Assembly (NCBI GenBank): GCA_934148845.1
Contig: CAKPDH010000001.1
Span: 251,963 to 315,962, forward strand
Direction: 5' to 3'
DNA length: 64,000 nucleotides
DNA from: an uncultured Bacilli bacterium
Lineage (GTDB): Bacteria; Bacillota_I; Bacilli_A; RF39; UBA660
Part shown: positions 1 through 64,000 of the stretch, piece by piece
Layout of the letters: the number at the start of each line of letters is the position of its first letter
How positions within the stretch are numbered: position 1 is the stretch's first letter
Position numbers and translations under genes: made by a program
The notes under the pieces: generated by a model
Databases searched by the model: none
What the model saw: the letters and a program-made list of their open reading frames with translations, nothing else
Told to the model about the DNA's origin: nothing

Positions 1-732
1 GTCTCTAGATCCACTTATAACTGTTGCTTTGTGTAATTCTTTTTTTTCTTCATTTACATATTCTACAAAAGACTTTAACCCATTATCATAACAATAACTT
101 TCATGCTTGTTATCTTCTTCATCAGTTATATCTATTGTAAGACCTTCAAGTAAAAATGCACTTTCTTGCATTCTTTCACATATTGTTGTAAATGAAAAAT
201 TAACTGTAGAAAATATAGAATCATCAGGCATAAATCTTACTCTAGTACCTGTTTTACTTGTTTTATCTCTTTTTGTAAGTGGTATATCCAAACATCCACC
301 ATCTTTGAATCTTATAAAATATTCATATCCATCTCTTTTAATTGTTACTTCCATCCATTTAGATAATGCATTAACAACACTTGCACCTACTCCATGTAAT
401 CCACCAGATACAGTATATCCACTACTTTCAAATTTACCACCTGCATGAAGTACTGTATATATTACTTCCGGTGTAGTTTTACCAGATGAATGCATTCCAA
501 CTGGAACACCACGTCCGCAATCTTCTACACTTATACTTTTATCTTTATGTATTATTATTTTAATTTTATTTCCATATCCATTAATAACTTCATCAATAGA
601 ATTATCTACAATTTCCCATACTAAATGATGAAGTCCTCTTTTATCAGTTGAACCAATATACATACCGGGTCTTTTTCTAACTGCTTCAAGTCCTTCTAAT
701 ATTTTTATTGAGCTTTCATCATATTTAACCAT
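1..732 (-). CDS. parE: Type IIA topoisomerase subunit B N-terminal part (ParE/GyrB, ATPase domain). Partial: runs off the window start.
   Basis: Minus-strand translation from the ATG at 730-732 gives MVKYDESSIKILEGLEAVRKRPGMYIGSTDKRGLHHLVWEIVDNSIDE..., the hallmark GyrB/ParE GHKL ATPase N-terminus. Choosing ParE over GyrB is inference. Confidence 0.8.
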   Translation of the reverse strand, partial: MVKYDESSIKILEGLEAVRKRPGMYIGSTDKRGLHHLVWEIVDNSIDEVINGYGNKIKIIIHKDKSISVEDCGRGVPVGMHSSGKTTPEVIYTVLHAGGKFESSGYTVSGGLHGVGASVVNALSKWMEVTIKRDGYEYFIRFKDGGCLDIPLTKRDKTSKTGTRVRFMPDDSIFSTVNFSFTTICERMQESAFLLEGLTIDITDEEDNKHESYCYDNGLKSFVEYVNEEKKELHKATVISGSRD

Positions 733-836
733 ATCTATTCACCTAAATCATTATAACATATATAAACTTTTAAAGTCAAAGATTATATTAATAATTAAAA
801 TCAACATTTATATTATATTTAAAAATGATAAAAATT

Positions 837-1124
837 TTAGTTTTTATCATTTATTTCAATTTTAACTATAGTACATCCTGAATTATTATAAAATAATTTA
901 AAATCTAATACATCTTTGCTTCTTTTAAGTACTTCATGAACTTCTTTTTTTAAAGCACCGCTACCTACTCCATGTATTATACAAATTATATCATTTTTCA
1001 TATGTTTATTATCTTTTATAAATTCTAATACCTTTACTCTAGCACTATCACGATCAAGTCCATGAAGATCTATACTATTTAGAGAATCTATAAAAATTAC
1101 ATCATCTAATTTCATATTATTCAA
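837..1124 (-). CDS. Smr-domain protein (small MutS-related)
   Basis: 95 aa with IDLHGLDRDSA...IIHGVGSGALKKEV...SGCTIVKI, matching the Smr consensus (DLHGL...IIHGkGsG...GaT.V). Overlaps the upstream gene by 8 nt. Confidence 0.7.
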   Translation of the reverse strand: MNNMKLDDVIFIDSLNSIDLHGLDRDSARVKVLEFIKDNKHMKNDIICIIHGVGSGALKKEVHEVLKRSKDVLDFKLFYNNSGCTIVKIEINDKN

Positions 1125-2868
1125 GTATAGCTTTTATTCTTCTAACTCCAGAACTACTAGCCTCTTCTTTAATTATTTTAAAATGTCCAAGTTCGCTTGT
1201 ATTTTTAACATGTGGTCCACCACATATTTCTTTTGATACTGAACCTATGCTATAAACTGTTACTATATCAGGATATTTTTCTATAAACATACACTCAGCA
1301 CCACTTTTAATAGCGTCACTTTTAGACATTTCAGTAAAAGTAACATCATATTTATTGGAAATCCAAGTGTTTACTAAATCTTCTACTTTTTTTATTTCTT
1401 CACTATCTAATTTATGATCACAAGAAAAGTCAAATCTCATTCTCTCACTTGTAATATTTGAACCTTTTTGATGACAATCAGGACTTACAATTATTTTTAA
1501 AGCTGCGTTGAGTAAGTGAGTTGCAGTGTGATACTTAGTTTCAACCAAACCATTACCTCCAAGGCCACCTTTAAATTGTCCACTTGAAGCAGTTCTAGAA
1601 AGTTCTTGATGAGATTTAAATTTTTCTTTAAATCCTATTATATCTACAGTTATATTTTTTTCTTTGCATAACTCTTCTGTAAGTTCAATAGGAAAACCAT
1701 ATGTATCATACAATTTAAATGCTAAATCTTTATTTAAAATACCATCTTTAATATTTGCAATGATCCTATCAAATTCCTTTAATCCCTTTTCAAGAGATCT
1801 ATTAAATTTAATTTTTTCTTGTCTTAATACTTCAAAAACTATTTCTTTATTTTCTTCTAACTCACTATAATACTTTTTATATTTATTAATTATTAAATTA
1901 GCAAGTTCTATATCAAAATCACTATTTGTATCAATTCCAATCTTTTTAGCATGTCTTATCATTCTTCTAATTAATCTTCTAAGTATGTAACCTTGTCCTA
2001 CATTACTTGGTTTAATCATAGCGTTATCAGCGCTTATAAAAACACTAGTTCTTATATGGTCAGCAATTATTCTAATACTTTCTAAATTAGAATTATATTC
2101 TTTATTAGACATTTTACATATTAAATCTATTACATCCTTCCATATACTTGACATATAATTATCATTGACACCCTCAAGTATTGCGGTAACACGTTCAACT
2201 CCCATACCTGTATCTACGTTTTTATTTAAAAGCGGAGTAATTTTACCATCCATCTCATGGTTATATTGCATAAATACATTATTCCATATCTCAACCCATC
2301 TACTATCTTCTGGGTCAAACTTTTCAGGAACCTCATCTTCACTTCTAAAATAAAATATTTCAGTATCTGGACCACATAAACCAGGCATTTCTAAATTAGG
2401 CCACCAATTATCTTCTATTGTTTTATATATTCTATCACTTTTTATACCCAAGCTTTTCCAAATATTTGTAGCTTCATCATCAGGAAGAGCTATATCATTA
2501 CCTGCAAATACAGTTACAGCTAGTTTTTCTTTTTTTAATTTTAATACTTCAGTTAAAAATTCAAAACTCCAAGTAATTGCTTCTTTTTTAAAATAATCTC
2601 CAAGTGACCAATTACCTAACATCTCAAAAAAAGTATGGTGATATGAATCCCCTACACTATCTAAATCATTTGTTCTAATACATTTTTGATAATCACACAA
2701 TCTAGTACCATAAGGATGCTTTTTTCCCTTTAAATAAGGAATAATTGGCTGCATACCAGCAGTATTAAATAATACTGTATTATCATTTTCTGGTACAACA
2801 GGTGCACTTTTTATTTGCTTATGGCCTTTACTCACAAAAAAATCTATATACAAATCTTTTAAATTCAT
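1117..2868 (-). CDS. alaS: Alanyl-tRNA synthetase-like protein, short form (catalytic plus editing domains, no C-Ala domain)
   Basis: N-terminus FVSKGHKQIKSAPVVPENDNTVLFNTAGMQP is the class II AlaRS signature. Editing-domain motifs HTATH and CGGPH are present. Only 583 aa compared with about 870 for canonical AlaRS. Confidence 0.75.
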   Translation of the reverse strand: MNLKDLYIDFFVSKGHKQIKSAPVVPENDNTVLFNTAGMQPIIPYLKGKKHPYGTRLCDYQKCIRTNDLDSVGDSYHHTFFEMLGNWSLGDYFKKEAITWSFEFLTEVLKLKKEKLAVTVFAGNDIALPDDEATNIWKSLGIKSDRIYKTIEDNWWPNLEMPGLCGPDTEIFYFRSEDEVPEKFDPEDSRWVEIWNNVFMQYNHEMDGKITPLLNKNVDTGMGVERVTAILEGVNDNYMSSIWKDVIDLICKMSNKEYNSNLESIRIIADHIRTSVFISADNAMIKPSNVGQGYILRRLIRRMIRHAKKIGIDTNSDFDIELANLIINKYKKYYSELEENKEIVFEVLRQEKIKFNRSLEKGLKEFDRIIANIKDGILNKDLAFKLYDTYGFPIELTEELCKEKNITVDIIGFKEKFKSHQELSRTASSGQFKGGLGGNGLVETKYHTATHLLNAALKIIVSPDCHQKGSNITSERMRFDFSCDHKLDSEEIKKVEDLVNTWISNKYDVTFTEMSKSDAIKSGAECMFIEKYPDIVTVYSIGSVSKEICGGPHVKNTSELGHFKIIKEEASSSGVRRIKAILE

Positions 2869-3512
2869 AAACTCACCTCTATTATACTTTTTATTTTATC
2901 TACAACTTCTGATACTGTAAGATTAGAAGAATCTATATAAATAGAATCCGGAGTTCTAGTAAGTGATCCTACTTCTTTATGAGTATCATTATAGTCTCTT
3001 TTTCTTATATTATCTTCTATTTCTTCTAGTGAAACATTCATACCGGAAGCAACATTTTCTTTATATCTTCTTAAAGCTCTAACACTTAAATCTGCATCTA
3101 AATAAAACTTATAATCTGCATTTGGGAAAACCACAGTAGTAATATCTCTACCTTCCATTATAACATTTTTACCATACGCAATTTCTCTTTGCATAGATAC
3201 AAGTATTTCCCTTAATTTCACTATGCTTGATACTGGAGAAACTATACGTGTTACTTCCATAGTTCTAATTTCTTTACTAACATCTTCACCATTTAAATAT
3301 ACTTTATCATCCTTAAATTCTATTTTAGAATTTAAAGCAATATCAACTATTCTTGCACTATCATTAATATCAACATTATTTTTTAATACACTATACGCTA
3401 TAGCTCTATACATCGCTCCAGTATCTATATATACTAAATTACACTTATGAGCTAATATTTTAGCTACAGTACCTTTACCACTCCCAGCAGGACCATCTAT
3501 TGCTACTACCAT
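2865..3512 (-). CDS. cmk: Cytidylate kinase
   Basis: MVVAIDGPAGSGKGTVAKILA...IDTGAMYRA is the canonical Cmk P-loop and N-terminus. 4-nt overlap with the downstream gene. Confidence 0.9.
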   Translation of the reverse strand: MVVAIDGPAGSGKGTVAKILAHKCNLVYIDTGAMYRAIAYSVLKNNVDINDSARIVDIALNSKIEFKDDKVYLNGEDVSKEIRTMEVTRIVSPVSSIVKLREILVSMQREIAYGKNVIMEGRDITTVVFPNADYKFYLDADLSVRALRRYKENVASGMNVSLEEIEDNIRKRDYNDTHKEVGSLTRTPDSIYIDSSNLTVSEVVDKIKSIIEVSL

Positions 3513-3513
3513 A

Positions 3514-4047
3514 TTACACCTCTAATATACTTTCTATATCTTTAATTAATTTATAATGAGTTAGGTTTGTGACTACATAATCATAAGCATTATAATTATC
3601 TAAATCAGTTTCTGTTTTGTGCTTCTTTTCTTCTTCACTCAAATTATTACCTAATGGATTAATTATTCTAATATTAATAGAATCTTTATATTTATCCTTT
3701 ATTGATCTAATTTCGTCTACAAGCCTTGCGTCATTAACAATTATTATATCATAAAAGTAAGAAAAAATTTCTATATCTTCTAGTATTCTTCTTATAAAAA
3801 GCTTATCATCTATTTTTTCTTTAACAAGTTCTATTCCAAAATTTTGTAAAAAAGTTCTAGGTTTATTAAATTCATTAAAATCGCCTATTATTCTTCTTGC
3901 ATAATCTTTAATATAATGTCCATAAGATATAGTAATTACTTTTTTATCACTAAAATAGTTAGTGATTATTTTAGATACTTCGTCTTTACCGCTTTTAGCA
4001 TATCCAGATAATATATATATTTTAATATCTCTTTTTTCAAATTCCAT
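3514..4047 (-). CDS. P-loop NTPase, putative nucleoside/nucleotide kinase
   Basis: Walker-A-like YILSGYAKSGKDEV. Small (177 aa) and sits in an operon with cmk. Confidence 0.45.
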   Translation of the reverse strand: MEFEKRDIKIYILSGYAKSGKDEVSKIITNYFSDKKVITISYGHYIKDYARRIIGDFNEFNKPRTFLQNFGIELVKEKIDDKLFIRRILEDIEIFSYFYDIIIVNDARLVDEIRSIKDKYKDSINIRIINPLGNNLSEEEKKHKTETDLDNYNAYDYVVTNLTHYKLIKDIESILEV

Positions 4048-4054
4048 AAACCAC

Positions 4055-5176
4055 CTAATTAAAATTTAATATGTCATATTTTTCATCAATATATTTAAAT
4101 ATTACTTTAATAACTCCTATTATTGGCGTTGAAAGAAGCATACCAACTATCCCAAAGAAATGACCAAATAATAAAAGTCCTATTATTATTGTTACTGGAT
4201 TTAACTTAGTTGTTTTACTTATTATTAATGTTTGAAGTATATTACCCTCAAGTGATTGAATTATAACGATCGCTATTAATACACATATACCTATTCCAGT
4301 ACTTTGTGAAAATCCAACTATTACAGCAGGAGCCCCACCTAAATATGGACCAGCATAAGGAATAATATTCATAAGTCCACAAAATAATCCAAAAAGTATT
4401 GGTGCTTTAAGACCTATTATAGCAAACGCTACTGATGATACTAAAACAACTAAAAGTGCATCTAGAAGTGCTCCGTTAACATATCCTCTAAGAGATGATT
4501 CTATCTTACTTGCTAAAGTTACAGTAGAATCTTTAAATCTATTTGGAATTACTTCAAGTAAAAATGTACTTACATTATTACAAGATAGTAATAAATAAAA
4601 TCCAATTACAAGTCCTATTACAAATGTACCTATATATGAAATTATTGATGATAAAAAATTTATAAGTATACTAGGAAGAGACGTTGCTAAAGATTTTGAT
4701 ATGTCATCTATCTTACTGAAAATATTCTCTTCTAAATTATTTATATCTACAACATTTGTATCAAGTTTGCTTAGAATTCCTTCAATCCATTCTTTTAAAT
4801 TAGAAAAAATACCTGGAAGATTTCCAACTAACTCTATTGTTTGAGTATATAATAGTGGTATTATAGTTTTTATAAGAAGCACTATACATAAAACAAGTAT
4901 TATATACGAAAATAAAGTACCAATACCTCTTCTAACTTTTTTCTTTTCTAACCATTTAACAAATGGATTTAAAAGCCACGCTATTACTATACCTAAGAAT
5001 AAAGGTGAAAGTATTTTTAATATAGAAATAAATACTCTAGCTATCTTTAGTTCTTTAAATATTTTAAGCAATACATAAGCACCTACAACAATTAATAATA
5101 CATATACTAATTTTAATATTTTTTTAGAAATACTAACAACTTCATTTAAATTATTCTTATCTATATTTTTATTCAT
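4055..5176 (-). CDS. AI-2E family transporter (PerM/UPF0118 permease)
   Basis: Eight-TM protein with the family's C-terminal region ...NIIPYAGPYLGGAPAVIVGF... Confidence 0.8.
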   Translation of the reverse strand: MNKNIDKNNLNEVVSISKKILKLVYVLLIVVGAYVLLKIFKELKIARVFISILKILSPLFLGIVIAWLLNPFVKWLEKKKVRRGIGTLFSYIILVLCIVLLIKTIIPLLYTQTIELVGNLPGIFSNLKEWIEGILSKLDTNVVDINNLEENIFSKIDDISKSLATSLPSILINFLSSIISYIGTFVIGLVIGFYLLLSCNNVSTFLLEVIPNRFKDSTVTLASKIESSLRGYVNGALLDALLVVLVSSVAFAIIGLKAPILFGLFCGLMNIIPYAGPYLGGAPAVIVGFSQSTGIGICVLIAIVIIQSLEGNILQTLIISKTTKLNPVTIIIGLLLFGHFFGIVGMLLSTPIIGVIKVIFKYIDEKYDILNFN

Positions 5177-5277
5177 AATTAATCCTTTCTATAATCGTTT
5201 AAATTATAACATATTTTATTCAATAAAAAAAGATTATTTTTAATCTTTATATTATTATATTAAATACTATTAAATAA

Positions 5278-5312
5278 AAAAACAAATATTTTATTTGTCT
5301 TTTTAACTACTT
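5278..5312 (-). terminator. Rho-independent terminator downstream of frr
   Basis: Minus strand reads gacaaataaaatatttgtc (a hairpin) followed by a T-run. Confidence 0.5.
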
Positions 5313-5329
5313 TTTATAATTTATTTTAA

Positions 5330-5872
5330 TTAAAAGCTCATTAATTCACTTTCTTTTACTTTTAATTTTTCATCTACTATTTTATTATATTTATTAATTA
5401 ATTCTTGCACTTCTTCAATACCTTGCTTTTCTAAATCCTCTGGTATTTCTAATTTCTTTATACTGTTATTTGAATCTTGCCTTATATTTCTCAAAGCTAT
5501 TTTACAATCTTCAGCATACTCTTTAGCCTGTTTTACATAACCTTTTCTAGTTTCCTCCGTAAGAGCTGGTATATTTAATATTATCATTTCTCCATTATTA
5601 TTTGGAGTTATTCCTATATTTGATTCATAAATTGCTTTTTCTATTGCACCTATACTACTTCTATCAAAAGGTTTAATACATAATTGTCTTGCTTCTGGTA
5701 TTGATATTGTAGCAAGTTGTTTTAAGCTAGTGTCAGTTCCATAATAATTTACAAATATTCCATCTAACATAGCTGGATTAGCACGCCCAGCTCTAATATT
5801 TGTAAATCTCTTCTCCATATTTGTAATTGCATTTTTCATACTTTCTTCAGTACTTATTAAAATATCGTCCAT
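5330..5872 (-). CDS. frr: Ribosome recycling factor
   Basis: 180 aa with ...IRAGRANPAMLDGI...ISIPEAR...LTEETRK..., a typical RRF. Confidence 0.9.
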   Translation of the reverse strand: MDDILISTEESMKNAITNMEKRFTNIRAGRANPAMLDGIFVNYYGTDTSLKQLATISIPEARQLCIKPFDRSSIGAIEKAIYESNIGITPNNNGEMIILNIPALTEETRKGYVKQAKEYAEDCKIALRNIRQDSNNSIKKLEIPEDLEKQGIEEVQELINKYNKIVDEKLKVKESELMSF

Positions 5873-5887
5873 AATATCTCCTTCTTA

Positions 5888-7309
5888 TTAATATTGTATT
5901 CCCCATACAACCAATTTATCTGCATCTAAACCACATACAACACATTTATCATCTATTTTTTCTGAATCTATTATACATCTTGATTTAGTGCCTTTAATTT
6001 CTTTCATTTTAAGTTCGCATTCTTCTCTACCACACCACATAGCTTTAACAAATCCAGGATGATTATTCATAATATCTTCTACTTCTTTCATATTATGTGC
6101 CTCATAAGTTTTAGAATTTCTTCTTTCTAAAGCTCTATTATACATATCTTTTTGTATGCTTTCCATAAGATTATTTACATATGATACTATATCTATATCC
6201 TTATCTACTTTAAATTTTTCTTTAGTATCTCTACGTACAATAGTAATAACTCCACTATCAAGATCACGTTTTCCTATTTCAATTCTAACTGGTATTCCTA
6301 AAACTTCTGCTTCAGCAAATTTAAATCCAGGTGACTTTTCCGTATCATCAACATAGCAACTAATATCATTATCAAGTAATTTATTATATATATCAAGGGA
6401 TAAAAGTTTAACTTCACTATCATTTCCTACTTCTATTATAGCTACTTTATTAGGCGCTATTTTTGGTGGAAGTACAAGCCCAGAATCATCACTGTGAACC
6501 ATAATAAGTGCGCCAATCATTCTTGTTGTAGTTCCCCAAGAAGTTTGATATGCATATTCAAGTTCATTATTTTTATTTAAAAACTTAATATCATATGCTT
6601 TACTAAATTTTTGACCAAAATAATGACTAGTACCAGATTGTAAGGACACACCATTATACATTAATGCCTCAACAGTAAGTGTATATTCTGCGCCTGCAAA
6701 TTTTTCTCTTTCAGTTTTTCTTCCTGTTATTACTGGTATAGCAAGATAGTCTTCAAAAAATGTTTTATATGTATTAAGCATATTTTTTGTTTCACATTCA
6801 GCTTCCTCTTTAGATGAATGTACTGTATGACCTTCTTGCCATAAAAATTCACGACTTCTTAGAAATGGTCTTGTCTCCTTCTCCCATCTCATTACATTGC
6901 ACCACTGATTATATTTAAGTGGAAGATCTCTATATGATTTAACAACTGAAGCATAATAATCACTAAAAAGTGTTTCACTTGTAGGTCTTATGCATAATCT
7001 TTCATCAAGAGTTTTACAACCACCAACAGTAACCCAAGCAACTTCAGGAGCAAAACCATTAATAAGCTCTCCTTCTTTTTTCATTAAGTTCTCTGGTATT
7101 AAAACTGGCATATATACATTTTTATGTCCAGTACGTTTAAACATTTTATCTAGAGTACTTTGCATCATTTCCCATATAGCATATCCATTAGGTTCAAATA
7201 TTGTGCATCCTTTCACGCTAGAATAGCTAGCTAAATGTGCAGCAGTTACAACATCAGTATACCATTTAGCAAAATCTTTATCTCTACTAGTTATTGCTTT
7301 ATTAGCCAT
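5888..7309 (-). CDS. proS: Prolyl-tRNA synthetase, archaeal/eukaryotic-type
   Basis: 473 aa class II aaRS ending in a Zn-binding C-terminus CGREECE...CVVCG, typical of type-II ProRS in Clostridia. Confidence 0.85.
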   Translation of the reverse strand: MANKAITSRDKDFAKWYTDVVTAAHLASYSSVKGCTIFEPNGYAIWEMMQSTLDKMFKRTGHKNVYMPVLIPENLMKKEGELINGFAPEVAWVTVGGCKTLDERLCIRPTSETLFSDYYASVVKSYRDLPLKYNQWCNVMRWEKETRPFLRSREFLWQEGHTVHSSKEEAECETKNMLNTYKTFFEDYLAIPVITGRKTEREKFAGAEYTLTVEALMYNGVSLQSGTSHYFGQKFSKAYDIKFLNKNNELEYAYQTSWGTTTRMIGALIMVHSDDSGLVLPPKIAPNKVAIIEVGNDSEVKLLSLDIYNKLLDNDISCYVDDTEKSPGFKFAEAEVLGIPVRIEIGKRDLDSGVITIVRRDTKEKFKVDKDIDIVSYVNNLMESIQKDMYNRALERRNSKTYEAHNMKEVEDIMNNHPGFVKAMWCGREECELKMKEIKGTKSRCIIDSEKIDDKCVVCGLDADKLVVWGIQY

Positions 7310-7621
7310 ATTATCACTCCTTTTACAATTATATCAAAAAATTAATTAAAAAGATATTATTTCTAATTACTTACTTAATTTTTTTATTTTTTTATTACCG
7401 TTTTCTACTAAATTAAATATATTAGAAGTTTTAATTTTTAAAAGAGATATTAATATTAAAGTATTAATTATATCACAAGATAAAGGTGAACCAAGATTTA
7501 TTCTATTCAATAAAGACTCATTTAATGATTTTTTAATACTATTATTTAAAGCTATATAATCTATTTTAGAATCATAAACTAATCTATATTTATTTTATTA
7601 AGTGCTTCAATCATAATTACC

Positions 7622-9403
7622 TCAATCTTTATTAGATTCTTCTAAAAATTTTTTTAAATTAATAGCCACATTTAATGGTACTATTAAAGAAAGATCCTCT
7701 ACACTTGCTTGACTTATTTTATTTATAGTTTTATATTTTTTAAGCAAATCATTTTTTCTTTTTTCACCTATTCCATCTATACTATCAAGTATACTAGAAA
7801 GAGCTCCTTTACTTCTTATTTGTTTATGATAATTTATAGTAAATTCATGTACTTCATCCTGCATGCGTTCAAGTAAATAAAATAAATTACTCTTTTTATC
7901 TATTTCTATTTCTCTTATAGGATCAAAACCTAAAAGAGCACTTGTTGTATGTTTACTATCTTTTTTAAGCCCTATTACAGGTATATTTAAATTTAAATCT
8001 TTTAATACACTACGAGCTACATTTATTTGTCCAATCCCACCATCTACTATAATTAAATCAGGTCGCTCTAAATTATCTTTTAATACTCTAAAATATCTTC
8101 TATATATAACTTCTCTCATAGTATTATAATCATCATTAGTATCATTACTAATTTTAAATTTTCTATAATTATTTTTACTTGGCTTTCCATCTATATATAC
8201 AACCATTCCAGATACATTATAAGTACCAAAAAGATGAGCATTATCAAATATTTCTATTCGTGATAATTTAGATAAATTTAAACACTTCATAAGTTCTTCT
8301 TGTGCTTTTACTGTTTTATCTAAATCTTTTTTTATTAATTCAAACTTCTCAGATAAGCTTATTTCTGCATTCTTACAAGCCATATCAACTAACTTTAATT
8401 TTTCACCCTTTATAGGTTTTTTAACATTCAAATTTAAATAATCAGTCAAAATATTATTATCAACAATATCAGGCACTAATATTTCCGATGGTTTATTTAA
8501 ATTAGTATAAAAACGCGCTATAAACCTAGTTAATTCTTCACATACATCATCAACTATATCAAATATTTTACTTTCTCTACCAACTATTTTTGATCCCCTA
8601 ATAAAAAAAACCTGTACACTTAAATAACCTTTATCAAAATAATATCCAAATACATCCCTATCAACATTATCTTTAAGTTCAACTTCTTGGTTAGTTAAAG
8701 TTATATTTATATAATCAATTAAATCTTTATATTCCTTAGCATGTTCAAAATTTAATAAACTACTTTCCTTATACATTTTTTCTTCAAGTCTTTTAGTTAC
8801 AATAGTATGATCGCCATTCAAGAACTTCTTTATCTCATCTACTATGTTATTAACCAAAGCATTATCAACTTTATGAGTACAATATCCTAAACATTCATTT
8901 ATATGATAATATAAGCAAGGCTTACTTGGATATGTATTACATTTTCTAAGAGGATATATTCTATTTAACAAATTAACTGTATTACGTGCAGCCGTAACAT
9001 TAGGATAAGGTCCATATAAATGCTTAGCTTTCTTTTTTCTATTAATATTTCTAATTATTTTTAATGTAGGAGCAGATCCTGTTATAAGTTCTATATAAGG
9101 ATAGCTCTTATCATCTCTAAGCAATATATTATATTTAGGATCATATTTTTTTATTAAATTAATTTCAAGTATTAAAGATTCAACCTCGCTATTAACAACA
9201 ATATACTCAAAATCATCTATTTCACTTACTAATTTTTTTGTCTTACCATAATGAGTACCTCTAAAATAAGAATTTACTCTATTTTTTAACTTTTTAGCTT
9301 TACCAACATATATAATTACTCCATCTTTATTCTTCATAAGATAACATCCTGGAAGACTTGGGAGATTAAGTAATTTATCTTTTAATTTAGCATGTGAATC
9401 CAT
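7622..9403 (-). CDS. uvrC: Excinuclease ABC subunit C
   Basis: N-terminal GIY-YIG motif (GCYLMKNKDGVIIYVGKAKKLKNRVNSYF) and a C-terminal HhH region, 593 aa. Confidence 0.9.
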   Translation of the reverse strand: MDSHAKLKDKLLNLPSLPGCYLMKNKDGVIIYVGKAKKLKNRVNSYFRGTHYGKTKKLVSEIDDFEYIVVNSEVESLILEINLIKKYDPKYNILLRDDKSYPYIELITGSAPTLKIIRNINRKKKAKHLYGPYPNVTAARNTVNLLNRIYPLRKCNTYPSKPCLYYHINECLGYCTHKVDNALVNNIVDEIKKFLNGDHTIVTKRLEEKMYKESSLLNFEHAKEYKDLIDYINITLTNQEVELKDNVDRDVFGYYFDKGYLSVQVFFIRGSKIVGRESKIFDIVDDVCEELTRFIARFYTNLNKPSEILVPDIVDNNILTDYLNLNVKKPIKGEKLKLVDMACKNAEISLSEKFELIKKDLDKTVKAQEELMKCLNLSKLSRIEIFDNAHLFGTYNVSGMVVYIDGKPSKNNYRKFKISNDTNDDYNTMREVIYRRYFRVLKDNLERPDLIIVDGGIGQINVARSVLKDLNLNIPVIGLKKDSKHTTSALLGFDPIREIEIDKKSNLFYLLERMQDEVHEFTINYHKQIRSKGALSSILDSIDGIGEKRKNDLLKKYKTINKISQASVEDLSLIVPLNVAINLKKFLEESNKD

Positions 9404-9455
9404 AAAACCACCAAAAATATTATATCAAAAAAAAATAAGGATTTAAATCCCTATT

Positions 9456-10310
9456 TTAGTTTTCGTTATTCTTTCTTACTTTACATACTAAATAGATACT
9501 TTCGCCTACTAAGCATACTAGTAATACTAAACTTAAAATCATCCAAGCATTAGAATTATTTTCTTTTACAATTTCTTTAGGTTGATCTTCAGTTTTACAT
9601 TCTTTTTTTACAGCTATCTTAAATTTAACATCTTCAAGTCTTTTTTTAAAATCTGTCTTTTCATCACAACTTGGAAGACTTTCTACTGCTTTAAGTGCTG
9701 CTTCATAATCATCATCTTGTAATGATTTTTCACTAGCTTCTACTAAAATTCTAGCTTTCTTTATTGCTTCTTGCTTTGCAGCTTCTGCTTCTGCCTCTTT
9801 TTTAGCTTTTTCCTCTGCCTCTTTTTTAGCTTTTTCTTCTGCTGCTTTTTTTGCCTCTTCTTGAGCTTTCTTTTCTGCTTCAGTCATAGCTGGGTTAACT
9901 TTAATATCAATTGCTGCTGCAAGACCTGCATATGTATTATCGCCATCACTTGCTTCTACATTAACATTAATTCTACCAGTACCTACACTAGTACCTTTTA
10001 CTGTTATTGCAAATACACTAGTACCACTACTTACACCGCTTTGTGAATATAGAGCATATCTATTTCCACTTTGGCTCATTTTAACAAAACCGCTTTGTTC
10101 TTTAGCACTTACTAAAGCTATAGAACCTGATGTACTAAAAGTTATATCAGCACCTCTAACTTTACTTATACCATTAACTTTTACGTAAATAGTTGTTTGC
10201 TTATTTATCTTAATTGTATTTGTACCTGCTAAACTTACTGATGCTGCTTTAACACTTGGTACAACTATTAAACATAATAATAAAGCAACTAAATATTTTA
10301 ACTTCTTCAT
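9456..10310 (-). CDS. Secreted, membrane-anchored surface protein: N-terminal cohesin-like beta domain, KE-rich coiled linker, C-terminal TM anchor
   Basis: Signal peptide MKKLKYLVALLLCLIVVPSVKA. A roughly 120-aa beta-rich domain resembles cohesin (ISKVRGADITFSTSGSIALVSAKE...). An (EEKAKKEA)n repeat follows. C-terminal hydrophobic anchor WMILSLVLLVCLVGESIYLVC-KVRK. Confidence 0.45.
   Translation of the reverse strand: MKKLKYLVALLLCLIVVPSVKAASVSLAGTNTIKINKQTTIYVKVNGISKVRGADITFSTSGSIALVSAKEQSGFVKMSQSGNRYALYSQSGVSSGTSVFAITVKGTSVGTGRINVNVEASDGDNTYAGLAAAIDIKVNPAMTEAEKKAQEEAKKAAEEKAKKEAEEKAKKEAEAEAAKQEAIKKARILVEASEKSLQDDDYEAALKAVESLPSCDEKTDFKKRLEDVKFKIAVKKECKTEDQPKEIVKENNSNAWMILSLVLLVCLVGESIYLVCKVRKNNEN
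9791..9838 (-). repeat. 24-bp tandem repeat (two or more copies) encoding the (EEKAKKEA)n linker
   Basis: ctgcctcttttttagctttttcct occurs twice in a row, with degenerate copies after it. Confidence 0.6.
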
Positions 10311-10318
10311 AATTCCTC

Positions 10319-11761
10319 CTATTTAAATATTTTATCACATATTTTAACAATATCTGTTATATTAACTTTACCGTCACTATTCATATCGGCAGCCATAAAT
10401 TGCCAATCATCAAGCTGAATCTTTTTAAACATTTGATCACAAGCTTTAACAACGTCTGTTATATCGATAACTCCATTAGAGCTAACATCACCTTTTACAA
10501 TTACTTTATAATGTGCATATTTGCTATTGTTTCTCATAACAAAGATATAAGTACCTGTTGCAAGTCTATTATTGTGTTTATCCTCTGCAACAATAGTTCC
10601 ATAATCAGATCTTAATCTATTAACAAAATTTTTAAGATTTAAGTCTTTACCATCATAATATATAAATTCAAAAAGATGATCAATTTTTATGAAAGAACTA
10701 TCTGATTCATTCTTTAGCTCAATTGGATAACCGCCATATAAATGTGCCTCAGTATATTTATATGCTTCTTCTAATCTATCAATTATTTCTTTTTCATATG
10801 GATAAAAATATTTTGAAATCATTGGAGAATTAATTTTAATTTTTGAATTAATTGTAGCAAATCTTGCATTTACTTTATCTTCAACTTCTTTTATATAATC
10901 CATTATTTCATATAACTTATTATTTGCCTCAATCTTAGTTTCTGGTTCAAAAGGTAAAACCGCGCTGTCAATAATGTCAATACGATTATCAAGCATGCCT
11001 TGTAGTTTTTCCTCTATTTTATTATAAACTTTATAATAATCTTCCTTTATTTTTTTATAATAATCAGAAAAAATTTCTTTAAAATAATCATCATAATCTT
11101 CTAAATGATATAAATTATATAAATTTTGCCATTTATTTATTTTTTCTTCATACTTTGAATATATATCATTTACTCTATCAAATTCATCTAAAGCCAAGTC
11201 AAATAGCCTTCTTGCATCAGCTACACTATTTAATGAATTAACTTTACTCTTAACACTATCATAATACATATCATAATAGATCTTAACTAAATTTTTAACT
11301 GGAGATTTTAATTCTTTTATCTCAGATCTTAATTCAATAAATAAATCAAGACTTCCAGTAACCCCGCCTGATACATGACTATTTAAATAGTCCTCAATTA
11401 TACTTAAGGTTTCTTTTAAATAATCTAAATTAGAAACTAATCTAGGCTTAATACTTAAAAGACTATCACTAGCTTCAGTATAACCATTACGTTTTAACTC
11501 ATCTATTACTAAATCAATAGATTTACTATAGTCTAAACTATCGAACTTGTGAATAAATGCTTTACTGTATATACCCTTAACACTAGAAGCATAACTATTC
11601 GACCAATCAGTTAAATCGCTTACTATAGTTTGTGCAACAGCACCAGCACTATTTACTCTACTAATTACTTCTAATTGCGTATAACTTCTAGCACTTGTTT
11701 TACTTATAAAACATACAAACAAAAAAGCAGTAACTAGGAGTAAATTTTTAAACTTCTTCAT
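10319..11761 (-). CDS. Secreted dockerin-domain protein with a non-catalytic helical N-terminal region
   Basis: Signal peptide. C-terminus has two 22-residue dockerin segments, GDVSSNGVIDITDVVKACDQMF and ADMNSDGKVNITDIVKICDKIF. The second matches the canonical Ca-binding DxNxDGxVNxxD exactly. Confidence 0.65.
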   Translation of the reverse strand: MKKFKNLLLVTAFLFVCFISKTSARSYTQLEVISRVNSAGAVAQTIVSDLTDWSNSYASSVKGIYSKAFIHKFDSLDYSKSIDLVIDELKRNGYTEASDSLLSIKPRLVSNLDYLKETLSIIEDYLNSHVSGGVTGSLDLFIELRSEIKELKSPVKNLVKIYYDMYYDSVKSKVNSLNSVADARRLFDLALDEFDRVNDIYSKYEEKINKWQNLYNLYHLEDYDDYFKEIFSDYYKKIKEDYYKVYNKIEEKLQGMLDNRIDIIDSAVLPFEPETKIEANNKLYEIMDYIKEVEDKVNARFATINSKIKINSPMISKYFYPYEKEIIDRLEEAYKYTEAHLYGGYPIELKNESDSSFIKIDHLFEFIYYDGKDLNLKNFVNRLRSDYGTIVAEDKHNNRLATGTYIFVMRNNSKYAHYKVIVKGDVSSNGVIDITDVVKACDQMFKKIQLDDWQFMAADMNSDGKVNITDIVKICDKIFK

Positions 11762-12029
11762 ATCATCACTCCTTTATGATACAATTATATAACATTTTTT
11801 TTAAATAAACAAGCTCTAGAAAGAAAAAAAGTATTTTTTTACTCATAGTCTAATTTTTATAACTAGATTCTTCTTTATCCTCCATATTACTTATAATACT
11901 TGCAACCCTTATCGCACAAAACATAACAAAATAAATAAGTAAAACTAATATAAATAAAATAATTAATAATATCTTCATAAAATCACCAATTTAAGTATAT
12001 AAAAAATATTTGTCACTATTTGACAAATA

Positions 12030-12740
12030 TTATAACTTAATATTTTTATTTTTTTCTATTAAGCCTTCACTTACTAATGCATCTTTTATATTTTTAAGTT
12101 CACTAATTATTATTTTAGACACATATTGCTTTGTAACATTAAAAATACTTGCTATTTCAACTTGAGTATAAATCTTATCATAAAATCCAAAATACATCTT
12201 AACAAACTCACGTCTAGTAGGATTACATATACTATTTACCAAAAGATTAATTTTACTTAATAACTCTTTATTTTCATAATGATTTGTAACATTAAAATCA
12301 GAACTAATATAATCAAGTAATATATTGTTACGACCTTTATCATTTTCATAAATAACATCATCCAAACTTGCAAAATTATTTTTATAAACAGAAAGTGAAT
12401 ATATACGAAGTATATAGTTATCAATGCAAGTAACCGCATAAAATGAAAATACTTTACTTTTACTAAGGTCAAAATGATCAATTGCATATAATAAACCTTG
12501 AATACCTAAAGATATTAATTCATTTTTATCATAGTTTACTTTACTAAATCTTTTATTTACTCTTTGAAACACCAACCTTAAATTATGCATCAAAAGCTTT
12601 TCTCTATTTTCTTTTATACCTCTATTAAGAAGCAAATATACTTCTTCTTCTTTAGATAATGGTTTAGGTAATACAAAGTCTTCTATAAACATATTTTCTT
12701 TTTCCATAACTACTCCTAGATGATGTTTTATATAATACAC
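12030..12740 (-). CDS. RNA polymerase sigma factor, sigma-70 family (alternative sigma)
   Basis: Region-2-like LLMHNLRLVFQRVNKRF and a region-4 HTH ...TQVEIASIFNVTKQYVSKII... Confidence 0.55.
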   Translation of the reverse strand: MYYIKHHLGVVMEKENMFIEDFVLPKPLSKEEEVYLLLNRGIKENREKLLMHNLRLVFQRVNKRFSKVNYDKNELISLGIQGLLYAIDHFDLSKSKVFSFYAVTCIDNYILRIYSLSVYKNNFASLDDVIYENDKGRNNILLDYISSDFNVTNHYENKELLSKINLLVNSICNPTRREFVKMYFGFYDKIYTQVEIASIFNVTKQYVSKIIISELKNIKDALVSEGLIEKNKNIKL

Positions 12741-12767
12741 TAAAAATAAAAAAAAATAAATATATAT

Positions 12768-13214
12768 TTAACTTTTTATATATTTATTATAAAATTTACT
12801 ACACAAAAATATACCTATATAAATACCTATAGTATCTATTAATACATCAATAACCATACCACTCCTACCAGGTACAAACAATTGATGTATCTCATCACTT
12901 ATAGAATATAATATACATAAAAGTAACGCTATTAAAAAAGGATCTTTCAAATTAAATACCATAACTAAATTATATACTAAAATGCCAAGTATTAAATATT
13001 CACTTACATGGGCAAGCTTTCTTATAACTAATTCAATTTTGTCCAAAGTATTTTTATCAGTTATCCTTTTATTATTAATACTACCTACAACATTTACAAC
13101 CTGTTTTACAATTCTGCCACTAGTTTTTTTAGATTTATTACTAGGTGCGCTAGAAAAAGTAAATATTACTATCATCCATAATATCACCAGTATTACACTT
13201 ATTAATTTCTTCAT
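12768..13214 (-). CDS. VanZ-family membrane protein
   Basis: VanZ motif RKLAHVSEYLILGILVY within four TM segments. Its start codon overlaps the upstream stop (TAATG). Confidence 0.7.
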   Translation of the reverse strand: MKKLISVILVILWMIVIFTFSSAPSNKSKKTSGRIVKQVVNVVGSINNKRITDKNTLDKIELVIRKLAHVSEYLILGILVYNLVMVFNLKDPFLIALLLCILYSISDEIHQLFVPGRSGMVIDVLIDTIGIYIGIFLCSKFYNKYIKS

Positions 13215-14893
13215 TAATATCTAAACCCTCTTTTATTACTATTTATAAAATCATTAATACCAAAATAACTATTTTTAATAGTGGTAATAAAATCATCTAA
13301 TTTAACATTACAATGAAATGTAAGCTCATTATCATATATATCATAAAATTCAAGCGTTGAAATCTTATTTATATAATCATAATTTAATTTATAATTACCA
13401 TGAGCTATACAATTACGCAAATGCTCAATAATAGATTTATTTTTTATACTAAGTTCATTTAACTTATTATTATTACATATATCTACTCTTTTATTTAATA
13501 ACTCTAAGATTTCATTTTCCTTTTCTTGCTTTCTTTCATTTACATTATTAATGTTATTTAAAACTATATTATAAGCATCCTTATTACCTTTTTCTTTTAA
13601 GATTGATGCTGATTTTTCTAACTTTTTTAATTTTTCACACAGTTCTTCTTTTTCTTTCAATGAAGATTTAATTCTAATACTTATATCACTAATAACGCCA
13701 TCACCCATCTTAATCTTCTTAATATCAAATAAATCAAAATTAAAGATAGAATAATCAAGATTCAAACTATTATAAACGTTTTCAAGGCCATAAGAAAATA
13801 AAGCATTAAAAAGAGAAATAGCTGAACCTGCAATATTATTATAATCTACTACTATACCATTTTGATTAAATTTCTCTAACAATTTATTTTTATCAAATGT
13901 ATGAGCTTTTTCTATAGAATCAAGAACTAATAAATTACTTAAATTATTAACCATCATAATATGCTTAAATTTATCATCATTATAGTATTTGTTTAATAAT
14001 TTACAAATATCATAAGCTTGGTCTTTATAATTTTTAGTTTTTAAAGTATTATTATAAATGATACCAGTAATAGAGTCTAACTCTTCACCTTTTTTATGTG
14101 ATAATTTATATTTAAATTCATAGTTACCATAAACCTTAGCTTTATACGTGCTAAGTACATTTTCATCAAAAGTTAATTTATATTTATCAATAGTTTCTGT
14201 AAATTCTTTTAACGTTTTTTTAGATAAAGGTGTTTTATCTAAAGAAACTATACTACATTCAACAAATGATGTTTTACTTATAAAAGCCTTATATTCACCT
14301 TTATATTTCATTGGAACAACTCTATTATAAGGAATTTTAGAATTAATTACAATTCTTTTTTCATACTTACTTGTAAGAGGATTAATTAAAACATTTTTAA
14401 AACTATCAACTACAAAACAAGATAATTTATTAATATCAATTCTAACCTCACTACTATCTATATTAAAAACTATATTATTGTTGTCTAAATCTAAATAAAA
14501 TAAGCCATGAGATAATTTATTTCTTAACGTTGCTACTAAAAAAGTAGCAGAATTAAACGAATACCCATCTATAGTATAATTCTTATTATCACCTAATAAT
14601 TTACATGACGCTTCTAATGATTTTTCAAATACTAAAGGAATATAATAAGTATCATTATCTAAATCTTTATCAACCAAATCTTCCTTTATACCTTGAAATA
14701 AAGCACACATATTAGCAACTAAGCTAGTCTTAACAACACTAGTGTCATATTCAATATTACTACTATAATTACTACCATTTACTATATCTAATAATAAATT
14801 TAAAAAAGTGATATTACCATTAATATAATTTTCTAAAGTTTCTAATTTATTATTTTCCATTATTAATCCCTCACACACGTTATATAATAGCAT
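13214..14893 (-). CDS. Large hypothetical protein with two Rx4HG motifs (LRNKLSHG, LRNCIAHG); putative dual-HEPN RNase-like protein
   Basis: 559 aa with no signal peptide or TM. The two motifs lie near residues 125 and 500 and share the same context (L-R-N-x3-H-G), with a coiled-coil between them. The HEPN assignment is inference. Confidence 0.4.
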   Translation of the reverse strand: MLLYNVCEGLIMENNKLETLENYINGNITFLNLLLDIVNGSNYSSNIEYDTSVVKTSLVANMCALFQGIKEDLVDKDLDNDTYYIPLVFEKSLEASCKLLGDNKNYTIDGYSFNSATFLVATLRNKLSHGLFYLDLDNNNIVFNIDSSEVRIDINKLSCFVVDSFKNVLINPLTSKYEKRIVINSKIPYNRVVPMKYKGEYKAFISKTSFVECSIVSLDKTPLSKKTLKEFTETIDKYKLTFDENVLSTYKAKVYGNYEFKYKLSHKKGEELDSITGIIYNNTLKTKNYKDQAYDICKLLNKYYNDDKFKHIMMVNNLSNLLVLDSIEKAHTFDKNKLLEKFNQNGIVVDYNNIAGSAISLFNALFSYGLENVYNSLNLDYSIFNFDLFDIKKIKMGDGVISDISIRIKSSLKEKEELCEKLKKLEKSASILKEKGNKDAYNIVLNNINNVNERKQEKENEILELLNKRVDICNNNKLNELSIKNKSIIEHLRNCIAHGNYKLNYDYINKISTLEFYDIYDNELTFHCNVKLDDFITTIKNSYFGINDFINSNKRGFRY

Positions 14894-15035
14894 AAAAGGA
14901 AATAAAATACAAATGGTAACCTTATTTGTTTAAAATTATAACTCCACATAAATAATAATACAATTTTATAAAATAAAAGGCCAATGGCAAGCATACTTTA
15001 CTAATAGCCTAAATTATTAAAAGATATCTAATTTA

Positions 15036-15626
15036 TTATTTTTCCTTTTTAAATATATTGTAAATAATTGGATTATATTTAAAATAATCCTTTGACAAGT
15101 TCATTTTTTTAAATGTTCTTTTAAAGCCTTTCAATAAATAATTATCTTTGTAAATAAAATATTGCTTTTTCTTTTTCATAGGATTGTTTAACTGTTCATT
15201 ATGTAAATAAACCTCTTCATACGTACGTTCTTCATACAAAAATATTGGTAATATCTTGTTAATCAATTGTAATCCTTTTTCAGTTAAAATAATTACCGAA
15301 GATATTCCTGCTTTAATATCATCATTTATTTTGGAATCCTTGCTTAGACCCCAAAAGTCTCCAATCGTAATATCAGAGATTCTTTCTCTTTTTGCATAAT
15401 TACACTCATAACAATTTTCTCTATATATATTTCCTCTTAAAAAAATTTTATAATATTGATCCAAATGCATTTGTGATATATCTTCTAATTCAAATTCATT
15501 AAATAATTCAAACACTTCTTTAGATACTTCTATTTTATTTTTATCAAATACAACTATATATGTATTATTTTCTATAACAAGAGAATAAGGATTATCCTTA
15601 CTTTTTCTTCTCTTTGGTAAATTCAT
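15036..15626 (-). pseudogene. Truncated remnant of an FrhB-like (coenzyme F420 hydrogenase/dehydrogenase beta family) polysaccharide-locus protein
   Basis: NCYECNYAKRERISDITIGDFWGL...AGISSVIILTEKG aligns to the C-terminal half of the full-length paralogs at 20875..22047 and 42016..43164. There is no N-terminal 4Fe-4S domain. Confidence 0.5.
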
Positions 15627-16015
15627 ATTAACCCTCCAATCAATCTAAAAATTGATTGGATAAGGTGGTCCTCTAATAAATTTAGATTTTCCTAAAACAA
15701 AAAAAACACCGGGATCAAAAACCTTTTTAGGGGTTTTTGTCCCAGTGTTAAATATTTCATATTTAATTTTTTTGATTGGCATATTTAAAAGAGTATATCT
15801 TTTTAATATTAAAAATATACAGTTGTATAATAAAACAATAACATTCATCGACAGCATCACCTCTTAAGTAATGCCATTGTTGAAATAGCTATCCAAATTA
15901 TTCTTTTAAATATAACAAAAAAATATCACACTAGTAATCAAGGCATTGTCTTGTTACTTGGTATGATATTATATACTTTTTTTAAAATTATGCAATTTAA
16001 ACCATTATATAACTA

Positions 16016-17533
16016 TTATTTTTTGAAAATCTTTTTTTTAAATAAGTCACAAAAATATTTAAAATTAGAACTTTTAGAAAAAATAATAATTAATATTAAA
16101 TTCGAAATAACCATTCCGATTGCTAATCTTATAAATACTTCAATTAATAATACGTTAACATTTATAAAAGAAATTAAAAAATATGAAACAAATAAAACAA
16201 TCAAAAATGTAAATATATATCCAATAGTTTCTTTAGCATAATTGTAATAGCTTCTCTTTAATATTTTTTTATATAAAAATTTAGGATAACTAAAACACCA
16301 TAAAGTTAAGCCACTAACTATAGTACCTAAAAATATCCCGATCAATCCAAATGTTTTTGCAAAAATAATACTAAATAAAATATTTAAAATAGCCTCTACA
16401 AGTGGAACATACTTGTTTTCAACACAAATACCAGCTGCAATCATAAAAGAGTCGTAACACTTTCTCATCATTTTTTGAAAATAATTAAAAATTATAGCAA
16501 AAACAATTAGTGATGGTAAAACATAATCTTTACCTAGCCATAATTCAATAAATGGTTGAATAATAAGCATCATACAAATACCAGTAAATGTCGCAATATA
16601 AAAATTTAAAAACCTAATTCTTCTAAAAACAGTAAATATTTTTTCATCATTGTTCGTTACTAATAAATTTCCAATACTTGGCGTAGTAGCACTAATAATT
16701 TGTGAAAAAAGTGATGTAGCGGCATTTGTAATCATATAATAATTTGAACACAAACCTACACTAGCTACACCAAAAAACTTAGATATTAAAATATTATCAG
16801 TCCCATTAATTACAAAACTACCTATTTTATGAAATAACATAGCTTTTATTCTTGAGAAAATATCTTTAGTCGAATCTTTAGATAATTTATTTATATTTTT
16901 ATCTTTTAAATAAGAATAATTTTTATTAACATAAAAATTAATCGCCAAATTTTCAAAAAGTACCAAAATTATTTTCAATATTAAATATAAAAAGTAATTT
17001 TTAGTTAAAAACAAAATTGAAATTTGAAACAAGTTTAGAAATATAATATATAAAATATGAATTAAATTAATAACATAATTTTTTTGACTAGCATACAAAA
17101 TTGATCGTTTGTACGTCAAAAAATAAGAAACTATAGTTTGACACAAGAATAATAAATATACATAATAAATATTTATTTCTAAATTTGTTTCTCCAACAAA
17201 ATAGCCAATAAAAGGGGTTAATAATAAACCAAGTATTAATATAATTAAAATAATATATCTATACGCTTTTTTATAGAAAAGCATCAGTGATTTAATCTTT
17301 TCTTCGTCATTTTCCGCTATAGGTTTATACATATTAAATATTATTGCTTCGCCTATTCCTAATTCAGATATACATAAAAACGAAATTATATTGGTAAACA
17401 ATCCATTTATACCTAAATACTCTACACCTAGTATTTCTATAAAAATCTTTTGAGCAATAAAAGAAATTAAAATATTTACAAAACTAGCTATAGCTCCCAT
17501 TAAAGCATTTCTTATCGAATTATTAGTTCTCAT
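16016..17533 (-). CDS. wzx: Polysaccharide flippase (Wzx, MOP superfamily)
   Basis: 505 aa, about 12-14 TM segments, polysaccharide-biosynthesis-protein family layout, located inside a capsule/EPS locus. Confidence 0.75.
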   Translation of the reverse strand: MRTNNSIRNALMGAIASFVNILISFIAQKIFIEILGVEYLGINGLFTNIISFLCISELGIGEAIIFNMYKPIAENDEEKIKSLMLFYKKAYRYIILIILILGLLLTPFIGYFVGETNLEINIYYVYLLFLCQTIVSYFLTYKRSILYASQKNYVINLIHILYIIFLNLFQISILFLTKNYFLYLILKIILVLFENLAINFYVNKNYSYLKDKNINKLSKDSTKDIFSRIKAMLFHKIGSFVINGTDNILISKFFGVASVGLCSNYYMITNAATSLFSQIISATTPSIGNLLVTNNDEKIFTVFRRIRFLNFYIATFTGICMMLIIQPFIELWLGKDYVLPSLIVFAIIFNYFQKMMRKCYDSFMIAAGICVENKYVPLVEAILNILFSIIFAKTFGLIGIFLGTIVSGLTLWCFSYPKFLYKKILKRSYYNYAKETIGYIFTFLIVLFVSYFLISFINVNVLLIEVFIRLAIGMVISNLILIIIFSKSSNFKYFCDLFKKKIFKK

Positions 17534-18665
17534 TTATTTTCACTTCCTTATTTTTTTTAAAAATTAAATCTGCTAAAAATAGTAAAAATGGATTATAAAA
17601 TAATATAATCATACCATTTTCCATAAGTCCAAAGAAAACAAATGCAGTTAAACAAATTGCTATAGCAAAGTTTTTTTCATCTAAACCTTTTCGTACTCTT
17701 TTAGAAATTGCATATAACAAAATAAAAGTAATTATAATACCAAACTTTATCAAAAGTAACATATATGCATTATCTAGAACACTAGATGTTGAAGTAGAAT
17801 GAGTATTATAATCTATAAATAAATTCCCAAATAATGAGATGGAATATCTATTATAAAATTCGCTCATTAAAAATATTCTATTAGATAATACTTCATTTAA
17901 CGAAACCATAAAAGTGAAAACTTTTTTATATTTATACATTATTGTTAATCCAAATGATAGAATCATAAATATAAATGGTAAATTTGATAAAGAAAATTTA
18001 GCTACTTTATTATTTTTTATAAGTGGAATTACAAAAGAAAATAATAAAACTAAAATTAATGTATATATAGAACTTCTACTATTACAAAAGGTATAAATGA
18101 AAAGAATAGATAAAATAATGAAAATATATGATATTTTTTTATACTTAGTATCAAAAGTTAAATATAAGAAATCTAAGCAGACACTCATTAAATAAACACT
18201 AAAGGTATTAGGATGTCCAAATCCAAAAGAATATCTTGAAATATATTCATCTCTAAATATTATTACATTTTCTGTTAATCCATTTAAATATAATAAATAA
18301 ATAATAACCATTATAATTGATTTAGTAATCATATCAAATTTTATAACTTTTTTTAAATTTATCTCTCTAGCAGAGATAACAAATAAAATAAGATTCCAAA
18401 TGGCAGTTCCTTCAGTAATTTTCATTGAAATAAACGTAAAAATAGTTAAGATTATAATAACTAATAAATTATTCTTTTTAATTTTATTATTTTTTACATA
18501 AAAAACAAATAATAAGATTATAGGAATCATTAAATTACAGGCTCTTATTATAAAACTAATTCCATCGATAGTTACCCATCTTATCATACTTTGAAAAATA
18601 AAAAGAAAATAAGCAAATAAATATAAAAAATCAGCAACATTAACTGTACTCTTGTTAAATTTCAT
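17523..18665 (-). CDS. wzy: Wzy-like polysaccharide polymerase (multi-TM membrane protein)
   Basis: 380 aa, highly hydrophobic with at least 10 TM segments. The position between wzx and a GT is typical for wzy. Confidence 0.55.
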   Translation of the reverse strand: MKFNKSTVNVADFLYLFAYFLFIFQSMIRWVTIDGISFIIRACNLMIPIILLFVFYVKNNKIKKNNLLVIIILTIFTFISMKITEGTAIWNLILFVISAREINLKKVIKFDMITKSIIMVIIYLLYLNGLTENVIIFRDEYISRYSFGFGHPNTFSVYLMSVCLDFLYLTFDTKYKKISYIFIILSILFIYTFCNSRSSIYTLILVLLFSFVIPLIKNNKVAKFSLSNLPFIFMILSFGLTIMYKYKKVFTFMVSLNEVLSNRIFLMSEFYNRYSISLFGNLFIDYNTHSTSTSSVLDNAYMLLLIKFGIIITFILLYAISKRVRKGLDEKNFAIAICLTAFVFFGLMENGMIILFYNPFLLFLADLIFKKNKEVKINEN

Positions 18666-18671
18666 ATAATA

Positions 18672-19865
18672 TTACCTCTTCTCATTAAATTCTTTTATAT
18701 ATGAATTAAAAGTATCACAATAATTTTCCTTAGAAAATTTGTTCATGATTCTTTCATACACCACCATATCAATGCTTGTTTTATCATTTATAACAAAATC
18801 CATTTTTTTAATTAAATCCTCAGTCAAATTTTTTCTATCTACATACAAACAATCATTTTCAAAAATTTCAGGTAATCCTCCAGAATAACTAGAAATAATT
18901 TTTATATTAGAAGCAACACCTTCTAAAGCAATTAATCCAAAAGGTTCTTCCCACTTAGATGGAATAATTTGACAATTTGAAATTTGATAAAATTTATATA
19001 AGTCATAATTTTTTATTTGTCCAGTAAAAATAATATTTTTATTATTTATAGAAACATCTCTTACTTTATTTAAATAATCAGAATCATTTTTTAATGATAT
19101 CGATCCACCAACAACTAGTAATTTAATATTATTATACTTTTTGTTTAACTGATCAAATGCATTTACAAGTTCAAGAGTTCCTTTATCATCCATTACTCTT
19201 CCTACATAAATAAAAACAAAATCATCTTTAGAAATATTATATTTAAATTTTAAAGAACTAACTTCTTCTTCTGATACATTTTTTTTAAATAATTTATAAT
19301 CAATTGTATTATATAACACTTTAACTTTATTTGTTAACTTTACACCATCAATACGATTCTTAATAAATTTACTAACTGCCCAAAATTCATCAACATTATC
19401 TATTATTTCTAAAGAATTTGGATTATTTACATTAATATGATCATTGTGTAAATGCAAAACTATTTTTGAAGATGTTTTAGTCTTTTTCTTAAAATAACTT
19501 ATAAATTCATCACCATTTTCAAAAATAATTAAATCATAATAATTAATTTCATTTTTCTTTTTTAAATCATTTATTATTTCATTAATATAATATCTTTGTT
19601 TACTTTTTCCGCTTAGGACTCTATATAAATTTTTAGTTAAATGTTTAATTTTATATAAAAATGTCCCAATATCAATTAATCTAAAATTTGTATGTTTATA
19701 AATTTGTTTATCAAAGGAATTTCCTCGTTTAGCACTATAAACTGTTACGTTATTTTTATATTTTTCATCATTTTCTTGTAAAAATATATTAATTAAATTT
19801 TCGACAGCTCCTCCATGCCCACCCGTAACCGGATGAAATCCCGGAGAAATAATAAGTATATTCAT
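18672..19865 (-). CDS. Glycosyltransferase family 4 (GT-B)
   Basis: C-terminal EEPFGLIALEGVASN...SYSGGLPE motif. Confidence 0.85.
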   Translation of the reverse strand: MNILIISPGFHPVTGGHGGAVENLINIFLQENDEKYKNNVTVYSAKRGNSFDKQIYKHTNFRLIDIGTFLYKIKHLTKNLYRVLSGKSKQRYYINEIINDLKKKNEINYYDLIIFENGDEFISYFKKKTKTSSKIVLHLHNDHINVNNPNSLEIIDNVDEFWAVSKFIKNRIDGVKLTNKVKVLYNTIDYKLFKKNVSEEEVSSLKFKYNISKDDFVFIYVGRVMDDKGTLELVNAFDQLNKKYNNIKLLVVGGSISLKNDSDYLNKVRDVSINNKNIIFTGQIKNYDLYKFYQISNCQIIPSKWEEPFGLIALEGVASNIKIISSYSGGLPEIFENDCLYVDRKNLTEDLIKKMDFVINDKTSIDMVVYERIMNKFSKENYCDTFNSYIKEFNEKR

Positions 19866-19873
19866 ATTTCCTC

Positions 19874-20866
19874 CTATTTTTCAAATGAAGATTTTTCATT
19901 AAGAATTGTTTCAAAAGCTTCAATTATATCTTTTTTAGATTGTTCAAAGTCAATATCATCATTTGTATCATTAATACAAATTGTTTTTGTTTTTTGTTTC
20001 TTTATATGTTCTACTAAGTTAGAATTATTTTTAGAAACGTCAAAATATTTGCCAAATTTATAACTTCTTGGAATAAAATTTCCGTCGCATAATTGCCAAT
20101 ATCTCATTGTCCAATGACTAACATCATTATATTTTCTAAATTTATTTTTACACGTATTATTTAACATTTCATACTCTTTTTCCCAAACTTTATAAAATGT
20201 TTTTTTGCAATATGATATCGGCATATGAGGATTATGTATGCCACAAAAAGCATACCATGGTAACAAAAATAATGTTCTAAATGTTCTTAATCCATATTTA
20301 AAGTTAAAATATTTTGTGAACTTTTTATAAACTTCTCTTTTATTAAAATTACGATTAATTATATCCATATTATTTAAACATGCATGAATCGTTTGACTCT
20401 TTTTTCCAAAACTAATTAAAGGATTTTCGGCAAATTCATCTCTAGGAACTCCATCAATAAAGAAATCAGACTCTTTAACACTATTTATAATAAACATATC
20501 ATCATTAAATGCAACAAAATTTTCTGACAACCCCTCGATTTCATGCATATTTAGTTCAATTGCATTAGAATTAAATGTTGGTAAATTTTCTTCTTTTAAA
20601 TAATCCTTATGATTTATAATTTTTAATTTAGGATTTTCAGTATTCAACCATGATGGAAGATGCCCATAGGTAATAAAATATATATTATTTACCCAAGGAG
20701 CAAATTTTTCAACTCCTCTAAACCAATATTGAAGATTATCCCAGTCTCTATATCTACTGGCAGAAGCTGATAATAGCTTCTTATCTGTTTGATATTTGTT
20801 TTTTTCTTCTAACCACTTTTCGTCATTTCCATCTACCCATAAAATAACAAAATCAATTTTATTCAT
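19874..20866 (-). CDS. Stealth-family capsular phosphotransferase (hexose-1-phosphate transferase)
   Basis: N-terminal IDFVILWVDGNDEKW matches Stealth CR1 (IDxVYTWVDGxDP.W). Confidence 0.6.
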   Translation of the reverse strand: MNKIDFVILWVDGNDEKWLEEKNKYQTDKKLLSASASRYRDWDNLQYWFRGVEKFAPWVNNIYFITYGHLPSWLNTENPKLKIINHKDYLKEENLPTFNSNAIELNMHEIEGLSENFVAFNDDMFIINSVKESDFFIDGVPRDEFAENPLISFGKKSQTIHACLNNMDIINRNFNKREVYKKFTKYFNFKYGLRTFRTLFLLPWYAFCGIHNPHMPISYCKKTFYKVWEKEYEMLNNTCKNKFRKYNDVSHWTMRYWQLCDGNFIPRSYKFGKYFDVSKNNSNLVEHIKKQKTKTICINDTNDDIDFEQSKKDIIEAFETILNEKSSFEK

Positions 20867-20874
20867 ATTCTCAC

Positions 20875-22047
20875 CTACCTATGTTTAATTATGTATTTAA
20901 ATTTCTTTAACATTGATAAAAAACCAATTTTAGATAAAATATTTTTAATCAAATGTTTAATTCCTAAAATTTTCGTAATATCATATTTATTATTAAGTAT
21001 ATTATTAATAATTTTATCACGATTATCATTAATACTACACTTTTTAATAAGCGCAGGATTTTCTTTGAAAACTGATTTTAAATCAGTTTCACTAACAACG
21101 AACAATTTTGAAACACTTTCAAACAATTCTAATCCTGACTTTGAATTAATTATAACAGATGATGCACCTTTATTTCTACTTTTGATAAATAAAGATGAAT
21201 CAATCCCCCATGCATCACCTAAAATAATATCAGCTAATTCAAAATTGTTTTTCATTTGACAATTAGAGCATGCATTACGATCAAATAATCCCGCACCAAA
21301 CCCAACATAATAAGGGTCACTTACAACATCTACATGCGTATTATCATCAAAATAATATCTAGTATTTGGAGTTAACCATCCGCCTCTACCTTTATGCCTA
21401 AAATTAATATTAACTAACTTTTTATGATATTTATTTTCAACACTTTCTTTATATTTTTCAAAAATTAAAGGTGAAGGGACAGAGTGACATATAATTTGAA
21501 TGTAATACATATTATCATAGTTTTTTCCTAAATATTTTCTTATACCACTTATTTGACAAGCCATACCAAAAAAAACAACTTTACTACCTTTATTTAAACA
21601 TTCTTTTATACTTCTATAAATATTTTGAATATCAGATTGCACATATTTTGTACCGCTTAACTTATCTAAATCATTAATATCATTGGTTAAAATATGTTTA
21701 GCAACCATATTGTCCCAAACGCAACCACAAACATACCCACCATTTGAAATAATATTTTTTGCTATTTCATAACAAATACCAGAAGAAGTTGTCTTTTTTT
21801 CCAAAGTATTAAGCTCCTTTTTAAATAAGAACATACATTTTATAGGTTTCACATCTTCCGAACTCTCTTCTTGTTTTAATCTGGGACAGACTTTTTCACA
21901 TAATTTACAATCAATACATTTTTCTTTATCTATTTTCGGAATTAAAAAACCATCTTTATCATATTCCATAGTAATAGCATTTTTAGGACAAATATTTTTA
22001 CAAGCAGCGCAACCATAACATTTTTTATTAAATTCAAAATTAATCAT
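20875..22047 (-). CDS. FrhB-like protein (coenzyme F420 hydrogenase/dehydrogenase beta family) with N-terminal 2x[4Fe-4S] ferredoxin
   Basis: CYGCAACKNICP...CIDCKLCEKVCP near the start. C-terminal ...CSNCQ...ADIILGDAWG. Immediately downstream of a pyruvyl transferase. Confidence 0.8.
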   Translation of the reverse strand: MINFEFNKKCYGCAACKNICPKNAITMEYDKDGFLIPKIDKEKCIDCKLCEKVCPRLKQEESSEDVKPIKCMFLFKKELNTLEKKTTSSGICYEIAKNIISNGGYVCGCVWDNMVAKHILTNDINDLDKLSGTKYVQSDIQNIYRSIKECLNKGSKVVFFGMACQISGIRKYLGKNYDNMYYIQIICHSVPSPLIFEKYKESVENKYHKKLVNINFRHKGRGGWLTPNTRYYFDDNTHVDVVSDPYYVGFGAGLFDRNACSNCQMKNNFELADIILGDAWGIDSSLFIKSRNKGASSVIINSKSGLELFESVSKLFVVSETDLKSVFKENPALIKKCSINDNRDKIINNILNNKYDITKILGIKHLIKNILSKIGFLSMLKKFKYIIKHR

Positions 22048-23158
22048 CTAATCCGCCACAATTTTCATTCAAAAATTTTTTTGATTTATTTACTAAATGT
22101 CCAATATTTTTTTCAACTTCCTTATAATTAATATTATTATATACTTTAACATCTTTAAAATTATCATTTGTTGTCACAATATCTAAAAGTCCAGCCATTT
22201 CAAGTAATGAATATTTTCTTTCTTCTTTAATAACTTCTCCCTCATTCGTATCAAAAACAGGAACAAGTTTTTTTTGAAATAATATTGAAAAAACAGTGCC
22301 ATGAAAGGAATTTGTAACAATATATTCAGCATTTTTTATTAATTCTAAAAATTCATTTGGTCCCTCACAATAATCATTTATAAATCCAGCTCCTAAAATT
22401 TTTGGATGTTCTTCCAAATTTATAACTTTTAAACCTGTTAATTTAGATAATTTTTTAGCAACACTCCAACTATATTTTCTACAATTAACAGAATAATACA
22501 AAATATATTTGCTAGGAATTTTTTTAGACTTACTACTTCTACATAATAATTCCCACTCAGTTTTTGTTAACAATAAAGTAGGATCAACCACAAAAGTATT
22601 TTTTATATTATTATTACTTAAAAAATCACAACCCGATTTTTCTCTAACCGATATAGCTGAAAATTGTTCTAATTTATCTTTAATGAAATTTATATTATTT
22701 TGTGCAATTTCAATTGATTCTCCAAAACTTGCAGCATAAGAAACCTTTTTACCACAAAAATCAAAATCTCCAAAATAAACATTACTTCTATCATAAATTT
22801 TTTCACTCATATTCCAAATTTGATCACTACCAAAAATTAAAATATCATATTTTTTTACATAATCAGAAATATTTTCCTCGTTTATTTCCTCTGTTGGGCT
22901 AAAATTAATGTTTTCATTAAAAAAATCATCAAATTTTTGTCTTTTCTTTTTTATATCAATTTTATACATAAATGAATAAAATTTTCTTAAAACATAAGCA
23001 GGCGATAATAAGTTACAAGAACCATATTGTTTTTCTTTTTTAAAATTAACCACTTCAGCATCGACGTTATTATTTCTTAAATATTGCTGTAAAGCATAAC
23101 ACTGTAAAATAGCGCCATAATTATAGCCATTACTAAAAGTTAAAATACCAATTTTCAT
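22040..23158 (-). CDS. Polysaccharide pyruvyl transferase
   Basis: MKIGILTFSNGYNYGAILQCYALQQYL, the PS_pyruv_trans family N-terminus. Confidence 0.8.
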   Translation of the reverse strand: MKIGILTFSNGYNYGAILQCYALQQYLRNNNVDAEVVNFKKEKQYGSCNLLSPAYVLRKFYSFMYKIDIKKKRQKFDDFFNENINFSPTEEINEENISDYVKKYDILIFGSDQIWNMSEKIYDRSNVYFGDFDFCGKKVSYAASFGESIEIAQNNINFIKDKLEQFSAISVREKSGCDFLSNNNIKNTFVVDPTLLLTKTEWELLCRSSKSKKIPSKYILYYSVNCRKYSWSVAKKLSKLTGLKVINLEEHPKILGAGFINDYCEGPNEFLELIKNAEYIVTNSFHGTVFSILFQKKLVPVFDTNEGEVIKEERKYSLLEMAGLLDIVTTNDNFKDVKVYNNINYKEVEKNIGHLVNKSKKFLNENCGGLDD

Positions 23159-23170
23159 ATTTCCTCCTGT

Positions 23171-24409
23171 TTAATTTTTCTTATTATTTTCAAAATTTAA
23201 TTCCTTAATAAATCTTTTCATATATCCATCGAGTGAATATTTCTTATACATACTTGTTAAAATAGAATTATCATTATTTCTTTCCTTATCAAGTAATTTT
23301 TTTACATTAACAGATAAATTTTTTACTAAATTATCATCTTTCTCTAAAACAATTGCATATTCAGAAACATATTCAGGAATTCCACCTGAATTAGTTGTAA
23401 TTAAATTAGCACCGCAGCATAAAGCTTCTATCATAGTTAAACCAGCTGGTTCTTCCCACATAGATGGCATAATTGCAATATCTGCTGCATTATAATATTT
23501 AGGGATATTTTCTTGTTGAACATATCCAACAAAGACAACTTTATCTTTTAATTTATCTTTTATCAAATCATTAAGCTTATTATGATATTCATCTTTTATA
23601 TTTGAAGAATGCATTAAGCCACCAACAATTAACAATTTAAATTTTTCATTTGAAATTAAATTTAAAGCTTCTAAAATTTTATCAATACCCTTTTCATAAG
23701 ATAATCTACCAACAAATAATAAAATTTTTTCATCATCTTTTATATTGTATTTATATCGTAAATCTTGACAAAATTTTTCATCATTTCTAACACAAAACTT
23801 ACTTGTATCAATACAATTATATAGTGTATGAATTTTATTTTTATCTATTGGACCAATTGGGTTAGATGAAGATAAAATCTCATTTCCAACAAAATCACTT
23901 ACACACAAATAACCATTACAATTTTCAAAAACACTTTTACAATTCATATTAACTCTTGGTATATTATGTAAATGATAATAATATTCACCTTTATATTTAG
24001 ACTTTTTAATTATTAGTGCTAAAGGAATGTTATTTTCCAAAACCACCTTATCGAATGTCTCTTTTTTTAATATTTTAGAAGATTTACTTATATAATATAA
24101 CAAAGAAAAAATTGTTTTATATGAACTTGCTTTCTTTTTTTTAAAGAAAATTTTAATAAATTTAAATAACAAAAAATCAAAAAATTTTAAAATTTTAGGT
24201 ACTTTTATCCATATAAATTCTACATTATTATATTGTTCAGCTTTTGTTTGAGCGTCTTTATCGTAAAATGATACAACCTTTAAATCACATTCTTTATTAA
24301 TAGAGTTTTGTTCAACTAAATGTTCTATTAAAATTGGAACAGCGCCATCTTTCACAGCAGGTACAGGATACCCACCATTTGAATCAGCAGTAAAAATACA
24401 AACTTTCAT
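23171..24409 (-). CDS. Glycosyltransferase family 4
   Basis: EEPAGLTMIEALCCGANLITTNSGGIPE. Confidence 0.85.
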   Translation of the reverse strand: MKVCIFTADSNGGYPVPAVKDGAVPILIEHLVEQNSINKECDLKVVSFYDKDAQTKAEQYNNVEFIWIKVPKILKFFDFLLFKFIKIFFKKKKASSYKTIFSLLYYISKSSKILKKETFDKVVLENNIPLALIIKKSKYKGEYYYHLHNIPRVNMNCKSVFENCNGYLCVSDFVGNEILSSSNPIGPIDKNKIHTLYNCIDTSKFCVRNDEKFCQDLRYKYNIKDDEKILLFVGRLSYEKGIDKILEALNLISNEKFKLLIVGGLMHSSNIKDEYHNKLNDLIKDKLKDKVVFVGYVQQENIPKYYNAADIAIMPSMWEEPAGLTMIEALCCGANLITTNSGGIPEYVSEYAIVLEKDDNLVKNLSVNVKKLLDKERNNDNSILTSMYKKYSLDGYMKRFIKELNFENNKKN

Positions 24410-24418
24410 AAAAACCGC

Positions 24419-25534
24419 CTATTTAATCAAATTAATATATATATCATTTAATTTTTGTGCTTCATCTTTAATATTAAAACCATTACTAGAAATTTCCTTT
24501 TTAGTATTTTGTCTTTTAAATTTACTAACGTCTTCTAATATAATATTAGCCCATTCTTGTGTTGGTTTACATAATGACATAAATTTAGCTGAATCTAATA
24601 CTTTTGTTTCTTTAGTCATATCATAAGAAAAAATACACAGCAAACCATTAGCTTGTGCTTCAACTCCAACAACTGGTAATCCCTCATATAAGCTAGGTAG
24701 TAAAAATACATCCATAGCGTTATACAACTCATTTACATCTTCTCTTTGGCCTAAAAATTTAACATATTTTTCTAATTTTAGATTTTTAACTTTCGCTTTA
24801 ATTTCTTTCATTAAAGGACCTTGTCCTATTAATAATAAAATTGAATCCTTATTTTTTTTATGTACTTCATTAAAAATATCAATTAAAAATCTATGATTTT
24901 TTTGTTCAACAAATCTCCCTACATGGCCTATTACTAAAGTACTATCTTTAACTTTTAATTCTTTTCTTTTTTTATTTCTTACTTTCTCATCATATTTAAA
25001 TTTGTCTAAATCTATTGCATTATTAAGTAAATAAACATTTCCCATATCATATTCTTTATTCCCAAACAACCACCTACCAGCAAGTTCAGAACAGCACATA
25101 TAATCTGTTGCGAATAACTTACTAAAAGGTCTAAGTACTTGTTTTAATAAATTTTTCTTTTTTTCTTTTTTATTAGTAGTACTATGACTATGGGCTATCC
25201 TAACAGGTACTTTAGCACATTTCGCAGCAAATAAAGAAAACACTGATAACGCATTAATATGTGAATGAACTATTTTATAATTACCTTCCTTTAACACTTT
25301 TTTTAGTTCTTTATGATACTTAAATACTTTTTGATAGGGTGGTACTAATATTACTTTACCACCTAATTTTTTTATTTCATCATATGGTATATTAGTAGAA
25401 TCAGAATCGCATATAAAATCAAATTGTATTTTAGAACGATCTATATGCCTATAATAATTCATAACTACAGCTTCTACTCCACCGCCTACCCATTTTCCAA
25501 TAATTTGTGCAACGCGCACTGGTTTTGTATTCAA
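24419..25534 (-). CDS. Glycosyltransferase family 4
   Basis: YEGLPVVGVEAQANGL. Confidence 0.85.
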   Translation of the reverse strand: MNTKPVRVAQIIGKWVGGGVEAVVMNYYRHIDRSKIQFDFICDSDSTNIPYDEIKKLGGKVILVPPYQKVFKYHKELKKVLKEGNYKIVHSHINALSVFSLFAAKCAKVPVRIAHSHSTTNKKEKKKNLLKQVLRPFSKLFATDYMCCSELAGRWLFGNKEYDMGNVYLLNNAIDLDKFKYDEKVRNKKRKELKVKDSTLVIGHVGRFVEQKNHRFLIDIFNEVHKKNKDSILLLIGQGPLMKEIKAKVKNLKLEKYVKFLGQREDVNELYNAMDVFLLPSLYEGLPVVGVEAQANGLLCIFSYDMTKETKVLDSAKFMSLCKPTQEWANIILEDVSKFKRQNTKKEISSNGFNIKDEAQKLNDIYINLIK

Positions 25535-25551
25535 AATAGCACACTCCTTAA

Positions 25552-26205
25552 TTACTTAGCCCCGTTTCTCATTATTACTACTTTAATAGTTTTAAATATA
25601 ATTTTAACATCAAGCATTAAACTATAATTGTTAGAATAAAACTGTTCTAATTCTAATCTTTTTTTAAAGGATATATCACTTCTTCCATTTACTTGCCAAT
25701 AACCTGTAAGTCCTGGTTTAGTTGCAACTATATCATTATACGAATCTGCCATATCTTCTTTTTCACGAGGCAAATATGGTCTATTACCAACGAAAGCCAT
25801 ATCCCCTTTAAGTATATTTATAAACTGCGGTACTTCATCTAATGAAGTTTTTCTTAAAAATTTACCTACTTTTGTAATTCTTGGGTCATCTTTTATTTTT
25901 TTATTTAATTTATATTCTTCTCTATATTTTTTCTTTCTCAATAGTTTTTTTAATTCAATATCTGCATTTGGTACCATGCTTCTAAATTTATATAATTTAA
26001 ATATTTTACCATTTTTACCTATTCTCTCTTGTGAATAGAATATACTATCATGATCACCATTTATAATACTTATAATTTTAACAATAAGTGTAAGTGGCAT
26101 TAATACAAATATTCCAAGTATACCTACTATAACGTCAAAAAATCTTTTAACAAAGTAAAAGATATGCTTACTAAAAACAATTTCATTATTGGAAACATTT
26201 TCCAT
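25552..26205 (-). CDS. Initiating undecaprenyl-phosphate sugar phosphotransferase (bacterial sugar transferase, short WbaP/CpsE type)
   Basis: One TM segment, then KPGLTGYWQVNGRSD, the Bac_transf signature. Confidence 0.85.
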   Translation of the reverse strand: MENVSNNEIVFSKHIFYFVKRFFDVIVGILGIFVLMPLTLIVKIISIINGDHDSIFYSQERIGKNGKIFKLYKFRSMVPNADIELKKLLRKKKYREEYKLNKKIKDDPRITKVGKFLRKTSLDEVPQFINILKGDMAFVGNRPYLPREKEDMADSYNDIVATKPGLTGYWQVNGRSDISFKKRLELEQFYSNNYSLMLDVKIIFKTIKVVIMRNGAK

Positions 26206-26241
26206 ACAAACACGACCTTACTACTTTTTTTACCACTAATA

Positions 26242-26278
26242 GTATAGCAAATATGAATAGTACTTGCAAGTACTATTA
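26242..26278 (-). promoter_or_regulatory. Sigma-A-like promoter of polysaccharide locus 1, overlapped by a perfect 22-bp palindromic operator
   Basis: Minus strand reads TTGCAA, a 17-nt spacer, then TATACT. aatagtacttgcaagtactatt at 26257..26278 is a perfect palindrome centred on the -35. Confidence 0.45.
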
Positions 26279-26305
26279 GAAAATTTATAAAAAAATACTT
26301 AAGTT

Positions 26306-27028
26306 TTACTTAAGTATTAATTGTTTGTTTGTATCTATACTATAGCTATAATTTAATAATTTAAAGAAACATTCAGAATTTAAAAGTGTTATTTCAAATT
26401 CTTCTTTAGTTACTTTTAATTTACTGAATAAATAATCTAATTTATGTGGTATTTTAATATTATTTACAAGTTCAAATTCATATAGATCTATTTGTTCTTT
26501 AATATCTGTTTTATTCTTATATAAGTATGAAAATTCTCCTTTATTTATTAATTCTATATTCATAAGTTCACTTGGTATAGATAATATATTTTTATATTTT
26601 ACATTATTTAAATCTTTACTCATATAACTTTTTGGTACCAAAAAGTTATAGCAATATCTATAACATTCCATATCACTATCATATACATATGTTTTGATAG
26701 GATTTGCATATCTATAAAATCCTCTTAAATATTTATTTACTATATTATTTCTTGTTATGATTTCATCGCTTATAGGAAAGCTATTAAATTTAATATCTTG
26801 ATGGGTTAAACAATATTCATTTTTTTTATTAATAAACTCATCTATATCCATTTCTCTTTCACTATCAAGTTTAACACTTTTCTCAAATAAATCAGTTTCA
26901 AAATCAAAAAATTCTATTCCTCTTCTTTTTATTATATTTCTTTTATATTGTTCTATTTCTCTATAATTTGGTTTTAGACAATATATACTTAAAGTATTAT
27001 TATCATTAATTTTATATATTGTAGTCAT
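26306..27028 (-). CDS. Hypothetical protein, paralog A of a tandem pair
   Basis: 240 aa. Shares blocks with the upstream ORF (TLSIYCLKPN and LSIPSELMNIELINKGEFSYLYKN). Overlaps it by 17 nt. Confidence 0.6.
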   Translation of the reverse strand: MTTIYKINDNNTLSIYCLKPNYREIEQYKRNIIKRRGIEFFDFETDLFEKSVKLDSEREMDIDEFINKKNEYCLTHQDIKFNSFPISDEIITRNNIVNKYLRGFYRYANPIKTYVYDSDMECYRYCYNFLVPKSYMSKDLNNVKYKNILSIPSELMNIELINKGEFSYLYKNKTDIKEQIDLYEFELVNNIKIPHKLDYLFSKLKVTKEEFEITLLNSECFFKLLNYSYSIDTNKQLILK

Positions 27029-27626
27029 TCTTTAATTCCTTTCTTTTACTTTCTTGTTTTAAATTATTTTTTATTTTAAAGAAATATTCAGATTCATCAT
27101 TAGATAAATCTAAATTATCTATAGAAATACTTGTTACATATTTTAAAGTAAATAAATTTATAAGCTCATTAACATCTATATTATTTTCATATATATATTT
27201 AAACTTAGATTTTAAAATTAATTCTAAATTCATAAGATTATCAGGAATAGAAATAATATTATTAAATTCTACATAAGCTCTGGTAATGTTTATATCAAGA
27301 GGTACCAATAAATTTAAATTTTTATCTTTCATTTTTACTAAAGTGTAGCTTGTATATCTTAAGTTTATATAATCAGAAATCATTTTATCTTTTAATTCTT
27401 GATTAGTGTTAGTACTACTACATAAATTAATATCACTTATATCTATACCATTTAATAAATCAAGAGACTCTCTTAAACTATTTGTTTTATAATTATAAAA
27501 TATATTATTATTTCTTTTATAATCTAAAATTAAATTTTGTCTATATGAACTTATAGCATTTAAATTAGGTATTAAATCATAAACAGATACAGTATCAGCA
27601 TCATTTGATTTTATTATTTTAATCAT
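27012..27626 (-). CDS. Hypothetical protein, paralog B of the tandem pair
   Basis: 204 aa. TVSVYDLIPN and ISIPDNLMNLELILKSKFKYIYEN match paralog A. Confidence 0.6.
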   Translation of the reverse strand: MIKIIKSNDADTVSVYDLIPNLNAISSYRQNLILDYKRNNNIFYNYKTNSLRESLDLLNGIDISDINLCSSTNTNQELKDKMISDYINLRYTSYTLVKMKDKNLNLLVPLDINITRAYVEFNNIISIPDNLMNLELILKSKFKYIYENNIDVNELINLFTLKYVTSISIDNLDLSNDESEYFFKIKNNLKQESKRKELKNDYNI

Positions 27627-27659
27627 TTTAAACCTCCCTATTTAATTATACCAAAATAA

Positions 27660-27683
27660 AATTATTAGTCAAATTAAAAAGGG
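27660..27683. terminator. Palindromic hairpin gggaaaacAAAAgttttccc (bidirectional terminator-like)
   Basis: A perfect 8-bp GC-containing stem in an AT-rich intergenic region. A second hairpin sits at 27700..27735. Confidence 0.45.
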
Positions 27684-27869
27684 AAAACAAAAGTTTTCCC
27701 AGTATATATAAACACCTTACCTTTAAAGCAAGGTGAGGTGTAGCACTCTCACTCTACTTATATTATATATAATTTATAAATTAATATTCCAAAAATTTAT
27801 ATCTATAATAATATATGATTAATTATAAATTATGTGTGTACTTATTTTTGTATTTAATCTTTATTTATA

Positions 27870-28150
27870 TGCTTTTTTTGAAAATATATCATACTCATTA
27901 ATATTTCGTCATAAAGACTCCATGACAATTGTGTCGCAGCTTGCGACACTTTTTCATCACTAAACATACTATAGAATTGTTTCATCCTAAATAATGTTCT
28001 TCTGTTATATTTTTTACCAACTTCAACAACTAATTTTTTAGAATATTCATCTATAATATTATCTCCATATTTACCACCAGCTTCATTTAATAATTTACCT
28101 AATTCAAAATATATAATAACTTTATATCTTTCTTTTGAATAATCTTTAAC
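27870..28150 (-). pseudogene. Remnant of the N-terminal part of a DUF1016/YhcG nuclease gene (partial paralogous copy)
   Basis: Minus-strand translation ...FELGKLLNEAGGKYGDNIIDEYSKKLVVEVGKKYNRRTLFRMKQFYSMFSDEKVSQAATQLSWSLYDEIL aligns to residues about 30-120 of the 28183..29064 protein. No full ORF. Confidence 0.6.
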
Positions 28151-28182
28151 TTTTGCATATATTTATCTTATTTTTTATTTCA

Positions 28183-29064
28183 TCATACTAATTCATATTC
28201 TCTAGAAATAATTCTCCCATCAGAACAATATTTAATAACATACTCATTATCCTGTTTACAAATGATAATACCTACTGTGTCATTTTCTTCAATTGTTTTA
28301 ATATTTTTATCAATATAATTCATATAAGTCATAATCTGACCAGTATGTTCTTTCTTGAGTTCTGTAACCTTTAATTCTACTACTACATAACATTTATACT
28401 TAATATTATATAGAAGTAAGTCTATATAGTTATATCTATCATTTAACTTAATGGGATACTCACTTTTAATAAATGTAAATCCATTTCCTAATTCATCTAA
28501 AAAATTTTCGATATCTTCCAAAATTAATTTTTGTAATACTTTCTCTGAAAATATATCATAGTTATTGCTATTTTTAATCAAAATTGGATTCTTTACGAAA
28601 TCAACAATATTAGATTCTTTTTGCTCTATTAATTTATTTTTAGTGAATTCCGGAAGTCTTTCATATTCATTCAATTTTATTCTTTTTCTTAACTGTCTAA
28701 TAGATAGATTATTTAATTCAGTTATTTTAATATAGTATTGAAATTTATTATCATCAAACCAAAGAATTTCACAATAATGACTCCAACTTAATTTGGCAGA
28801 CAGTGTCTGCACTTTTTCATTCAACTCATAAAATTTTAACATTAACCATAGATTTCTCTTACTATAACCCTTACCTAATTCATATGTTAATCTCTTCGAA
28901 TATTCTTTTATTATTCCTTCTCCATAATGATTACCTGCTTCACTTAACATTCTTCCAACATTGTAATATGCATCCAAATCACTCTTATTAATTGAATAAC
29001 TTTTAACTTTTCTATTTATTTCATCATTTATTAATTCATTTTTAATTTCATTATAATAGTTCAT
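28183..29064 (-). CDS. DUF1016/YhcG-family PD-(D/E)XK nuclease
   Basis: N-terminal helical domain plus a C-terminal ...IDLLLYNIKYKCYVVVELKVTE... PD-(D/E)XK core. Confidence 0.7.
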   Translation of the reverse strand: MNYYNEIKNELINDEINRKVKSYSINKSDLDAYYNVGRMLSEAGNHYGEGIIKEYSKRLTYELGKGYSKRNLWLMLKFYELNEKVQTLSAKLSWSHYCEILWFDDNKFQYYIKITELNNLSIRQLRKRIKLNEYERLPEFTKNKLIEQKESNIVDFVKNPILIKNSNNYDIFSEKVLQKLILEDIENFLDELGNGFTFIKSEYPIKLNDRYNYIDLLLYNIKYKCYVVVELKVTELKKEHTGQIMTYMNYIDKNIKTIEENDTVGIIICKQDNEYVIKYCSDGRIISREYELV

Positions 29065-29075
29065 ATTACTCCTTT

Positions 29076-29666
29076 CTATGAACTACAAGTCTCAATTTTC
29101 AATTTATAATTTTTAATTTTAAACATAATACTACCATCTTGATCTGTTCTATATATTTTTGAATCACTCAAATTATTTAATACTTCTTTATTGGAATGAC
29201 CGTATCTGTTGTTTTTGCCAACACTAATAATGGAATAATTTAGATTTATTTCATTTATAAATTCTTTACTACTACTTGTTTTACTTCCATGATGACCAAT
29301 TTTTAATACATCAATACCAGATATATTATATTTATTTAATATGTCTTTCTCTTTTTCTACTCCAGCGTCTCCCATAAACATAAACTTATAACCATCAAGT
29401 TCAGTATAAATAACATTTGAATTATCATTTTCATTATCATATTCTTTTGTTTGTAAAAAATATAGTTTGTTATTATCTATATTTAATTTTTTAATACATG
29501 AATAATATTTTATTTTCTTTTTATCTAGTACTTTGATTAATTCTTTTTCTAATTCATTAAACTCTCCACAATTAAATATTACATTATCTACTTTAAAATT
29601 ATTTACTAAATTAATAGATTCTCCCATATGATCAAAATCGCCGTGTGGTGACATAAGTTTATGCAT
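29076..29666 (-). pseudogene. Duplicated 3' fragment of comEC (metallo-beta-lactamase domain)
   Basis: 196-aa ORF HGDFDHMGESINLVNNFKV...GHHGSKTSS. It is near-identical to the C-terminus of 31366..32472, with 100% DNA identity over 29297..29578 against 31585..31866. Confidence 0.75.
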
Positions 29667-29730
29667 ATGGATTTAATCAAAGAAAAAGAACTATCAAGTT
29701 GATGGTCCTTATATGATGTATCATAAAATA

Positions 29731-30450
29731 TCATTGTAACCTATTTTTAATTAATTGTTTAATATTTGAATCTTTTATTTTTTCAATTTGATCTTCAATT
29801 GAAGGATAATCATTATATCTAACTATCTTTGCTTCTGATTTATATCTATCGTGGCTAATCAGATCAATAGTCGGAGATTTTAAAGCTATATTAATTATTT
29901 TAAAATAGTACTCTTTTTCGTGTTCACTTTTTGAGTTCAAATATCTAAAAACAAAATATATGAATGAATCCATTTCATTTTTCAATATTTTCCAGTCTAA
30001 TTTAGGATTTTTATATACTATTAAATTTGTTTCATAAAATTCAGGTTCTACAGGTAAAACTGTAAAAAAAGGTTCACTAGAAACACCAATATTCCAGTTT
30101 GGATTATACATTTCACTAATTATAATATCTTTATACAATCTTTTAAAAACAGATCCATTGTATAGTTCAGAGTTTATAATAAAAATTATATTTCTACACA
30201 AATCAAAGTTCACACACAATTGAGTATTATCAACATCGTTTTCAATAATGCTTGCCATTAAATTTAAATCATCAACTCCATACTTTTTGTAAATATTATC
30301 AATCTTTTCTAAATAATGATTTCTTTCATCTGATTTTTTAAACTCATCATCTAATTCTTTTCTTGCAGCCATCTGATTATAATATTCAATCATATAAAAG
30401 TATTCACAAAGTTTATTAAAATCATTTATTTTTCTTATTAAAGTTTCCAT
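29731..30450 (-). CDS. Hypothetical protein (cargo of the comEC-duplication insertion)
   Basis: 239 aa with no recognisable motif. Confidence 0.55.
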   Translation of the reverse strand: METLIRKINDFNKLCEYFYMIEYYNQMAARKELDDEFKKSDERNHYLEKIDNIYKKYGVDDLNLMASIIENDVDNTQLCVNFDLCRNIIFIINSELYNGSVFKRLYKDIIISEMYNPNWNIGVSSEPFFTVLPVEPEFYETNLIVYKNPKLDWKILKNEMDSFIYFVFRYLNSKSEHEKEYYFKIINIALKSPTIDLISHDRYKSEAKIVRYNDYPSIEDQIEKIKDSNIKQLIKNRLQ

Positions 30451-30521
30451 AAAATCTCACTCCAATTAAAGATTATTATAACATAATATTATATAAACCG
30501 TACACGTATATATTAATACTT

Positions 30522-31349
30522 TTAATTTATAGTCTTTAATATCTTATTTTCTTTTTCTAACTCCTTCAAACTTTTCTTTGGTGTAAGCAAATTTTCAGGC
30601 ATAGTCCTATGATTTTTTTTAATTACCTTTCGAATATTTTTACCTATATTATAATGAGTTTTATTTGCATTATTTTCTCCTATAATATTATCTTCTCTCA
30701 ATGCTGCCTCTGTTTGAGTGATTCTAAACAAGTTAGCCCCTAATTCTTCACTACCCATATTATCTAAAATTTCTTCTCTATATCTTAAACCTTTTCTTTT
30801 GGCTATATCATTTGCAGTTTCTCCATTATATAGACCTTTATAACCACTATTATGAAACTTATCAAAGTTTTTAACTCCTGCATTTCTAGCTGCAATATTT
30901 AAAAAATAATTCCCTTTTTTAGTCAAATCTCTTTGATATAATCTTTTCTCATCTTCTGTTAGTTCATGATACTCTTTTTCAGAAAGTTCTTGTTTCCTTG
31001 TTTGAATAGCAAAGTAAGTTTGACCTAAAGCTACCGTTTTCTTTTTAGGATTAGCATTTTGAACAATTAAATAGCATATGTATCTAGATAATTTATAATC
31101 TTTAATTAATTCTTCTTTACCTTTACCAGTTTTTATTGGCTTCCTGACTTCGGGAAGCCAATATGAATCATCATTGATGCTATTTCTATAAGATATTACC
31201 GCTTTTTTGATTACATTATCAAAATTTTCCCACTTACTATATTCAAGTAATGGCATTAATTCTCGCGCAAACCAATATTCGTTGCCAAACTCATCTATAT
31301 GTTTAATATCTTCAAATATTTTTTCAGTATATTCTTTTATTTCATTCAT
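30522..31349 (-). CDS. dinD: DNA-damage-inducible protein D (DinD family, BRO-N/KilA-like N-terminus)
   Basis: FARELMPLLEYSKWENFDNVIKKA...LSRYICYLIVQNANPKKKTVALGQTYFAIQTRKQE matches the remembered E. coli DinD blocks (SARELAPLLDYRDWRNF...LSRYACYLVVQNGDP...GQTYFAIQTRR). Confidence 0.75.
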   Translation of the reverse strand: MNEIKEYTEKIFEDIKHIDEFGNEYWFARELMPLLEYSKWENFDNVIKKAVISYRNSINDDSYWLPEVRKPIKTGKGKEELIKDYKLSRYICYLIVQNANPKKKTVALGQTYFAIQTRKQELSEKEYHELTEDEKRLYQRDLTKKGNYFLNIAARNAGVKNFDKFHNSGYKGLYNGETANDIAKRKGLRYREEILDNMGSEELGANLFRITQTEAALREDNIIGENNANKTHYNIGKNIRKVIKKNHRTMPENLLTPKKSLKELEKENKILKTIN

Positions 31350-31365
31350 TTTATTAATCTCCTTT

Positions 31366-33360
31366 CTATTGGCTACAAGTTTTAATTTTTAATTTATTAT
31401 TTTTAATCTTAAATATAATACTTCCATCTATGTCTGTTCTATATATTTTTGAATTACTTAGATTATTCAAGACTTCTTTATTAGGATGTCCATAACGATT
31501 ATTCTTTCCAACACTAATTATTGAGTACTTTGGGTTTGCCTCATTTATAAAAGACTTACTACTGCTTGTCTTACTTCCATGGTGTCCAATTTTTAATACA
31601 TCAATACCAGATATATTATATTTATTTAATATGTCTTTCTCTTTTTCTACTCCAGCGTCTCCCATAAACATAAACTTATAACCATCAAGTTCAGTATAAA
31701 TAACATTTGAATTATCATTTTCATTATCATATTCTTTTGTTTGTAAAAAATATAGTTTGTTATTATCTATATTTAATTTTTTAATACATGAATAATATTT
31801 TATTTTCTTTTTATCTAGTACTTTGATTAATTCTTTTTCTAATTCATTAAACTCTCCACAATTAAATACCACGTTTTTTACCTTAAAATTATTTACTAAA
31901 TTAATTGCTTCTCCCATATGGTCAAAATCTCCATGTGTAATTATAAGATAGTTTATTCTCTTTATACCATTACTTTTTAAATAACTTATTGTATTATCAA
32001 TTATATTTTTATTATACACTCCTCCTGTATCTATTAATATATTACTTTTATTTAATTTAACAAAAGTAGAATCTCCTTGCATTACGTCTAAGTATGTAAC
32101 AAAGGAATCTTTTTTAAATAGATTAATATTATTGTGAATTAATATTGTAATAAAAAGAAGTAATATATAAATATATTTTTTTCTTATAAATTTATATAAT
32201 ATGAAAGTAATTAAAATATAATAATATATTATAAAAAATATATTTATTTTAGATAATATTATTTCTATTTTATAGTTTGATATAAATAAGTTTAATTGTT
32301 CTAATATATTTATTAAATATATGTATAAATTATCTAATATAGGTATAAATAATACTAAAATAGCCATAGGAAATATTATAATTGATATAAGTGGTACAAA
32401 TATCATATTATTAAATATAGTAAGAAGATTTATACTAAAATAATTATTAATTAATATAGGTATACTAGACATAAAAGCTATTAAAGATGTAATAAATATC
32501 TTTTTTATATATGTATTACATCTTCTAATTAATAAGTTAAATATAATTAAATAAAATGATACGATATAACTAAATTTAAAGCCTATATTATATATACTAA
32601 AAGGATTTATTATTATTGCAATAGTAAAACATAATATAAATATTTTATAATTTTTTATATTAAAATTTAGTATTCTATTAAATGTATAAAGTATAAAGAA
32701 TAATAAAGAGCGTATTACTGATAATGAAAAACCAGTAAGAAATGAAAATATAAATAAAAATATTATAGTTATAATATAGTTTATATTACCTTTTTTAATT
32801 TTATTTAAAATAAATAATATAATAGTTGATATTAAAGATATATGACTACCTGATATTGAAAATAAATGGCTTATGCCATTTATTCTATATGAAGTTTTAA
32901 TATTTTTTTTATATAATTATTATAACCTAGTATAAATGAGTATAAATATTCACGTGTTTTTAATTTATCTATTCTTTTTATTATATATTTTTTTAATTCA
33001 TATAATAATGATGTATTTTTCTTTAATATAGTTATATTATCTGCATGCATCTTATAATAAGTTTTTTTACTTAACATATATTTTTTATAATTAAATAAAT
33101 TAAATATACTATTTTCTTCATATGAAGATAAAGTTCCACTTGCTTTAATTTTATCTCCTAAGTTAATATTCATATTTGATTTATTAAAGTATACTCTAAC
33201 ATTTTCTTTATTTTTAACTGTATATATTATATTTTTATCACTTACTTCTATATTTGATACATATCCTATTACATACCTAGTATCTAAGTTATAATTACTA
33301 TCTACCTTTGTATATTTAATTATATATATTAAAGAAAATACTAAGAGAATTAGATAAAAT
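31366..33360 (-). pseudogene. comEC: comEC (DNA internalisation channel), apparently disrupted
   Basis: All three ComEC domains are present: the N-terminal DUF4131-like region (...MNINLGDKIKASGTL...), the competence domain (HLFSISGSHISL) and the MBL domain (HGDFDHMG...GHHGSK). The reading frame shifts by -1 after the T8 run at 32903..32910. No ATG, GTG or TTG start lies upstream of MNINL. Confidence 0.65.
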
Positions 33361-33363
33361 ACA

Positions 33364-34065
33364 TTAGAGTTTAATATAATCTTTAATTTTTGAATAAAGT
33401 TTATCCCCTATACCAGAGACATTTTTAATATCTTCTATATTTTTAAATTCTCCATTCTTTTCTCTATATTCTATAATAGCCTTAGCCTTAGTTTCTCCAA
33501 GATATGGTATATTAATTAAATCTTCTACTGTACAAGTATTAATGGATACTAAAGCACTTTTTACGTCATTATCTAAATTATCACTAGTACCATTTGTATT
33601 AACAGTATCATCTTTATTAATACAAGCATCATTTATATTATCAGGACATACACATTCATATTCAATATATATAATTTCTTTATCTTGCTTTTTATATTTT
33701 TCTACTTCGTCATTAGAATATATTATTATAATCATTTCATCGGTTATTTTTTTGCTTAAATTAATATACTCTGTATTAGCGCCATCTATAAGTCCACCCG
33801 ATAATTTTATTACATCAATTATTCTACTATCTTTTGCAAGCTCATATACTCCAGGCTTTTTTACAAAGCCTTTTATATCTACTTTTAATAATTCTGGTTC
33901 TTTATTTTCTACACTTGTTATATTTTCTATATTAGTATTATCTAATTCTTTAGTATCTTCTACTTTTCCTTGTACATCTATAACTACAAATAATAATATC
34001 ACTAAAATTAATATTATTAATATAAATAATTTATATTTATCTAAATAGTATTTTATTTTATTCAT
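33364..34065 (-). CDS. comEA: ComEA (DNA receptor; SLBB plus tandem HhH)
   Basis: TM anchor, then GFVKKPGVYELAKDSRIIDVIKLSGG (SLBB), then C-terminal EDLINIPYLGETKAKAIIEYREKNGEFKNIEDIKNVSGIGDKLYSKI (HhH). Confidence 0.85.
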   Translation of the reverse strand: MNKIKYYLDKYKLFILIILILVILLFVVIDVQGKVEDTKELDNTNIENITSVENKEPELLKVDIKGFVKKPGVYELAKDSRIIDVIKLSGGLIDGANTEYINLSKKITDEMIIIIYSNDEVEKYKKQDKEIIYIEYECVCPDNINDACINKDDTVNTNGTSDNLDNDVKSALVSINTCTVEDLINIPYLGETKAKAIIEYREKNGEFKNIEDIKNVSGIGDKLYSKIKDYIKL

Positions 34066-34127
34066 GTATCTCCTTCTGTGATTTTCCTATATATATAATA
34101 CTATTTTTTTTACTATTTTCCTTTTAC

Positions 34128-34160
34128 ATGCAAAAAAAGTGATAAAAATCACTTTTTTAA
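34128..34160 (-). terminator. Intrinsic terminator hairpin (aagtgat-tttt-atcactt) plus a T-tract
   Basis: Minus strand reads aaaaaagtgatttttatcactttttttgc. It lies at the 3' end of the GC-enriched ORF-free region. Confidence 0.5.
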
Positions 34161-34770
34161 TGGCTTTAATACAGTTAATCTTGCGTCATAGGTCAAGTTG
34201 GATTTCCCTAAATCTTACTCATCGTTACCAATAAAGCGGTTCCCCTTTAAAAGATTTAATACAAAGTATTACTTGATTACCACTCAGTACGCACTGCAAT
34301 CCTATACTAATTCACTCTAGGAGATTTCCTCACCAGTTATTTATTATTAATTCTTTTTTGCAAATAACATTTCAAATTGCATTCTTATAGATTCTAGCTA
34401 TAAACTTATAAGAATGTTAATCAATTATCCCTATTACTCACTCAAGACTAGCTACACTACCCATAACTTTCATCACGAGGTAGGTTTAATCCTATTTCGT
34501 ATTAGATCCATCAGTTTGTTCGTATAGGTCTAACACAAGAATAGGTCTCCACGGATGGTGGGTCATTTACATATGCCATTATGGATGCCCAACATCCTCA
34601 TTTCCAGCACTCACCCCAATCTGGGCGAAAGAAGCAAGCACAAGAAGTTTCACAGGTGTGCTATTGAACGGATTTTTAGCCCCGCCTTCATAATAAATAT
34701 TCTGACTAGAATAATGTGCCACCACGACTAAAAGTATATCAAATTTACACATATTTGTCAAATTGAATAC
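34161..34770 (-). ncRNA. Candidate large structured non-coding RNA of about 600 nt; identity unresolved
   Basis: Roughly 38-40% GC against about 24% around it. No ORF of 60 aa or more apart from one spurious listed ORF. Multiple local hairpins (for example ggatgCCCAAcatcc, cagtGCGTactg). Ends at an intrinsic terminator just upstream of comEA. Confidence 0.3.
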
Positions 34771-34807
34771 TTCTAATATATTATATTCTAAATAACACTA
34801 TTATTCC

Positions 34808-35308
34808 CTAATTTAAATACTTATTTATTTCTGAATCAATAAGCTTAACGAATTTTTTATTATTACTTTTATACTTTTTAGGCTTAAAAGATTTTATTTT
34901 ATCTAAAACTAAATCCAAATGTTCAAAATCATCTAAAGATAAAATATACCCTGCATCTTTAAAATTTTCAATTATTTGTAATTGATGATCATTAGTATGT
35001 TCCTTATATTTAGAAAGACGTGCTGCTGCTATTACTTTTTTATTTTTATTTAATCCAGATATTATGGAACCTACCCCACCATGTGTTATTAATATATCAC
35101 ATTTTGATATAAGATTTTCATATTCATCCATTGGTATTAAATCAAATATTTTCATTTTTTTAGATTTAAAATCACTACAGCTTCCTGCTTGTACAATAAC
35201 TTCATCTTTTATATTTCCGTTATTTATTTGCTTTTCAACTGCAGAAAGTAACCTATAAAATTTTTTATCTTGAGTACCTAATGTTACTAAAATCATTAAA
35301 AAATCCAA
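34808..35308 (-). CDS. Alg13-like glycosyltransferase subunit (Cps14G/EpsF-like; GT28 C-terminal domain)
   Basis: 166 aa with ...CDILITHGGVGSI..., partnered with an adjacent Alg14-like domain. Confidence 0.65.
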   Translation of the reverse strand: MDFLMILVTLGTQDKKFYRLLSAVEKQINNGNIKDEVIVQAGSCSDFKSKKMKIFDLIPMDEYENLISKCDILITHGGVGSIISGLNKNKKVIAAARLSKYKEHTNDHQLQIIENFKDAGYILSLDDFEHLDLVLDKIKSFKPKKYKSNNKKFVKLIDSEINKYLN

Positions 35309-37146
35309 CCTCCATATATTGCTTTAGGATAAAGCTTCATCATCTCTTCCCACTGTACTATAAAAGTATCAGCTATAGGAGAAATAATTTTACCTGCTAC
35401 AGTTTTTGTGTTTCTATTTGCAAATGTTTCAATATAAATTATTTTACTTCCAAAAACTTTGCCTATATAACACATAGGAACTGCAGTATGTGTTCCTGTT
35501 GTAACTATAACTTTAGGATTAATTTTTAAATATAAAATTAAACTTTTAATTATGTTATAGCTAAATTTAAAGATATATGTAAAAAGATGTAATTTAGTAC
35601 CATATACTAAATAGTAGACATTACTATATTTATCTTTTAATGTTTTATTTGATTTAGTCTTTTCAGTTACTATATAACTATCATATTTATTAAATAACTG
35701 TTTTAATTGAAGTAATTCATTCAAATGTCCACCTGTTGAAGATATAAACATAACTTTGTTATTAGTATCACTAATATATATATAATTAATTAACATTCCA
35801 TAAAGTAGTAAAAATAATGGGAAAATTTGTGTATCATATATTGCATTCTCAGCTATAGCATTCACTGCTATAAATCCCATAGTTATTAAACTACATATAA
35901 CACTTAAATTATATACTTCATTCTTTTTACTAAAATTGCTTAAAAATAATCTTGCAGGTTTAAATACTAGCATAATTAAAAATAGAATAAAAAACATTAA
36001 TGAAAAAGTACTAACTTCTGCATATAATAATACAAATGATGAATGTGGGTGTGTATACGGTAAATTATATTCTGGATGAAGTTTTTTAAATTCACTACTC
36101 TTCATATAATCAATATATGAACCAAATCCAACACCAGTATATTTATTTTCATTTGCTATAACTTTCGCTATATGAGCAAATTCTTCTCTATGTTGAAGTG
36201 AATAATCTTTATAATCAGAATCATCATCATAATCTTTATAATCATTTGGATTTTGATTATCTTTATCCTTATTAGAATTTATATCTGGCAAAAAGCTTAA
36301 AATGTTTTCAAATTTTGAAAAAATAGCTATTGCATCATCACAAGATTTAATTGCAAGCTTACTAGCGCCTGGAATATATACTGTAAGAAGTATCATAGTT
36401 AAAATTAATAGAAGAGTTTTAAAATTTATTGACATTTTATATAAAAATATTATTGCTAAAATTAATATTGCAAAAAATACTAGTAAAGCAGATCTTGTAA
36501 ATGTTAATAAAATATTTACATACGTGATAGTAGATGCAATAAATAATAATATAGTAATTAATTTATTTTTTGATTTACAGAAAGCATAAAATATTAATAC
36601 AAAAAATAAATTAATAAATATACCATAATAAATAGTATTAAAGAATGTTGTTGATATCCTACCTGTTGCACCCTCATAATATGAAATACCAGCCTTAAAT
36701 ATATCTTTATCAAATAAGTATTCTAATATTCCAATGCCACCTAAAATTAACAAGGATATAATAATTACTTTAAAAAATATTAAATATTCTTGTTTTTTAA
36801 AATTATACTTATATGCTATAAAAAATAAACAATATGCAACTATGAATTTTAAAAATGTATAAATACTTACTATAAAATTTCTTGTTGCAGATAAAGATGG
36901 TATAGCAAATATTATAAAAAGAAGATATATAAATGTTATTAATTTATAATTATTTTTATTTATGCTTATTTTCTTTTTATATAACATTATAAAAAAGATT
37001 AAAATAAATAGAAAACTAAGACCAATTCTAACAGGTATACCCTTAAAATTTGTTACTGATTTAGGTATAAATATAAGTAGTAATATATATATTAAAGCAG
37101 AATAAAATAACATATTATGAGTTTTTAGTTTTTGTTTTAAATTCAT
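35296..37146 (-). CDS. Fusion of an O-antigen-ligase/Wzy_C-like multi-TM domain with a C-terminal Alg14-like (Cps14F/EpsE-like) domain
   Basis: N-terminal 450 aa has about 10-12 TM segments plus TFTRSALL and YTHPHSSFVLLYAEVS (Wzy_C-like). C-terminal 150 aa (MFISSTGGHLNELLQL...VTTGTHTAVPMCYIGKVFGSKIIYIETFAN) is Alg14-like. Confidence 0.6.
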   Translation of the reverse strand: MNLKQKLKTHNMLFYSALIYILLLIFIPKSVTNFKGIPVRIGLSFLFILIFFIMLYKKKISINKNNYKLITFIYLLFIIFAIPSLSATRNFIVSIYTFLKFIVAYCLFFIAYKYNFKKQEYLIFFKVIIISLLILGGIGILEYLFDKDIFKAGISYYEGATGRISTTFFNTIYYGIFINLFFVLIFYAFCKSKNKLITILLFIASTITYVNILLTFTRSALLVFFAILILAIIFLYKMSINFKTLLLILTMILLTVYIPGASKLAIKSCDDAIAIFSKFENILSFLPDINSNKDKDNQNPNDYKDYDDDSDYKDYSLQHREEFAHIAKVIANENKYTGVGFGSYIDYMKSSEFKKLHPEYNLPYTHPHSSFVLLYAEVSTFSLMFFILFLIMLVFKPARLFLSNFSKKNEVYNLSVICSLITMGFIAVNAIAENAIYDTQIFPLFLLLYGMLINYIYISDTNNKVMFISSTGGHLNELLQLKQLFNKYDSYIVTEKTKSNKTLKDKYSNVYYLVYGTKLHLFTYIFKFSYNIIKSLILYLKINPKVIVTTGTHTAVPMCYIGKVFGSKIIYIETFANRNTKTVAGKIISPIADTFIVQWEEMMKLYPKAIYGGWIF

Positions 37147-37147
37147 C

Positions 37148-38107
37148 TTAATTACCTCCTAATCTATACATTATTTTAGCTATTAACTTATTAAATATAA
37201 GTAAGTATAAGCCCTTTTTATTAGTATAAAAATATTTATTTTTTTTATAATTTGGAAAATTATTTTTTACATTTTTTATTGCATCATTTACGGCTTTATC
37301 ATACATTTTTTTATCTTTAAAATAAGTAGCTCTTTTTATGAAAGTTGCATATAAATATCTAACATAGCAATATTCTAATTCATTTTTATAATCAAAAAAT
37401 AAGTTATTATCTTTATAATATTTTATTATTCCATTCCAATTATCAATATAGTCCCATAAACGTTTATCAAATGTTTTAGTAATAGCCCCATCTCTTTGTA
37501 CATAATTAACAAATGGTTTTTTTACTACACCAATAGAATTTATATATGGATATAGTCTATATATAAACTCAACATCCTCAAACCAAACTTTTTCTTTAAA
37601 AAATATTTTATTATCAAATAGTGATTTTTTATATATTTTATTCCAACATGCTGGATATATAGATATCATGCTTCTTTTTATATCTTCTTTAGTAGTTAAA
37701 TCTTTTTCTATATTTGAATATGCATTAACAGTATGGTCCTCATAAACATATTTTAAGTCACATACTACTACATCAAAATCTCCTGAAATTGCTTTATTAT
37801 ACATATTTAAATACATATCGCTATCTATATAATCATCACTATCTAAAAAAGCTATATAACTTCCACTAGCATGCTTTAAGCCATAGTTTCTGGCACTAGA
37901 AAGTCCTCCATTTTCTTTAATATATGATTTAATATTTTTATAATTTTTCTTATATTTATCTATAATTTTTTGACTATTATCTTTAGTACCATCGTTAACA
38001 ATAATTATTTCAATATCATTTAAAGTTTGATTTAATATACTGTCTAAACATTTTTCCAAATATTTTTCAACATTATAAACAGGTACAATAACACTTAATT
38101 TTACCAC
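37148..38107 (-). CDS. Glycosyltransferase family 2
   Basis: LSVIVPVYNVEKYLEKCLDSILNQT...VNDGTKD...DSDD. Confidence 0.85.
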   Translation of the reverse strand: MVKLSVIVPVYNVEKYLEKCLDSILNQTLNDIEIIIVNDGTKDNSQKIIDKYKKNYKNIKSYIKENGGLSSARNYGLKHASGSYIAFLDSDDYIDSDMYLNMYNKAISGDFDVVVCDLKYVYEDHTVNAYSNIEKDLTTKEDIKRSMISIYPACWNKIYKKSLFDNKIFFKEKVWFEDVEFIYRLYPYINSIGVVKKPFVNYVQRDGAITKTFDKRLWDYIDNWNGIIKYYKDNNLFFDYKNELEYCYVRYLYATFIKRATYFKDKKMYDKAVNDAIKNVKNNFPNYKKNKYFYTNKKGLYLLIFNKLIAKIMYRLGGN

Positions 38108-39057
38108 TATTTGCCACCCAATTTCTTTATAATTTTACAAGTATTTAGCATACCTTTTGACGCAAAAAAGCAAAATATTTTAAATTTATAGCTTTTCATC
38201 TTATAAATTACATTTTTTCTATAGTTTGGATAATTTTTTTTCATATATTTAGTTATATAAATACAATTTTTTTGTCCCTCATCAAAAGATAAAAATCTTA
38301 AATATGCACTATATAATAAATGTTCTATGTTTAAATATTCTAAGACAAAAAAGTATTTATCACTTCTTAATTTAAATTGTTCATTCAAATATTTCATTAT
38401 AATAAATATATCTTCCAATTTCTTAGAATATTTTTTTTGATTCATTGATGAATTATCTCTTATAACATAATAGTATAATTCTTGATCAATAAAAGAAATT
38501 TTTTTTGCATATATACCAAGTAGTGGTATTACTGCAAGATCTTCATATATACACTTTTCTTTAAAAAATATATTATTTTCTATAAAAAGTGACTTTTTAT
38601 ATAATCTACCAACAGGACCTGAGTGAGAAATCATATAATTAACATTATCATCATCACATAATTTATTGAAATTAACAAATTTTTCTTCATGTGATGAATA
38701 CTTTTTTATTAAATTACAAATAGAAATATCCGAATCATTTTCCTTCATAGAATTATATAGTTTCTCTATCATATCATTTTTTATATAATCATCACTATCT
38801 ACAAATGTAATAAGCGACCCAGTAGATAATTTTATTCCTAAATTACGTGCTGAGCCTTGACCACTATTTTTTATAGTTCTTACAACTAATCTAGAATCAC
38901 TTATTGAATCTAATACCTTTAAAGTATTATCAGTAGATCCATCGTTTATAACAATTACTTCAATATTTTTATATGTTTGATTTAATATACTATCTATACA
39001 TTTCTTAATTCTTTTTTCTTCATTATAAGCTGGAACAATAACACTAATTTTATTCAT
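38107..39057 (-). CDS. Glycosyltransferase family 2
   Basis: ISVIVPAYNEEKRIKKCIDSILNQTY...DSDD. Confidence 0.85.
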   Translation of the reverse strand: MNKISVIVPAYNEEKRIKKCIDSILNQTYKNIEVIVINDGSTDNTLKVLDSISDSRLVVRTIKNSGQGSARNLGIKLSTGSLITFVDSDDYIKNDMIEKLYNSMKENDSDISICNLIKKYSSHEEKFVNFNKLCDDDNVNYMISHSGPVGRLYKKSLFIENNIFFKEKCIYEDLAVIPLLGIYAKKISFIDQELYYYVIRDNSSMNQKKYSKKLEDIFIIMKYLNEQFKLRSDKYFFVLEYLNIEHLLYSAYLRFLSFDEGQKNCIYITKYMKKNYPNYRKNVIYKMKSYKFKIFCFFASKGMLNTCKIIKKLGGK

Positions 39058-39060
39058 AAA

Positions 39061-40059
39061 TCACCTTTTAAAGATTTCCCTTTTAATTATTCTTAAAAAA
39101 ACAAATAATTTATATCTAGTTTTACTAGTCTTTATTATTCTTTCCTTTTTTGGCATATTTAATATTACATTTGATTTTTTCCAATTTGGAAACTCATTAT
39201 TTAAAAACTTAAACATTTTATCAATATAACTATAATTATCACTAAATGAGCCTACCTTAATTAATGAAAGTAATCCTTTTTGTATTTGTAATACTGACAT
39301 TTCTTGTACTTGGTCATATATATTATTATAATCTTCTTTATCCTTTAAATAATTTACAACATCTTCTATTATAAAATAAATATCTTTATCTTTAACACTT
39401 ATAGTACAAGTCTCACCTGAATCATTTATTCTATAATAATATAAAGCTTTATCGACTTTAGAGATTTTTTTTGCTGAAGACAACGCCTTTATAACAAAAT
39501 TTAAATCCTCATACTTTAGTTTTTCTGGAAATTTAATATTTTCTATAAGAGATTTTTTATATAATTTATTCCAAGGACAATAAGCTACGGAATTAATTAT
39601 TAAAGGTTCTTTATATATTGATTTATTATATATTTTTATATCACCGCAAATTTTTTTTTCTTTATTTACATTATTAAATTTTATATAATCACATACAGCT
39701 ATATCTGAATTATTTTTAATTATACTTTCCATTAAAGATGAATACATATCATCTAAAACATAATCATCGCTATCTAAGAAGGCTATATAATCACCAGTTG
39801 AAAGATTTATACCTTTATTTCTAGTAGCACCTATACCAATGTTTTTTTGATCAATTATTTTAAATCTTGTATCACTTCCAACGTTATTTTTGATTCTTTT
39901 TAAAGTACTATCTTTTGATCCATCATTAATTATAATAAATTCAATATTTTTATATGTTTGCCTTTTTAAAGAATTAATACATTCATCAATATATTTTTCT
40001 ACATTATATGCTGGAACTATTACCGAAATTTTATTCTCATTCATTTTATCACCTAACAA
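39061..40059 (-). CDS. Glycosyltransferase family 2
   Basis: ISVIVPAYNVEKYIDECINSLKRQTY...DSDD. Confidence 0.85.
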   Translation of the reverse strand: MLGDKMNENKISVIVPAYNVEKYIDECINSLKRQTYKNIEFIIINDGSKDSTLKRIKNNVGSDTRFKIIDQKNIGIGATRNKGINLSTGDYIAFLDSDDYVLDDMYSSLMESIIKNNSDIAVCDYIKFNNVNKEKKICGDIKIYNKSIYKEPLIINSVAYCPWNKLYKKSLIENIKFPEKLKYEDLNFVIKALSSAKKISKVDKALYYYRINDSGETCTISVKDKDIYFIIEDVVNYLKDKEDYNNIYDQVQEMSVLQIQKGLLSLIKVGSFSDNYSYIDKMFKFLNNEFPNWKKSNVILNMPKKERIIKTSKTRYKLFVFLRIIKREIFKR

Positions 40060-40993
40060 ATATTTTATATAGTTTTGGATTAATATAAACTAAAACTTTT
40101 TTTATTATACTTTTTATATTTGTACATCTAAATAGTTTATATGCTTTTATTTTTCTTAATTCTCTTAAATAAATTTTTCTATCAAATTTATTTATATCAT
40201 AATATTTTTTTATAACAGTTGTCATTAAATAATTAGCAATTATATTTCTAGTATTAGAGTCCATTTCCATATTAAGGAACTCATAATTTAATATTCCCAT
40301 CTGATATAATGTATCAAATGACTTTTTAAATACTTTACTGTACTCCAAACTTTTTGTTATACTTCCTTCTCTTTGCAAATAATTATACCCAACATAATAA
40401 ATACTAGATACTGTTTTGGCACGCGCTATAACATATGGAATTAATCCGAAATCTTCATGATATCTTGAATCACAAAAACTAAATTTATTTCTTTTATAAA
40501 ATTCTGATTTATACGCATATATTACTGCCGTTTCAAATGTTTTATGACTTAATATTAACTTACTTAATGCATCAATACCAGATAATTTATTAAATACAGG
40601 AAGTTCATTAACTACAAAGATATTTTTTTTATCATAGTATTTTTGCAATCTATAACATATTAAATCATCAAAAGTTTTATTAATCTGCTCACTTAGTTTT
40701 AATAACAAATCAGGCTCTAACCAATCGTCTGAATCAACAAATAAGATATATTTTGAAGAAGATTTTAAAACTCCATAGTTTCTAGCACTAGAAAGTCCTC
40801 CATTTTCTTTACTATAAATTTTTACTTTATCTTTATATTTTTTATTTAATATATTTAAAGTATTATCAGTTGACCCATCGTTTATAACAATTACTTCATA
40901 ATTTTTATAGCTTTGATTTAGTATACTATCAATACACTTTTCTATATATTTTTCTACATTATATGCTGGAACTATTATACTAAAATCTTTCAC
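40049..40993 (-). CDS. Glycosyltransferase family 2
   Basis: FSIIVPAYNVEKYIEKCIDSILNQSY...DSDD. Confidence 0.85.
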   Translation of the reverse strand: MKDFSIIVPAYNVEKYIEKCIDSILNQSYKNYEVIVINDGSTDNTLNILNKKYKDKVKIYSKENGGLSSARNYGVLKSSSKYILFVDSDDWLEPDLLLKLSEQINKTFDDLICYRLQKYYDKKNIFVVNELPVFNKLSGIDALSKLILSHKTFETAVIYAYKSEFYKRNKFSFCDSRYHEDFGLIPYVIARAKTVSSIYYVGYNYLQREGSITKSLEYSKVFKKSFDTLYQMGILNYEFLNMEMDSNTRNIIANYLMTTVIKKYYDINKFDRKIYLRELRKIKAYKLFRCTNIKSIIKKVLVYINPKLYKIFVR

Positions 40994-42011
40994 TTTTTAA
41001 CACAACCTTTTTTACTTTTCTAATACACTTATTTGGAAATTTAACTAACTTATTTAAATTTAAAAATAATTTAAAAATATTTTTTTTATTATTAAATAAA
41101 TTATATATTTTATACTTTAATGAAAGTGATTTCATATCTTTTAAGTAAGCATATTCTTTATCAAATTCTTTTACTTTATTATATTTTGCACTATATTCTA
41201 GTCTTATTTTAGAATATTTTATTTTTACTTTATTAATTAAATTTATTTTATTTTCTATATCCATATTATTTAACACATTTAATATTATATCTTCATATCC
41301 ATTATATTTATTAATATATTCAATATAATTTTTTTGATTATGCGAGTGACTATTACTACGCTCATAATATATATATCCAACTTTATTTATATACCCGCAT
41401 TTTTCATAATAAGATATTGGTAGCAACATCTGAAAATTTTGCCCCCATCTTGATATATATATACTCATTCCACCATTAGACTTCTTAAATGAATCAGTTC
41501 TAGCCATATAGCACCCATCACAGTAGTAAATGCCTTTATCAAATAAAAAATCATAAAATAAATTTTCTTTTTTATTATTATTATCATTCCTTTTTATTCT
41601 ATATATAGGTTTACTTAAATCTGATTCTGAGTATGCAAGTGCTTCAGTCCTAACATAGCCATATTCTAAGTTTTGCTCTAAAAAGTCCACTTTCATAGAA
41701 ATTGAATTAGGGGTTAATTTATCATCTGAATCAGGCCAAGTTAAATATTTTCCCTTAACATATTTTAATCCATTATTTAATGCCCCAGAAGCTCCAAGAT
41801 TATCCTGCTTTATATATTTAAAATTAGAAAGCTTATCATTCAATTTATCTTTATATTTTTCTACTATAGAGCTAGTATTATCAGTTGACCCATCATTCAC
41901 TAGTATTAATTCTATATTAGAATAATCTTGATCTAATATAGAAAGTAAAAATCTTTCTATATATTTTTCTCCATTATATACAGGAGATAAAATTGTTACT
42001 AATGGTTTCAT
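40980..42011 (-). CDS. Glycosyltransferase family 2
   Basis: VTILSPVYNGEKYIERFLLSILDQDY...DSDD. Confidence 0.8.
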   Translation of the reverse strand: MKPLVTILSPVYNGEKYIERFLLSILDQDYSNIELILVNDGSTDNTSSIVEKYKDKLNDKLSNFKYIKQDNLGASGALNNGLKYVKGKYLTWPDSDDKLTPNSISMKVDFLEQNLEYGYVRTEALAYSESDLSKPIYRIKRNDNNNKKENLFYDFLFDKGIYYCDGCYMARTDSFKKSNGGMSIYISRWGQNFQMLLPISYYEKCGYINKVGYIYYERSNSHSHNQKNYIEYINKYNGYEDIILNVLNNMDIENKINLINKVKIKYSKIRLEYSAKYNKVKEFDKEYAYLKDMKSLSLKYKIYNLFNNKKNIFKLFLNLNKLVKFPNKCIRKVKKVVLKSERF

Positions 42012-42015
42012 TTCA

Positions 42016-43164
42016 TCACTTCCTAATAATACATTTTATAATTTCTTTTATCTTATTTATAATTTTATCTTTCGTTTTCTTTTTATATTTATTACCTCTA
42101 AAGTCCTCTTTTAGTAAACTATTAATATTCTTATTGCGATTTAAAAGCGCTATATCATTATATTTACCATTAAAAATTCTTGGATTATATTTTCTAAAAT
42201 CAAGCAAGTTTTGTTTTTTATATATGATTTCATTTTTAATGCTATCAAATAAATCACTACCAGTTAAATTATTTATAATTACAAGAGAAACACCATTATC
42301 CTTATTATCTTTAAAAAAATCTTTATCAATTTGACCTATGCCCCAAGCATCGGAAAGTGTAATATCACCTACTCTTGGTATAGTATTAAAATCACAATCA
42401 TAACAAGATTTCATCAAAAATAGATTTTTTAAATATGCCATAAACCATTCATCATTATAATGCTTATGCTTTGATACAATTTTATCACCATTAAAATATC
42501 CAAGCGAATAATTTGTCCAAGATTTATCTTTAAGTCTAAAATTAATGTTATTTACTCTTCCATTAAATCTAGATTTTAATGAATTATCGAATATTATTTT
42601 AGATGGAACACCATGACATGCTAAATCGACTACAATTAAATTAGAATTATCTATAATTTTTCTTATTGCCGCACATTGACAAGGTGTCCCAACAAATAAT
42701 ATTTTTTTAGACTTTATATTCTTTTTTATCTCATTATATATATTTCCAGGATAGCTTTGTATATATTTGGATCCTTGCATTTTAGATAAATCCGATACAC
42801 TATCTATTAAAACATGCTTAGCAGTATTATTTTCAAAAATGACTGAAGCAACCATTCCACCATAATCTAGTATTTTTTTTGCTAAATGATAAAATATTCC
42901 ACCAGATGATGATGTAGATAAAACTTTTTTATCTTTTGAATATGCAGAATATGATTTAATTTTATCCTTAGAGTTAGAATTTGTGAAAGATATTTTAGGA
43001 CAAATTTTTATACATAATCCACAATTTATACATTTATTTTTATCTATTCTATACTGATAAAAACCTTCTTTATTTAATTCTATTTTAATAGCATTTCTAG
43101 GACAAATATTCTTGCAAGCACAACATCCAGTACAGTTAAAGTTTAAATCTTTTAAATTACTCAT
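42016..43164 (-). CDS. FrhB-like protein with 2x[4Fe-4S] ferredoxin (second copy)
   Basis: CTGCCACKNICPRNAI...CINCGLCIKICP, and a C-terminal CYDCDFN...ITLSDAWG. Confidence 0.8.
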   Translation of the reverse strand: MSNLKDLNFNCTGCCACKNICPRNAIKIELNKEGFYQYRIDKNKCINCGLCIKICPKISFTNSNSKDKIKSYSAYSKDKKVLSTSSSGGIFYHLAKKILDYGGMVASVIFENNTAKHVLIDSVSDLSKMQGSKYIQSYPGNIYNEIKKNIKSKKILFVGTPCQCAAIRKIIDNSNLIVVDLACHGVPSKIIFDNSLKSRFNGRVNNINFRLKDKSWTNYSLGYFNGDKIVSKHKHYNDEWFMAYLKNLFLMKSCYDCDFNTIPRVGDITLSDAWGIGQIDKDFFKDNKDNGVSLVIINNLTGSDLFDSIKNEIIYKKQNLLDFRKYNPRIFNGKYNDIALLNRNKNINSLLKEDFRGNKYKKKTKDKIINKIKEIIKCIIRK

Positions 43165-44674
43165 GTGTTCTCCTTACTTTGTTTAATATTACTTTAAAAT
43201 TATTTCTCATTGCATGATCAAATAAATAAAATACTGAGAATATAACTAATAAAACTATAATAAAAATTACTAACATTACTAAAAACCATTTAAAGTAATT
43301 TGTACTAAATAATAAAACTTTACTTTCTAAAGGAAACAGCACAATACTTAATAAAACAAATGATAATATAACTATAATTGGTCTTATAATTAATGACTTA
43401 TATGATGCTTTTTTAAATACCTTTTTATTTATTAAACTAGTTCTTATAAATATTCCAACCAAGCTTGCAATAAATGTTGCAATTAAAATACCATTTATTC
43501 CAATAAGCTTTAATAAAATAATTGAAAGTATAATGTTTACTACAGATTCAATTATTGGAAAAAATCTACTTTCCTTAAATAATCCATTAGCTTGAATTAC
43601 AGTATTTATATTTGTTAAAATAATGTTTGATACAATAATTGCTGCAAAAGAACAACTTGATAAATAGTTAAGAATGTAATTAGGTTTATCTATCCATAGT
43701 TTAATAAAACTTCTAGCGCCCATTACAAAGCAAAATGAAATAACAAGAGTTACTGCTGAGAAAAATGAAACATAACTTTTATAATAATCTAATGTTTTTT
43801 TATCATCCTTAGCAAATGAATAACCAAATATATTACTTATCATTTGATTATTTTTATCAAATAATTCCCTTATAAAAGTAACAATATAATTATAAGATGA
43901 ATATATACTAACATAAACAGGTCCTAGAAAACTCATTAATAAAACAGTATCTACATTATTAAATATAACATAGCCTATTTGGTGAAATATCATATCTCCT
44001 GACATCTTTTTAGCACTTTTATCTGGAGTAGCCGATTTATCTAAATATGTATATTTCTTTTTACAATATGATGTAATTACTAAAGTTTCTAATATTTTAA
44101 ACAATAAGTTTACGATAACAATTGAAATTATTGAATTAGTTAATGAAACAACAAAAATTATTAAAATATCAGTAAGTAATCTAGAAATATTATAAACAAG
44201 ACCATAAGTAAATCTTTTTTGATCTGCTGTAAGAAGTGTTGTATAAGATCTAGTTCCACTTAAATAAGGTAAAGCTACAGCAAAAACCAACATAAAAAAG
44301 CAAAATGAAATTGTAATAAACAATTTAATTTCCTTTGTATACATATAAATAACAGGTAAAAGTATAACTGCTATTGATATAAAAATTATACCTATACCTT
44401 TTAAAATAGCCTTAGAACCATTAAATAATTCAGAAATCTTTTTATAATCATTATTAGCAACCGGCCTATACATTTTATATAATATGGCAGTTGAAATACC
44501 TGCCTCAGCAAGAACAATATATGATATAATATTATTTATAAACTGATAATATCCATTCATTTCAGAACCAAGTCCATGAATTATATATTTAACTTTTAAA
44601 AGTCCAACAACAGCTATTATTAAATAAAATATAGTTTCCATTACTGAATTTTGCAATATTTTCTTTAATTTCAT
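43157..44674 (-). CDS. wzx: Polysaccharide flippase (Wzx, MOP superfamily), second copy
   Basis: 505 aa with 12-14 TM segments. Confidence 0.75.
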   Translation of the reverse strand: MKLKKILQNSVMETIFYLIIAVVGLLKVKYIIHGLGSEMNGYYQFINNIISYIVLAEAGISTAILYKMYRPVANNDYKKISELFNGSKAILKGIGIIFISIAVILLPVIYMYTKEIKLFITISFCFFMLVFAVALPYLSGTRSYTTLLTADQKRFTYGLVYNISRLLTDILIIFVVSLTNSIISIVIVNLLFKILETLVITSYCKKKYTYLDKSATPDKSAKKMSGDMIFHQIGYVIFNNVDTVLLMSFLGPVYVSIYSSYNYIVTFIRELFDKNNQMISNIFGYSFAKDDKKTLDYYKSYVSFFSAVTLVISFCFVMGARSFIKLWIDKPNYILNYLSSCSFAAIIVSNIILTNINTVIQANGLFKESRFFPIIESVVNIILSIILLKLIGINGILIATFIASLVGIFIRTSLINKKVFKKASYKSLIIRPIIVILSFVLLSIVLFPLESKVLLFSTNYFKWFLVMLVIFIIVLLVIFSVFYLFDHAMRNNFKVILNKVRRTHE

Positions 44675-44675
44675 T

Positions 44676-45905
44676 CTACTCTCCCTTTAAATGTTTACAT
44701 ATATCATCAAGTGTCGCACTAACTATTTCTTTAGATGAAGAAACACTATCTGCTATTTTACTTTCTATACTGCTATCATTTTTTATATAATTGATTCTAT
44801 CGAAAACTAAACTCTCAAATTTCTTCCAAAAATTTTTTTGCTTTGCATCTAATACTAAGTTAGGAAATTTAAGACCATCAGCAATAACTCCTTTATATTT
44901 TTTACTATATGAAATACATATCGCTGGATGTCCCATTTGAAAGGTTGAAACTGCTGCATGCATTCTACAAGTTATTGTAAATTTGCCTAATCCAAGTATA
45001 ATTCTTGCTTCAACTGGAAGAATTGGTTTATCAATTAAAATGCAATTATTTGATATAAAATTATTATATTTTTTATCTATTTTTTTGTATAAAATGTTAT
45101 CATCTATTCCGTTTTTAGTAAACACATGAGCAAGACACACAACATTATACTTTTCTTTTATTAATCTTTTGATAAGATTATAAAAAGCATCTACCATTTC
45201 TTCTGGATTTTTTGAATAATTAGATAAAAGTCCTGTACCAACTACAGTTATATAATTATTTTCTTCTAAATTATACTTACCTAATATTTTTACTTTATTT
45301 TTAAGATATTCTTTTTGCAAGTTTAAATCTAGAAATGCTAAATCCCTAGACTCAAAAGAATCAGTACCTAGTACATTTTTTAAATATTTTTTTGTTTCTA
45401 AATCTCTTGTATAAATTCTTATATCCTTAAAAGTTTTCTTTGCAAGATTAATTCTCTTTCCTGTGTATGGACCAATAGTTTGTCCAACCATAATTAAATT
45501 TGAATTTGAATTAAATATTTTTAATTCTTCAAAAACAAATTTAACCTCTAAATTATCCTTAGGAAACTTATAATACACCTCAGAAAAATCATCTCCGCCT
45601 AAAATAATAATAGCATCATAAAATAAAGAAGCCTTCTTTACATGGGATTTTCTTCTTAATTTTCTTTCCAATACTCTAATATATTTGATTTTACCTGTAA
45701 GCAAATTAAATTTTAAAACATTATCACAGTATATATTATCATTTTTTGTTGCAATTCTTAAACGTTCAACATCTTGATAAGTATCAGCTTCTATGTAAAA
45801 TTTTACATCACTAATTTTTTTAGTAATATATGTTATTAAATTTTCTGCCATCATCATACTTCCATAATTATATGTATTTGAAATATTTTTTAAAAGTATA
45901 TTCAT
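44676..45905 (-). CDS. Polysaccharide pyruvyl transferase (second copy)
   Basis: 409 aa. Family-like N-terminus MNILLKNISNTYNYGSMMMAENLI. Confidence 0.7.
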   Translation of the reverse strand: MNILLKNISNTYNYGSMMMAENLITYITKKISDVKFYIEADTYQDVERLRIATKNDNIYCDNVLKFNLLTGKIKYIRVLERKLRRKSHVKKASLFYDAIIILGGDDFSEVYYKFPKDNLEVKFVFEELKIFNSNSNLIMVGQTIGPYTGKRINLAKKTFKDIRIYTRDLETKKYLKNVLGTDSFESRDLAFLDLNLQKEYLKNKVKILGKYNLEENNYITVVGTGLLSNYSKNPEEMVDAFYNLIKRLIKEKYNVVCLAHVFTKNGIDDNILYKKIDKKYNNFISNNCILIDKPILPVEARIILGLGKFTITCRMHAAVSTFQMGHPAICISYSKKYKGVIADGLKFPNLVLDAKQKNFWKKFESLVFDRINYIKNDSSIESKIADSVSSSKEIVSATLDDICKHLKGE

Positions 45906-45922
45906 AAAATCTCCTTTTCTGT

Positions 45923-46957
45923 TTATTTTTTACTTCTATCAAATAGTATATCTGTTTTAAATACAAAAATCATTAATCCAATCATTAGTACACCATATAC
46001 AATATATCCTATATTATAGTCCACTAATAACCATATAATAGATGCTAAAGAAAATAACGCTGTAATTAAATATATAATTAATACTGTTTTTCTAACACCA
46101 CAGTTTCTTCTTAATAACTGATGGTGAAAATGACTTTTGTCTGGTGTACCTATGCTTTCACCCTTTAATTTTCTTCTTATTATCGCACATGCTGTATCAA
46201 GTATTGGAACTACTAATATACAAAGTGGAATTATAATTGAAGATGTAAGTATAGTTTTAAATCCTAAAAGAGTTATAACTGAAATTATAAAGCCTAAAAA
46301 CATAGATCCAGAATCACCCATAAATATTTTTGCTGGATTAAAATTATGTACTAAAAAACCTAATGTTGATCCAAGCATTATAAATGTAAGGACAAAAGAT
46401 AATCCTATCCTTCCTTGAAAGTAAGCAATTATTCCAATAGTAAGAAAGAAAATGGAGCTAATGCCTGCTGCAAGGCCATCAAGACCATCAATTAAATTTA
46501 AGCAATTTATGCATCCTAATATAAATAGTACAGTTATAGGATATGCAAAAATTTTAAAATCAATATATAATCCTAAAAAAGTTACATCTCTAAGTAGCAA
46601 ATTACCATATATTACTACTATTAAAGCTGAAGCTAATTGACCTATAAATTTAGGAAAAGGATTTAATGGTTTAATATCATCTATCATTCCTGTAATAATT
46701 AAAATAAAACTTCCTATTAATATTGAGTTCATAATAGCTGTATGTTCACCAAAAACCATATATCCAAGTAAGAACCCACCATATATACCTATTCCACCTA
46801 ATCTAGGCATAGGAGTTTTGTGTACTTTTCTTTCATTTGGTATATCTAGTGCTCCGACATGTGTTGCTATTTTCTTAACAAAAGGAATTGCTAAAACAAC
46901 GAACACAAAAGGAATAAATATCATTAATAAAATCGTTGTTATGTTTGTATTACTCAT
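45923..46957 (-). CDS. tagO: UDP-GlcNAc:undecaprenyl-phosphate GlcNAc-1-phosphate transferase (TagO/WecA; MraY/GT4 family)
   Basis: 11 TM segments. ...NCLNLIDGLDGLAAG... and ...FMGDSGSMFLGF... are MraY/WecA signatures. Confidence 0.85.
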   Translation of the reverse strand: MSNTNITTILLMIFIPFVFVVLAIPFVKKIATHVGALDIPNERKVHKTPMPRLGGIGIYGGFLLGYMVFGEHTAIMNSILIGSFILIITGMIDDIKPLNPFPKFIGQLASALIVVIYGNLLLRDVTFLGLYIDFKIFAYPITVLFILGCINCLNLIDGLDGLAAGISSIFFLTIGIIAYFQGRIGLSFVLTFIMLGSTLGFLVHNFNPAKIFMGDSGSMFLGFIISVITLLGFKTILTSSIIIPLCILVVPILDTACAIIRRKLKGESIGTPDKSHFHHQLLRRNCGVRKTVLIIYLITALFSLASIIWLLVDYNIGYIVYGVLMIGLMIFVFKTDILFDRSKK

Positions 46958-47084
46958 CTTACCACCCTCTTAAACATTATATCATATTTAATAACGTTTA
47001 CAAACAAATTATAAAAATTTAATCTAAAAATAACTAAATATATCATTTTTTGTAAAAATAAGTTATAATTAAATAGGTGATAGT

Positions 47085-47666
47085 ATGAGCAAAGAAAAAA
47101 TAGATTTATCTATTATAAAGGATAACGATTTAGATAAAACTGGAACATTTACAGATTTAATGTCAAGAAAAGAAAAAAAAGAAAGACTTAAAGAAATAGA
47201 GTTAGAAAAAGCAAATTCAAAAGACGATCTTGAAAGCATGATAGACGAGAAAAAAAGAAGTACTAAAGATCTTTCTAAAGACTTAGAAAAAGCAAATATG
47301 GAATATAATAAAGAAAAAGAAGACATAGAAAAAACTCAAATACTTGAGTTAACTAGACAAATGAAATTCAATTTTGAAGAAAAAAAGAATGAAAATAGTA
47401 AATCTAAAAACAAATGGGTATCTAAACTAAATATAATTGGTGAAATTAATTTATTATGTATCTTATATTATATATACTTACTTGTATTTACTAACTATCA
47501 AGACAACCCTAAAAATTATTCAATAGGAGGCTTATTAGTAGTTTCACTTGTATTAATATTTGGGCTTTCCGTTGTTACAAGCAAAAAAATAAGTACATTT
47601 TTTAATATATTAAATATACTTACTATATTTCTATTTATTGCATTTAATATTTATAGTTTAATATAA
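47085..47666 (+). CDS. Hypothetical membrane protein: charged KE-rich cytoplasmic N-domain plus 3 C-terminal TM segments
   Basis: RBS aggtga lies 6 nt upstream of the ATG. It is the only plus-strand ORF with an RBS and a downstream terminator. Confidence 0.55.
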   Translation: MSKEKIDLSIIKDNDLDKTGTFTDLMSRKEKKERLKEIELEKANSKDDLESMIDEKKRSTKDLSKDLEKANMEYNKEKEDIEKTQILELTRQMKFNFEEKKNENSKSKNKWVSKLNIIGEINLLCILYYIYLLVFTNYQDNPKNYSIGGLLVVSLVLIFGLSVVTSKKISTFFNILNILTIFLFIAFNIYSLI

Positions 47667-47667
47667 A

Positions 47668-47697
47668 AAGCTTCAGCCTTTGCTGAAGTCTTTTTAA
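47668..47697. terminator. Bidirectional intrinsic terminator (gcttcagc-ctttgc-tgaagtc)
   Basis: A perfect hairpin flanked by A-runs and T-runs, between convergent genes. Confidence 0.6.
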
Positions 47698-49424
47698 TAT
47701 GATAAATCATTTGTAGATGATGCAGTAGGTGCAAAATCACTCATAGGTATAGATATTACTGGTCTATATGTACGAAAATTTTCGTCTATGGATATTGGCA
47801 CAGTAGATATATATTTTTTATCTCTTTCATCTTCATAGCTATCTTTTTGAAATGCCATAGTTGTATTATCATAAAGATATCTTTTATTATTATTATATGA
47901 ATCTAATAAATCAAAAGAGTTTGGTGCACTAAGAGTATAACGACCATTAACCTCTGAAAGGGTATAGAACCTTAAAATGTCTTTCTTCGTATCAAGTAAA
48001 GCTTGAATTTCTTCTTTGGTAGCAAGCCTAGCTTTTAGGTTCGGTGCTTGCCAAGATGCATGACTTATATCAGATGAACTTGTAGCATATCTATTAAGAA
48101 TATATGTTGTATTACCTATTGTATATATTCCATAATATCCATTTGATGAATTTTTTGCATTATATGGATCCCTAAAATTTATATTAATATTTGGTACATT
48201 CCAATCTTTTGTTTCATTATAAATAGTTTGCATAATAGAAACAGGTCCAAATAAATTACTGATGGTACTTTCTTTAGGATAACCAAATTTGGCTTTTAAA
48301 TTATTAAAATCTGAGTTTTTTATCCAATAATATATATTAGGTACTCCACCATATTCAGATTCTGACATTAGATTTATTAGATTGTTTTCTGAATCTATAC
48401 TTAAAATATAATAACGTCCAAATAAAAGTTTATGATTATTAATCTTTTTTTTATCAGGCCCAGATATGTTACAATAATATTCATCGCCTATTTCAAATAT
48501 AAGTTTATTATTTTCATCTAATTTTGGAACAGTTGCAATAATAGCCCATTCTGGGTGCTTATAATGATCTGAAAGTACCTTATTTCCTCCAGCATCTATT
48601 GTAGCAATACAAGTAGAAGTTATACTTACTTTACACTCACCTTTAAGCTTTATATCATATGAAAATCTTGAGCCACTATATTTAACTTCTACACTGTAAT
48701 CAGTAACCGGAAGATCATTATAAGTAGTGAAAGCTCCTAAACCTAGCATATTTTCGTTTATAAGAGTTGATACTTTTATACAGTATGTATTTCCATCTCT
48801 CTCTGAAAATTTATCAGGATATTTTGATACAAACTCCTTAGCAGCACTTATTATAGCTTCTTTTATACATTCATCATTATTTGTAACAACTGTTATATCT
48901 GATAAAGCATCTAATTTAACATCTTTGATTATTTTAGGTATATATTTATAAACATTTTTTGTGGAATCATAATCCGCTAGCACTATACAAGCGCTACATT
49001 TTCCTTCTTTTGTACATTTATCATAGTCTATTATTTGTTCAGTACATTCATCTACCATTTCATAGTGATAGCCACCACTATATGTTACTTTTACTATGTT
49101 TTTAGCTTTTACATTTTCATTATCATAATCTTTTAGATAACCTTTTCCCTTTAAAGTATCTACAGCTACACAATATGTATTAGTTGTTACTTTAGGATAA
49201 TTACGACTGTTATCTGAAATATATAAATCTAATGCTCTAAATATTATATTTTCATAGCTAGTATTAATAGCAAGTTCCTTATTTTTAACACTACCTGTTA
49301 TTTTGGGTAGTACTATTAACATTATTCCTATAATTAATATTATTACACTAAGCAGTTCTATTAATGTAAAACCATCTTTAGATAATGACTCTCCCCCCCC
49401 CCCGAAGCGTACGTTTGTTTTCAT
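47694..49424 (-). CDS. Large type IV prepilin-like protein (class III signal, G|FTLIELL) with a 530-aa C-terminal extracellular domain
   Basis: MKTNVRFGGGGESLSKDG|FTLIELLSVIILIIGIMLIV, with Glu at +5. A G11 homopolymer lies in codons 7-11. Confidence 0.65.
   Translation of the reverse strand: MKTNVRFGGGGESLSKDGFTLIELLSVIILIIGIMLIVLPKITGSVKNKELAINTSYENIIFRALDLYISDNSRNYPKVTTNTYCVAVDTLKGKGYLKDYDNENVKAKNIVKVTYSGGYHYEMVDECTEQIIDYDKCTKEGKCSACIVLADYDSTKNVYKYIPKIIKDVKLDALSDITVVTNNDECIKEAIISAAKEFVSKYPDKFSERDGNTYCIKVSTLINENMLGLGAFTTYNDLPVTDYSVEVKYSGSRFSYDIKLKGECKVSITSTCIATIDAGGNKVLSDHYKHPEWAIIATVPKLDENNKLIFEIGDEYYCNISGPDKKKINNHKLLFGRYYILSIDSENNLINLMSESEYGGVPNIYYWIKNSDFNNLKAKFGYPKESTISNLFGPVSIMQTIYNETKDWNVPNININFRDPYNAKNSSNGYYGIYTIGNTTYILNRYATSSSDISHASWQAPNLKARLATKEEIQALLDTKKDILRFYTLSEVNGRYTLSAPNSFDLLDSYNNNKRYLYDNTTMAFQKDSYEDERDKKYISTVPISIDENFRTYRPVISIPMSDFAPTASSTNDLSY
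49393..49403 (-). repeat. Homopolymeric G11 tract (C11 on plus) inside the 5' end of the prepilin gene; candidate phase-variation switch
   Basis: ttc ggg ggg ggg gga gag encodes F-GGGG-E. An 11-nt G/C run in a genome of about 24% GC. Confidence 0.6.
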
Positions 49425-49463
49425 ATAATTACCTACTTTCTATACTAATGATATCATATATTT

Positions 49464-51623
49464 TTATATTTTTCTAGGATTAAAATCTATATCTAGTGTT
49501 ATTTTTTTATTATTACTTAATAAATCAACTACGTCTTTTAAATTAATATATATATCTTTTGAATTTTTGTATTTAATTATTATTTGCATGTAATATTTAT
49601 TATTTATCTTAGGCATTGCATTTAAACTAGGGCCTAAAATTATTATATTTTTATTTTCTAAATATTTTTTTATTTTAATAGCTTCCTGTTCTAATTCTTT
49701 TAAATTTGTTCCTATTAATTTTATTAAGCATAAATCATAATATGGAGGATATCCTAATTTTTTTCTAATACTCATTTCTTCTTTATAAAAACTATTATAG
49801 TCATTTAGGGCTGCATATTTAATACTATAATGATCTTTATTAAAACATTGTATTATAACTTTACCATTTGTTTTAGATCTACCAGCTCTGCCTGATACTT
49901 GGCTCAAAAGAGAAAATGTTCTTTCTCCACTTCTATAATCTGGTATATTAAGTGTTGCATCCCCATTTATTACTCCAACTAAAGTAACATCCTTAAAGTC
50001 AAGTCCTTTTGATATCATCTGCGTACCAATTAATATATTGTACTTTTTGTTTTTAAAGTCATTTATTATCCTCTCATGACTTCCTTTTCTTCTCGTTGTA
50101 TCAATATCCATTCTGATAACCTTAGCCCTATCAAACTGTTTTTTTACTTCTTCTTCTAATTTTTCTGTACCAATGCCAAAATCAGTAAGATTTTTACTAT
50201 TACAATTAGGACAATTACTAGCTTTATATGTAGTATAATTGCAATAATGACAATTTAATTTATTTGAGCTTTTATGATATGTAAGTGGTATATCACAATT
50301 AGGACATTTTACTACATACCCACACTCTTTACAAGTAATAGTAGTAGAATAGCCTCTTCTATTAAGTAATAATATTACTTGTTCTAAATTATCTAATCTA
50401 TTATTAATATCATCTATTAATTCTCTTGAAAAAATTCTAAAGCCTTTTTTTATTTCTTCTTTCATATCTATTACTTTTATAACAGGCATAGATTTATTAA
50501 TTCGCTCTTTTAGCTCAAGTAATTTATATTCTCCTAAAATAGCCCTTGTATAACTATCAATTAAAGGAGTAGCACTTCCAAATATAACGGGGCAAGAATG
50601 TGTTTTAGCACGCTTAAGAGCTATATCTATTGCATTATATTTAGGGTTATTTTCTTGCTTATACGTATCTGAATGCTCTTCATCTAGTATAATTAATCCA
50701 ATATTTTTAAATGGCGCAAATATAGCACTTCTAGCACCTATTACAATAGAGACCTCTCCCCTTTGAACTTTTCTCCATTCATCATATTTTTCACCATCTG
50801 ATAAAGCACTGTGTAAAATAGCTATAGAATCCTTAAATCTAGATCTAAAAATATTTACCATTTGAGGTGTTAAACTTATTTCAGGAACAAGTACTATTAC
50901 CTCTTTTTTTTCTTCTAATACCTTTGAAATTATATTTAAATATACTTCAGTTTTACCAGATCCAGTTACTCCATGTAGTAAAAAAGGAGAAAATTTGTTT
51001 AAACAATTAATAACGCTTGATACAACTTTTTCTTGATCTTTTGTTAATACAGGCTTTATAGCATCTATATCACCATTATAATTAAGTCTATATACTTCTT
51101 TTTTTTCTTCTTTTATTACATTGTTTTTAAGTAAAGTATTTATACTTGATAAAGATATCTTAGTAAGTTCACTTTTTAAAGTAGGTTTAATTTTTAATAT
51201 ATCAATTATTTCTTTTTGACAATCGTTTTTAGGTATATATAGGTAATCTTTTAATGATAAGTATTTATCATATTTTTTATTTATATTAGTATTTTTATGC
51301 GCTTTTAGCGCTACAGGTAACATAGTTTGATATGATTGTATTAAAGAAGATAATGTTTTTTTACTTATATATTTACCAAGTTCAATCATTTCTTCTGTAA
51401 GCACTGGGTCACTATCTATTACATCTATAATATCTAATACTTTATACTCTACTTTAGATTTAGTATTTATACCTAATATAAATCCTTCTAATTTTTGTCT
51501 TCCAAAAGGAACATATACTCTTTTACCTATCTTTATTTTATCTATTAGACTATCTTTTACATTATAGGTAAATGTTTTATTTATTTTTTTAACTTTAAGT
51601 TCAACTAAAACATCTATATACAT
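49464..51623 (-). CDS. priA: Primosomal protein N' (PriA helicase)
   Basis: Walker A LLHGVTGSGKTEVY, a DEEH box, and Cys-rich zinc fingers CKECGYVVKCPNCD...CHYCNY...CPNCNS. Confidence 0.9.
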   Translation of the reverse strand: MYIDVLVELKVKKINKTFTYNVKDSLIDKIKIGKRVYVPFGRQKLEGFILGINTKSKVEYKVLDIIDVIDSDPVLTEEMIELGKYISKKTLSSLIQSYQTMLPVALKAHKNTNINKKYDKYLSLKDYLYIPKNDCQKEIIDILKIKPTLKSELTKISLSSINTLLKNNVIKEEKKEVYRLNYNGDIDAIKPVLTKDQEKVVSSVINCLNKFSPFLLHGVTGSGKTEVYLNIISKVLEEKKEVIVLVPEISLTPQMVNIFRSRFKDSIAILHSALSDGEKYDEWRKVQRGEVSIVIGARSAIFAPFKNIGLIILDEEHSDTYKQENNPKYNAIDIALKRAKTHSCPVIFGSATPLIDSYTRAILGEYKLLELKERINKSMPVIKVIDMKEEIKKGFRIFSRELIDDINNRLDNLEQVILLLNRRGYSTTITCKECGYVVKCPNCDIPLTYHKSSNKLNCHYCNYTTYKASNCPNCNSKNLTDFGIGTEKLEEEVKKQFDRAKVIRMDIDTTRRKGSHERIINDFKNKKYNILIGTQMISKGLDFKDVTLVGVINGDATLNIPDYRSGERTFSLLSQVSGRAGRSKTNGKVIIQCFNKDHYSIKYAALNDYNSFYKEEMSIRKKLGYPPYYDLCLIKLIGTNLKELEQEAIKIKKYLENKNIIILGPSLNAMPKINNKYYMQIIIKYKNSKDIYINLKDVVDLLSNNKKITLDIDFNPRKI

Positions 51624-51653
51624 AATACCTCCTGAGAATAAAACTCTTGAATA

Positions 51654-52388
51654 TCAAGAGTCATGATTTAATAATTTATTTATTATTAATAATATAATAA
51701 CTATTAGTCCTGTTATAAATAATTTAAATGTAAAATTATTTATAAGCGTTATAAAAAACTTAGAAAAATAACTATTTGTATATACAAATTTATCAAATAT
51801 ATTAAATATTTTTATAACTAGATATGGACATAATAATAATATTGAGCTTGAAAGTATGCTCGTTTTTAAGAATTTTTTATCTTTATTTAATATTAATAAT
51901 ATAACACTAATAACTATTATTACAGTTATCACTGATATAGTAATAAAGAGCTTATTATTTAAATATAATTTATGAATCATATTATATTCACGAGTTGGAA
52001 ATAAATTATATGTATATATATCATTTATTTCCTTAGCGTATCTTTTATTTATTGATATATCATTTGTATATGAATCTATAATATTATAAAGATCTATATA
52101 TCTATTAACACTCTTACCATTTATAATATTTTTTATATCTGATTTTATCATATTAATTGTAAAATATTCTAAATACTTATTTTTAATTTCCTTATTTATT
52201 ACAAAATTACTTACTTCTTCTTTTATATTATTGAATGCTAAATCATAATAGTTAATTTTATTTAAATTATTTAAAATACTTTTTTTAGTAAGTGTACTTT
52301 CAAGTGATATAAATAAAGTAAAAATAGTTAAAATAATCATAAGAGTAAATGATAAAACATGACTAATACTACTTTTCATTTGTATCAC
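51654..52388 (-). CDS. Hypothetical membrane protein
   Basis: 244 aa. N-terminal TM, mid TM and C-terminal TM segments. No motifs. Confidence 0.5.
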   Translation of the reverse strand: MIQMKSSISHVLSFTLMIILTIFTLFISLESTLTKKSILNNLNKINYYDLAFNNIKEEVSNFVINKEIKNKYLEYFTINMIKSDIKNIINGKSVNRYIDLYNIIDSYTNDISINKRYAKEINDIYTYNLFPTREYNMIHKLYLNNKLFITISVITVIIVISVILLILNKDKKFLKTSILSSSILLLCPYLVIKIFNIFDKFVYTNSYFSKFFITLINNFTFKLFITGLIVIILLIINKLLNHDS

Positions 52389-53538
52389 CTAACCATTCAC
52401 TTTTAATATTTTCTAAATATACAACTATTCTTTTATTACCGTATATATCTTTATTAGGATAACAAGTATATAATATAAGATCATAATCTTTTTTTATACT
52501 ATCATAATTATCTTCTAAAACGATCTTACTTGTCTTTACTTCATATGTAAATTTGCCATAAACTGTTTCTATAACTACTTTATCCGATTTTTTTAAGGAA
52601 TGTAGTTTTTTAAATATGCCTGTATTATGAGCTGATAGTACTGTAGCATTTTCTTCACCCGGCATAGAACTAAAGCTAGCTTGCCCAATTCCATCTTTAA
52701 GTATACTAGAACTATCTCCAAAATATACATCATCACTATCATCATCTATATATAATTTGCCATATTTTTCTCCATAAGATGGATATGATATTATTTTTTC
52801 ATCTTTAGCTACTACTTCTTTTTTAGAATTACTATAATTAACATTCATAAGAGTAATTATATCAAGATACATACTTATTTTATCATTAAATATTAGCATT
52901 ATAGGTAACAATAATATTGTTATATAAAGTAAACTTGTTAAAATTATAGATTTATATTTTAAAATTTTAAGAATGATTACAGATATAAATGTAATAATTA
53001 AAGTTATTATAATATATTTAAGAATTTTATTCATACCTACATAATTAAGTTTATCTTTTGTACTAATAACATCAGATAAAACACCATTATCATAAATTTT
53101 AATCTCATTTGTACTAGTATCTATAATAACCTTTGAAGTATCTTTACTAGTATTGGAATTATCATTAGAATCACTATCTATAATTTTCTTAGAGTTAAGT
53201 ATAATATTACTTGTCTCATTATATAATGAATATAATTCATTCTTTAAGTAATTAGGTATTTTATTTTTATCCTCAACTGAGCATACACTATATTCATTAA
53301 TTCTATTAACAACATATTTCATATTATTATATATTTTATTTAAATCACTTTCACTAACATCACGCTCATTTAATAATCTAGTATAAGATGCTTTAGTACC
53401 ATTTACAAGTGCTTGAGTTTTAGATGAACAAGTTTTAATACTAGAAGCTAAGGATATGATATCTTCTTTTGTATATGCATATACATTTGGTATTATAGCA
53501 ATTAAAAACATAATCATTAAAATTCTTATATATTTCAT
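52369..53538 (-). CDS. Sortase-domain protein with an extra N-terminal secreted domain and two internal TM segments
   Basis: C-terminal catalytic domain has VLSAHNTG (His), LILYTCYP (the TLxTC Cys) and NKRIVVY (Arg). The N-terminal 170 aa follow a signal peptide. Confidence 0.55.
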   Translation of the reverse strand: MKYIRILMIMFLIAIIPNVYAYTKEDIISLASSIKTCSSKTQALVNGTKASYTRLLNERDVSESDLNKIYNNMKYVVNRINEYSVCSVEDKNKIPNYLKNELYSLYNETSNIILNSKKIIDSDSNDNSNTSKDTSKVIIDTSTNEIKIYDNGVLSDVISTKDKLNYVGMNKILKYIIITLIITFISVIILKILKYKSIILTSLLYITILLLPIMLIFNDKISMYLDIITLMNVNYSNSKKEVVAKDEKIISYPSYGEKYGKLYIDDDSDDVYFGDSSSILKDGIGQASFSSMPGEENATVLSAHNTGIFKKLHSLKKSDKVVIETVYGKFTYEVKTSKIVLEDNYDSIKKDYDLILYTCYPNKDIYGNKRIVVYLENIKSEWLGDTNEK

Positions 53539-54278
53539 TTTATCTTCTCCCTAGCAAATAGTTTATTTGTTTTAATTATTTCATATGGTTCTACTTTTTT
53601 ATTTGAAATTATTTTATTAAAATTTTCATATACTATATCATTATACATATCATAATCTACCATATGTCTTAAAATACTTAGTCCTTTATTTATATCTAAA
53701 ACATGGTTATGTGTATCTGTACCAATGACATGTACCATATGCTTTTTTATTAATAATAATGCATTTTTTCTAACTCTTTTTCCATACTTATCTATAAGAG
53801 AAGTAATATTCATTTGAAATAGGCAACCCATATCTATTAGTTTTATAAAATCTTCTATTTTTAAATATCTATATCTTTCAGGGTGCGCTATTATAGGAGT
53901 TATACCTTTATCTTTAAGATTAAATATTATATCATACATATAATTTGACCTCTCATTTAAAGGAAACTCCATAAGTAGATACTTAGTATTATTTATTGTA
54001 GATATAAATTTTTTATCTATATATGCTAAAATATCATTATCTATAAAAGTTTCATTACCTAAATATAATTTAATATTTGTATTTTTTTGTAATTTTTCTA
54101 ATAATTGTTTTTTTTCTTTATTACTACTATTATAATTTGTTCCTATTATATAATGTGGAGTTAAGACTATATTTTTAATTCCTAACTTCTCCATTTCCTT
54201 TAATAATTTTACACTTTCCTCATATGATTTTGATCCATCATCAATACCATATAAAATATGAGTATGAATATCATTCAT
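53535..54278 (-). CDS. cpsB: Capsular polysaccharide tyrosine-protein phosphatase (PHP family, CpsB/YwqE)
   Basis: MNDIHTHILYGIDDGS...HPERY. Confidence 0.85.
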   Translation of the reverse strand: MNDIHTHILYGIDDGSKSYEESVKLLKEMEKLGIKNIVLTPHYIIGTNYNSSNKEKKQLLEKLQKNTNIKLYLGNETFIDNDILAYIDKKFISTINNTKYLLMEFPLNERSNYMYDIIFNLKDKGITPIIAHPERYRYLKIEDFIKLIDMGCLFQMNITSLIDKYGKRVRKNALLLIKKHMVHVIGTDTHNHVLDINKGLSILRHMVDYDMYNDIVYENFNKIISNKKVEPYEIIKTNKLFAREKIK

Positions 54279-54943
54279 TATTTATAATACTCATTATAAT
54301 AGTAACTACTGTGTTTTCTTTTAATTTGATTTACAACAATACCTGCTAGCTTAATACCAGTTACTTCTAAAGATTTTTTAGTTTGCATTAAAGACTCTAT
54401 TGGTGTTTTCTTATATGCACTTACAATAATTGCCTCATCGCAAAGTGAAGTAAGTATTAAAGCATCTGGAAGTCCTTGTATTGGTGGACAATCTAGTATA
54501 ATTAAGTCATACTCTTTCTTTAATATTTCAAGTAATTCTTTATTTTTTGCAGAACCAAGTATTTCACTTGGATTTGGTGGTACTATACCTGACTTTAATA
54601 CATATAAATTATCTACTTCAGTTTTATTTATATATTTTTTATAATTTTTTATATCATCAAGTAATAAATTAGATAATCCTGTTTCTTTATCTAAATCAAA
54701 TATTTTAGCTTGAGTTCCCCTTCTTAAATCACAGTCTATTATAAGGGTTTTCATATTAACCATAGCAAATGCAGCTGCTAGGTTAGATGATATAAAACTT
54801 TTCCCCTCACCTGGCATAGAACTAGTTACCATAATTGTTTTAACATTATCATCAATAAAAGTAAATTGTAAATTAGTTCTAAGAGTTCTAATAGCTTCAC
54901 TTGTAGCCCCTTTAGGTTTAGATAGTAATACTATATTATTCAT
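54278..54943 (-). CDS. cpsD: BY-kinase (CpsD/YwqD tyrosine-protein kinase)
   Basis: Walker A SSMPGEGKS, Walker A' DCDLRRG, and a tyrosine-rich C-terminal tail SSYYYNEYY. Confidence 0.85.
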   Translation of the reverse strand: MNNIVLLSKPKGATSEAIRTLRTNLQFTFIDDNVKTIMVTSSMPGEGKSFISSNLAAAFAMVNMKTLIIDCDLRRGTQAKIFDLDKETGLSNLLLDDIKNYKKYINKTEVDNLYVLKSGIVPPNPSEILGSAKNKELLEILKKEYDLIILDCPPIQGLPDALILTSLCDEAIIVSAYKKTPIESLMQTKKSLEVTGIKLAGIVVNQIKRKHSSYYYNEYYK

Positions 54944-55610
54944 GTTTACCTCCTACTGTTGGAACTTCACCTATTACAGGTAATTCTAATTTTCTTTCAA
55001 CTTCTTCTATACTTTTAATTGTTGTATCAAAGTAAAATAGAATAAATACTACACCAAAACTTAATATAATACCTATAAAAAATGATATTAATAAAGTTTT
55101 AAGCATATTGATATTATAAGGACTTTCTTCTTCTACCGCTTCATCTACAATACCAATATTTTGAATATTATATAATTTTACTACCTCACTATTAAATACA
55201 TTAGCAGTTTCATTTGCAACATCCATTGCGATTTTACTATCTCTATCAGATACACTTATCTTAATTATTTCAGTATCATTTATACTTGATACACTTATCT
55301 CTTTACTTAAAGATTCAAAATTATAATCTATATTTAAGTTATTAATAACTTTGTTAATAACTTTTCTACTTTTAATTATTTCTCTATATGTATCAACTAA
55401 ATTTTTATTTAAAGTAATATCATTGCTAGTTATTTGATTAACATCACTTCCCTTAGTTAATAATATTGTAGTATAACTTTTATACATTGGTACTTTAAAA
55501 AATCTAAAGTAAACAAATCCTGTTAAAATACACACAATAGTAATTAATATAATATATAATTTTTTTGATAAAAAATAATCAAACATTTCTTTTAAATTTA
55601 TTTCTTCCAT
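54936..55610 (-). CDS. cpsC: Chain-length determinant / BY-kinase modulator (Wzz, CpsC/YwqC)
   Basis: N-terminal and C-terminal TM segments flank an extracellular domain. The C-terminus ends in ...PVIGEVPTVG. Confidence 0.8.
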   Translation of the reverse strand: MEEINLKEMFDYFLSKKLYIILITIVCILTGFVYFRFFKVPMYKSYTTILLTKGSDVNQITSNDITLNKNLVDTYREIIKSRKVINKVINNLNIDYNFESLSKEISVSSINDTEIIKISVSDRDSKIAMDVANETANVFNSEVVKLYNIQNIGIVDEAVEEESPYNINMLKTLLISFFIGIILSFGVVFILFYFDTTIKSIEEVERKLELPVIGEVPTVGGKHE

Positions 55611-55842
55611 AACATCCTCCTACAATCTACTAGATATATTATATAACATTTATATTTAAGATTCAATAATTTTTATATGATTAAAAATTATTTTTACATA
55701 ACAAAAAAAGATGATTAAATCTTTTTAAAATTTTTGCTTATTTAAATTTAACTCCATTTTTTTCTAGTAATTTCAAGCATCAATTTTATATTTTGACTTT
55801 AAATTCTTTTTTTAAAATTTATTTATTTACGTTAACCTTCGT

Positions 55843-57006
55843 TTATTCACTCATTAATTTTACAAAATCAAAATTTAAAATTAAATTTTTCTTAATATCT
55901 AAACTTTCTATAGTTGATATAGGAAGCGATTGTTTCATTACATCATCAATCCAACGTACGCTAAGGCTTTTTATATATTTTATTTCTTTTCCCATAAGTA
56001 TTTTATCTTCATAATAGTAATTCAAAAATATTTTTATGCCTTCTTCATTTATTCCATTTTTCTTTGAACAAAATAAGTGAACTAAAATGATTGCTACATC
56101 CATTACGCTGATACCATATCTAGCATCATCAAAATCTATTAATCCTATTTTTTTATTATAATAAAATATATTTCCTTTAGTTAAATCAAAATGTAATAAA
56201 GACTTTCTATCTAAATTAATATTATCTATTTTTACTTCCTCTACATCATATATATTTTTAGATGTATAATTATGAAACAATCTAAGAGTACATGCTATTT
56301 CTTTTATAATGTCTTTTGTTATTTTAGTTTGTTCTAACTGTGTACCTAAAAGGAAATCATATAGTATCAAATGATAATTATAAATTTTCATATAAAATTT
56401 ATTATTTATAGTCTTTATTATATTTGGAACATAAAAATTATCTTTGATATCTTCTATTATTTTAATCATACTTCTATATAAATCATTATTATATATTTTA
56501 GCTACATATTTTTTATTTTTAGTTCTTATTATATATACATTTTTAACTGTTGATTCACTACTTTTTGTAATATCTACTATATCTAAATTATAGTTTTTCT
56601 CAATACTTTCTTTAAGTTCTTGTTTCATATCATTACATATATTTATAAACAAATCACGTAAGTCTTGATGAGTTAAAATACTACTTACATCTTCTATATC
56701 AACCCACTGTGCTTTTTTTAGCTCTTCTTCTTGTATTTTTAAATCAAAACTAATAGGATGTGCTAAAAAGAAAACTACTGTCTTATTAATATTTTTATCT
56801 GTAATATAATTTATACTATATCTTTTACTTTCATCTATTACTACATCTAAGTTTACTTCTTCTTTAACTTCCCTTAAAGCAGTTTCAATCTCACTTTCAC
56901 CCTCGATAACATGTCCCTTAGGAAACCCATAAAAACCTTGTTTTTGTTTTATTACTAGTACCTTATTATTATAAATAATAATAGCACCGCACGATTTTTC
57001 ATTCAT
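55843..57006 (-). CDS. Fusion protein: N-terminal NUDIX hydrolase plus C-terminal aminoglycoside-phosphotransferase/choline-kinase-like kinase domain
   Basis: Nudix box GHVIEGESEIETALREVKEEVNL. APH-like HFDLTKGNIFY...IDFDDARYG (the Brenner and DxD motifs). Confidence 0.6.
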   Translation of the reverse strand: MNEKSCGAIIIYNNKVLVIKQKQGFYGFPKGHVIEGESEIETALREVKEEVNLDVVIDESKRYSINYITDKNINKTVVFFLAHPISFDLKIQEEELKKAQWVDIEDVSSILTHQDLRDLFINICNDMKQELKESIEKNYNLDIVDITKSSESTVKNVYIIRTKNKKYVAKIYNNDLYRSMIKIIEDIKDNFYVPNIIKTINNKFYMKIYNYHLILYDFLLGTQLEQTKITKDIIKEIACTLRLFHNYTSKNIYDVEEVKIDNINLDRKSLLHFDLTKGNIFYYNKKIGLIDFDDARYGISVMDVAIILVHLFCSKKNGINEEGIKIFLNYYYEDKILMGKEIKYIKSLSVRWIDDVMKQSLPISTIESLDIKKNLILNFDFVKLMSE

Positions 57007-57245
57007 AATACTCCTTAATCTAACTATTATTTTCTTGATAAATTAAATCTATATTAGTTATTCCTATACTTTTTAAATAAGCTATATTATCTCTAACCAA
57101 TTCATAATTACAAGCCATATTTAAAACTATATCATACCAAAATAAATTTATCATTTTGTTAATTAAATCATCATTAATACCGATTAATTAAAAATTCATC
57201 TATCATACTAACACCTATTTAATTATAGCAAAAAAATATACTTAT

Positions 57246-57854
57246 TTAAAGTATATTAGTACAAGATTTTACAAAATATTTAAATATATTATTTTGAAGT
57301 TTATCATATTTAATCATAGACTCAGGGTGCCACTGAACACCTAGAAAAAATTTTTTACTTTTATCTTCTATTGCTTCTATATAATTATCATTACTATAAG
57401 CACTTATAAAAATTTTAGGATTTAAAATAACACTCTTATGTCTACTATTAACTTTTATTATGTCTTTTTTATATATATTATATAATAAAGAATTTCTTTT
57501 TATTTTAACTTCATGAGAATAATATAATTTTTTCTTATGGTTAGCAATATTAATCATATCTGATTCAAATAAAATTCCCATAAGTTGCATACCTAAACAT
57601 ATACCAAGCACTGGTTTATTTATATCATATATATATTTTAAAGCTTCTAAATCATATAACTCAAAATCATCTCCACCACTAAAGATAATTCCATCACATA
57701 AATCTATAAGGCTCTTATAATTTTGATCTAAAGTAATACCTATACAATCTCCACCATTGTAATTAATTGCTTTAATTATATCTGTATAAACATAATTAAT
57801 TAAATGTCCCTCACTACTTCTAGATTTTCTTGTTACAATACCAATTAAAGGCAT
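57246..57854 (-). CDS. Class I glutamine amidotransferase-like hydrolase (peptidase C26 / gamma-glutamyl-GABA hydrolase family)
   Basis: ...PVLGICLGMQLM... with the catalytic Cys, then ...GVQWHPE. Confidence 0.7.
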   Translation of the reverse strand: MPLIGIVTRKSRSSEGHLINYVYTDIIKAINYNGGDCIGITLDQNYKSLIDLCDGIIFSGGDDFELYDLEALKYIYDINKPVLGICLGMQLMGILFESDMINIANHKKKLYYSHEVKIKRNSLLYNIYKKDIIKVNSRHKSVILNPKIFISAYSNDNYIEAIEDKSKKFFLGVQWHPESMIKYDKLQNNIFKYFVKSCTNIL

Positions 57855-57902
57855 ATTATCACCTAATACATGATATTAAACAATTTTTAATTTAGACTAA
57901 TT

Positions 57903-58916
57903 TTATACTGATGGAATAGCGCATGTATCTTTTTTATATGAAATAGAAGTACCGGGTGGAAATGCATTTTCTCCAATAGTAACATCGCCCTCACATGCAT
58001 ATATTACTACTTCCTTAAGATTAGAATTATTATAAAACGCATAATCACCTATTGTTAAAGTAGATGGAGTAACAACCATTGCTAATAAAGAAGCATCTAC
58101 CTTTTTATTTTTAGAATTAAATACACTTAGATTTGTATCATCGTCTCTTAGACTAGTATCACTACTAACATAATTTCCTATATATAATTCTTTTATATTA
58201 TTGTTACTAAAAGCATATGAGCCTATTGTCTTAACAGAACTTGGAACATACAGTCTAGTTAAATTATTGTCTTCAAAAGCATTTGACTCAATAGTTGTAA
58301 TATAATAATCAAGTGTTACTGACTTTAAACCTTTACCTTTAAATGTTGAGCTTCCTATTTTAGAAATAGATCCGTCCCCTACATATATATTTTTATTATC
58401 ACAATTATAAGCTATATAACTTGAACTATTTTTAGTATAACAACTATCTTTTGGAACAACTTTACATCCATTTACATTTTCAACATTAAAATTATTTCTA
58501 CTTGAATCTATTGATATCGAATAATTGCTATATTGAAGATCATATATATTATCTACCTCACCATTTTTTATAACAATTTCCCCGCAAGATGGTCTATCAT
58601 TTTGAATACCTATATTTAAAGACCCACCATTAATTGAAAGTCCTCTTTTACAGCTTAAATCAGAATTTATTCCATTTAAACAGAAATTTCCATCACTATT
58701 TATAAAATATATTCCATCACGAATATAATAGCCTTTTACTTTTAAGTTAATTATATCAGCATCTAATACATTTGCATACATTCTAGCACTGCTAATAGCG
58801 CTATTTTTTTTAGAATCACTTATTACATTTAATACTATTGGAGTAACAATAGTAGCAACTATTCCAAGAAGTAATATAACTGCAAGCAATTCTATAAGTG
58901 TAAATCCCTTTTTCAT
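57903..58916 (-). CDS. Type IV prepilin-like protein fused to BspA-type leucine-rich repeats
   Basis: True start is MKKG|FTLIELLAVILLLGIV, with the RBS ggtaggtga 4 nt upstream. The longer track ORF would begin upstream of the promoter. The C-terminus has ...IESNAFEDNNLTRLYVPSSVKTIGSYAFSNNNIKELYIGN... LRR units. Confidence 0.6.
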   Translation of the reverse strand: MKKGFTLIELLAVILLLGIVATIVTPIVLNVISDSKKNSAISSARMYANVLDADIINLKVKGYYIRDGIYFINSDGNFCLNGINSDLSCKRGLSINGGSLNIGIQNDRPSCGEIVIKNGEVDNIYDLQYSNYSISIDSSRNNFNVENVNGCKVVPKDSCYTKNSSSYIAYNCDNKNIYVGDGSISKIGSSTFKGKGLKSVTLDYYITTIESNAFEDNNLTRLYVPSSVKTIGSYAFSNNNIKELYIGNYVSSDTSLRDDDTNLSVFNSKNKKVDASLLAMVVTPSTLTIGDYAFYNNSNLKEVVIYACEGDVTIGENAFPPGTSISYKKDTCAIPSV

Positions 58917-58922
58917 ATATTC

Positions 58923-58960
58923 ACCTACCATTAATATAATTATAAAAAAAAAGACATATA
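58923..58960 (-). promoter_or_regulatory. Sigma-A promoter of pilin::LRR gene 1 (TTGACA, 17-nt spacer, TATAAT) with a T9 tract in the spacer
   Basis: Minus strand reads ttgacaatatatgtctttttttttataattatattaatggtaggtgaatatATG. Confidence 0.6.
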
Positions 58961-58963
58961 TTG

Positions 58964-59305
58964 TCAATTCTTTATTAATTGTTTATTTTTAATATTATTT
59001 ACCCTATTATATTTTTTTATTATATCTTTACTCAATAAATAATCAATATAAGAATCAATAGAATAAAAGTTAATTTCTTTAAATATATAGGTAAAATACT
59101 TACTATATATATTCAAATATTTATTAATATCTAATTTAACTATATTTAGTTCCATATTTGTAAGTCCCAAATATAAACCTAATATCTTTTTATCATTTAT
59201 AGACAATATTTCACCTTCTATACTTATCTCTAAATTCTTAATTAAATCATATACATACATACCTCTATATATAGCACTTTTAACTTCAATCAATTCTTCC
59301 TTCAT
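58964..59305 (-). CDS. Hypothetical protein between the two pilin::LRR genes
   Basis: 113 aa with no motif. Coding status uncertain. Confidence 0.4.
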   Translation of the reverse strand: MKEELIEVKSAIYRGMYVYDLIKNLEISIEGEILSINDKKILGLYLGLTNMELNIVKLDINKYLNIYSKYFTYIFKEINFYSIDSYIDYLLSKDIIKKYNRVNNIKNKQLIKN

Positions 59306-59382
59306 ATATCCTCCTTTTTAGTACTATAATATTATTACATATAAAATTTAAAAAAAATGTCGAAAAAAAACTTATACAAAAG

Positions 59383-60861
59383 TTATCCTGTATAAGTTAC
59401 ATCTCCATCAGTATATTTAATAACCGTTCCTTTAGGAAATACGCTTGATCCAAATGTAACGGCCCCTTTAGGGCTATTAATTGTTACTGTTGGATTGTAA
59501 TATTGTTCCTTACAACCATTTGACTTATAGAAAGCTTTGTAACCTATATAACTAATTCCACTACCAATAGTAATTTCTCTCAAAGGATTGCAATGAAATG
59601 CATTATCTTCTATACTAGTTACACTATCTGGAATTATTATACTAGTTAAGTTGTTATTTTCGAAAGCTTTGGAACCTATATCACTAAGACCATCTGGTAA
59701 AACTATCTCAGTTAAATTGTTATTTTCGAAAGCCCCTCTCGCATAATTACTTCCAATAGTTTTAAGCTCAGATGGTAACGTTAATTTAGTTAAATTAGTG
59801 CTTGCAAATGCACCTCCTGATATCGTAGTTATTTTATTTGGTAAAACTAATGTTTCTAATTTATTACCAGCAAAAGCATCATCACCTATACTTGTTACAC
59901 TATCTGGAAATTCAATTTTTGTAATGGAATTATAGCCAAATCCAGTTAATTCCGTAAGCTTAATATCATTAGGAAATTTAATTTCAGTAATATTGTTACC
60001 CTCAAAAGCATATTTACCTATACTTGTTACACTATTTGGTAATTCTAGTGTTCCTGTTATATTGTTATATCTAAATGCAGCATCACCTATTTTTTTTATG
60101 TTTTTTCCTAAATTAACTTTATCTATTTTCATTGCATTTATAGTAAAATCTTGATTGCAAAAAGCACATGTACCAATTGATTCAACACTATTTGGAATAT
60201 CTAAGATTCCAGTAATATTGTTACCCTCAAAAGCATATTCACCTATACTCGTTATATTACTTGAAAGAATAACTTTTGTAATGTTTTTTCTGTTAAAAGA
60301 CCATTCACCAATGACATTTACATCATCTGGCATTATAACACTCCTAGGACAGAAATTATAATTAGTACTATTATTTTCGTTATCATAGTATCCAGTAACA
60401 GCCTTTTCGGTAATTGCAAAACAACCACTAAAGCATTTATATCCTTCTTCTACTGTATAATTATTATTAGTCTTGTTTATTGAATATTTGCTAGATTGAA
60501 CATTTTCAAGTTCACTTACTTTTCCATCACTTACCCTAACGTAACCACAAGAAAAATTATTTGATTTAAGTCCTAAATCAATAGTTTTACCTGAGCAAGT
60601 GGAATCAGCTTGGATTATTCCAATACAAAGTAACCCATTATTCATAATAGAATAAGTACCATCACCTATTTTATTTTTATTCATTCTTTCATTTATAATA
60701 GCTTCATTAACAGCTTTTACATATACTTTAGCACTGTTAACAACGCTTTCTTTTTTTGAATCTTCTATTACATCTAGTGCTTTTGGTACTGTTATTAAAG
60801 CTATGAAGCCAAGTATTAAAATAACAGCTATAAGCTCTATTAATGTAAAACCTTTTTTCAT
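59383..60861 (-). CDS. Type IV prepilin-like protein fused to BspA-type leucine-rich repeats (paralog 2, more repeats)
   Basis: Start MKKG|FTLIELIAVILILGFI. More than 10 LRR units (NNITGILDIPNSVESIGTCAF, NNITGTLELPNSVTSIGKYAFEGNNITEI...). Confidence 0.6.
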   Translation of the reverse strand: MKKGFTLIELIAVILILGFIALITVPKALDVIEDSKKESVVNSAKVYVKAVNEAIINERMNKNKIGDGTYSIMNNGLLCIGIIQADSTCSGKTIDLGLKSNNFSCGYVRVSDGKVSELENVQSSKYSINKTNNNYTVEEGYKCFSGCFAITEKAVTGYYDNENNSTNYNFCPRSVIMPDDVNVIGEWSFNRKNITKVILSSNITSIGEYAFEGNNITGILDIPNSVESIGTCAFCNQDFTINAMKIDKVNLGKNIKKIGDAAFRYNNITGTLELPNSVTSIGKYAFEGNNITEIKFPNDIKLTELTGFGYNSITKIEFPDSVTSIGDDAFAGNKLETLVLPNKITTISGGAFASTNLTKLTLPSELKTIGSNYARGAFENNNLTEIVLPDGLSDIGSKAFENNNLTSIIIPDSVTSIEDNAFHCNPLREITIGSGISYIGYKAFYKSNGCKEQYYNPTVTINSPKGAVTFGSSVFPKGTVIKYTDGDVTYTG

Positions 60862-60867
60862 ATAATC

Positions 60868-60912
60868 ACCTACCATTAATATAATTATAGAAAAAAAGAT
60901 AAATATTGTCAA
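60868..60912 (-). promoter_or_regulatory. Sigma-A promoter of pilin::LRR gene 2, near-identical to the promoter of gene 1 (T7 tract in the spacer)
   Basis: Minus strand reads ttgacaatatttatctttttttctataattatattaatggtaggtgattatATG. It overlaps the mutS stop. Confidence 0.6.
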
Positions 60913-63443
60913 TCTATCTTTTTTAGTTCATATAATGTATTTAATGCTTCAATAGGAGTCATATTTAATACATCTAATTCTTTAATTTTCTTTTCTATTT
61001 TAGATTCCTCTTTAGATTCTAATAAGTCAAGTGGAAATGATTCTTGAATTTTAATATCTCTTTTTTTCTCTCTTGATTCATATACGCTTAATATATCACT
61101 AGCTCTTTTTATTAATTTATCTGGTAGTTTAGCTAGACTTGCTACATGAAGCCCATAACTTTTATCTACGCTACCATCTTTTATTTTATGTAAAAATGTT
61201 ATATTACCATTTTCTTCTAAGGCAGAAACATGTACATTTTTTAAATGTTTAAGATTATTCTCAAGATCAGTTAATTCATGGTAATGTGTAGAAAACATCA
61301 TTTTACATTTAATATTATCGTGTATATATTCAATAATTGCTTGTGCGAGTGCCATACCATCAAAAGTTGCAGTACCTCTACCAAGTTCATCAAATAATAA
61401 TAAAGAATTGCTTGTAGCATTACTAATAGCATTATTAGCTTCTTTCATCTCAACCATAAAAGTTGATTCTCCACTAACTAAATCATCACTAGCTCCAATT
61501 CTAGTATATATAGCATCAAATATTTTTAATTTAGCCTCCGTACAAGGAGTAAAACATCCTATTTGAGCCATTATAACTGTTATTGCAAGTTGTCTCATAT
61601 AAGTACTTTTACCTGCCATATTAGGTCCTGTTATAAGTAATATATTTTTATCTTCATTGAATATTATATCATTAGATACATATTCACTATTTAATACTTT
61701 TTCAACTACAGCATGTCTATTATCTTTTAAATAAACTACATTATCTTTTGTAAGTACTGGTCTAATATAATTGTTTTCTTCACTAACGGTAGCAAAAGAT
61801 TGTAATACGTCAATTTCACTAATAACTTTTGCTATTTCTTGTATTGGTTTTATATATTCTTTTATTTTATCTCTAATATTTATAAATAATTCATATTCTA
61901 AATTAATTATTTTTTCTTCTGCATTTAATATTAACGATTCTTTTTCTTTTAATACAGGACTTATATATCTCTCACAATTACTTAAAGTTTGTTTTCTTGA
62001 ATATCCATAAGATTCTTTAACTAAATTAGTCATGCCTTTAGATACTTCTATATAATATCCAAATACTTTATTATATCCTACTTTTAATGTCTTAATACCT
62101 GTTCTTTGTCTTTCTTCTAATTCAAAACGTGCGATAAAATCTTTTCCATTTGATCTAATGTCTTTTAAAGAATCAAGTTCACTATTAAAGCCATCTTTAA
62201 TTAAGTATCCTTCCTTTATACCTATAGGTGGATTTTCATATATACTATTTTCAAGTAAATCATATAAAGAATCTAATGTATCTATTTTAGTATAACCAAT
62301 AGATTTTAGTATTTCATTTATTTCAGGTAAAACTTTTAATGACCTTTTAAGTTGCAAAAGGTCTCTTGCATTTGCATTTAAAAATGCAATTCTACCACTA
62401 AGTCTTTCTAAATCATATACTTCATTTAATAAATTTTTTAAATCTTCTCTTAATATAAATTTACTAATTAACTTATCTACTATATCATATCTTTTATTTA
62501 TTTCATCTATATCAACTAAAGGATTTTCTATGTATGTTTTAAGTAATCTAGATCCCATAGCTGTTTTAGTCTTATCAAGTAACCAAATAAGAGAATACTG
62601 CCTTTGTTTAAGTCTTAACGTTTCTGTAAGCTCTAAATTTCTTTTAGTATGTATATCCATGTGTAAATACTTATTAGGTACTTTTACTATAGCTTTCTGT
62701 AAATGAGATAAATCAGTCATTTTTATATTTAATATATATGTTATTAAATATTTAACAGATGTAACTTGATTCTCATCTTTTATATCACTAAATACATATG
62801 AATATTCATCTAAAGGTTCAATTAAATCATTAATAGTAATTGATATATCAAACTGATTTTTTAATATATTAATTATATTTTTGTCAAAATTAGAATTAAC
62901 TATTACTTCTTTTAATCCTAAATTTATAACTTCATTAACTAAACTTGTTTGATTATAAAGACAATTTGTAACATAAATTACACCTGTAGTAATATCAGCA
63001 TAACTAATTATGTAAGAATACTTAGTATCCATAACAAAACCTATATAATTAAAATCATTTTCCTTTAAAGATTCACTACTTATAACAGTACCTTTACTAA
63101 TTATTTGAGTAATACCTCTTGAAACTATACCTTTAGCATTTTTAGGATCTTCGAGCTGTTCACATATACCAATTTTATATCCTTTTTCTATCATTTTTTC
63201 TATATAAATAGAAACAGCATGATATGGAACACCACACATAGGTACTTTTTCATCTAATCCTGCATTTCTTCCTGTTAGTGTAAGTTCAAGTTCACGAGAA
63301 GTTGTAACAGCATCTTCAAAAAATACTTCATAGAAATCTCCTAATCTATAAAATATTATAACATCCGGATATTCCATCTTAACGCTTATATAATGCCTCA
63401 TCATAGGAGAGACTTTATCTAAATCTACATCACTTAATTTCAT
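60909..63443 (-). CDS. mutS: DNA mismatch repair protein MutS
   Basis: 844 aa. N-terminal mismatch-binding TPMMRHY...GDFYE. Walker A GPNMAGKST. Helix-turn-helix at the C-terminal end. Confidence 0.9.
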   Translation of the reverse strand: MKLSDVDLDKVSPMMRHYISVKMEYPDVIIFYRLGDFYEVFFEDAVTTSRELELTLTGRNAGLDEKVPMCGVPYHAVSIYIEKMIEKGYKIGICEQLEDPKNAKGIVSRGITQIISKGTVISSESLKENDFNYIGFVMDTKYSYIISYADITTGVIYVTNCLYNQTSLVNEVINLGLKEVIVNSNFDKNIINILKNQFDISITINDLIEPLDEYSYVFSDIKDENQVTSVKYLITYILNIKMTDLSHLQKAIVKVPNKYLHMDIHTKRNLELTETLRLKQRQYSLIWLLDKTKTAMGSRLLKTYIENPLVDIDEINKRYDIVDKLISKFILREDLKNLLNEVYDLERLSGRIAFLNANARDLLQLKRSLKVLPEINEILKSIGYTKIDTLDSLYDLLENSIYENPPIGIKEGYLIKDGFNSELDSLKDIRSNGKDFIARFELEERQRTGIKTLKVGYNKVFGYYIEVSKGMTNLVKESYGYSRKQTLSNCERYISPVLKEKESLILNAEEKIINLEYELFINIRDKIKEYIKPIQEIAKVISEIDVLQSFATVSEENNYIRPVLTKDNVVYLKDNRHAVVEKVLNSEYVSNDIIFNEDKNILLITGPNMAGKSTYMRQLAITVIMAQIGCFTPCTEAKLKIFDAIYTRIGASDDLVSGESTFMVEMKEANNAISNATSNSLLLFDELGRGTATFDGMALAQAIIEYIHDNIKCKMMFSTHYHELTDLENNLKHLKNVHVSALEENGNITFLHKIKDGSVDKSYGLHVASLAKLPDKLIKRASDILSVYESREKKRDIKIQESFPLDLLESKEESKIEKKIKELDVLNMTPIEALNTLYELKKID

Positions 63444-63557
63444 TTTACCACCATCTAAATCTAAAAACTCTAGTAATTATTTTAACAAAAAAATAAAAAT
63501 TAATCTATAAAAAACATATTAAACAAGAAAAAAAGTGTATCAACACTTCATTTTATT

Positions 63558-64000
63558 TTATATTTTTATTCCTTTACCATCAAAATAATTATCAATATCT
63601 TCTTTTATATAAGAGTTCTTGTAATCTTTATATCCTAATACTAAATCTAATAAAAGATTTTTATCTTTTATAGAGTAATCAATTAACCCCTTTAAATTAG
63701 TTTCTATTTTATTTATGACTTGAATGTCATATATAAATATTGGCTCACCATTATCTTGTTGATATTTTTTATATTTATAATATTTATTTATTATATAATT
63801 AATAAGATTAAAATAATAACTTTCATTATAATTATATAAATCAATAAGAAAATATACTATATCATCTGGAAGCCTATCTTCTATACAATTACACAAATCA
63901 TCTAAATTAAAATCTCTAGAATAATATAATAAATCATAAATATAATTTTTTGATATTTTCAAAAGTTTTTTATTTATACTTTCATCTATTTCATCAAGAT
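63558..64000 (-). CDS. Hypothetical protein. The frame stays open to the window edge, so the true start may lie outside.
   Basis: The track ORF (63558..63962) begins at a TTG. The upstream frame has no stop through position 64000. Confidence 0.4.
   Translation of the reverse strand, partial: LDEIDESINKKLLKISKNYIYDLLYYSRDFNLDDLCNCIEDRLPDDIVYFLIDLYNYNESYYFNLINYIINKYYKYKKYQQDNGEPIFIYDIQVINKIETNLKGLIDYSIKDKNLLLDLVLGYKDYKNSYIKEDIDNYFDGKGIKI

Follow-up and report, generated by a model that had tools for sequence, protein, structure and literature searches.

Cohesin-dockerin pairs owe their fame to the cellulosome, which they glue together, and are valued as protein connectors that are both ultra-tight and orthogonal. 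A 64,000-nucleotide stretch of DNA from an uncultured low-GC gut bacterium, referred to below as the window, raises the question of whether such a pair can serve a cell surface outside cellulose degradation. Two adjoining minus-strand genes encode a secreted protein that ends in a dockerin, here called P2, and a membrane-anchored protein with a beta-rich module, here called P1. The first-pass annotation of the window had read the two products as a minimal docking pair in a non-cellulolytic setting, possibly under SigI-like regulation. The analysis summarized here makes it probable that P1 and P2 are a dedicated one-to-one cohesin-dockerin-type surface display unit. The features on which the argument draws are located in Table 1.

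Table 1. Features of the P2-P1 locus and its surroundings (positions are those of the window; residues are those of the encoded protein)
Feature	Residues	Position	Strand	Basis
P1 gene, membrane-anchored cohesin-like protein, proposed anchor	284 aa	9456..10310	-	ORF, alignment, AlphaFold2 model
P1 signal peptide, ...VKA/AS	1-22	10245..10310	-	read off sequence
P1 cohesin-like beta-sandwich	23-140 (about 117 residues)	9891..10244	-	AlphaFold2, Foldseek
P1 charged (EEKAKKEA)n helical spacer	141-177	9780..9890	-	AlphaFold2 helix 144-196
P1 conserved three-helix module	178-238	9597..9779	-	many invariant columns; pLDDT ~90
P1 C-terminal transmembrane helix with conserved Glu and Tyr, then basic tail	254-284	9459..9551	-	alignment, AlphaFold2
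Weak terminator-like palindrome GGATTTAAATCC, then T-run, ending the two-gene unit		9427..9450	-	sequence
AGGAGG ribosome-binding site overlapping P2 stop codon, 4 nt ahead of P1 ATG		10311..10320	-	sequence read
P2 gene, secreted dockerin protein, proposed cargo	480 aa	10319..11761	-	ORF, family alignment, AlphaFold2 model
P2 signal peptide, ...KTSA/RS	1-24	11690..11761	-	read off sequence
P2 elongated helical body	26-340	10742..11686	-	AlphaFold2 helices, no family match
P2 small beta module, just N-terminal of dockerin	341-422	10496..10741	-	AlphaFold2
P2 dockerin, two calcium-loop + helix segments	423-480	10322..10495	-	PF00404 above gathering score
Sigma-70 family gene directly upstream of P2		12030..12740		
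Wzz, CpsD kinase, CpsB phosphatase, 389-aa sortase, 244-aa membrane protein		51654..55610	-	Pfam; BLAST to L001, L027

The C-terminus of P2 is, to judge from its sequence, a genuine dockerin. The Dockerin_1 family (PF00404) matches at E 3.8e-5 with 24.2 bits against a cut-off of 22.9, residues 423-472 aligning to profile positions 1-50 of 57; the same family is precomputed for nine of 13 P2 homologs, and the P2 family profile matches the solved dockerins 8x39, 4uyq, 2y3n and 1ohz_B. The domain is made of two 22-residue segments, DVSSNGVIDITDVVKACDQMFK and DMNSDGKVNITDIVKICDKIFK, identical at 12 of 22 residues, with 12-residue, EF-hand-like loops (DVSSNGVIDITD and DMNSDGKVNITD) that have D, N or S at positions 1, 3, 5, 9 and 12. 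These calcium loops are kept in 14 of 14 pairs, with a segment-to-segment identity of 8-12 of 22 residues across the P2 members. The AlphaFold2 model gives the domain three helices (434-445, 451-459 and 468-479) at low confidence (pLDDT ~45). Across P2 relatives the dockerin is the best-conserved part of the protein, its mean pairwise identity being 0.68 versus 0.53 for the body, and this argues for a conserved protein partner.

The remainder of P2 is predicted to be largely helical. After a poorly modeled N-terminus (residues 1-25, pLDDT <50), helices of 35-47 residues each lie within residues 29-338 (pLDDT 75-95), followed by the small beta module, whose strands at 358-422 are modeled at pLDDT ~85 and which has no Pfam match. 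No family match marking an enzyme was found for the body in Pfam, NCBIfam or PHROG, and none of its PDB fold matches is significant (best E 0.095). No ClyA/Hbl-type toxin, spectrin or lyase fold was matched, and readings of the body as a polysaccharide lyase or a toxin that forms pores were dropped for this reason. The family alignment shows no hydrophobic segment at the P2 C-terminus. Both the tandem dockerin and the helical, non-enzymatic N-terminal body that the first-pass annotation had assigned to P2 therefore stand.

P1 had been described as a secreted beta-rich module, an (EEKAKKEA)n spacer and a C-terminal TM anchor, and all of these were recovered: a signal peptide, ten predicted beta strands within residues 24-139 (AlphaFold2 pLDDT >90), a spacer encoded by a 24-nt tandem repeat of 3.5 copies (9780..9862), and a C-terminal helix that spans residues 254-283 in the model. 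In one relative (P0037) a Thr-rich linker takes the place of the spacer, which fits the helix being a pure spacer. The three-helix module gives a weak GA-like match in Pfam (E 0.0075, below cut-off). No LPXTG-like motif or pentapeptide preceding the membrane helix is conserved in the 12-member alignment, and P1 was therefore rejected as a sortase substrate. Across relatives, conservation in P1 is highest in the beta domain, and a patch around R84 and Y88 (GNRYxLY) is conserved.

By its predicted fold, this beta domain is cohesin-like. The top Foldseek matches of the model are solved cohesins: 2jh2 (E 9.8e-9, TM 0.73, rmsd 2.7 A over 129 columns), 2w1n, 2vo8 (TM 0.75) and, seventh-ranked, 2xdh (E 1.5e-6, TM 0.60); type II cohesins are also among the matches, and overall the cohesin matches fall at E 1e-8 to 1e-6, TM 0.60-0.75 and rmsd 2.5-4.3 A. 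The predicted model can be superimposed on the nine-stranded, flattened jelly-roll sandwich of solved cohesins. The sandwich also resembles MG and CLIPPER domains, more weakly; the next structural class, that of the complement MG domains, is a much poorer match (TM ~0.4, rmsd ~7 A).

Every sequence test for a cohesin, on the other hand, fails. Even with E values as high as 10 allowed, Pfam gives no match to Cohesin (PF00963) for P1 or for any of 12 members of its family, and it finds no cohesin in the isolated P1 domains. An HMM of 23 P1 domains retrieves no cohesin from all PDB sequences, and hhalign puts the probability of a match between P1 and CipA cohesin 2 at 0.14%, the sequence of the latter having been checked against 1ohz_A and 1anu. 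A phmmer search of P1 against 1.84 billion representatives yields about 18 true relatives, all of the same architecture, together with three spurious repeat proteins, and a profile search of the P1 family against a 5.8-billion-protein set yields two fragments only. Of the two Pfam families that the docking-pair reading implies, Dockerin_1 is thus present in P2 and Cohesin is not found in P1. The proposed resemblance of P1 to cohesins holds at the level of predicted fold and not at that of sequence, and the structural similarity on which that reading hung was found, cohesins being the best Foldseek matches.

P2 and P1 are a co-transcribed two-gene operon and are strictly syntenic. The intergenic gap is 8 nt, and the position of the ribosome-binding site over the P2 stop codon, so close to the P1 start, suggests that the two genes are translationally coupled. 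The palindrome that ends the unit was not called by the terminator scan because its stem has just two G-C pairs. P2 and P1 are adjacent in constant order in the window and in loci L001-L012, L020, L023, L024-L026 and L027; each of the approximately 17 related loci with P2 has P1 adjoining in unchanged order, and P2 was never found among them without P1. The P1 and P2 families are both very small and occur only in uncultured gut Bacilli. Among P1-like proteins, the clade that diverges most (P0040 and P0041) directly follows CpsB with an overlapping start codon and has no P2 gene upstream; P1-type proteins can therefore exist without an adjoining dockerin partner. No phage signal was found for P1 or P2 among the PHROGs.

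It is quite improbable that the adjacency of the two genes is meaningless, with P1 a generic Ig-like surface protein and P2 a secreted protein that has no connection with it and whose dockerin is an orphan. Orphan dockerins are reportedly common (Peer et al. 2009, FEMS Microbiol Lett), many genomes having dockerins but no cohesins, and P1 is without a cohesin sequence signature. However, the order and spacing of the pair are retained across relatives that have diverged as far as 30-45% identity and have entirely different flanking genes, and the apparent translational coupling also speaks against coincidence. With conservation in P2 at its highest in the dockerin, and with the two genes paired again in every related locus, the arrangement is more than chance. 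Hardly credible, and largely refuted, is the view of the pair as a minimal, cellulosome-like machinery that degrades polysaccharide under SigI/RsgI control. A sigma-70 family gene does lie directly upstream of P2, with only a 42-aa ORF between them, but its best NCBIfam models are SigK/SigE-type, with scores of 107 and 72 bits that fall far short of the cut-offs (252-349), SigI is absent from its 25 best families, and no RsgI-like partner gene is present by it. The sigma gene, moreover, adjoins P2-P1 only in the same species (L028, L029) and is absent next to the pair in all other genera examined. The SigI/RsgI analogy was rejected on these grounds, and with it the early hint of SigI-like regulation. 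Nor does P2 have a catalytic or carbohydrate-binding domain. Dockerins and cohesin-like domains number one each in the 64-kb window and in the 10-kb flanks of 12 relatives, where no scaffoldin with at least two cohesins and no dockerin-fused carbohydrate-active enzymes were found; the window likewise holds no CAZyme cargo for the pair and no second dockerin or cohesin. The non-cellulolytic setting proposed at the outset is upheld by these observations.

A more serious competitor, although still an unlikely one, holds that P1 and P2 belong to capsule or exopolysaccharide loci as functionally linked parts of the envelope, but make no cohesin-dockerin contact. The P1 beta-sandwich would then be a CBM-like or Ig-like domain that binds polysaccharide or the Wzz/CpsD machinery, and the P2 dockerin module, stabilised by calcium, would have a different partner or no partner at all. 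Much of the genomic company is in keeping with this: a module of Wzz, CpsD, CpsB, sortase and membrane protein genes is directly upstream of P2-P1 in two other lineages (L001 and L027), the same five genes are found in the window, and in both the window and L024 the pair is bordered by polysaccharide clusters. The P2-less clade that follows CpsB, and the failure of all sequence tests for a cohesin, point in the same direction. These considerations are set against the facts that cohesins are clearly the best structural match for P1, that P2 never occurs without P1, that conservation in P2 is highest in its dockerin, and that in many loci the flanks of the pair are pilus or housekeeping genes, not cps genes.

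The recurrent tie of the pair to capsule-regulator, sortase and pilus loci is absent from the first-pass annotation. The sortase N-terminal domain and P2 share a short motif at their mature N-termini; homology between the two was considered and set aside as not detectable (BLAST E 0.29).

For the preferred reading, that of a dedicated display unit, the following arrangement can be envisaged. P1 would be exported and kept in the membrane by its C-terminal helix, and its charged helix and three-helix module would together form a helical stalk that holds the single cohesin-like beta-sandwich off the membrane. P2 would be secreted, and its C-terminal dockerin would dock non-covalently on the P1 beta-sandwich, presumably in a calcium-dependent manner via the two calcium-binding loop-helix segments and with a likely stoichiometry of one P2 to one P1. 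Docking would retain the elongated helical body of P2 on the cell surface. Judged by the genomic company of the pair, which consists of capsule regulators, sortase and pili, this displayed body most likely has a structural or adhesive role in the envelope and is not an enzyme. A bolder proposal, to be regarded as speculative and rather doubtful, is that a sequence-orphan cohesin family and its dedicated dockerin are an integral accessory of Gram-positive capsule loci of uncultured gut Bacilli, in the order Wzz-CpsD-CpsB-sortase-membrane protein-P2-P1. The cohesin-dockerin contact might then tether an elongated helical protein that organises, coats or anchors the capsule or envelope rather than assembling enzymes, with the anchor alone persisting in the capsule-regulator operon of the sister clade.

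As a display unit, P2-P1 would be a minimal natural case, with one anchor and one non-enzymatic cargo in a single operon of poorly known uncultured gut Bacilli. P1 would also add to the evidence, gathered recently, that sequence models miss many cohesins, which come to light by structure prediction alone. Since the pair recurs next to capsule regulators, pilus genes and a sortase of unusual type, its role would seem to lie in cell-surface building and not in polysaccharide digestion. If binding is confirmed, the pair would provide a new orthogonal cohesin-dockerin combination for protein engineering, as well as a way into the biology of the cell surface in these bacteria.

Among known systems, the glycoside-hydrolase toxins of Clostridium perfringens carry non-cellulosomal cohesin (X82) and dockerin modules (PDB 2jh2, 2w1n and 2vo8; Adams et al. 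2008, as cited in PMC12997984), and it is these cohesins that the P1 beta domain matches best in structure. As in C. perfringens, there is a single cohesin module per protein outside cellulose degradation, with the dockerin on a separate secreted protein. In C. perfringens both modules are on large enzymes, are sequence-detectable and have no membrane anchor, whereas the P2 cargo is non-enzymatic and helical, the P1 domain is a sequence orphan and the two genes form a fixed bicistronic pair. Published precedent for the P1 architecture is provided by the non-SLH anchoring scaffoldins of H. luporum, C. cibarium, Lachnoclostridium sp. [quoted passage not shown] P1 likewise has a signal peptide, one cohesin-like domain, a linker and a C-terminal membrane helix, and some of the scaffoldin cohesins are, like that of P1, detectable by AlphaFold2 alone. 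However, the genomes concerned encode tens of dockerin proteins and further scaffoldins, often with unclear partners; here there is one anchor with one adjoining cargo, and the hosts are small-genome uncultured Bacilli with the pair beside capsule and pilus loci.

The P2 dockerin resembles the type I dockerins of Clostridium thermocellum, e.g. that of Xyn10B in complex with CipA cohesin 2 (1ohz), in its duplicated 22-residue calcium-loop and helix segments and its internal symmetry. Unlike the cellulosome of that organism, the locus has no multi-cohesin scaffoldin, CBM, enzymes or SLH anchoring, and P1 is without detectable sequence similarity to CipA cohesin 2. The sole likeness to SigI/RsgI regulation of cellulosomal genes (PMC6582324) is the alternative sigma gene nearby, which differs in its sub-threshold SigK/SigE-like scores, its lack of an RsgI and its lack of conservation with the pair. 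The non-cellulosomal cohesin of Archaeoglobus fulgidus (2xdh) likewise comes from a non-cellulolytic organism and has the fold predicted for P1; it is, however, archaeal and thermophilic, of another architecture and without a membrane anchor. Set beside these systems, P2-P1 is a modest new variation on the known cohesin-dockerin theme and not a cellulose-degrading machine.

The last 58 residues of P2, the dockerin protein and proposed cargo, exceed the Pfam gathering score for Dockerin_1 and fall into two 22-residue segments, DVSSNGVIDITDVVKACDQMFK and DMNSDGKVNITDIVKICDKIFK, that are identical at 12 of 22 positions and each open with a 12-residue calcium loop. The P2 family profile matches the solved dockerins 8x39, 4uyq_B, 2y3n_B and 1ohz_B and nothing else of note; no other part of P2 is as well conserved among 14 orthologs (mean identity 0.68 for the dockerin, 0.53 for the body, 0.48 for a small beta module). 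The segments are near-symmetric at positions 10-12, 14-15, 17-18 and 21-22, which would allow a dual binding mode such as that of type I dockerins. Position 17 of the second segment is an invariant Cys. In the AlphaFold2 model, built from 14 input sequences, long helices make up the body (residues 29-338, pLDDT mostly 75-95); then come the beta module (about residues 345-422) and three short C-terminal helices of low confidence. Since searches of Pfam, NCBIfam and PHROGs also leave the body without a match, and no PDB entry resembles it significantly in structure, the first-pass annotation of P2 as a textbook dockerin with a helical, non-enzymatic body is correct.

The proposed anchor P1, modeled by AlphaFold2 from 12 input sequences, is predicted to contain a ten-strand beta-sandwich at residues 24-139 (pLDDT above 90) and a 53-residue helix at 144-196, the first part of which is an (EEKAKKEA)n stretch encoded by a 24-nt tandem repeat. 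Two further helices complete a conserved three-helix module, and a juxtamembrane stretch predicted to be disordered leads into the C-terminal membrane helix. The spacer and membrane anchor originally read from the sequence are borne out. A Thr-rich linker replaces the helical spacer in one P1 homolog, so the repeat fits a pure spacer role. The P1 family alignment shows no LPXTG-like motif ahead of the membrane helix, so P1 is membrane-anchored and not sortase-linked. The three-helix module matches the beta domain in its number of invariant positions and may thus itself have a function in binding. The juxtamembrane stretch is Cys-rich (CxxC-like) in most homologs, with a single Cys in the window P1.

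Whether the beta domain is a cohesin, as first proposed, receives different answers from sequence and from predicted structure. Pfam gives no match on P1 or any of 12 relatives at E up to 10, a 23-sequence profile of the domain, run against every PDB sequence, retrieves no cohesin, and its hhalign comparison with CipA cohesin 2 (sequence verified against 1ohz_A and 1anu) is insignificant. Foldseek with the predicted domain, however, returns as its five best PDB matches the C. perfringens non-cellulosomal cohesins 2jh2, 2w1n and 2vo8 (E 1e-8 to 7e-8, target-normalised TM 0.73-0.75, rmsd 2.5-2.7 A over ~130 columns), followed by the Archaeoglobus cohesin 2xdh and several type II cohesins; complement MG domains, the competing class, fit far more poorly (TM ~0.4, rmsd ~7 A). 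On these model-based matches the domain is cohesin-like by fold but is not assigned to PF00963; many genuine cohesins have been found only through predicted structure (PMC13463774). The domain carries a conserved GNRYxLY motif, and the strand order would place this motif in the sheet with which canonical cohesins bind dockerin. The family has very few members: a phmmer search of 1.84 billion representatives finds about 18 true relatives, all of the same architecture.

The two genes are tightly linked. An AGGAGG site overlaps the P2 stop codon and lies 4 nt ahead of the start codon of P1, and a weak palindrome with a T-run lies on the 3' side of P1. A P1 homolog follows P2 immediately in every related locus with a full-length P2 homolog (L001 to L012, L020, L023, L024 to L026 and L027, and the same-species contigs L028 and L029), and the genes flanking the pair differ completely between lineages. 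HMMs of both domains, run on the 64-kb window and on 10-kb flanks from 12 relatives, detect no second dockerin or beta domain, so the pair is a one-anchor, one-cargo unit and not a many-enzyme scaffold.

Positions refer to the window unless another contig is named
Feature	Position	Strand	Description
P1	9456..10310	minus	284 aa, signal peptide
P1 juxtamembrane stretch and membrane helix (A1, the 12-member P1 alignment)	9459..9596	minus	in the helix, Glu E270 and Tyr Y273 nearly invariant
P1 three-helix module	9597..9779	minus	weak sub-threshold matches: GA-like domain (PF22775, E 0.0075); staphylococcal Efb-C three-helix bundles (PDB 2gox and 9n20, E 0.04-0.1)
P2	10319..11761	minus	480 aa, signal peptide at start
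42-aa ORF	11850..11978	minus	unannotated, MKILLIILFILVLLIYFVMFCAIRVASIISNMEDKEESSYKN, one hydrophobic helix, between sigma gene and P2
Sigma-70 family gene	12030..12740	minus	best models sporulation SigK and SigE, far below cut-offs
196-aa ORF	15036..15626	minus	C-terminal FrhB/FdhB domain only
390-aa ferredoxin + FrhB-like gene	20875..22047	minus	paired with polysaccharide pyruvyl transferase in polysaccharide cluster
Second pair	43157..45905		flippase and pyruvyl-transferase
576-aa protein	47694..49424	minus	prepilin-type N-terminus (GFTLIELL), large non-pilin body, no family match
Five-gene module	51654..55610	minus	Wzz, CpsD-type tyrosine kinase, CpsB phosphatase, 389-aa sortase, 244-aa multi-pass membrane protein
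Sortase	52369..53538	minus	mature N-terminus YTKEDIIS
Prepilin-type protein	57903..58967	minus	N_methyl and BspA-type LRR_5, large non-pilin body
LRR protein	59383..60912		BspA-type, 509 aa
P0041 (P1-like)	L019 2667..3449		follows CpsB directly, no dockerin gene upstream
P0040 (P1-like)	L021 3523..4275		follows CpsB directly, start codon overlapping; no dockerin gene upstream

The neighborhood recurrently concerns the envelope. In L001 and L027 the pair ends a seven-gene row of Wzz, CpsD-type kinase, CpsB phosphatase, sortase (380-391 aa, with a long N-terminal extension), a multi-pass membrane protein of ~246 aa, P2 and P1; the same first five genes form the window module, which lies ~40 kb upstream of the pair with PriA and two polysaccharide clusters between, and whose 244-aa membrane protein has no family match. 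A SpaA-type pilus and sortase cluster (755-aa VWA/GBS104-like tip pilin, 462-aa SpaA pilin, two sortases, signal peptidase) stands immediately beside the pair, on either side, in L003, L006, L007, L011 and L012, and a polysaccharide cluster lies downstream in L024. The window sortase is unusual, with a signal peptide, a ~150-aa extracellular stretch, membrane helices and, at the C-terminus, a catalytic domain that contains LYTC. Just past the signal-peptide cleavage site its mature N-terminus has a short motif in common with that of P2 (YTQLEVIS; YTEEEVVN in relatives), although the two proteins are not significantly similar by BLAST (E 0.29).

The best-supported reading, which we consider probable, is that P1 is a membrane-anchored receptor presenting a single cohesin-type domain on a helical stalk, and that P2 is secreted, after which its duplicated dockerin would dock in a calcium-dependent manner and so capture it. 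A structural or adhesive envelope role is favored for the displayed helical body, given its neighbors (capsule, sortase and pilus genes) and the absence of all enzyme signatures. The main rival, that P1 and P2 cooperate in capsule or envelope assembly with no cohesin-dockerin contact, appears rather unlikely. P0040 and P0041, the P1-like proteins with the greatest divergence (28-30% identity), retain the three-helix module and membrane helix, and the otherwise invariant GNRYxLY of their beta domain is degenerate. Such anchors without an adjacent P2 leave room for a capsule-related role of the anchor itself. Among the loci examined P2 never occurs without P1, an asymmetry expected for cargo and anchor.

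The suggested analogy to SigI-regulated cellulosomal genes is not supported. The 25 best models for the sigma factor near P2 do not include SigI, its SigK and SigE scores are sub-threshold, no RsgI-like gene lies beside it, and it adjoins the pair in the same species only. It also matches the phage sigma family phrog_351 (E 1.5e-28). Only the 42-aa ORF, which could be a small membrane protein or a chance ORF, separates it from P2.

The window (G+C ~24%, nearly all genes on the minus strand) carries the housekeeping genes for AlaRS, ProRS, RRF, UvrC, PriA and MutS and two large polysaccharide-synthesis clusters, and surface proteins are abundant throughout. The 196-aa FrhB/FdhB ORF seems to be a shortened duplicate of the 390-aa gene. 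Relatives of P1 and P2 occur only in metagenome bins labeled uncultured Bacilli, Tenericutes, Bacillales or Clostridium sp.; human gut samples are the source of many of them. PBP, MraY and FtsW genes neighbor the pair in L020 and L027, showing that these organisms make peptidoglycan.

Non-cellulosomal cohesin-dockerin systems are already established in C. perfringens toxin complexes, amylosomes and mucinolysomes (PMC4611034, PMC12997984), and published catalogues include single cohesins that bear a C-terminal membrane helix (PMC11557425, PMC13463774). The C. perfringens non-cellulosomal cohesins are the closest solved folds to the P1 beta domain. What is new here is a cohesin-like family that is a sequence orphan, its constant association, in a bicistronic unit, with a helical, non-enzymatic cargo, its restriction to uncultured gut Bacilli and its recurrent linkage to capsule-regulator, sortase and pilus loci.

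Follow-up and report, generated by a model that had tools for sequence, protein, structure and literature searches.

A stand-alone ribonuclease candidate with two HEPN-type domains in uncultured gut Bacilli

On the reverse strand of the window analysed here (the whole stretch of 64,000 nucleotides) lies a gene for a protein with two HEPN-type motifs, followed by genes for a VanZ-family membrane protein and a sigma-70-family factor (Table 1). The open reading frame 13214..14893 (-) reported in the earlier note is present; it encodes 559 aa and starts 33 nt upstream of 14860. M12 of this frame is the start in all homologues, a Shine-Dalgarno-like sequence precedes it and public gene calls record the identical 548-aa product; we therefore take the coding sequence to be 548 rather than 559 aa long, with the true start most likely at 14860. 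Residues are numbered accordingly below (in the 559-aa numbering, LRNKLSHG spans residues 123-130 and LRNCIAHG residues 492-499). The upstream intergenic region contains a weak promoter-like site, the count of such sites being no higher than the shuffled expectation, and no tandem repeats were found in this region (14861..15035). At the other end, the HEPN stop codon and the VanZ ATG share 1 nt (TAATG) and the sigma-factor gene starts 60 nt past the VanZ gene; the overlap and the gene order described in the earlier note are thus present in the sequence. The sigma-factor gene call in strain contigs is likewise 225 aa.

Table 1. Features of the tandem-HEPN locus, in window coordinates
Feature	Position	Strand	Basis or remark
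Tandem-HEPN coding sequence	13214..14860	(-)	548 aa + stop; ORF list, homologue starts, public gene calls
N-terminal HEPN-like domain, residues 1-160	14381..14860	(-)	AF2 secondary structure; hhalign
Conserved K59-E60, end of helix 2	14681..14686	(-)	93% and 91% conserved; translation
HEPN motif 1, R113-N-K-L-S-H118-G119	14504..14524	(-)	Translation; family conservation
Middle alpha/beta-then-helical domain, residues 161-385	13706..14380	(-)	Most variable part of the protein
C-terminal HEPN domain, residues 386-548	13217..13705	(-)	AF2; hhalign; precomputed PF18736
HEPN motif 2, R482-N-C-I-A-H487-G488	13397..13417	(-)	Translation; family conservation
Shine-Dalgarno-like GAGGGA	14867..14872	(-)	6 nt upstream of the ATG at 14860; read from sequence
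Promoter-like site TTGCCA, 16 nt spacer, TAAAAT	14963..14990	(-)	175-nt upstream intergenic region; consensus match only
VanZ-family membrane protein	12768..13214	(-)	Pfam VanZ E 3e-25; NCBIfam vanZ_1 E 3e-31
Sigma-70-family factor, 225 aa from ATG at 12707	12030..12707	(-)	SigK/SigE-like, well below equivalog cut-offs

The reading of LRNKLSHG and LRNCIAHG as HEPN motifs, first made in the earlier note, is supported by the translation, by the fit to Rx4H and by a shuffle test. Of the 548 residues of the protein only 10 are Arg and 7 His, and in composition-preserving shuffles (n = 200,000) at least two Rx4H motifs occurred in 0.6%, one RNxxxHG in 0.06% and two RNxxxHG in none. Catalytic HEPN domains carry Rx4-6H, typically with a polar residue (N, D or H) right after the arginine (PMC3710099); both RNKLSH and RNCIAH have the polar N and are conserved across orthologues. 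Poor conservation of the motif residues in orthologues, which the earlier note had named as evidence that would count against it, was not what we found: the motifs are the best-conserved columns of a family of 362 cluster representatives. Among 133 full-length relatives the R/H pairs stand highest (R113 97%, H118 98%, R482 99% and H487 98%), and the N after the motif R is 89-93% conserved. These four residues and the two following glycines are the only invariant columns in a 95-sequence alignment from which some motif-variant members were left out, and both Rx4H motifs are present in 82 of the 85 full-length proteins taken from genome loci. Throughout the family the two motifs are strongly constrained, in contrast to the remainder of the protein, which is diverging quickly. 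Two members lack a catalytic His, which was lost from both motifs together. Five others are altered in the N-terminal motif only (four R to K, one H to Y) with the C-terminal motif intact, suggesting that the two sites may not be strictly co-dependent. A word-indexed homologue search, when repeated with the alignment as query, returned the same eight proteins.

The core of a HEPN domain has four helices, the second and third separated by an insert, and the motif lies at the end of helix 3 or in the loop to helix 4 (PMC3710099). Consistent with this layout, helices 105-117 and 469-486 each end at a motif in the DSSP assignment of the AF2 model (pLDDT 81.6, pTM 0.69; our AF2 models, at pLDDT 78-82, were built from a shallow alignment). 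The predicted N-domain consists of H1 (2-28), H2 (40-61), an insert helix between H2 and H3 (73-84), H3 (105-117), a three-strand beta insert (122-142) and H4 (143-158), and the predicted C-domain of a long helical hairpin (388-467, comprising H1 and H2), H3 (469-486), a beta insert (490-520) and H4 (521-541). A conserved acidic residue in helix 2 is a further feature of HEPN domains (PMC3710099), and the position of E60 agrees with it. K59-E60 also aligns in hhalign with the conserved PKE of the pEK499_p136 family, making it a candidate auxiliary acidic residue; H2 of the C-domain has no equally conserved counterpart. The middle domain, which had no match in Pfam, NCBIfam, PADLOC or PHROG, is a putative sensor or regulatory module.

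Further support for the HEPN assignment is provided by profile comparisons with hhalign. The C-domain matched the profile of the pEK499_p136 family with Prob 94% and E 1.5e-7 (98-sequence profile), and the N-domain matched the C-domain equally well (Prob 94%, E 1.3e-7). The N-domain reached the pEK499_p136 profile directly at E 0.004, with both the KE and the RN..H motif aligned, its link to that family being otherwise transitive, via the C-domain. Six control comparisons gave E of at least 0.048 and a separate middle-domain control E 0.36 (overall range of the reversed-sequence and middle-domain controls 0.048-0.56). Comparison with pEK499_p136 as a single sequence was weak (E 0.003, Prob 11%) and becomes convincing only with the family profile. 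Precomputed annotation assigns PF18736.8 to this exact protein as a 'weak' match (best match E <= 0.001) and to relative P0004 as an unmarked one (E <= 1e-5), which together with the C-domain comparison supports a match to PF18736. No HEPN family was matched significantly when the protein was scanned locally against Pfam (PF18736.6), NCBIfam, PADLOC and PHROGs, and eight homologues had no meaningful match in the local Pfam copy. The discrepancy probably reflects a difference in model version, because the local PF18736.6 is the older model. With PADLOC-DB v2 there was no match for the window protein, and two relatives had only sub-threshold, motif-level matches to RTasHEPN (E 0.025-0.036). Foldseek of the predicted models returned nothing at E < 0.001 (full model against PDB and BFVD, N-domain model against PDB), and PDB sequence searches gave coiled-coil or chance matches only, whether the query was the single sequence, a profile of the full family or one of the C-core. 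Taken with the motif conservation, the hhalign and precomputed PF18736 matches agree with the proposal in the earlier note that the protein carries two HEPN-type domains. Judged from their sequence similarity, the best explanation would be that the two domains arose by internal duplication.

The family, which has no name, is confined to uncultured gut Bacilli, where it is chromosomal in the MAGs and usually present in one copy per genome, in 78 species-level genomes that belong to one broad lineage. Searches of phage, viral-contig and plasmid collections found no member, leaving a phage or plasmid origin unsupported. The flanks are mostly housekeeping genes (recG, hrcA-grpE-dnaK, uvrC, relA, rimM-trmD) rather than defence islands, and the gene is co-oriented with such genes, including rimM-trmD with a SpoU methylase, recG, the dnaK operon and uvrC; its genomic position varies between sub-lineages. 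No partner gene is conserved beside it: no directly adjacent neighbour cluster, upstream or downstream, is common to more than seven of the 86 loci surveyed, and across these loci we found no conserved partner or antitoxin gene. Neither a conserved adjacent antitoxin gene nor an RNA repeat array of the kind that would mark a toxin-antitoxin or Abi pair was seen.

The gene evolves about twice as fast as the housekeeping genes beside it. In syntenic comparisons UvrC is 86% identical against 51-57% for the HEPN protein, and FtsW 83% against 44%. Within the species, dN/dS is 0.53 compared with about 0.2 for the three longer downstream genes, and the changes are concentrated in residues 155-290. 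A 93%-identical strain differs at 37 amino acids, 25 of which fall in the middle domain and 22 of these in residues 192-266. Synonymous changes cluster in the same segment. An elevated dN/dS that stays below 1, together with this co-clustering, agrees with recombination of a divergent tract combined with relaxed or diversifying selection, and does not prove positive selection. Four genomes carry tandem duplicates, and truncated or split copies are seen elsewhere. Weak constraint could account equally well for the fast evolution and the pseudogenes.

We tentatively favour, at somewhat less than an even chance, the view that the gene encodes a stand-alone ribonuclease of the single-protein conflict or abortive-infection type, in which two pEK499_p136-type HEPN domains surround a variable middle domain. 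Pairing of the two domains, whether inside a single chain (the Cas13 arrangement) or across chains, would create an RNase site that works without metal and to which each partner contributes an R and an H. The enzyme would stay silent until the variable middle domain or the coiled-coil sensed phage infection or stress; once triggered, it would cleave cellular RNA (tRNA, rRNA or mRNA) and arrest growth, so that the protein would act as a single-protein toxin. This Abi or toxin role is our best guess from circumstantial evolutionary signals. A more specific version is possible, if doubtful: that the protein belongs to a class of guide-independent tandem-HEPN effectors not described before, compact at about 550 aa, with a Cas13-like intramolecular site and a hypervariable sensor gate, acting in single-gene abortive infection in uncultured gut Bacilli.

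Among the alternatives, the earlier note had placed the HEPN protein in one operon with the VanZ and sigma-factor genes. Such a module, with the sigma factor controlling or controlled, would resemble Cas13b-Csx27/Csx28, and Csx28 offers a precedent as a membrane accessory of a dual-HEPN effector. The TAATG overlap fits it, as do the recurrence of the HEPN-VanZ-sigma order in strains of the same species and the fact that no terminator-like site separates the three genes here. Across the 86 loci, however, the arrangement is not maintained. A jackhmmer search finds VanZ within 6 kb in only three contexts, next to the HEPN gene only in this species and 2.3-2.5 kb away, behind rimM and trmD, in the other two. 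A sigma factor lies within 500 nt in only two, namely this species (on the same strand, 474 nt downstream) and a three-locus group in which it is directly adjacent but convergent. In relatives at about 30% identity, uvrC rather than VanZ is directly downstream. The absence of conserved linkage largely refutes the partnership, which we reject as most improbable; the VanZ and sigma genes are probably incidental neighbours and not part of the system. A lineage-specific housekeeping RNase, serving RNA processing or decay in reduced-genome gut Bacilli, is somewhat unlikely. The usually single chromosomal copy in 78 species-level genomes of one broad lineage, the co-orientation with housekeeping genes, the absence from the mobile-element collections searched and the lack of an antitoxin-like partner all point that way, and eukaryotic Las1, a HEPN nuclease in constitutive rRNA processing, provides a precedent. 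Set against this are a divergence far above that of neighbouring housekeeping genes, the raised dN/dS and hypervariable central segment within one species, and the variable genomic position; the tandem paralogues, the truncated or split copies and the members lacking both His further argue that the gene is dispensable.

Two further alternatives concern the HEPN domains themselves. HEPN domains typically dimerise between subunits (bioRxiv 10.64898/2026.02.22.705581), and the protein might form a homodimer or oligomer with two separate sites, or with one regulatory pseudo-site, as in DARNA and Csm6. The members altered in the N-terminal motif only suggest that the C-terminal site can stand alone, and the predicted hairpin 388-467 could mediate oligomerisation. 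We nonetheless consider pairing across subunits rather than in-chain unlikely: both motifs are kept in about 96% of members, both His were lost together in the two clear cases of inactivation, and the pTM of the model would suggest a defined inter-domain arrangement. It is quite improbable that the domains are non-nuclease helical modules for ligand or nucleotide binding or for scaffolding. Some HEPN domains are indeed non-catalytic (PMC3710099), and neither Foldseek nor the Pfam.6 model, NCBIfam, PADLOC and PHROGs connected this protein to a HEPN nuclease or family. Non-catalytic HEPN domains characteristically lose Rx4-6H (PMC3710099), whereas in both domains of this protein conservation is highest at R, the next N, H and G.

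We also compared the protein with known HEPN systems. The pEK499_p136 HEPN family (PF18736) was described by Anantharaman et al. 2013 (PMC3710099), and its type member, WP_000528932.1 from E. coli plasmid pEK499, is annotated 'HEPN family nuclease'. As in that family, the third core helix ends at RNxxAH, and a beta insert and the last helix come after the motif; the helix-2 K-E of the family aligns with K59-E60 of the N-domain. The family sometimes occurs in R-M or Pgl operons (PMC3710099). Its members are about 160 aa long with a single HEPN domain and are found mostly in Proteobacteria and plasmids, whereas the present protein has 548 aa, two HEPN domains, a 225-aa variable middle and a long hairpin, and is chromosomal in gut Bacilli. 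Cas13 likewise carries two HEPN domains in one polypeptide, each with Rx4H, which form one composite RNase site. Cas13 proteins are far larger, and no sequence or fold match of our protein to Cas13 was found. The 64-kb window holds no CRISPR array, cas genes or CRISPR-type RNA family, and no array-associated context was seen in the 86 loci; a CRISPR link or type VI membership was rejected, there being no array, cas genes or evident guide RNA. Unlike DARNA (PD-T7-3) and ApeA, families that the PADLOC set presumably includes, neither this protein nor its relatives match a PADLOC model beyond the sub-threshold motif level, and the defence function of the family is putative. DARNA is a stand-alone HEPN defence protein without a partner, with an N-terminal HEPN domain, Rx4H near residue 117 and a non-catalytic sensor domain (bioRxiv 10.64898/2026.02.22.705581), and that preprint cites ApeA as another single-protein HEPN defence. 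Our protein is also stand-alone, with its N-terminal Rx4H at 113, whereas DARNA, with a single HEPN domain, assembles into a dodecamer that contains HEPN dimers (bioRxiv 10.64898/2026.02.22.705581). Abi_2 proteins (AbiD/AbiF-like, PF07751) share with it an RNxxAH HEPN motif in Firmicute chromosomal genes. Pfam Abi_2 does not match this protein, however, and no tandem repeat array encoding an RNA antitoxin, as in AbiF-type systems, lies upstream.

HEPN RNases are the effectors of the Cas13, Csm6, RnlA, ApeA and DARNA immune or toxin systems. Besides Cas13, our literature search, which returned Cas13, Las1 and DARNA work only, found no well-described bacterial protein with two catalytic HEPN domains in one chain. 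A family of 362 representatives of about 550 residues, without a CRISPR array or partner, would be a simple system in which to study the silencing and triggering of an intramolecular HEPN pair, could serve as a small scaffold for RNA-targeting tools and, for the poorly known uncultured Bacilli of the human gut, would be a further candidate immune or stress gene. If the compact-effector reading is true, the family could illustrate a stand-alone dual-HEPN ancestor type for type VI effectors; if the protein is a housekeeping RNase, these reduced genomes would have an RNA-processing enzyme specific to their lineage, which is worth knowing and less surprising. Among the surveyed loci, sporadic neighbours of the gene include Amidoligase_2, Abi_2 and a PglZ-like phosphodiesterase, the Abi_2 gene lying two genes upstream of distant family members (loci L077-L086).

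The minus-strand ORF at 13214..14893 is present in the window and its translation holds LRNKLSHG and LRNCIAHG, so both Rx4H motifs that the earlier note had placed in a single ORF translate as claimed. The second in-frame Met is the N-terminus in every homologue, a Shine-Dalgarno sequence (GAGGGA) lies 6 nt 5' of the ATG at 14860, and a product of exactly 548 aa is on record in public gene calls; we therefore took the CDS as 13214..14860 and use the 548-aa numbering. The protein contains only 10 Arg and 7 His residues. Among 200,000 composition-preserving shuffles of it, at least two Rx4H motifs occurred in 0.6%, one RNxxxHG in 0.06% and two RNxxxHG in none, confirming that the paired motifs are not a product of chance.

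Positions of the two motif cores in the HEPN gene
Feature	Coordinates in the window	Strand	Residues (548-aa numbering)
Motif 1 core heptad	14504..14524	minus	R113-G119
Motif 2 core heptad	13397..13417	minus	R482-G488

Precomputed Pfam annotation assigns PF18736 (pEK499_p136) to the window protein, graded 'weak' (E <= 0.001), and to relatives at E <= 1e-5. This HEPN family was defined by Anantharaman et al. 2013 (PMC3710099), and we built a profile of it from the plasmid pEK499 type protein and its collected family. In profile-profile comparison the C-terminal domain (residues 386-548) matched this profile with Prob 94% and E 1.5e-7, the alignment spanning the helix that bears the motif, the beta insert and the final helix. 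The N-terminal domain (residues 1-160) aligned with the C-terminal domain over the same elements (Prob 94%, E 1.3e-7), indicating that it is an internal duplicate. Compared directly with pEK499_p136 it reached only E 0.004 over 72 columns, in an alignment that superposes the conserved K-E and the RN..H motif; controls with reversed sequences and the middle domain (residues 161-385) gave E 0.048-0.56. AlphaFold2 models of the whole protein (pLDDT 81.6, pTM 0.69) and of the N-terminal domain (pLDDT 77.9) were also obtained. In the predicted models each Rx4H lies where a helix ends C-terminally and gives way to a loop; two long helices precede it, a beta insert of three strands and one last helix follow, and E60 is in helix 2. 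This predicted layout matches the published HEPN description, in which the motif ends helix 3, an acidic residue lies in helix 2 and an insert separates helices 2 and 3 (PMC3710099). While sequence and topology favor the two HEPN domains proposed from the motifs, Foldseek of the predicted models against PDB or BFVD gave no significant match, HEPN or otherwise. Sequence-profile searches of PDB with the family returned coiled-coil noise only, and no significant HEPN match came from scans of PADLOC, PHROG, NCBIfam or the local Pfam (.6 model). Sequence and predicted topology support the dual-HEPN assignment well, fold comparison gave no independent confirmation of it, and we consider the protein probably a catalytically competent dual-HEPN RNase.

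A word-indexed search identified eight relatives, one 93% identical and the others 25-30%. Using their alignment as the query, an exhaustive HMMER search found 362 cluster representatives at E <= 1e-3, 156 of which reach E <= 1e-30. Full-length matches are nearly all 530-600 aa and align end to end; the family is well populated and has a single fixed architecture. None of the members looked up carries a name. The earlier note had pointed to orthologs with unconserved motif residues as grounds against the assignment. In an unselected alignment of the query and 132 full-length members the motif R and H are kept at 97-99%, and the best-conserved columns are R113 (97%), H118 (98%), G119 (97%), R482 (99%), H487 (98%) and G488 (95%), with K59-E60 conserved at 93% and 91%. 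These six R/H/G positions, and no others, are invariant in an alignment of 95 sequences that had been assembled without some motif-variant members. Of 85 full-length proteins taken from genome loci, 82 have both Rx4H motifs. In two family members the His is gone from both motifs together, and the N-terminal motif alone is altered in others (R to K in four, H to Y in one).

Uncultured gut Bacilli, 'Tenericutes' and CAG-type MAGs account for nearly all genome matches. The samples come from humans (many Hadza), goats, sheep and buffalo, and the window protein itself is present on Hadza gut contigs. A few loci bear the labels Muribaculaceae, Paludibacteraceae or Clostridia, which we repeat as given and which may reflect binning error. 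We surveyed gene context at 86 loci, comprising 78 from species-representative genomes plus metagenome contigs, by calling ORFs, clustering their products and tabulating gene order. No neighbor cluster is immediately adjacent, on either side, in more than 7 of the 86. In the window the stop codon of the HEPN gene shares one base with the start codon (ATG) of a VanZ-family gene (TAATG), and a sigma-70-family gene begins 60 nt past VanZ with no terminator-like site between them; this layout is common to strains of the window species. The arrangement, which had been read as an operon, does not extend beyond the species. By jackhmmer, VanZ lies within 6 kb of the HEPN gene in only three contexts, and in the two outside the window species it is 2.3-2.5 kb off, with a SpoU methylase gene, rimM and trmD in between. 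A few contexts have a sigma factor nearby, and the one directly adjacent elsewhere is convergent. In relatives with ~30% identity uvrC directly follows the HEPN gene; in the window it comes 3.8 kb further on, past VanZ, the sigma-factor gene and two genes for secreted proteins. Of the window ORFs of at least 150 aa, 52 of 54 are co-oriented, all on the minus strand. With the arrangement confined to the species, in a genome so strongly co-oriented, the VanZ coupling is probably a local accident of gene packing and is not evidence of a system. The window is a very AT-rich, strongly co-oriented chromosomal segment (GC content 18-28%), with negative GC skew throughout 1..64000.

A core RNA-processing enzyme would suit the housekeeping setting, where neighbors are mostly recG, hrcA-grpE-dnaK, uvrC-relA-dtd, ftsW, rimM-trmD, corA and hsp20, and searches of IMG/VR contigs, GenBank phages and PLSDB plasmids found no member of the family. 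Genes with a flavor of conflict turn up nearby only sporadically, namely those for Amidoligase_2, Abi_2, a phosphodiesterase that matches PglZ faintly, and a membrane protein of the XRE-type HTH/DUF2975 kind. Against such an enzyme stands the way the gene evolves. Between genome pairs with the same flanks, UvrC is 86-88% identical where the HEPN protein is 51-57%, FtsW 83% versus 44%, and a P-type ATPase 78% versus 41%. Tandem duplicates occur in four genomes (L011, L033, L042, L046), shortened copies of 288-465 aa at loci L059, L060 and as the second copy of L033, and a split version (365 + 183 aa; P0283, P0282) within the window species' own 90% cluster. The catalytic residues stay fixed as the remainder changes fast, with copy-number change and decay. 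Circumstantially, this pattern fits a conflict gene (defence or toxin) better than a core RNA-processing enzyme, although the housekeeping surroundings and the lack of matches among mobile elements point the other way.

Comparison of the window with strain contig L087 gave dN 0.031, dS 0.059 and dN/dS 0.53 for the HEPN gene, ~0.2 for the downstream sigma, dockerin-protein and 284-aa-protein genes, and 1.0, from few sites, for the short VanZ gene. In the middle domain fall 25 of 37 replacements, 22 of them in residues 192-266, and 11 of 16 synonymous changes lie between residues 168 and 290. Since synonymous changes cluster alongside replacements, the middle segment appears to be a recombined divergent tract. 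The upstream polysaccharide genes are nearly identical (dS <= 0.005) and dS is 0.02-0.10 from the HEPN gene onward; the sharp shift at ~14860..15000, at the gene start, suggests a recombination breakpoint.

Catalytic HEPN domains are metal-independent RNases whose active site combines R and H from two domains and which leave 2',3'-cyclic phosphate ends (PMC3710099; bioRxiv 10.64898/2026.02.22.705581). Here one chain may provide the pair, as in Cas13, or oligomerisation may bring it together; the middle domain and helical hairpin would hold the enzyme off until a trigger, and the activated enzyme would then cut cellular RNA and stop growth. We offer this whole package, from pairing and gating to cleavage and arrest, tentatively, as somewhat short of an even prospect. 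DARNA/PD-T7-3 and ApeA are single-protein HEPN defences of like logic (bioRxiv 10.64898/2026.02.22.705581), but no PADLOC model significantly matches the family. The domain falls in a Pfam HEPN family that is already known, so the chemistry is not new. The architecture appears undescribed: in ~550 aa, two copies of a pEK499_p136-type HEPN domain enclose a hypervariable one, without CRISPR or partner. The restriction to uncultured gut Bacilli likewise appears undescribed; literature searches on pEK499_p136 and tandem or dual HEPN found the 2013 survey and otherwise only work on Cas13, Las1 or DARNA.

In the family's most distant branch (L077-L079, L082-L084, L086; 570-620 aa), Abi_2 and HtrA-like protease genes lie immediately upstream on the same strand (~1500..3500 of each locus). 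The Abi_2 gene is an AbiD/F-like HEPN (Pfam E 4.5e-40) and is the only recurrent link seen to a recognised abortive-infection family.

Elsewhere in the window, the 196-aa ORF upstream of the HEPN gene (15036..15626, minus strand) has a match to the C-terminal FrhB_FdhB_C domain alone. The polysaccharide-synthesis cluster to which it belongs also contains, 5 kb further up, a complete ferredoxin + FrhB_FdhB_C gene of 390 aa (20875..22047, minus strand), and the short ORF looks like a shortened duplicate at the cluster edge. A full-length OLE (Ornate Large Extremophilic) RNA (RF01071; 34144..34738, minus strand; 367.6 bits, E 2e-104) is present in what is apparently the genome of an uncultured Bacilli bacterium from the human gut; the ORF immediately downstream (33364..34065) is ComEA-like (SLBB + HHH_3) and not an obvious OapA. 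Directly downstream of the SigK/SigE-like sigma factor (12030..12707), the minus-strand region 9456..11761 encodes a secreted protein of 480 aa that carries a type I dockerin at its C-terminus (Pfam E 3.8e-5), then a secreted protein of 284 aa whose linker is rich in Ala, Glu and Lys and which has a membrane anchor at the C-terminus. The latter could be a cohesin-like partner of the dockerin protein, and a cohesin-dockerin pair in this lineage may merit attention.

What the first reader, a model, noticed from the sequence alone, without database searches (positions are those of the whole stretch)
29076..33360. Competence locus remodelled: comEC frameshifted at a T8 tract, its 3' end duplicated around a dinD cassette
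comEC (33360 to 31366) changes frame right after the T8 run at 32903..32910. A T9 would restore a continuous HLFSISGSH competence domain. There is no canonical start upstream of the first ATG. About 590 bp of the comEC 3' end (the MBL domain) is duplicated at 29076..29666, including 282 bp of perfect identity, so the copies were homogenised recently. The copies bracket dinD and an unknown gene. This looks like a cassette inserted by duplicative or homologous recombination into comEC, inactivating natural competence, or else a homopolymer phase switch.
Basis: seen in the sequence. Interest (0 to 1): 0.55.

Follow-up and report, generated by a model that had tools for sequence, protein, structure and literature searches.

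The report
Phage docking scar in comEC
The "duplicated" end of the DNA-uptake gene comEC is an old gene end pushed aside at a phage integration site by a 2.3-kb cassette that brings a replacement end. The cassette therefore does not break the gene; what breaks it in this strain is a separate one-base slip in a run of A's.

Summary
comEC changes frame at an A8 (T8 on +) run at 32903..32910. About 570 nt of its 3' end recur 2,290 nt downstream, including a 283-nt identical core.

- The dinD cassette does not interrupt comEC. The full coding sequence is contiguous, and the second copy (29645..29076) is a displaced former 3' end.
- That copy begins exactly at the first His codon of the HGDFDH motif. 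It is preceded by a terminator and a ~30-nt motif.
- In related species the equivalent motif is 26/26 identical to the left half of a phage attP. That attP lies beside a large serine recombinase (LSR) gene. Lysogen contigs show these phages inserted in comEC at the same CA dinucleotide.
- 32 of 53 related species loci carry such orphans, so this is a clade-wide hot spot and not a one-off remodelling.
- Conspecific strains are near-identical upstream of the CA and 25-35% different just after it.
- The frameshift is lineage-specific. Sister strains have AAAAGAAAA or A9, while A8 occurs in at least 7 samples.
- The "missing" start is probably an ATT codon at 33395.

How the integrase-less cassette gets installed is inferred, not shown.

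The parts
33364..34065 (-). comEA (233 aa; SLBB + HHH_3), intact. Its last 32 nt overlap the proposed comEC start.
31366..33395 (-). comEC, full length apart from one -1 frameshift. The proposed start is ATT at 33395..33393, preceded by the Shine-Dalgarno sequence AGGGGA at 33409..33404. The first frame stops at 32882..32880.
   Evidence: Searches give the frames and Pfam Competence/Lactamase_B/DUF4131. One search gives the start column: TTG 27, ATG 18, ATT 4.
32903..32910 (-). A8 run (T8 on +), the frameshift site. It lies inside an in-frame A_AAA_AAA heptamer. Sister strains have AAAAGAAAA (I-K-E-N) or A9 (I-K-K-N).
31934..31935 (-). CA of the first His codon (CAT, 31935..31933) of HGDFDH. 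This is the attB-type crossover point and the left edge of the cassette. Conspecific strains switch here from about 0 to 25-35% divergence.
31366..31935 (-). Copy B, the current comEC 3' 'module' (C-terminal two thirds of the MBL domain, with stop). It belongs to a sequence type 73-93% identical across species whose upstream comEC is only 25-58% identical.
30522..31349 (-). dinD (275 aa; Bro-N N-terminus). Its RBS lies directly after the comEC stop.
   Evidence: NF008573 306 bits, cutoff 242. PADLOC PDC-S13. Bro-N.
29731..30450 (-). 239-aa gene with no family match. It is the variable cargo slot of the cassette. Homologues (68-95% identity) in other species also lie between comEC and holA.
29678..29712 (-). 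Weak hairpin followed by the T-run TTCTTTTTCTTTG, a terminator-like end of the cassette. The same layout, with different stems, precedes most orphans in other species.
29646..29677 (-). About 30-nt 'v2' motif ATTAAATCCATATGCATAAACTTATGTCACCA abutting the His codon. I interpret it as the left (P) half-site of an LSR phage attP, which makes the junction an attR-type scar.
   Evidence: Searches give its position. Searches show that the v1 counterpart is 26/26 identical to the phage L104 attP arm. By my hand alignment of the sequences, v2 matches the P arm of phage L107 at 22 of 31 positions.
29076..29645 (-). Copy A, a displaced ('orphan') former comEC 3' end running from the His codon CAC (29645..29643) to the stop. 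The v2 motif supplies in-frame ATGs, which gives the 196-aa ORF 29666..29076.
   Evidence: The copies differ at 31 synonymous and 14 non-synonymous codons, so they diverged under purifying selection.
31586..31868 (-). 283-nt tract identical to 29296..29578 (gene conversion between copy B and copy A).
29296..29578 (-). The partner of the 283-nt identical tract, in copy A.
28183..29064 (-). YhcG/DUF1016 PD-(D/E)XK nuclease gene (293 aa). Its RBS lies directly after the orphan's stop. It is probably the former immediate neighbour of comEC.
   Evidence: PF17761 + PF06250. PADLOC PDC-S02; family F0 follows comEC in most related species.

Best explanation
The first His codon of comEC's HGDFDH metal-binding motif is the chromosomal attachment site (attB) of a family of temperate phages. 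These phages integrate with a large serine recombinase and cross over at the CA of that codon.

In the window, a 2,290-bp unit (31935..29646) sits at that CA. It consists of a replacement comEC 3' end, dinD, a 239-aa cargo gene, a terminator and a phage attP left half-site. The previous comEC 3' end, with its neighbour yhcG, was pushed downstream as an orphan that still carries the half-site (an attR-type scar). Because the unit brings a complete 3' end, comEC stays whole.

Later, gene conversion made 283 nt of the two copies identical.

Separately, in this lineage a G-to-A change turned AAAAGAAAA into A9, and a slip to A8 then shifted the frame. Translation stops at 32882..32880, inside the Competence (channel) domain, so full-length ComEC is lost or reduced to whatever slippage on the A_AAA_AAA heptamer allows.

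**Shown**
- The anatomy.
- The fixed junction.
- The attP identity of the v1 motif.
- Phage insertion at this site.
- The intraspecific breakpoints.
- The allele series at the A tract.

**Inferred**
- The window's v2 motif is such a half-site.
- The recombinase installed the cassette.

**Route I think most likely (about 0.35)**
1. A phage integrated next to an existing scar excises using the distal scar, and so picks up the cassette.
2. It integrates in a new host through its normal attP.
3. It leaves by the proximal site, depositing the cassette.
For: **The junction is fixed**
- Every orphan in about 30 species starts at the same His codon, within 3 nt. Each is preceded by one of two about 26-nt motifs ending TCACCA.
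- In the 80 related loci the motif never occurs without the CATGG... continuation.

**The motif is a phage attP arm**
- The v1 motif is identical (26/26) to one arm of a 54-nt inverted-repeat site in phage contigs L104/L106: TTCGACTTACT...CA...AGTAAGTCGAA. By my count of that sequence, the CA of the His codon lies at its centre.
- The site abuts a 473-aa gene with Resolvase + Recombinase + Zn_ribbon_recom domains.
- Recombinase relatives at 65-73% identity have equivalent sites. Their arms differ but they share the core CCACATGG.

**These phages insert at this point in comEC**
- L105, L191, L192 and L194 show ...L-I-(I/L)-T|CATGG joined to the phage's other arm and the recombinase gene.
- L194 matches ComEC residues 21-480 right next to it.

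**Breakpoints within the species are razor-sharp**
- Window versus L100 and L102 shows 0-1 mismatches per 60 nt for about 560 nt upstream of ...ATTACACATGG.
- Directly after it there are 10-26 mismatches per 60 nt.
- The strains carry different cassettes: dinD+239aa, yhcG'+233aa, or 250aa+239aa.

**The conservation step across 53 species**
- Identity to the window is 25-58% before the motif and 73-93% after it.
- The two parts disagree on relatedness. The closest 3' ends (L038, L058, L055; 0.90-0.91) belong to species with only 0.37-0.39 identity upstream.

**The copies diverged while functional**
They differ at 31 synonymous and 14 non-synonymous codons, apart from the 283-nt identical tract.

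**Frameshift**
- A8 was read in loci from at least 7 samples.
- L099 has A9, and L100-L102 have AAAAGAAAA with intact 602-603-aa gene calls.
Against: - No recombinase gene lies in the window's locus or in any of the 80 related comEC loci.
- The window's own motif (v2) was not found in any sampled phage. Its assignment rests on position, the shared TCACCA|CA end, and a hand-aligned 22/31 match to the L107 phage arm.
- The proposed shuttle intermediate, a phage carrying module-dinD/yhcG-cargo next to attP, was not seen. The informative recombinase loci showed four attL junctions (L105, L191, L192, L194) and attP sites flanked by ordinary phage genes (L104/L106-L110, L196, L197). A profile search of IMG/VR for the module found only phage MBL paralogues at 40% identity or less.
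- A site made of a P arm plus a comEC arm is attR-like. From general knowledge of these enzymes, a large serine recombinase is not expected to recombine attR with attB directly, so a simple 'cassette circle' model does not work.
- Cargo genes, dinD/yhcG and the two motif types occur in shuffled combinations. Homologous recombination therefore also reshapes the arrays.
- Codon identity at conserved residues is only modestly higher in the module (0.68 versus 0.56). That measure alone does not prove recent transfer.
Confidence: 0.65

Rival explanations
1. The array is the remnant of a defective transducing prophage. A phage excised aberrantly and carried off its right flank (P arm, comEC 3' end, dinD or yhcG). 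It entered a new host and integrated by homologous (Campbell-type) recombination through the comEC 3' homology, or by a homology-anchored illegitimate join. The phage body was then deleted, leaving only cargo, terminator and P arm.
For: - In real phages of this family the P arm directly follows the terminator of the late (endolysin) operon, the same terminator-P-arm adjacency seen in the cassettes.
- The identical 283-nt tract could mark the heteroduplex of a single crossover.
- Modules are mosaic between strains, for example L099 versus the window, so homologous exchange does occur here.
- A truncated comEC-inserted element is known: Tn1207.1 is a 7.2-kb defective element whose complete copy lies within phi1207.3 (PMC4260502).
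Against: - In all orphans of about 30 species, the phage-derived sequence stops exactly at the outer edge of the half-site. Random deletions should leave variable amounts of phage DNA.
- No phage gene remnants were recognised between dinD/yhcG and the cargo gene.
- A crossover inside the module would not give breakpoints exactly at the CA.
Confidence: 0.2
2. General homologous or duplicative recombination inserted a dinD cassette into comEC, duplicating its 3' end and inactivating natural competence.
For: - There is a direct repeat of about 570 nt flanking dinD and the unknown gene.
- A recent 283-nt identical tract shows that the copies do recombine.
Against: - comEC's reading frame is uninterrupted by the cassette.
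- The junction is at one fixed dinucleotide across about 30 species and carries a phage attP half-site.
- The arrangement is common in relatives whose comEC is intact.
Confidence: 0.05
3. The A tract is a contingency (phase-variable) switch, or a leaky frameshift, and not a dead gene. Cells toggle between A8 and A9, or the ribosome or RNA polymerase slips on A_AAA_AAA, so some full-length ComEC is still made.
For: - Both A8 and A9 alleles exist in the species.
- The run forms an in-frame X_XXY_YYZ slippery heptamer, and a -1 slip gives exactly the restored sequence IKKNIKTSY (read; inference).
- No second lesion has accumulated in the gene.
Against: - All assemblies of the A8 lineage read A8. 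The single A9 strain differs elsewhere in comEC and downstream, so it is a different lineage and not a switched clone.
- Most relatives lack any run here; the ancestral sequence is AAAAGAAAA.
- No stimulatory element was looked for or found.
Confidence: 0.15
4. The frameshift is a sequencing or assembly error, and comEC is intact.
For: Homopolymer length errors are common.
Against: - The same A8 was read in loci from at least 7 different samples, covering several studies and assemblers.
- The rest of the 64-kb window is densely packed with unbroken ORFs.
Confidence: 0.02

Closest known systems
Serine-recombinase prophages that integrate into comEC in streptococci (phi1207.3/Tn1207.3, phi10394.4, and the defective Tn1207.1 in pneumococcal celB)
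   Same: - A temperate element with serine recombinases inserts at one specific dinucleotide inside the comEC coding sequence (PMC4260502).
- A short defective derivative, Tn1207.1, sits at the same site.
- Here too, recombinase phages are seen joined to a truncated comEC 5' part.
   Different: - There the crossover is a GA, and insertion simply splits comEC.
- Here the crossover is the CA of the HGDFDH His codon.
- What remains in the chromosome is not a split gene. It is a whole gene with a replacement 3' end, with the old end stacked behind it.
- I could not test whether the streptococcal GA lies in the same motif.
Integrative elements that target the 3' end of a conserved gene and stack in tandem, with some units lacking a recombinase (SCCmec and pseudo-SCC arrays in rlmH/orfX, moved by the large serine recombinases CcrAB/CcrC). 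This comparison is from my own knowledge.
   Same: - A conserved housekeeping gene end serves as attB.
- Arrays of units are separated by repeats of the site.
- Units without their own recombinase are presumed to be moved in trans.
- The target gene stays functional.
   Different: - The SCC repeats are about 15-20 bp, and the element replaces only the last few codons.
- Here about 570 nt (189 codons) of the gene are replaced and kept as intact orphan ORFs.
- Each repeat carries a phage attP half-site.
Orphan C-terminal cassettes behind polymorphic toxin genes (rhs, cdiA). This comparison is from my own knowledge.
   Same: A full-length gene is followed by promoterless 3' fragments that start at a conserved motif, each followed by its own small gene. 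New ends displace old ones.
   Different: - There the ends are hypervariable toxins paired with immunity genes.
- Here the ends are the most conserved part of the protein (mean pairwise 77% versus 38% upstream).
- The junction here carries a recombinase half-site.
Mobile elements that disable competence genes to escape deletion by transformation ('chromosomal curing'). The theme appears in the abstract of bioRxiv 10.1101/2024.08.13.607808. The Listeria comK prophage appears in the abstract of PMC7397523.
   Same: A phage family uses a competence gene as its attachment site, and integration truncates ComEC after ...THG.
   Different: The chromosomal arrays described here leave comEC whole. They would be the aftermath, or a counter-move, and not the disabling insertion itself.

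Membership tests
ComEC/Rec2 DNA-uptake channel | Competence (membrane channel) domain plus C-terminal metallo-beta-lactamase domain, with an N-terminal OB/DUF4131 region | tested here: met
   For the frame-corrected protein: PF03772 143.5 bits, PF00753 66.1 bits, and PF13567 27.4 bits (below its 31.6 cutoff, partial match). It lies downstream of comEA.
ComEC/Rec2 DNA-uptake channel | One uninterrupted reading frame | tested here: not met
   A -1 frameshift at the A8 run 32903..32910. Conspecific strains are intact.
DinD (DNA damage-inducible protein D) | Full-length match to the NCBIfam equivalog above its cutoff | tested here: met
   NF008573 at 306.3 bits versus cutoff 242, residues 3-270. 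Also PADLOC PDC-S13.
YhcG/DUF1016 PD-(D/E)XK nuclease | DUF1016_N plus the YhcG_C nuclease domain | tested here: met
   PF17761 at 91.9 bits and PF06250 at 121.1 bits. PADLOC PDC-S02.
Large-serine-recombinase phage attachment system | Recombinase with Resolvase + Recombinase + zinc-ribbon domains | tested here: met
   The 473-aa ORF of phage contig L104. It is not encoded in the window or in any comEC locus.
Large-serine-recombinase phage attachment system | attP: an imperfect inverted repeat of about 50 bp around a central dinucleotide, next to the recombinase gene | tested here: met
   L104/L106: TTCGACTTACTTTTTGACAATCACCA-CA-TGGAGGTATGTGGTTAGTAAGTCGAA. Relatives L107-L110 have equivalent sites with the core CCACATGG.
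Large-serine-recombinase phage attachment system | Hybrid junctions in lysogens: attL (host left arm + phage right arm) and attR (phage left arm + host right arm) | tested here: met
   - attL: L105, L191, L192, L194.
- attR-type: v1 orphans in 17 species loci, many identical to the phage arm.
- The window's junction is the v2 type. It has the same position and the same TCACCA|CA end, but no sampled phage carries it.
Large-serine-recombinase phage attachment system | Recombination activity of the enzyme on these sites | not testable with these tools
   Needs an in vitro or in vivo recombination assay.
Integron | IntI tyrosine recombinase next to attI, and cassettes ending in a folded attC site | tested here: not met
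   - Upstream is comEA. No recombinase lies in the loci.
- Cassette ends are a terminator plus a phage half-site, not attC.
Polymorphic toxin orphan arrays (rhs/cdiA type) | Hypervariable C-terminal domains, each with a cognate immunity gene | tested here: not met
   The C-terminal modules are the most conserved part of the protein. The following genes are dinD or yhcG, not immunity-like pairs.
Free-standing homing endonuclease cassette | A nuclease gene whose spread co-converts the flank from its cleavage site, with no recombinase-site scar | tested here: not met
   I considered this because yhcG is a nuclease. However, dinD-type cassettes lack a recognisable nuclease, and every junction carries an attP half-site.
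Phase-variable contingency locus | Tract length varies within a clonal population | tested here: inconclusive
   A8 and A9 occur in different lineages. Variation within a sample needs reads.

The most novel reading that the evidence does not exclude
The 2.3-kb units are a previously undescribed kind of mobile gene cassette with these properties:
- They have no integrase.
- They are bounded by a gene-internal attB half and a phage attP half-site.
- They carry a replacement for the gene end they displace, plus a defence-candidate gene (dinD or yhcG) and one variable cargo gene.
- They are ferried between species by comEC-targeting serine-recombinase phages through alternative use of stacked attR-type sites.

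A further speculative layer: dinD, reported as a RecA modulator in E. coli (my own knowledge), is co-transcribed with the repaired comEC. It could let the cell import DNA while blunting recombination that would delete mobile elements.
Probability: 0.25. Interest if true: 0.8.

Novelty: new variant of a known kind. Interest (0 to 1): 0.6.

Why it matters
Serine-recombinase phages are already known to insert in comEC. Here the conflict between phages and DNA uptake has left a readable record in an uncultured gut lineage (Bacilli related to the CAG-594, CAG-611 and Coprosoma MAGs).

- **A shared site across a clade.** More than half of the sampled species carry stacks of displaced comEC ends at one dinucleotide.
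- **A gene end that travels.** The last third of ComEC behaves as a horizontally exchanged module. This warns against using comEC as a phylogenetic or strain marker.
- **Assembly effects.** Contigs seem to break here. Most contigs carrying the 239-aa gene are only 1-5 kb long, and phage contig L103 ends exactly at the core.
- **A possible new transfer route.** If the cassettes are moved by the phage enzyme in trans, that would be a new route for spreading defence-candidate genes.
- **Candidate tools.** It would also give a natural set of orthogonal attP/attB pairs sharing one core, which may interest genome engineers.

For this strain alone the message is ordinary: a young homopolymer slipped and broke, or dimmed, comEC.

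Tried and rejected
1. **A second frameshift at the start.** I first proposed that the ATG at 33364 needed T5 instead of T4. I rejected this. All conspecifics, including those with intact genes, have T4. The frame continues upstream with the conserved KLKIIL N-terminus to an ATT at the column where relatives have TTG or ATG.
2. **Homing-endonuclease model**, with yhcG as the nuclease. I dropped it once the junction motif proved to be a recombinase attP arm.
3. **Integron-like and polymorphic-toxin-like readings.** Their defining features are absent (see the membership table).
4. **Synonymous-site test for recent transfer of the module.** There is only a modest excess (0.68 versus 0.56), which is uninformative at this divergence.
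5. **Does module conservation depend on dinD or yhcG being next door?** Only weakly (0.86 versus 0.82, p = 0.05), so I did not use it.
6. **Do module types cluster by the following gene?** No.
7. **Searching phage contigs for the module.** A single-sequence search found nothing. A profile search found only phage MBL paralogues at 40% identity or less, plus two probable attR ends in other taxa.
8. **Searching phage contigs for the v2 motif.** There were no hits, and the two hits to a looser pattern were chance matches.
9. **Searching phage contigs for dinD and yhcG of this clade.** Only distant relatives turned up.
10. **Looking for the cassette next to attP in recombinase-bearing metagenome contigs.** Not seen.
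11. **Looking for a conspecific 'empty site'** through the exact YhcG protein. Only the same arrangement was returned.
12. **The streptococcal site.** The phi1207.3 record holds no flanking comEC, so I could not compare its GA site with the motif used here.
13. **Literature.** The library holds no paper that mentions both comEC and DUF1016.

Full report
**1. What is in the window**

All genes of the region lie on the minus strand. In order they are:
- comEA (34065..33364);
- comEC;
- a 275-aa gene (31349..30522);
- a 239-aa gene (30450..29731);
- a 196-codon ORF that repeats the end of comEC (29666..29076);
- a 293-aa gene (29064..28183).

Family searches identify them as follows:
- comEA has SLBB + HHH_3.
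- Frame-corrected comEC has Competence + Lactamase_B and a partial DUF4131.
- The 275-aa gene has a Bro-N N-terminus. It matches the DinD equivalog NF008573 at 306 bits against a cutoff of 242.
- The 293-aa gene is a YhcG/DUF1016 PD-(D/E)XK nuclease.
- PADLOC files these two as the defence candidates PDC-S13 and PDC-S02.
- The 239-aa gene matches no family.

**2. Checking the observation**

The frame change is real. The upstream frame reads ...GYNNYIKKILKLHIE and stops at 32882..32880. The Competence-domain frame (NIKTSYRINGISHLFSISGSH) is in the -1 register. An A9 in place of the A8 at 32910..32903 joins them.

The duplication is real:
- The two copies are offset by 2,290 nt.
- They align without gaps from the first His codon of HGDFDH (copy B 31935, copy A 29645) through the stop codon and the following GGAG.
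- They contain a 283-nt identical run (31868..31586 and 29578..29296). The flanks are about 20% divergent, so the chance of such a run is about 6e-25.
- Outside that run the copies differ at 31 synonymous and 14 non-synonymous codons. They therefore diverged as functional gene ends, not as a decaying duplicate.

**3. The start codon**

No ATG, GTG or TTG precedes Met65 of my first working model. I first suspected a second slip at the ATG that overlaps the comEA stop. That was wrong, for these reasons:
- The frame stays open upstream as G-I-N-F-I-Q-K-L-K-I-I-L-N-S-N-V-F.
- This aligns with the M/L-K-K-L-K-I-I-L N-termini of relatives.
- At the start column the 54 aligned sequences have TTG 27 times, ATG 18 times and ATT 4 times, and the window has ATT (33395..33393).
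- AGGGGA lies 8 nt upstream of that ATT.
- The same sequence is present in conspecific strains whose comEC is otherwise intact.

So comEC most likely runs 33395..31366 and has a single lesion. Residue numbers in the calls use the 666-aa working model; add 10 to count from the ATT.

**4. The frameshift is real, young and lineage-specific**

- Loci built around the identical ComEA or the identical 239-aa protein, from at least 7 different samples (several studies and assemblers), all read A8.
- A protein search found three conspecific ComEC calls of 602-603 aa, 97-99% identical over the first 477 residues.
- Their DNA reads AAAAGAAAA (I-K-E-N; L100-L102) or A9 (I-K-K-N; L099).

The order of events is therefore a G-to-A change that created a nine-A run, followed by a slip to eight.

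The run sits in an in-frame A_AAA_AAA heptamer, and a -1 slip would give exactly the restored sequence. Some full-length protein through ribosomal or transcriptional slippage therefore cannot be excluded. This is an inference. Genes elsewhere in the 64-kb window are unbroken.

**5. The arrangement is common, not unique**

A scan of species-representative genomes returned 80 comEC loci. All come from uncultured Bacilli MAGs, variously labelled Bacilli, Erysipelotrichaceae, Tenericutes, Clostridium sp. CAG:594, Mycoplasma sp. CAG:611 and Candidatus Coprosoma. Their ComEC is 41-61% identical to the window's.

- Many carry a full-length comEC followed 1-2.3 kb downstream by one or more comEC 3' fragments that begin at residues 470-478 of the working model.
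- Among the 53 loci with at least 3 kb of downstream sequence, 32 have such orphans.
- The gene right after comEC, or after an orphan, is nearly always yhcG-like (family F0, about 293-296 aa) or dinD-like (F1, about 273-289 aa). It starts 18-24 nt after the stop, or overlaps it.
- A single variable gene follows. Examples of the variable gene are a GNAT acetyltransferase, a histidine phosphatase, C39-like and MA-type peptidases, and unknowns.
- The commonest layout is the window's own: comEC, dinD, X, orphan, yhcG.

**6. The 3' end of comEC behaves as a separate, exchanged module**

- Across 53 full-length relatives, identity to the window is 25-58% up to about residue 465. It then steps to 73-93% from about 471 to the end, including stretches with no obvious catalytic role.
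- Mean pairwise identity is 0.38 upstream and 0.77 in the module.
- The two parts disagree about relatedness. The species closest upstream (L019, 0.57) has a module at 0.83. The closest modules (L038, L058, L055; 0.90-0.91, nucleotide 0.89-0.91) belong to species at 0.37-0.39 upstream.
- Some orphans are only 52-65% identical to the common module (L024, L025, L032, L045, L053, L057, L065). Most are still open ORFs, as expected for displaced native ends.

The cleanest evidence comes from within the species. Window versus L100 and L102 shows 0-1 mismatches per 60 nt for about 560 nt upstream of ...ATTACACATGG. Directly after it there are 10-26 mismatches per 60 nt. The first difference falls right after CATGG.

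**7. What the junction is**

Each orphan is preceded by a hairpin, a T-run and then one of two non-coding motifs that abut the His codon:
- v1: TTCGACTTACTTTTTGACAATCACCA
- v2: TCGTATGCATAAACGTATGTCACCA (the window's version is CCATATGCATAAACTTATGTCACCA, within 29677..29646)

In the 80 related loci the motif is always on the comEC strand and, with one exception (L095), is followed by at least the first bases of the comEC fragment.

Searching phage contigs for v1 gave two hits:
- **L104** (the same phage contig as L106). The motif is one arm of a 54-nt inverted repeat, TTCGACTTACT...CACCA-CA-TGGAGG...AGTAAGTCGAA. By my count of that sequence, the CA of the His codon lies at its centre. The site lies immediately beside a 473-aa gene with Resolvase, Recombinase and Zn_ribbon_recom domains, that is, a large serine recombinase.
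- **L103.** The contig ends exactly at ...CACCACATGG.

Relatives of the recombinase at 65-73% identity carry equivalent sites. Their arms differ but they share the core CCACATGG. By my hand alignment, one of these arms (L107) matches the window's v2 motif at 22 of 31 positions, with the TGCATAA element at the same distance from the core.

Four contigs show the other product of integration: L105 from IMG/VR, and L191, L192 and L194 from metagenomes. In each, comEC 5' codons ...L-I-(I/L)-T are followed by CATGG, the phage's other arm and the recombinase gene. L194 matches ComEC residues 21-480 right there. Integration would end ComEC after ...THG plus a few phage-encoded residues.

So the His codon is a phage attB, and 'motif + orphan' is an attR-type junction. 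For v1 this is shown. For the window's v2 it is inferred from position, the shared end and the resemblance.

**8. What is not explained by simple integration**

A plain prophage would leave comEC split. The arrays instead have a whole comEC whose 3' end is a module, followed by dinD or yhcG, a cargo gene, a terminator and the half-site. No comEC locus holds a recombinase.

In all orphans the phage-derived sequence stops at the outer edge of the half-site. This argues for a unit that keeps a working site, and against random deletion remnants.

*Model I favour, at modest confidence*
1. A phage integrated at the attB of an array has two attR-type sites to its right.
2. Excision with the distal one loads the cassette onto the phage.
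3. In the next host the phage integrates through its normal attP and later leaves by the proximal site.
4. What stays behind is comEC 5', CA, module, dinD/yhcG, cargo, terminator, P arm, CA and the native end.

This model accounts for the following:
- the fixed junction;
- the lack of an integrase;
- the stacking;
- the cross-species conservation of the module;
- the intact comEC.

The predicted intermediate was not seen. The informative recombinase loci were four attL junctions (L105, L191, L192, L194) and attP forms flanked by ordinary phage genes (L104/L106-L110, L196, L197). Nor was the module found in IMG/VR.

*The main alternative*

A defective transducing prophage entered by homologous recombination through the comEC 3' homology and then lost its body.

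Homologous exchange certainly acts on the arrays:
- the 283-nt conversion tract;
- the mosaic module of L099;
- the start of the orphans in L100 and L102 is nearly identical to the window's current module and not to its orphan;
- cargo, dinD/yhcG and motif types occur in shuffled combinations.

**9. Comparison with what is known**

- Serine-recombinase prophages that insert at a specific dinucleotide in comEC are known from streptococci: phi1207.3/Tn1207.3 and phi10394.4, with the defective Tn1207.1 in pneumococcal celB. Their crossover is a GA (PMC4260502).
- That mobile elements and transformation are in conflict ('chromosomal curing') is an established theme (abstract of bioRxiv 10.1101/2024.08.13.607808).
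- Two IMG/VR proviruses from other, higher-GC Firmicutes (L122, L130) have, at or near one end, a comEC fragment that starts at THTDxDH. The motif may therefore be a recurrent target.

Three things appear new:
- this target and phage family in an uncultured gut clade;
- the replacement of 189 codons of the gene;
- the stacks of intact displaced ends with integrase-less cassettes carrying defence-candidate genes.

The library holds no paper that mentions both comEC and DUF1016.

**10. Verdict**

The duplication is not damage to comEC. It is the footprint of a phage attachment site, with a cassette that repairs the gene it lands in.

For this strain the functional news is modest: a recent, possibly leaky, loss of full-length ComEC. 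For the clade the locus is an interesting variant of a known kind of system, and its cassette-transfer step is still open.

Noticed in passing
window 34144..34738 (-): A full-length OLE (Ornate Large Extremophilic) RNA gene lies directly upstream of comEA (Rfam RF01071, 367.6 bits, model positions 1-616 of 616). This is a human-gut, very AT-rich uncultured Bacilli genome. It explains the 'empty' 743-nt gap between comEA and the glycosyltransferase gene.
   Followed up: no
window 33393..33409 (-): comEC appears to start at a non-canonical ATT codon, 8 nt after AGGGGA and 32 nt inside the end of comEA. At the same alignment column the 54 aligned sequences have TTG 27 times, ATG 18 times and ATT 4 times, the window being one of the four. 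Gene callers start the protein 74 residues too late (602-aa calls).
   Followed up: yes
window 32903..32911 (-): The A8 run forms an in-frame A_AAA_AAA slippery heptamer. A -1 ribosomal slip, or RNA-polymerase slippage, would restore the ComEC frame exactly, so the frameshift may be leaky. This is an inference from the sequence.
   Followed up: partly
window 26306..27626 (-): Two adjacent, overlapping genes of 204 and 240 aa are paralogues of each other (family F19). They have no match in Pfam, NCBIfam, PHROGs or PADLOC. They are present in some conspecific strains (L011, L102) and are replaced by other genes in L002/L010.
   Followed up: no
window 35296..46957 and 16016..26205; loci L100/L101: The comE locus is sandwiched between two polysaccharide-synthesis gene clusters. 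They include a 616-aa protein with both Wzy_C and Alg14 matches, many GT2 and GT4 genes, and a pyruvyl transferase. In conspecific strain L100 the upstream cluster is replaced by a different set (GT_STM0557_N, GtrA, MBOAT, PIG-L). The surface-polysaccharide locus is therefore strain-variable.
   Followed up: no
L002/L010 (conspecific; ERZ27287275 k141_211715), locus positions 15002..17170: In this strain yhcG is split into 117- and 121-aa ORFs. A 271-aa gene and a third, frameshifted comEC fragment (residues 477-627) follow it, and then spoIIGA-sigE. So arrays of three gene ends exist within the window's own species.
   Followed up: partly
L122 (IMGVR_UViG_3300006566_000383) and L130 (IMGVR_UViG_3300045988_168294): These are proviral contigs from other Firmicutes (GC about 0.40). 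At or near one end of each is a comEC 3' fragment that begins at T-H-T-D-x-D-H and is preceded by unrelated DNA. The same metal-binding motif may be a phage attachment site well beyond this clade.
   Followed up: partly
L111-L190 (IMG/VR): About 180 phage or provirus contigs encode stand-alone ComEC-type metallo-beta-lactamase proteins. These have a full MBL domain, 30-40% identical to the comEC module, with 80-390 further open codons upstream. They form a widespread family of phage-borne ComEC-nuclease paralogues.
   Followed up: no
L210-L255 (IMG/VR): DinD-family genes (44-54% identical to the window's) occur in about 40 phage or provirus contigs. Several lie within a few nucleotides of a contig end (for example L219, L225, L235). 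This suggests dinD is often a prophage-edge gene.
   Followed up: no
L103 (IMGVR_UViG_3300029705_004143), position 1: This phage contig stops exactly at ...TCACCACATGG, the recombination core. Most contigs carrying the 239-aa gene family are only 1-5 kb long. Assemblies of these organisms seem to break systematically at the repeated comEC ends.
   Followed up: no

Follow-up and report, generated by a model that had tools for sequence, protein, structure and literature searches.

The window, that is the whole 64-kb stretch of DNA analysed, carries on its minus strand a gene for an OLE RNA (ole), which is preceded by an Alg13-like glycosyltransferase gene and a Wzy_C+Alg14 fusion and is followed by a ComEA-like gene; the positions of these genes, and of the features recognised in and around the RNA, are collected in Table 1. 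The Alg13-like and Wzy_C+Alg14 genes form the end of a long same-strand surface-polysaccharide locus upstream of ole. The ComEA-like gene, which had been named comEA and placed just downstream in the sequence-only reading of this region, is confirmed as such by its SLBB and HHH_3 domains and stands in the place generally held by oapA.

Table 1. Position of ole, of its conserved substructures and of the neighbouring genes in the window.
Feature	Position	Strand	Remarks
Wzy_C+Alg14 fusion	35296..37146	-	Pfam; upstream of ole
Alg13-like glycosyltransferase	34808..35308	-	Pfam; upstream of ole
Sigma-70-type promoter of ole (predicted)	34733..34761	-	TTGACA 34761..34756, 17-nt spacer with TG, TATACT 34738..34733
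OLE RNA gene (Rfam RF01071), full length	34144..34738	-	595 nt, 36% GC; cmscan
5' conserved block GGCACAUUAUUCUAGUCA with CUAG palindrome	34703..34720	-	columns invariant in 17 of 17 sequences
CCUGUGAAAC block, k-turn region in model species	34647..34656	-	UGAA core invariant in clade
Loop L9.3 with palindrome AGCU (UAUAGCUAGA)	34393..34402 (AGCU at about 34398)	-	clade alignment
Invariant hairpin GAGGAAAUCUC	34321..34331	-	model positions 404-414; invariant in clade
Truncated P13 hairpin AAUAC-UUU-GUAUU	34258..34270	-	bulge and GNRA tetraloop deleted
P14.1 tip, GNRA loop kept (UUG-GUAA-CGA)	34222..34231	-	TGG-AAC invariant in clade
Intrinsic terminator of ole (predicted)	34132..34158	-	11-bp A/U-rich hairpin, then U tract
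ComEA-like gene in the usual place of oapA	33364..34065	-	Pfam SLBB 1.1e-10, HHH_3 1.8e-21

The assignment to OLE is due to a comparison of the entire 64-kb window with Rfam 15 at gathering thresholds, in which RF01071 is the sole match: it runs from 34738 to 34144 on the minus strand, scores 367.6 bits where 50 would suffice for gathering (cmscan; E 2e-104) and covers positions 1-616 of the 616 of the model, untruncated. Among the highly conserved (upper-case) positions of the OLE consensus, 209 of 249 are identical in the window copy. The 19 clade relatives most similar to it among at least 120 loci, all of them full-length OLEs, score 345-433 bits, so that the score of the window copy is ordinary for the clade. 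A large structured RNA, with OLE as the first family named, had been proposed for this interval, and it is the Rfam scan suggested on that occasion that yields the full-length OLE; the limits then drawn, 34161-34770, correspond almost exactly to one OLE gene, the match itself extending over 34738..34144 and the promoter reaching 34761.

The OLE assignment also explains the local GC anomaly. The enrichment is real, with figures smaller than those first given: the GC content is 35.6% at 34161..34770, not 38-40%, and 21.3%, not 24%, in the flanks (30000..34100 and 34800..39000), compared with 23.7% in the window overall and with a peak of 43% in a 200-nt profile. The only ORFs in the interval are 34555..34731 on the plus strand (58 aa) and 34579..34761 on the minus strand (60 aa), both inside the RNA and both without a Pfam match, in agreement with the earlier statement that no real ORF is present; the "hypothetical" 60-aa ORF can therefore be dropped from the annotation. 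The size of the interval and its GC excess are the only features in favour of a different element, such as a ROOL, GOLLD or raiA RNA, an ORF-less group II intron or a decayed protein gene of foreign origin. None of these RNA families reaches its gathering score in the window and the OLE match accounts for the entire interval; such an origin, whose likelihood is practically negligible, was rejected on the basis of the whole-window cmscan, in which only OLE is found, and of the Pfam-negative ORFs. Genes for tRNA or tmRNA are not found in the window.

OLE-bearing organisms are Gram-positive Bacillota, in general anaerobes or extremophiles, and the host agrees with this in its gene content, its gut origin and the affiliation of the nearest OLE-bearing MAGs. 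In particular, genes for a sortase, ComEA/ComEC, a PASTA-domain PBP and a SpoIIGA-like protein are located on the window and the adjoining contigs, and the identical ole-bearing contigs stem from human-gut metagenomes. The nearest OLEs among the loci listed belong to MAGs, mostly from the gut, that are labelled Bacilli, Mollicutes, Tenericutes or Erysipelotrichaceae.

The predicted promoter of ole agrees with the sigma-70 type at 11 of 12 positions, has an extended -10 element and is the best promoter-like site in 33000..36000. Its -10 box overlaps the first bases of the Rfam OLE model, and transcription probably starts at about 34726. The arrangement TTGACA / about 17 nt / TAnnnT is found at an equal distance from the first invariant OLE nucleotides in most of 17 related loci, which makes the promoter a conserved part of the ole gene. 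At the opposite end, the terminator that had been noticed on the minus strand is recovered as an A/U-rich hairpin at 34158..34132, AAAAAAGUGAU-UUUU-AUCACUUUUUU followed by U, with a predicted energy of -11.3 kcal/mol by direct RNA folding; a consensus terminator scan missed this hairpin because it contains fewer than three G-C pairs. With its own predicted sigma-70-type promoter and intrinsic terminator, ole is a stand-alone, structurally constrained and full-length transcription unit of the minus strand.

The structural constraint was evaluated in a MAFFT alignment of the window RNA and 16 clade relatives (17 sequences; 70-76% identity of the relatives to the window OLE), drawn from at least 120 species-level genome loci retrieved with a conserved OLE pattern, for which RNAalifold gives a structure of 153 pairs. 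Over these pairs, 97.3% of the alignment cells of the 17 sequences are standard pairs. Two-sided (compensatory) changes occur in 84 pairs; shuffles average 43 such pairs, and sliding the partners by 1-3 columns leaves 17-27. The covariation score reaches 0.411, compared with about 0.08 in the controls; the observed covariation values are reached by none of 500 shuffles. The comparative covariation check suggested earlier thus gives a strong signal in the relatives (double changes in 84 of the 153 pairs). Of the grounds named in advance against a structured RNA, namely the lack of an Rfam hit and of covariation or the presence of a decayed protein gene, none applies, since both the hit and the covariation are found and nothing points to a decayed gene.

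The de novo fold recovers the Rfam OLE helices and adds long-range helices that are unpaired in the Rfam structure line, at columns 26-33/438-445, 44-51/409-416 and 78-81/300-303. The last two are backed by covariation and are probably the published P2-P4 helices; through them the 5' segment is connected with the stretch that immediately precedes the GAGGAAAUCUC hairpin (in the window about 34697..34690 with 34347..34340). The window copy retains 148 of the 153 pairs, two being broken and three deleted, which equals the relatives that have an adjacent oapA. At columns invariant in the 16 relatives it shows six private differences, in a range of 0-9 for the relatives themselves, and a single pair (columns 78/303, from G.U to U-A) accounts for two of them, one on each side, which indicates a compensated change on the lineage of the window. 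Among six metagenome contigs that stem from different samples of the human gut, ole is 100% identical; the same holds for its flanks, so that this identity carries no information on selection.

Several substructures described in model OLE RNAs can be located in the window copy. The GGCACAUUAUUCUAGUCA block is the predicted long-range partner of CUAGAGUG, just 3' of the GAGGAAAUCUC hairpin (RNAalifold helix 1, columns 26-33/438-445). OapA sites have been mapped to palindromes in or near P2 and P4a (PMC12265935), and it is this published location that points to the GGCACAUUAUUCUAGUCA palindrome as a sequence that may be tied to OapA binding. The k-turn of the model species is bound by OapC and bS21 (PMC9723947; PMC12286853); following this literature the CCUGUGAAAC block is a candidate k-turn region, and the CUGUGAAAC block, also attributed to the putative k-turn region, is conserved in the clade alignment. 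The palindromic L9.3 loop at the tip of the P9 arch, a putative dimer contact, is retained in the window copy. Its tetranucleotide alternates between GGCC and AGCU among the clade members, matching the GGCC/GAUC/AGCU covariation that has been put forward in support of kissing-loop bridge B3 in the OLE homodimer (PMC12286853). The GAGGAAAUCUC hairpin formed part of the pattern by which the at least 120 OLE loci were retrieved. Finally, the four-way junction P12.2/P13/P14/P15 is recognisable, and the P14.1 GNRA loop kept in the window copy corresponds to a weak secondary OapB site (PMC7936274).

The canonical OLE RNAs of Halalkalibacterium halodurans and Clostridium acetobutylicum and the window copy are alike in their length of about 600 nt, in the full-length match to the covariance model, in the P9 arch with a palindromic L9.3, in the four-way junction P12.2/P13/P14/P15 and in the blocks GGCACAUUAUUCUAGUCA, CCGUGGAGACC, GGAUUAAACCU, GAGGAAAUCUCCUAGA, AGUGGUAAUC, UUAAAGGG and GGGAAAUCC. 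In contrast to the canonical genes, the window has comEA and not oapA downstream, its flanks differ from the ispA...dxs isoprenoid/DNA-repair operon, and its source is an AT-rich human-gut genome (23.7% GC) and not an extremophile. In the RNA itself, the canonical hairpin at model positions 424-435 is absent in the window and in the whole gut clade, and the P13 GNRA tip is deleted in the window copy.

The P13 hairpin of H. halodurans has a single-base bulge and a GNRA tetraloop, and the loop, which docks into P12.2, is the primary OapB site (PMC7936274). A P13 with bulge and GNRA tetraloop is a near-universal trait of OLE RNAs and is missing from the window copy, in which the gap amounts to 10 nt with respect to model positions 486-497 and to 11 columns with respect to 15 of the 16 relatives. 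In the window 24 nt separate AGUGGUAAUC from UUAAAGGG, a spacer that measures 33-35 nt in 100 of the 104 species among the loci listed; the next shortest among these 104 species is 28 nt, in L012 and L067. These two loci, from related gut MAGs, have a shortened P13 capped by GAUUC or GUUUC with no GNRA loop, so the window is not alone in having lost the OapB-type loop. Because the P13 GNRA tip is gone, high-affinity binding of OapB at its primary site is probably lost, and the particle, by analogy with the model species, would be a reduced one without OapB at that position. The reduced-genome gut clades RF39 and TANB77 have been reported to largely lack OapB and OapC. A known RNA family gains an ordinary member here, which is atypical in its locus, where oapA is not adjacent, and in one deletion, that of the P13 tip.

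Two natural variants of OLE RNA offer a further comparison. Variant 1 (TANB77-type) has shortened P7-P9 and is devoid of the P13-end nucleotides for OapB, and variant 2 (RF39-type) has no P7/P8 (PMC11332333, Fernando & Breaker 2024). The published variant 1 OLEs also do without the P13 site, and its absence does not exclude membership of the family. The window OLE resembles variant 1 in missing the OapB-binding end of P13 and in belonging to an uncultured low-GC gut bacterium (PMC11332333). Unlike both variants, it has full-length hairpins at model positions 198-252 and 260-288, which are presumably P7 and P8, and a full-length long P9 arch, so that it fits neither variant 2 nor the shortened P7-P9 of variant 1.

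The oapA gene was searched for with an HMM built from 91 ORFs directly downstream of OLE, each of which scores at least 210 bits and which have a DVIGD motif in common. At E<=10 no oapA match is present in the six frames of the 64-kb window or in the 10 kb past each of its ends, corresponding to about 84 kb of genome, and none was detected by the same six-frame search on the six identical metagenome contigs. The gap from the terminator to comEA is only about 65 nt, so no remnant of oapA can hide between them. The window thus does not have the tandem ole-oapA arrangement. In the literature ole and oapA are almost always found in tandem, which is a frequent association and not a strict criterion; The occurrence of OapA and that of ole are also described as almost completely mutually inclusive, and ole genes that seem to be defective are reported from organisms in which OapA is missing. 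Since oapA is not adjacent here, it must lie elsewhere if the complex is canonical. An OapA-family profile search collected at least 7,992 proteins, and candidates for an unlinked OapA were chosen, among the 120 proteins listed, partly by their AT-rich amino-acid composition. Two of them, P0109 and P0117, were rejected as the OapA of this organism, as they derive from canonical ole-oapA loci of other organisms. The locus of P0117 (L135-L140), from another gut organism, has the order rpsU (bS21), yqeY, a 700-nt gap of the size of an OLE, and oapA; the adjacency of rpsU may be meaningful, bS21 having recently been reported as a component of the OLE RNP.

Among the loci listed, oapA is in the same 8-kb block as ole in 113 of 119 evaluable species and is absent from it in six (L010, L070, L109, L024, L054 and L104). 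Three of these, L010, L070 (Clostridium senegalense) and L109, have the classical context: ole is immediately followed by dxs, and the 8-kb block contains no oapA. The other three, L024, L104 and L054, are close relatives that, like the window, combine an intact OLE (374-397 bits) and no oapA in the 8-kb block with a position beside cell-envelope glycopolymer genes: Alg13-like and GT2 genes in L024, TarI/TarJ-like genes and a GT2+Glyphos_transf gene in L104. In contrast to the window, they keep the P13 GNRA tip and have other downstream genes. They do not group with the window in the OLE tree, which implies that the uncoupling of ole and oapA happened several times. The order Alg14-Alg13-ole is also found in L124, a Mollicutes-labelled MAG, where it is followed by oapA and a prepilin gene, and in part in L024; in the simplest history, ole-oapA would once have adjoined the Alg14-Alg13 genes and oapA would later have been lost from this position.

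comEA follows ole at about 65 nt in the same orientation, and the terminator of ole is A/U-rich and of modest stability (-11.3 kcal/mol), so that some read-through is plausible; this could suggest that the element, rather than being an RNA in its own right, is a structured 5' leader or regulator of comEA/comEC that is transcribed by read-through from the ole promoter. This is very improbable, since the terminator stands between the two genes, the RNA belongs over its full length to a family with a trans-acting role in the model species, the gene downstream is oapA and not comEA in 113 of the 119 species among the loci listed, and adjacency to comEA is seen in no relative examined.

A more serious alternative to an independent and working RNA is that ole is an orphaned relic, in which oapA was lost recently and decay has begun, the P13 deletion being the first lesion and no working RNP being formed. 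In its favour are the lack of oapA within about 84 kb, a P13 shorter than in any of the 104 species sampled among the loci listed, and the apparently defective ole genes reported in organisms without OapA. It is nevertheless decidedly unlikely: the covariance-model score and the number of broken pairs equal those of relatives that keep oapA, the invariant columns show no surplus of private changes, among which there is moreover a compensated pair, promoter and terminator are intact, and the intact OLEs of L024, L104 and L054 indicate that the loss of adjacency alone does not mean decay. The element of the window is therefore very probably a functional gene for the structured non-coding OLE RNA, of about 600 nt, of the Bacillota.

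The function of OLE RNA has been treated in several studies (PMC11332333, PMC9723947, PMC12054373, PMC12265935, PMC12286853), and all the functional statements made here on the window copy derive by homology from the work on H. halodurans and C. acetobutylicum; membrane localisation and the stress phenotypes (ethanol, cold, Mg2+, carbon source) come from experiments in H. halodurans alone. By analogy with these systems, the window RNA would fold into the ornate OLE architecture and dimerise via the L9.3 kissing loop. OapA, a CNNM-like protein and putative divalent-cation transporter, would hold the RNA at the membrane, and the resulting OLE RNP may aid growth in the presence of alcohol/ethanol, in the cold, under excess Mg2+ or on poor carbon sources. 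The particle of the window is probably a reduced version, with no OapB at the P13 site.

In a lineage of low-GC gut Bacillota, OLE has been uncoupled from oapA repeatedly and is located inside cell-surface glycopolymer loci, and the species of the window has in addition lost the docking loop for OapB. A further reading goes beyond a functional gene of the known type and supposes that OLE here needs neither OapA nor OapB and acts as a minimal RNA device in connection with the assembly of envelope polysaccharide or teichoic acid. On balance this reading is unlikely. If true, it would contradict the indispensability of OapA and support the recent proposal of a contact between OLE domain 2 and the cell wall. 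A link of OLE with cell-wall status has recently been suggested (PMC12265935), and the adjacency of ole to glycopolymer genes, which is an association only, is compatible with it.

OLE RNAs are among the largest and best-conserved bacterial RNAs whose biochemistry is still unknown, and naturally occurring variants in which a partner or a structural element has been lost reveal which parts are dispensable. The functional ole gene proposed for the window represents a natural experiment of this kind, a structurally constrained and intact OLE without adjacent oapA or P13 GNRA loop, located beside genes for lipid-linked surface glycans. If the full genome proves to be without OapA and OapB, the minimal OLE particle would be redefined; if they are encoded elsewhere, the window adds one more member of the family in a rearranged locus.

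In the gut clade, ole or ole-oapA often adjoins cell-envelope genes (L018, L044, L116, L110, L115, L104, L124 and L024), unlike the classical OLE loci with their ispA...dxs surroundings. The Pfam-backed neighbours are TarI/TarJ and Glyphos_transf in L104 and the Alg13/Alg14-like glycosyltransferases in L124; FtsW/RodA-like and TagG/TagH-like ABC transporter neighbours were judged by eye from the sequence.

Other features of the window concern the genes on both sides of ole. The comEC gene (31366..33398, minus strand), downstream of comEA, is interrupted by one frameshift, which leaves open frames of 172 codons (33398..32883) and 516 codons (32916..31369) that overlap at 32883..32916; the gene is split in the same way by the gene callers on all the metagenome contigs, and its region 32100..32900 has a GC content of only 9.5-15%. 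The 3' end of comEC is duplicated in the 29069..31950 region, 29076..29666 sharing 91% amino-acid identity with the 194 C-terminal codons of 31366..32472. Between the two copies lies an insert of 2.3 kb, which contains an unknown gene (29731..30450) as well as one with a Bro-N domain (30522..31349) and is followed by a YhcG-type nuclease gene. The arrangement resembles the insertion of an element at the comEC 3' end, for which the element itself supplied a substitute. Differences between strains are located only inside the comEC repeat, at 31654..31779, and their confinement to it suggests gene conversion.

On the 340-kb contig Hadza NODE_15 (L001, L127, L129), the MutS...PriA segment, which occupies 49.4-63.4 kb of the window, is about 88 kb away from comEA/ole and in the opposite orientation to them, so that the window and the Hadza assembly differ by a rearrangement, with a breakpoint in or beside the polysaccharide locus at about 44.7-49.4 kb of the window. 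Between two polysaccharide gene blocks, at 26306..27626 on the minus strand, an ORF of 240 aa and one of 204 aa lie side by side and overlap; neither has a Pfam match, and their N-termini are visibly similar.
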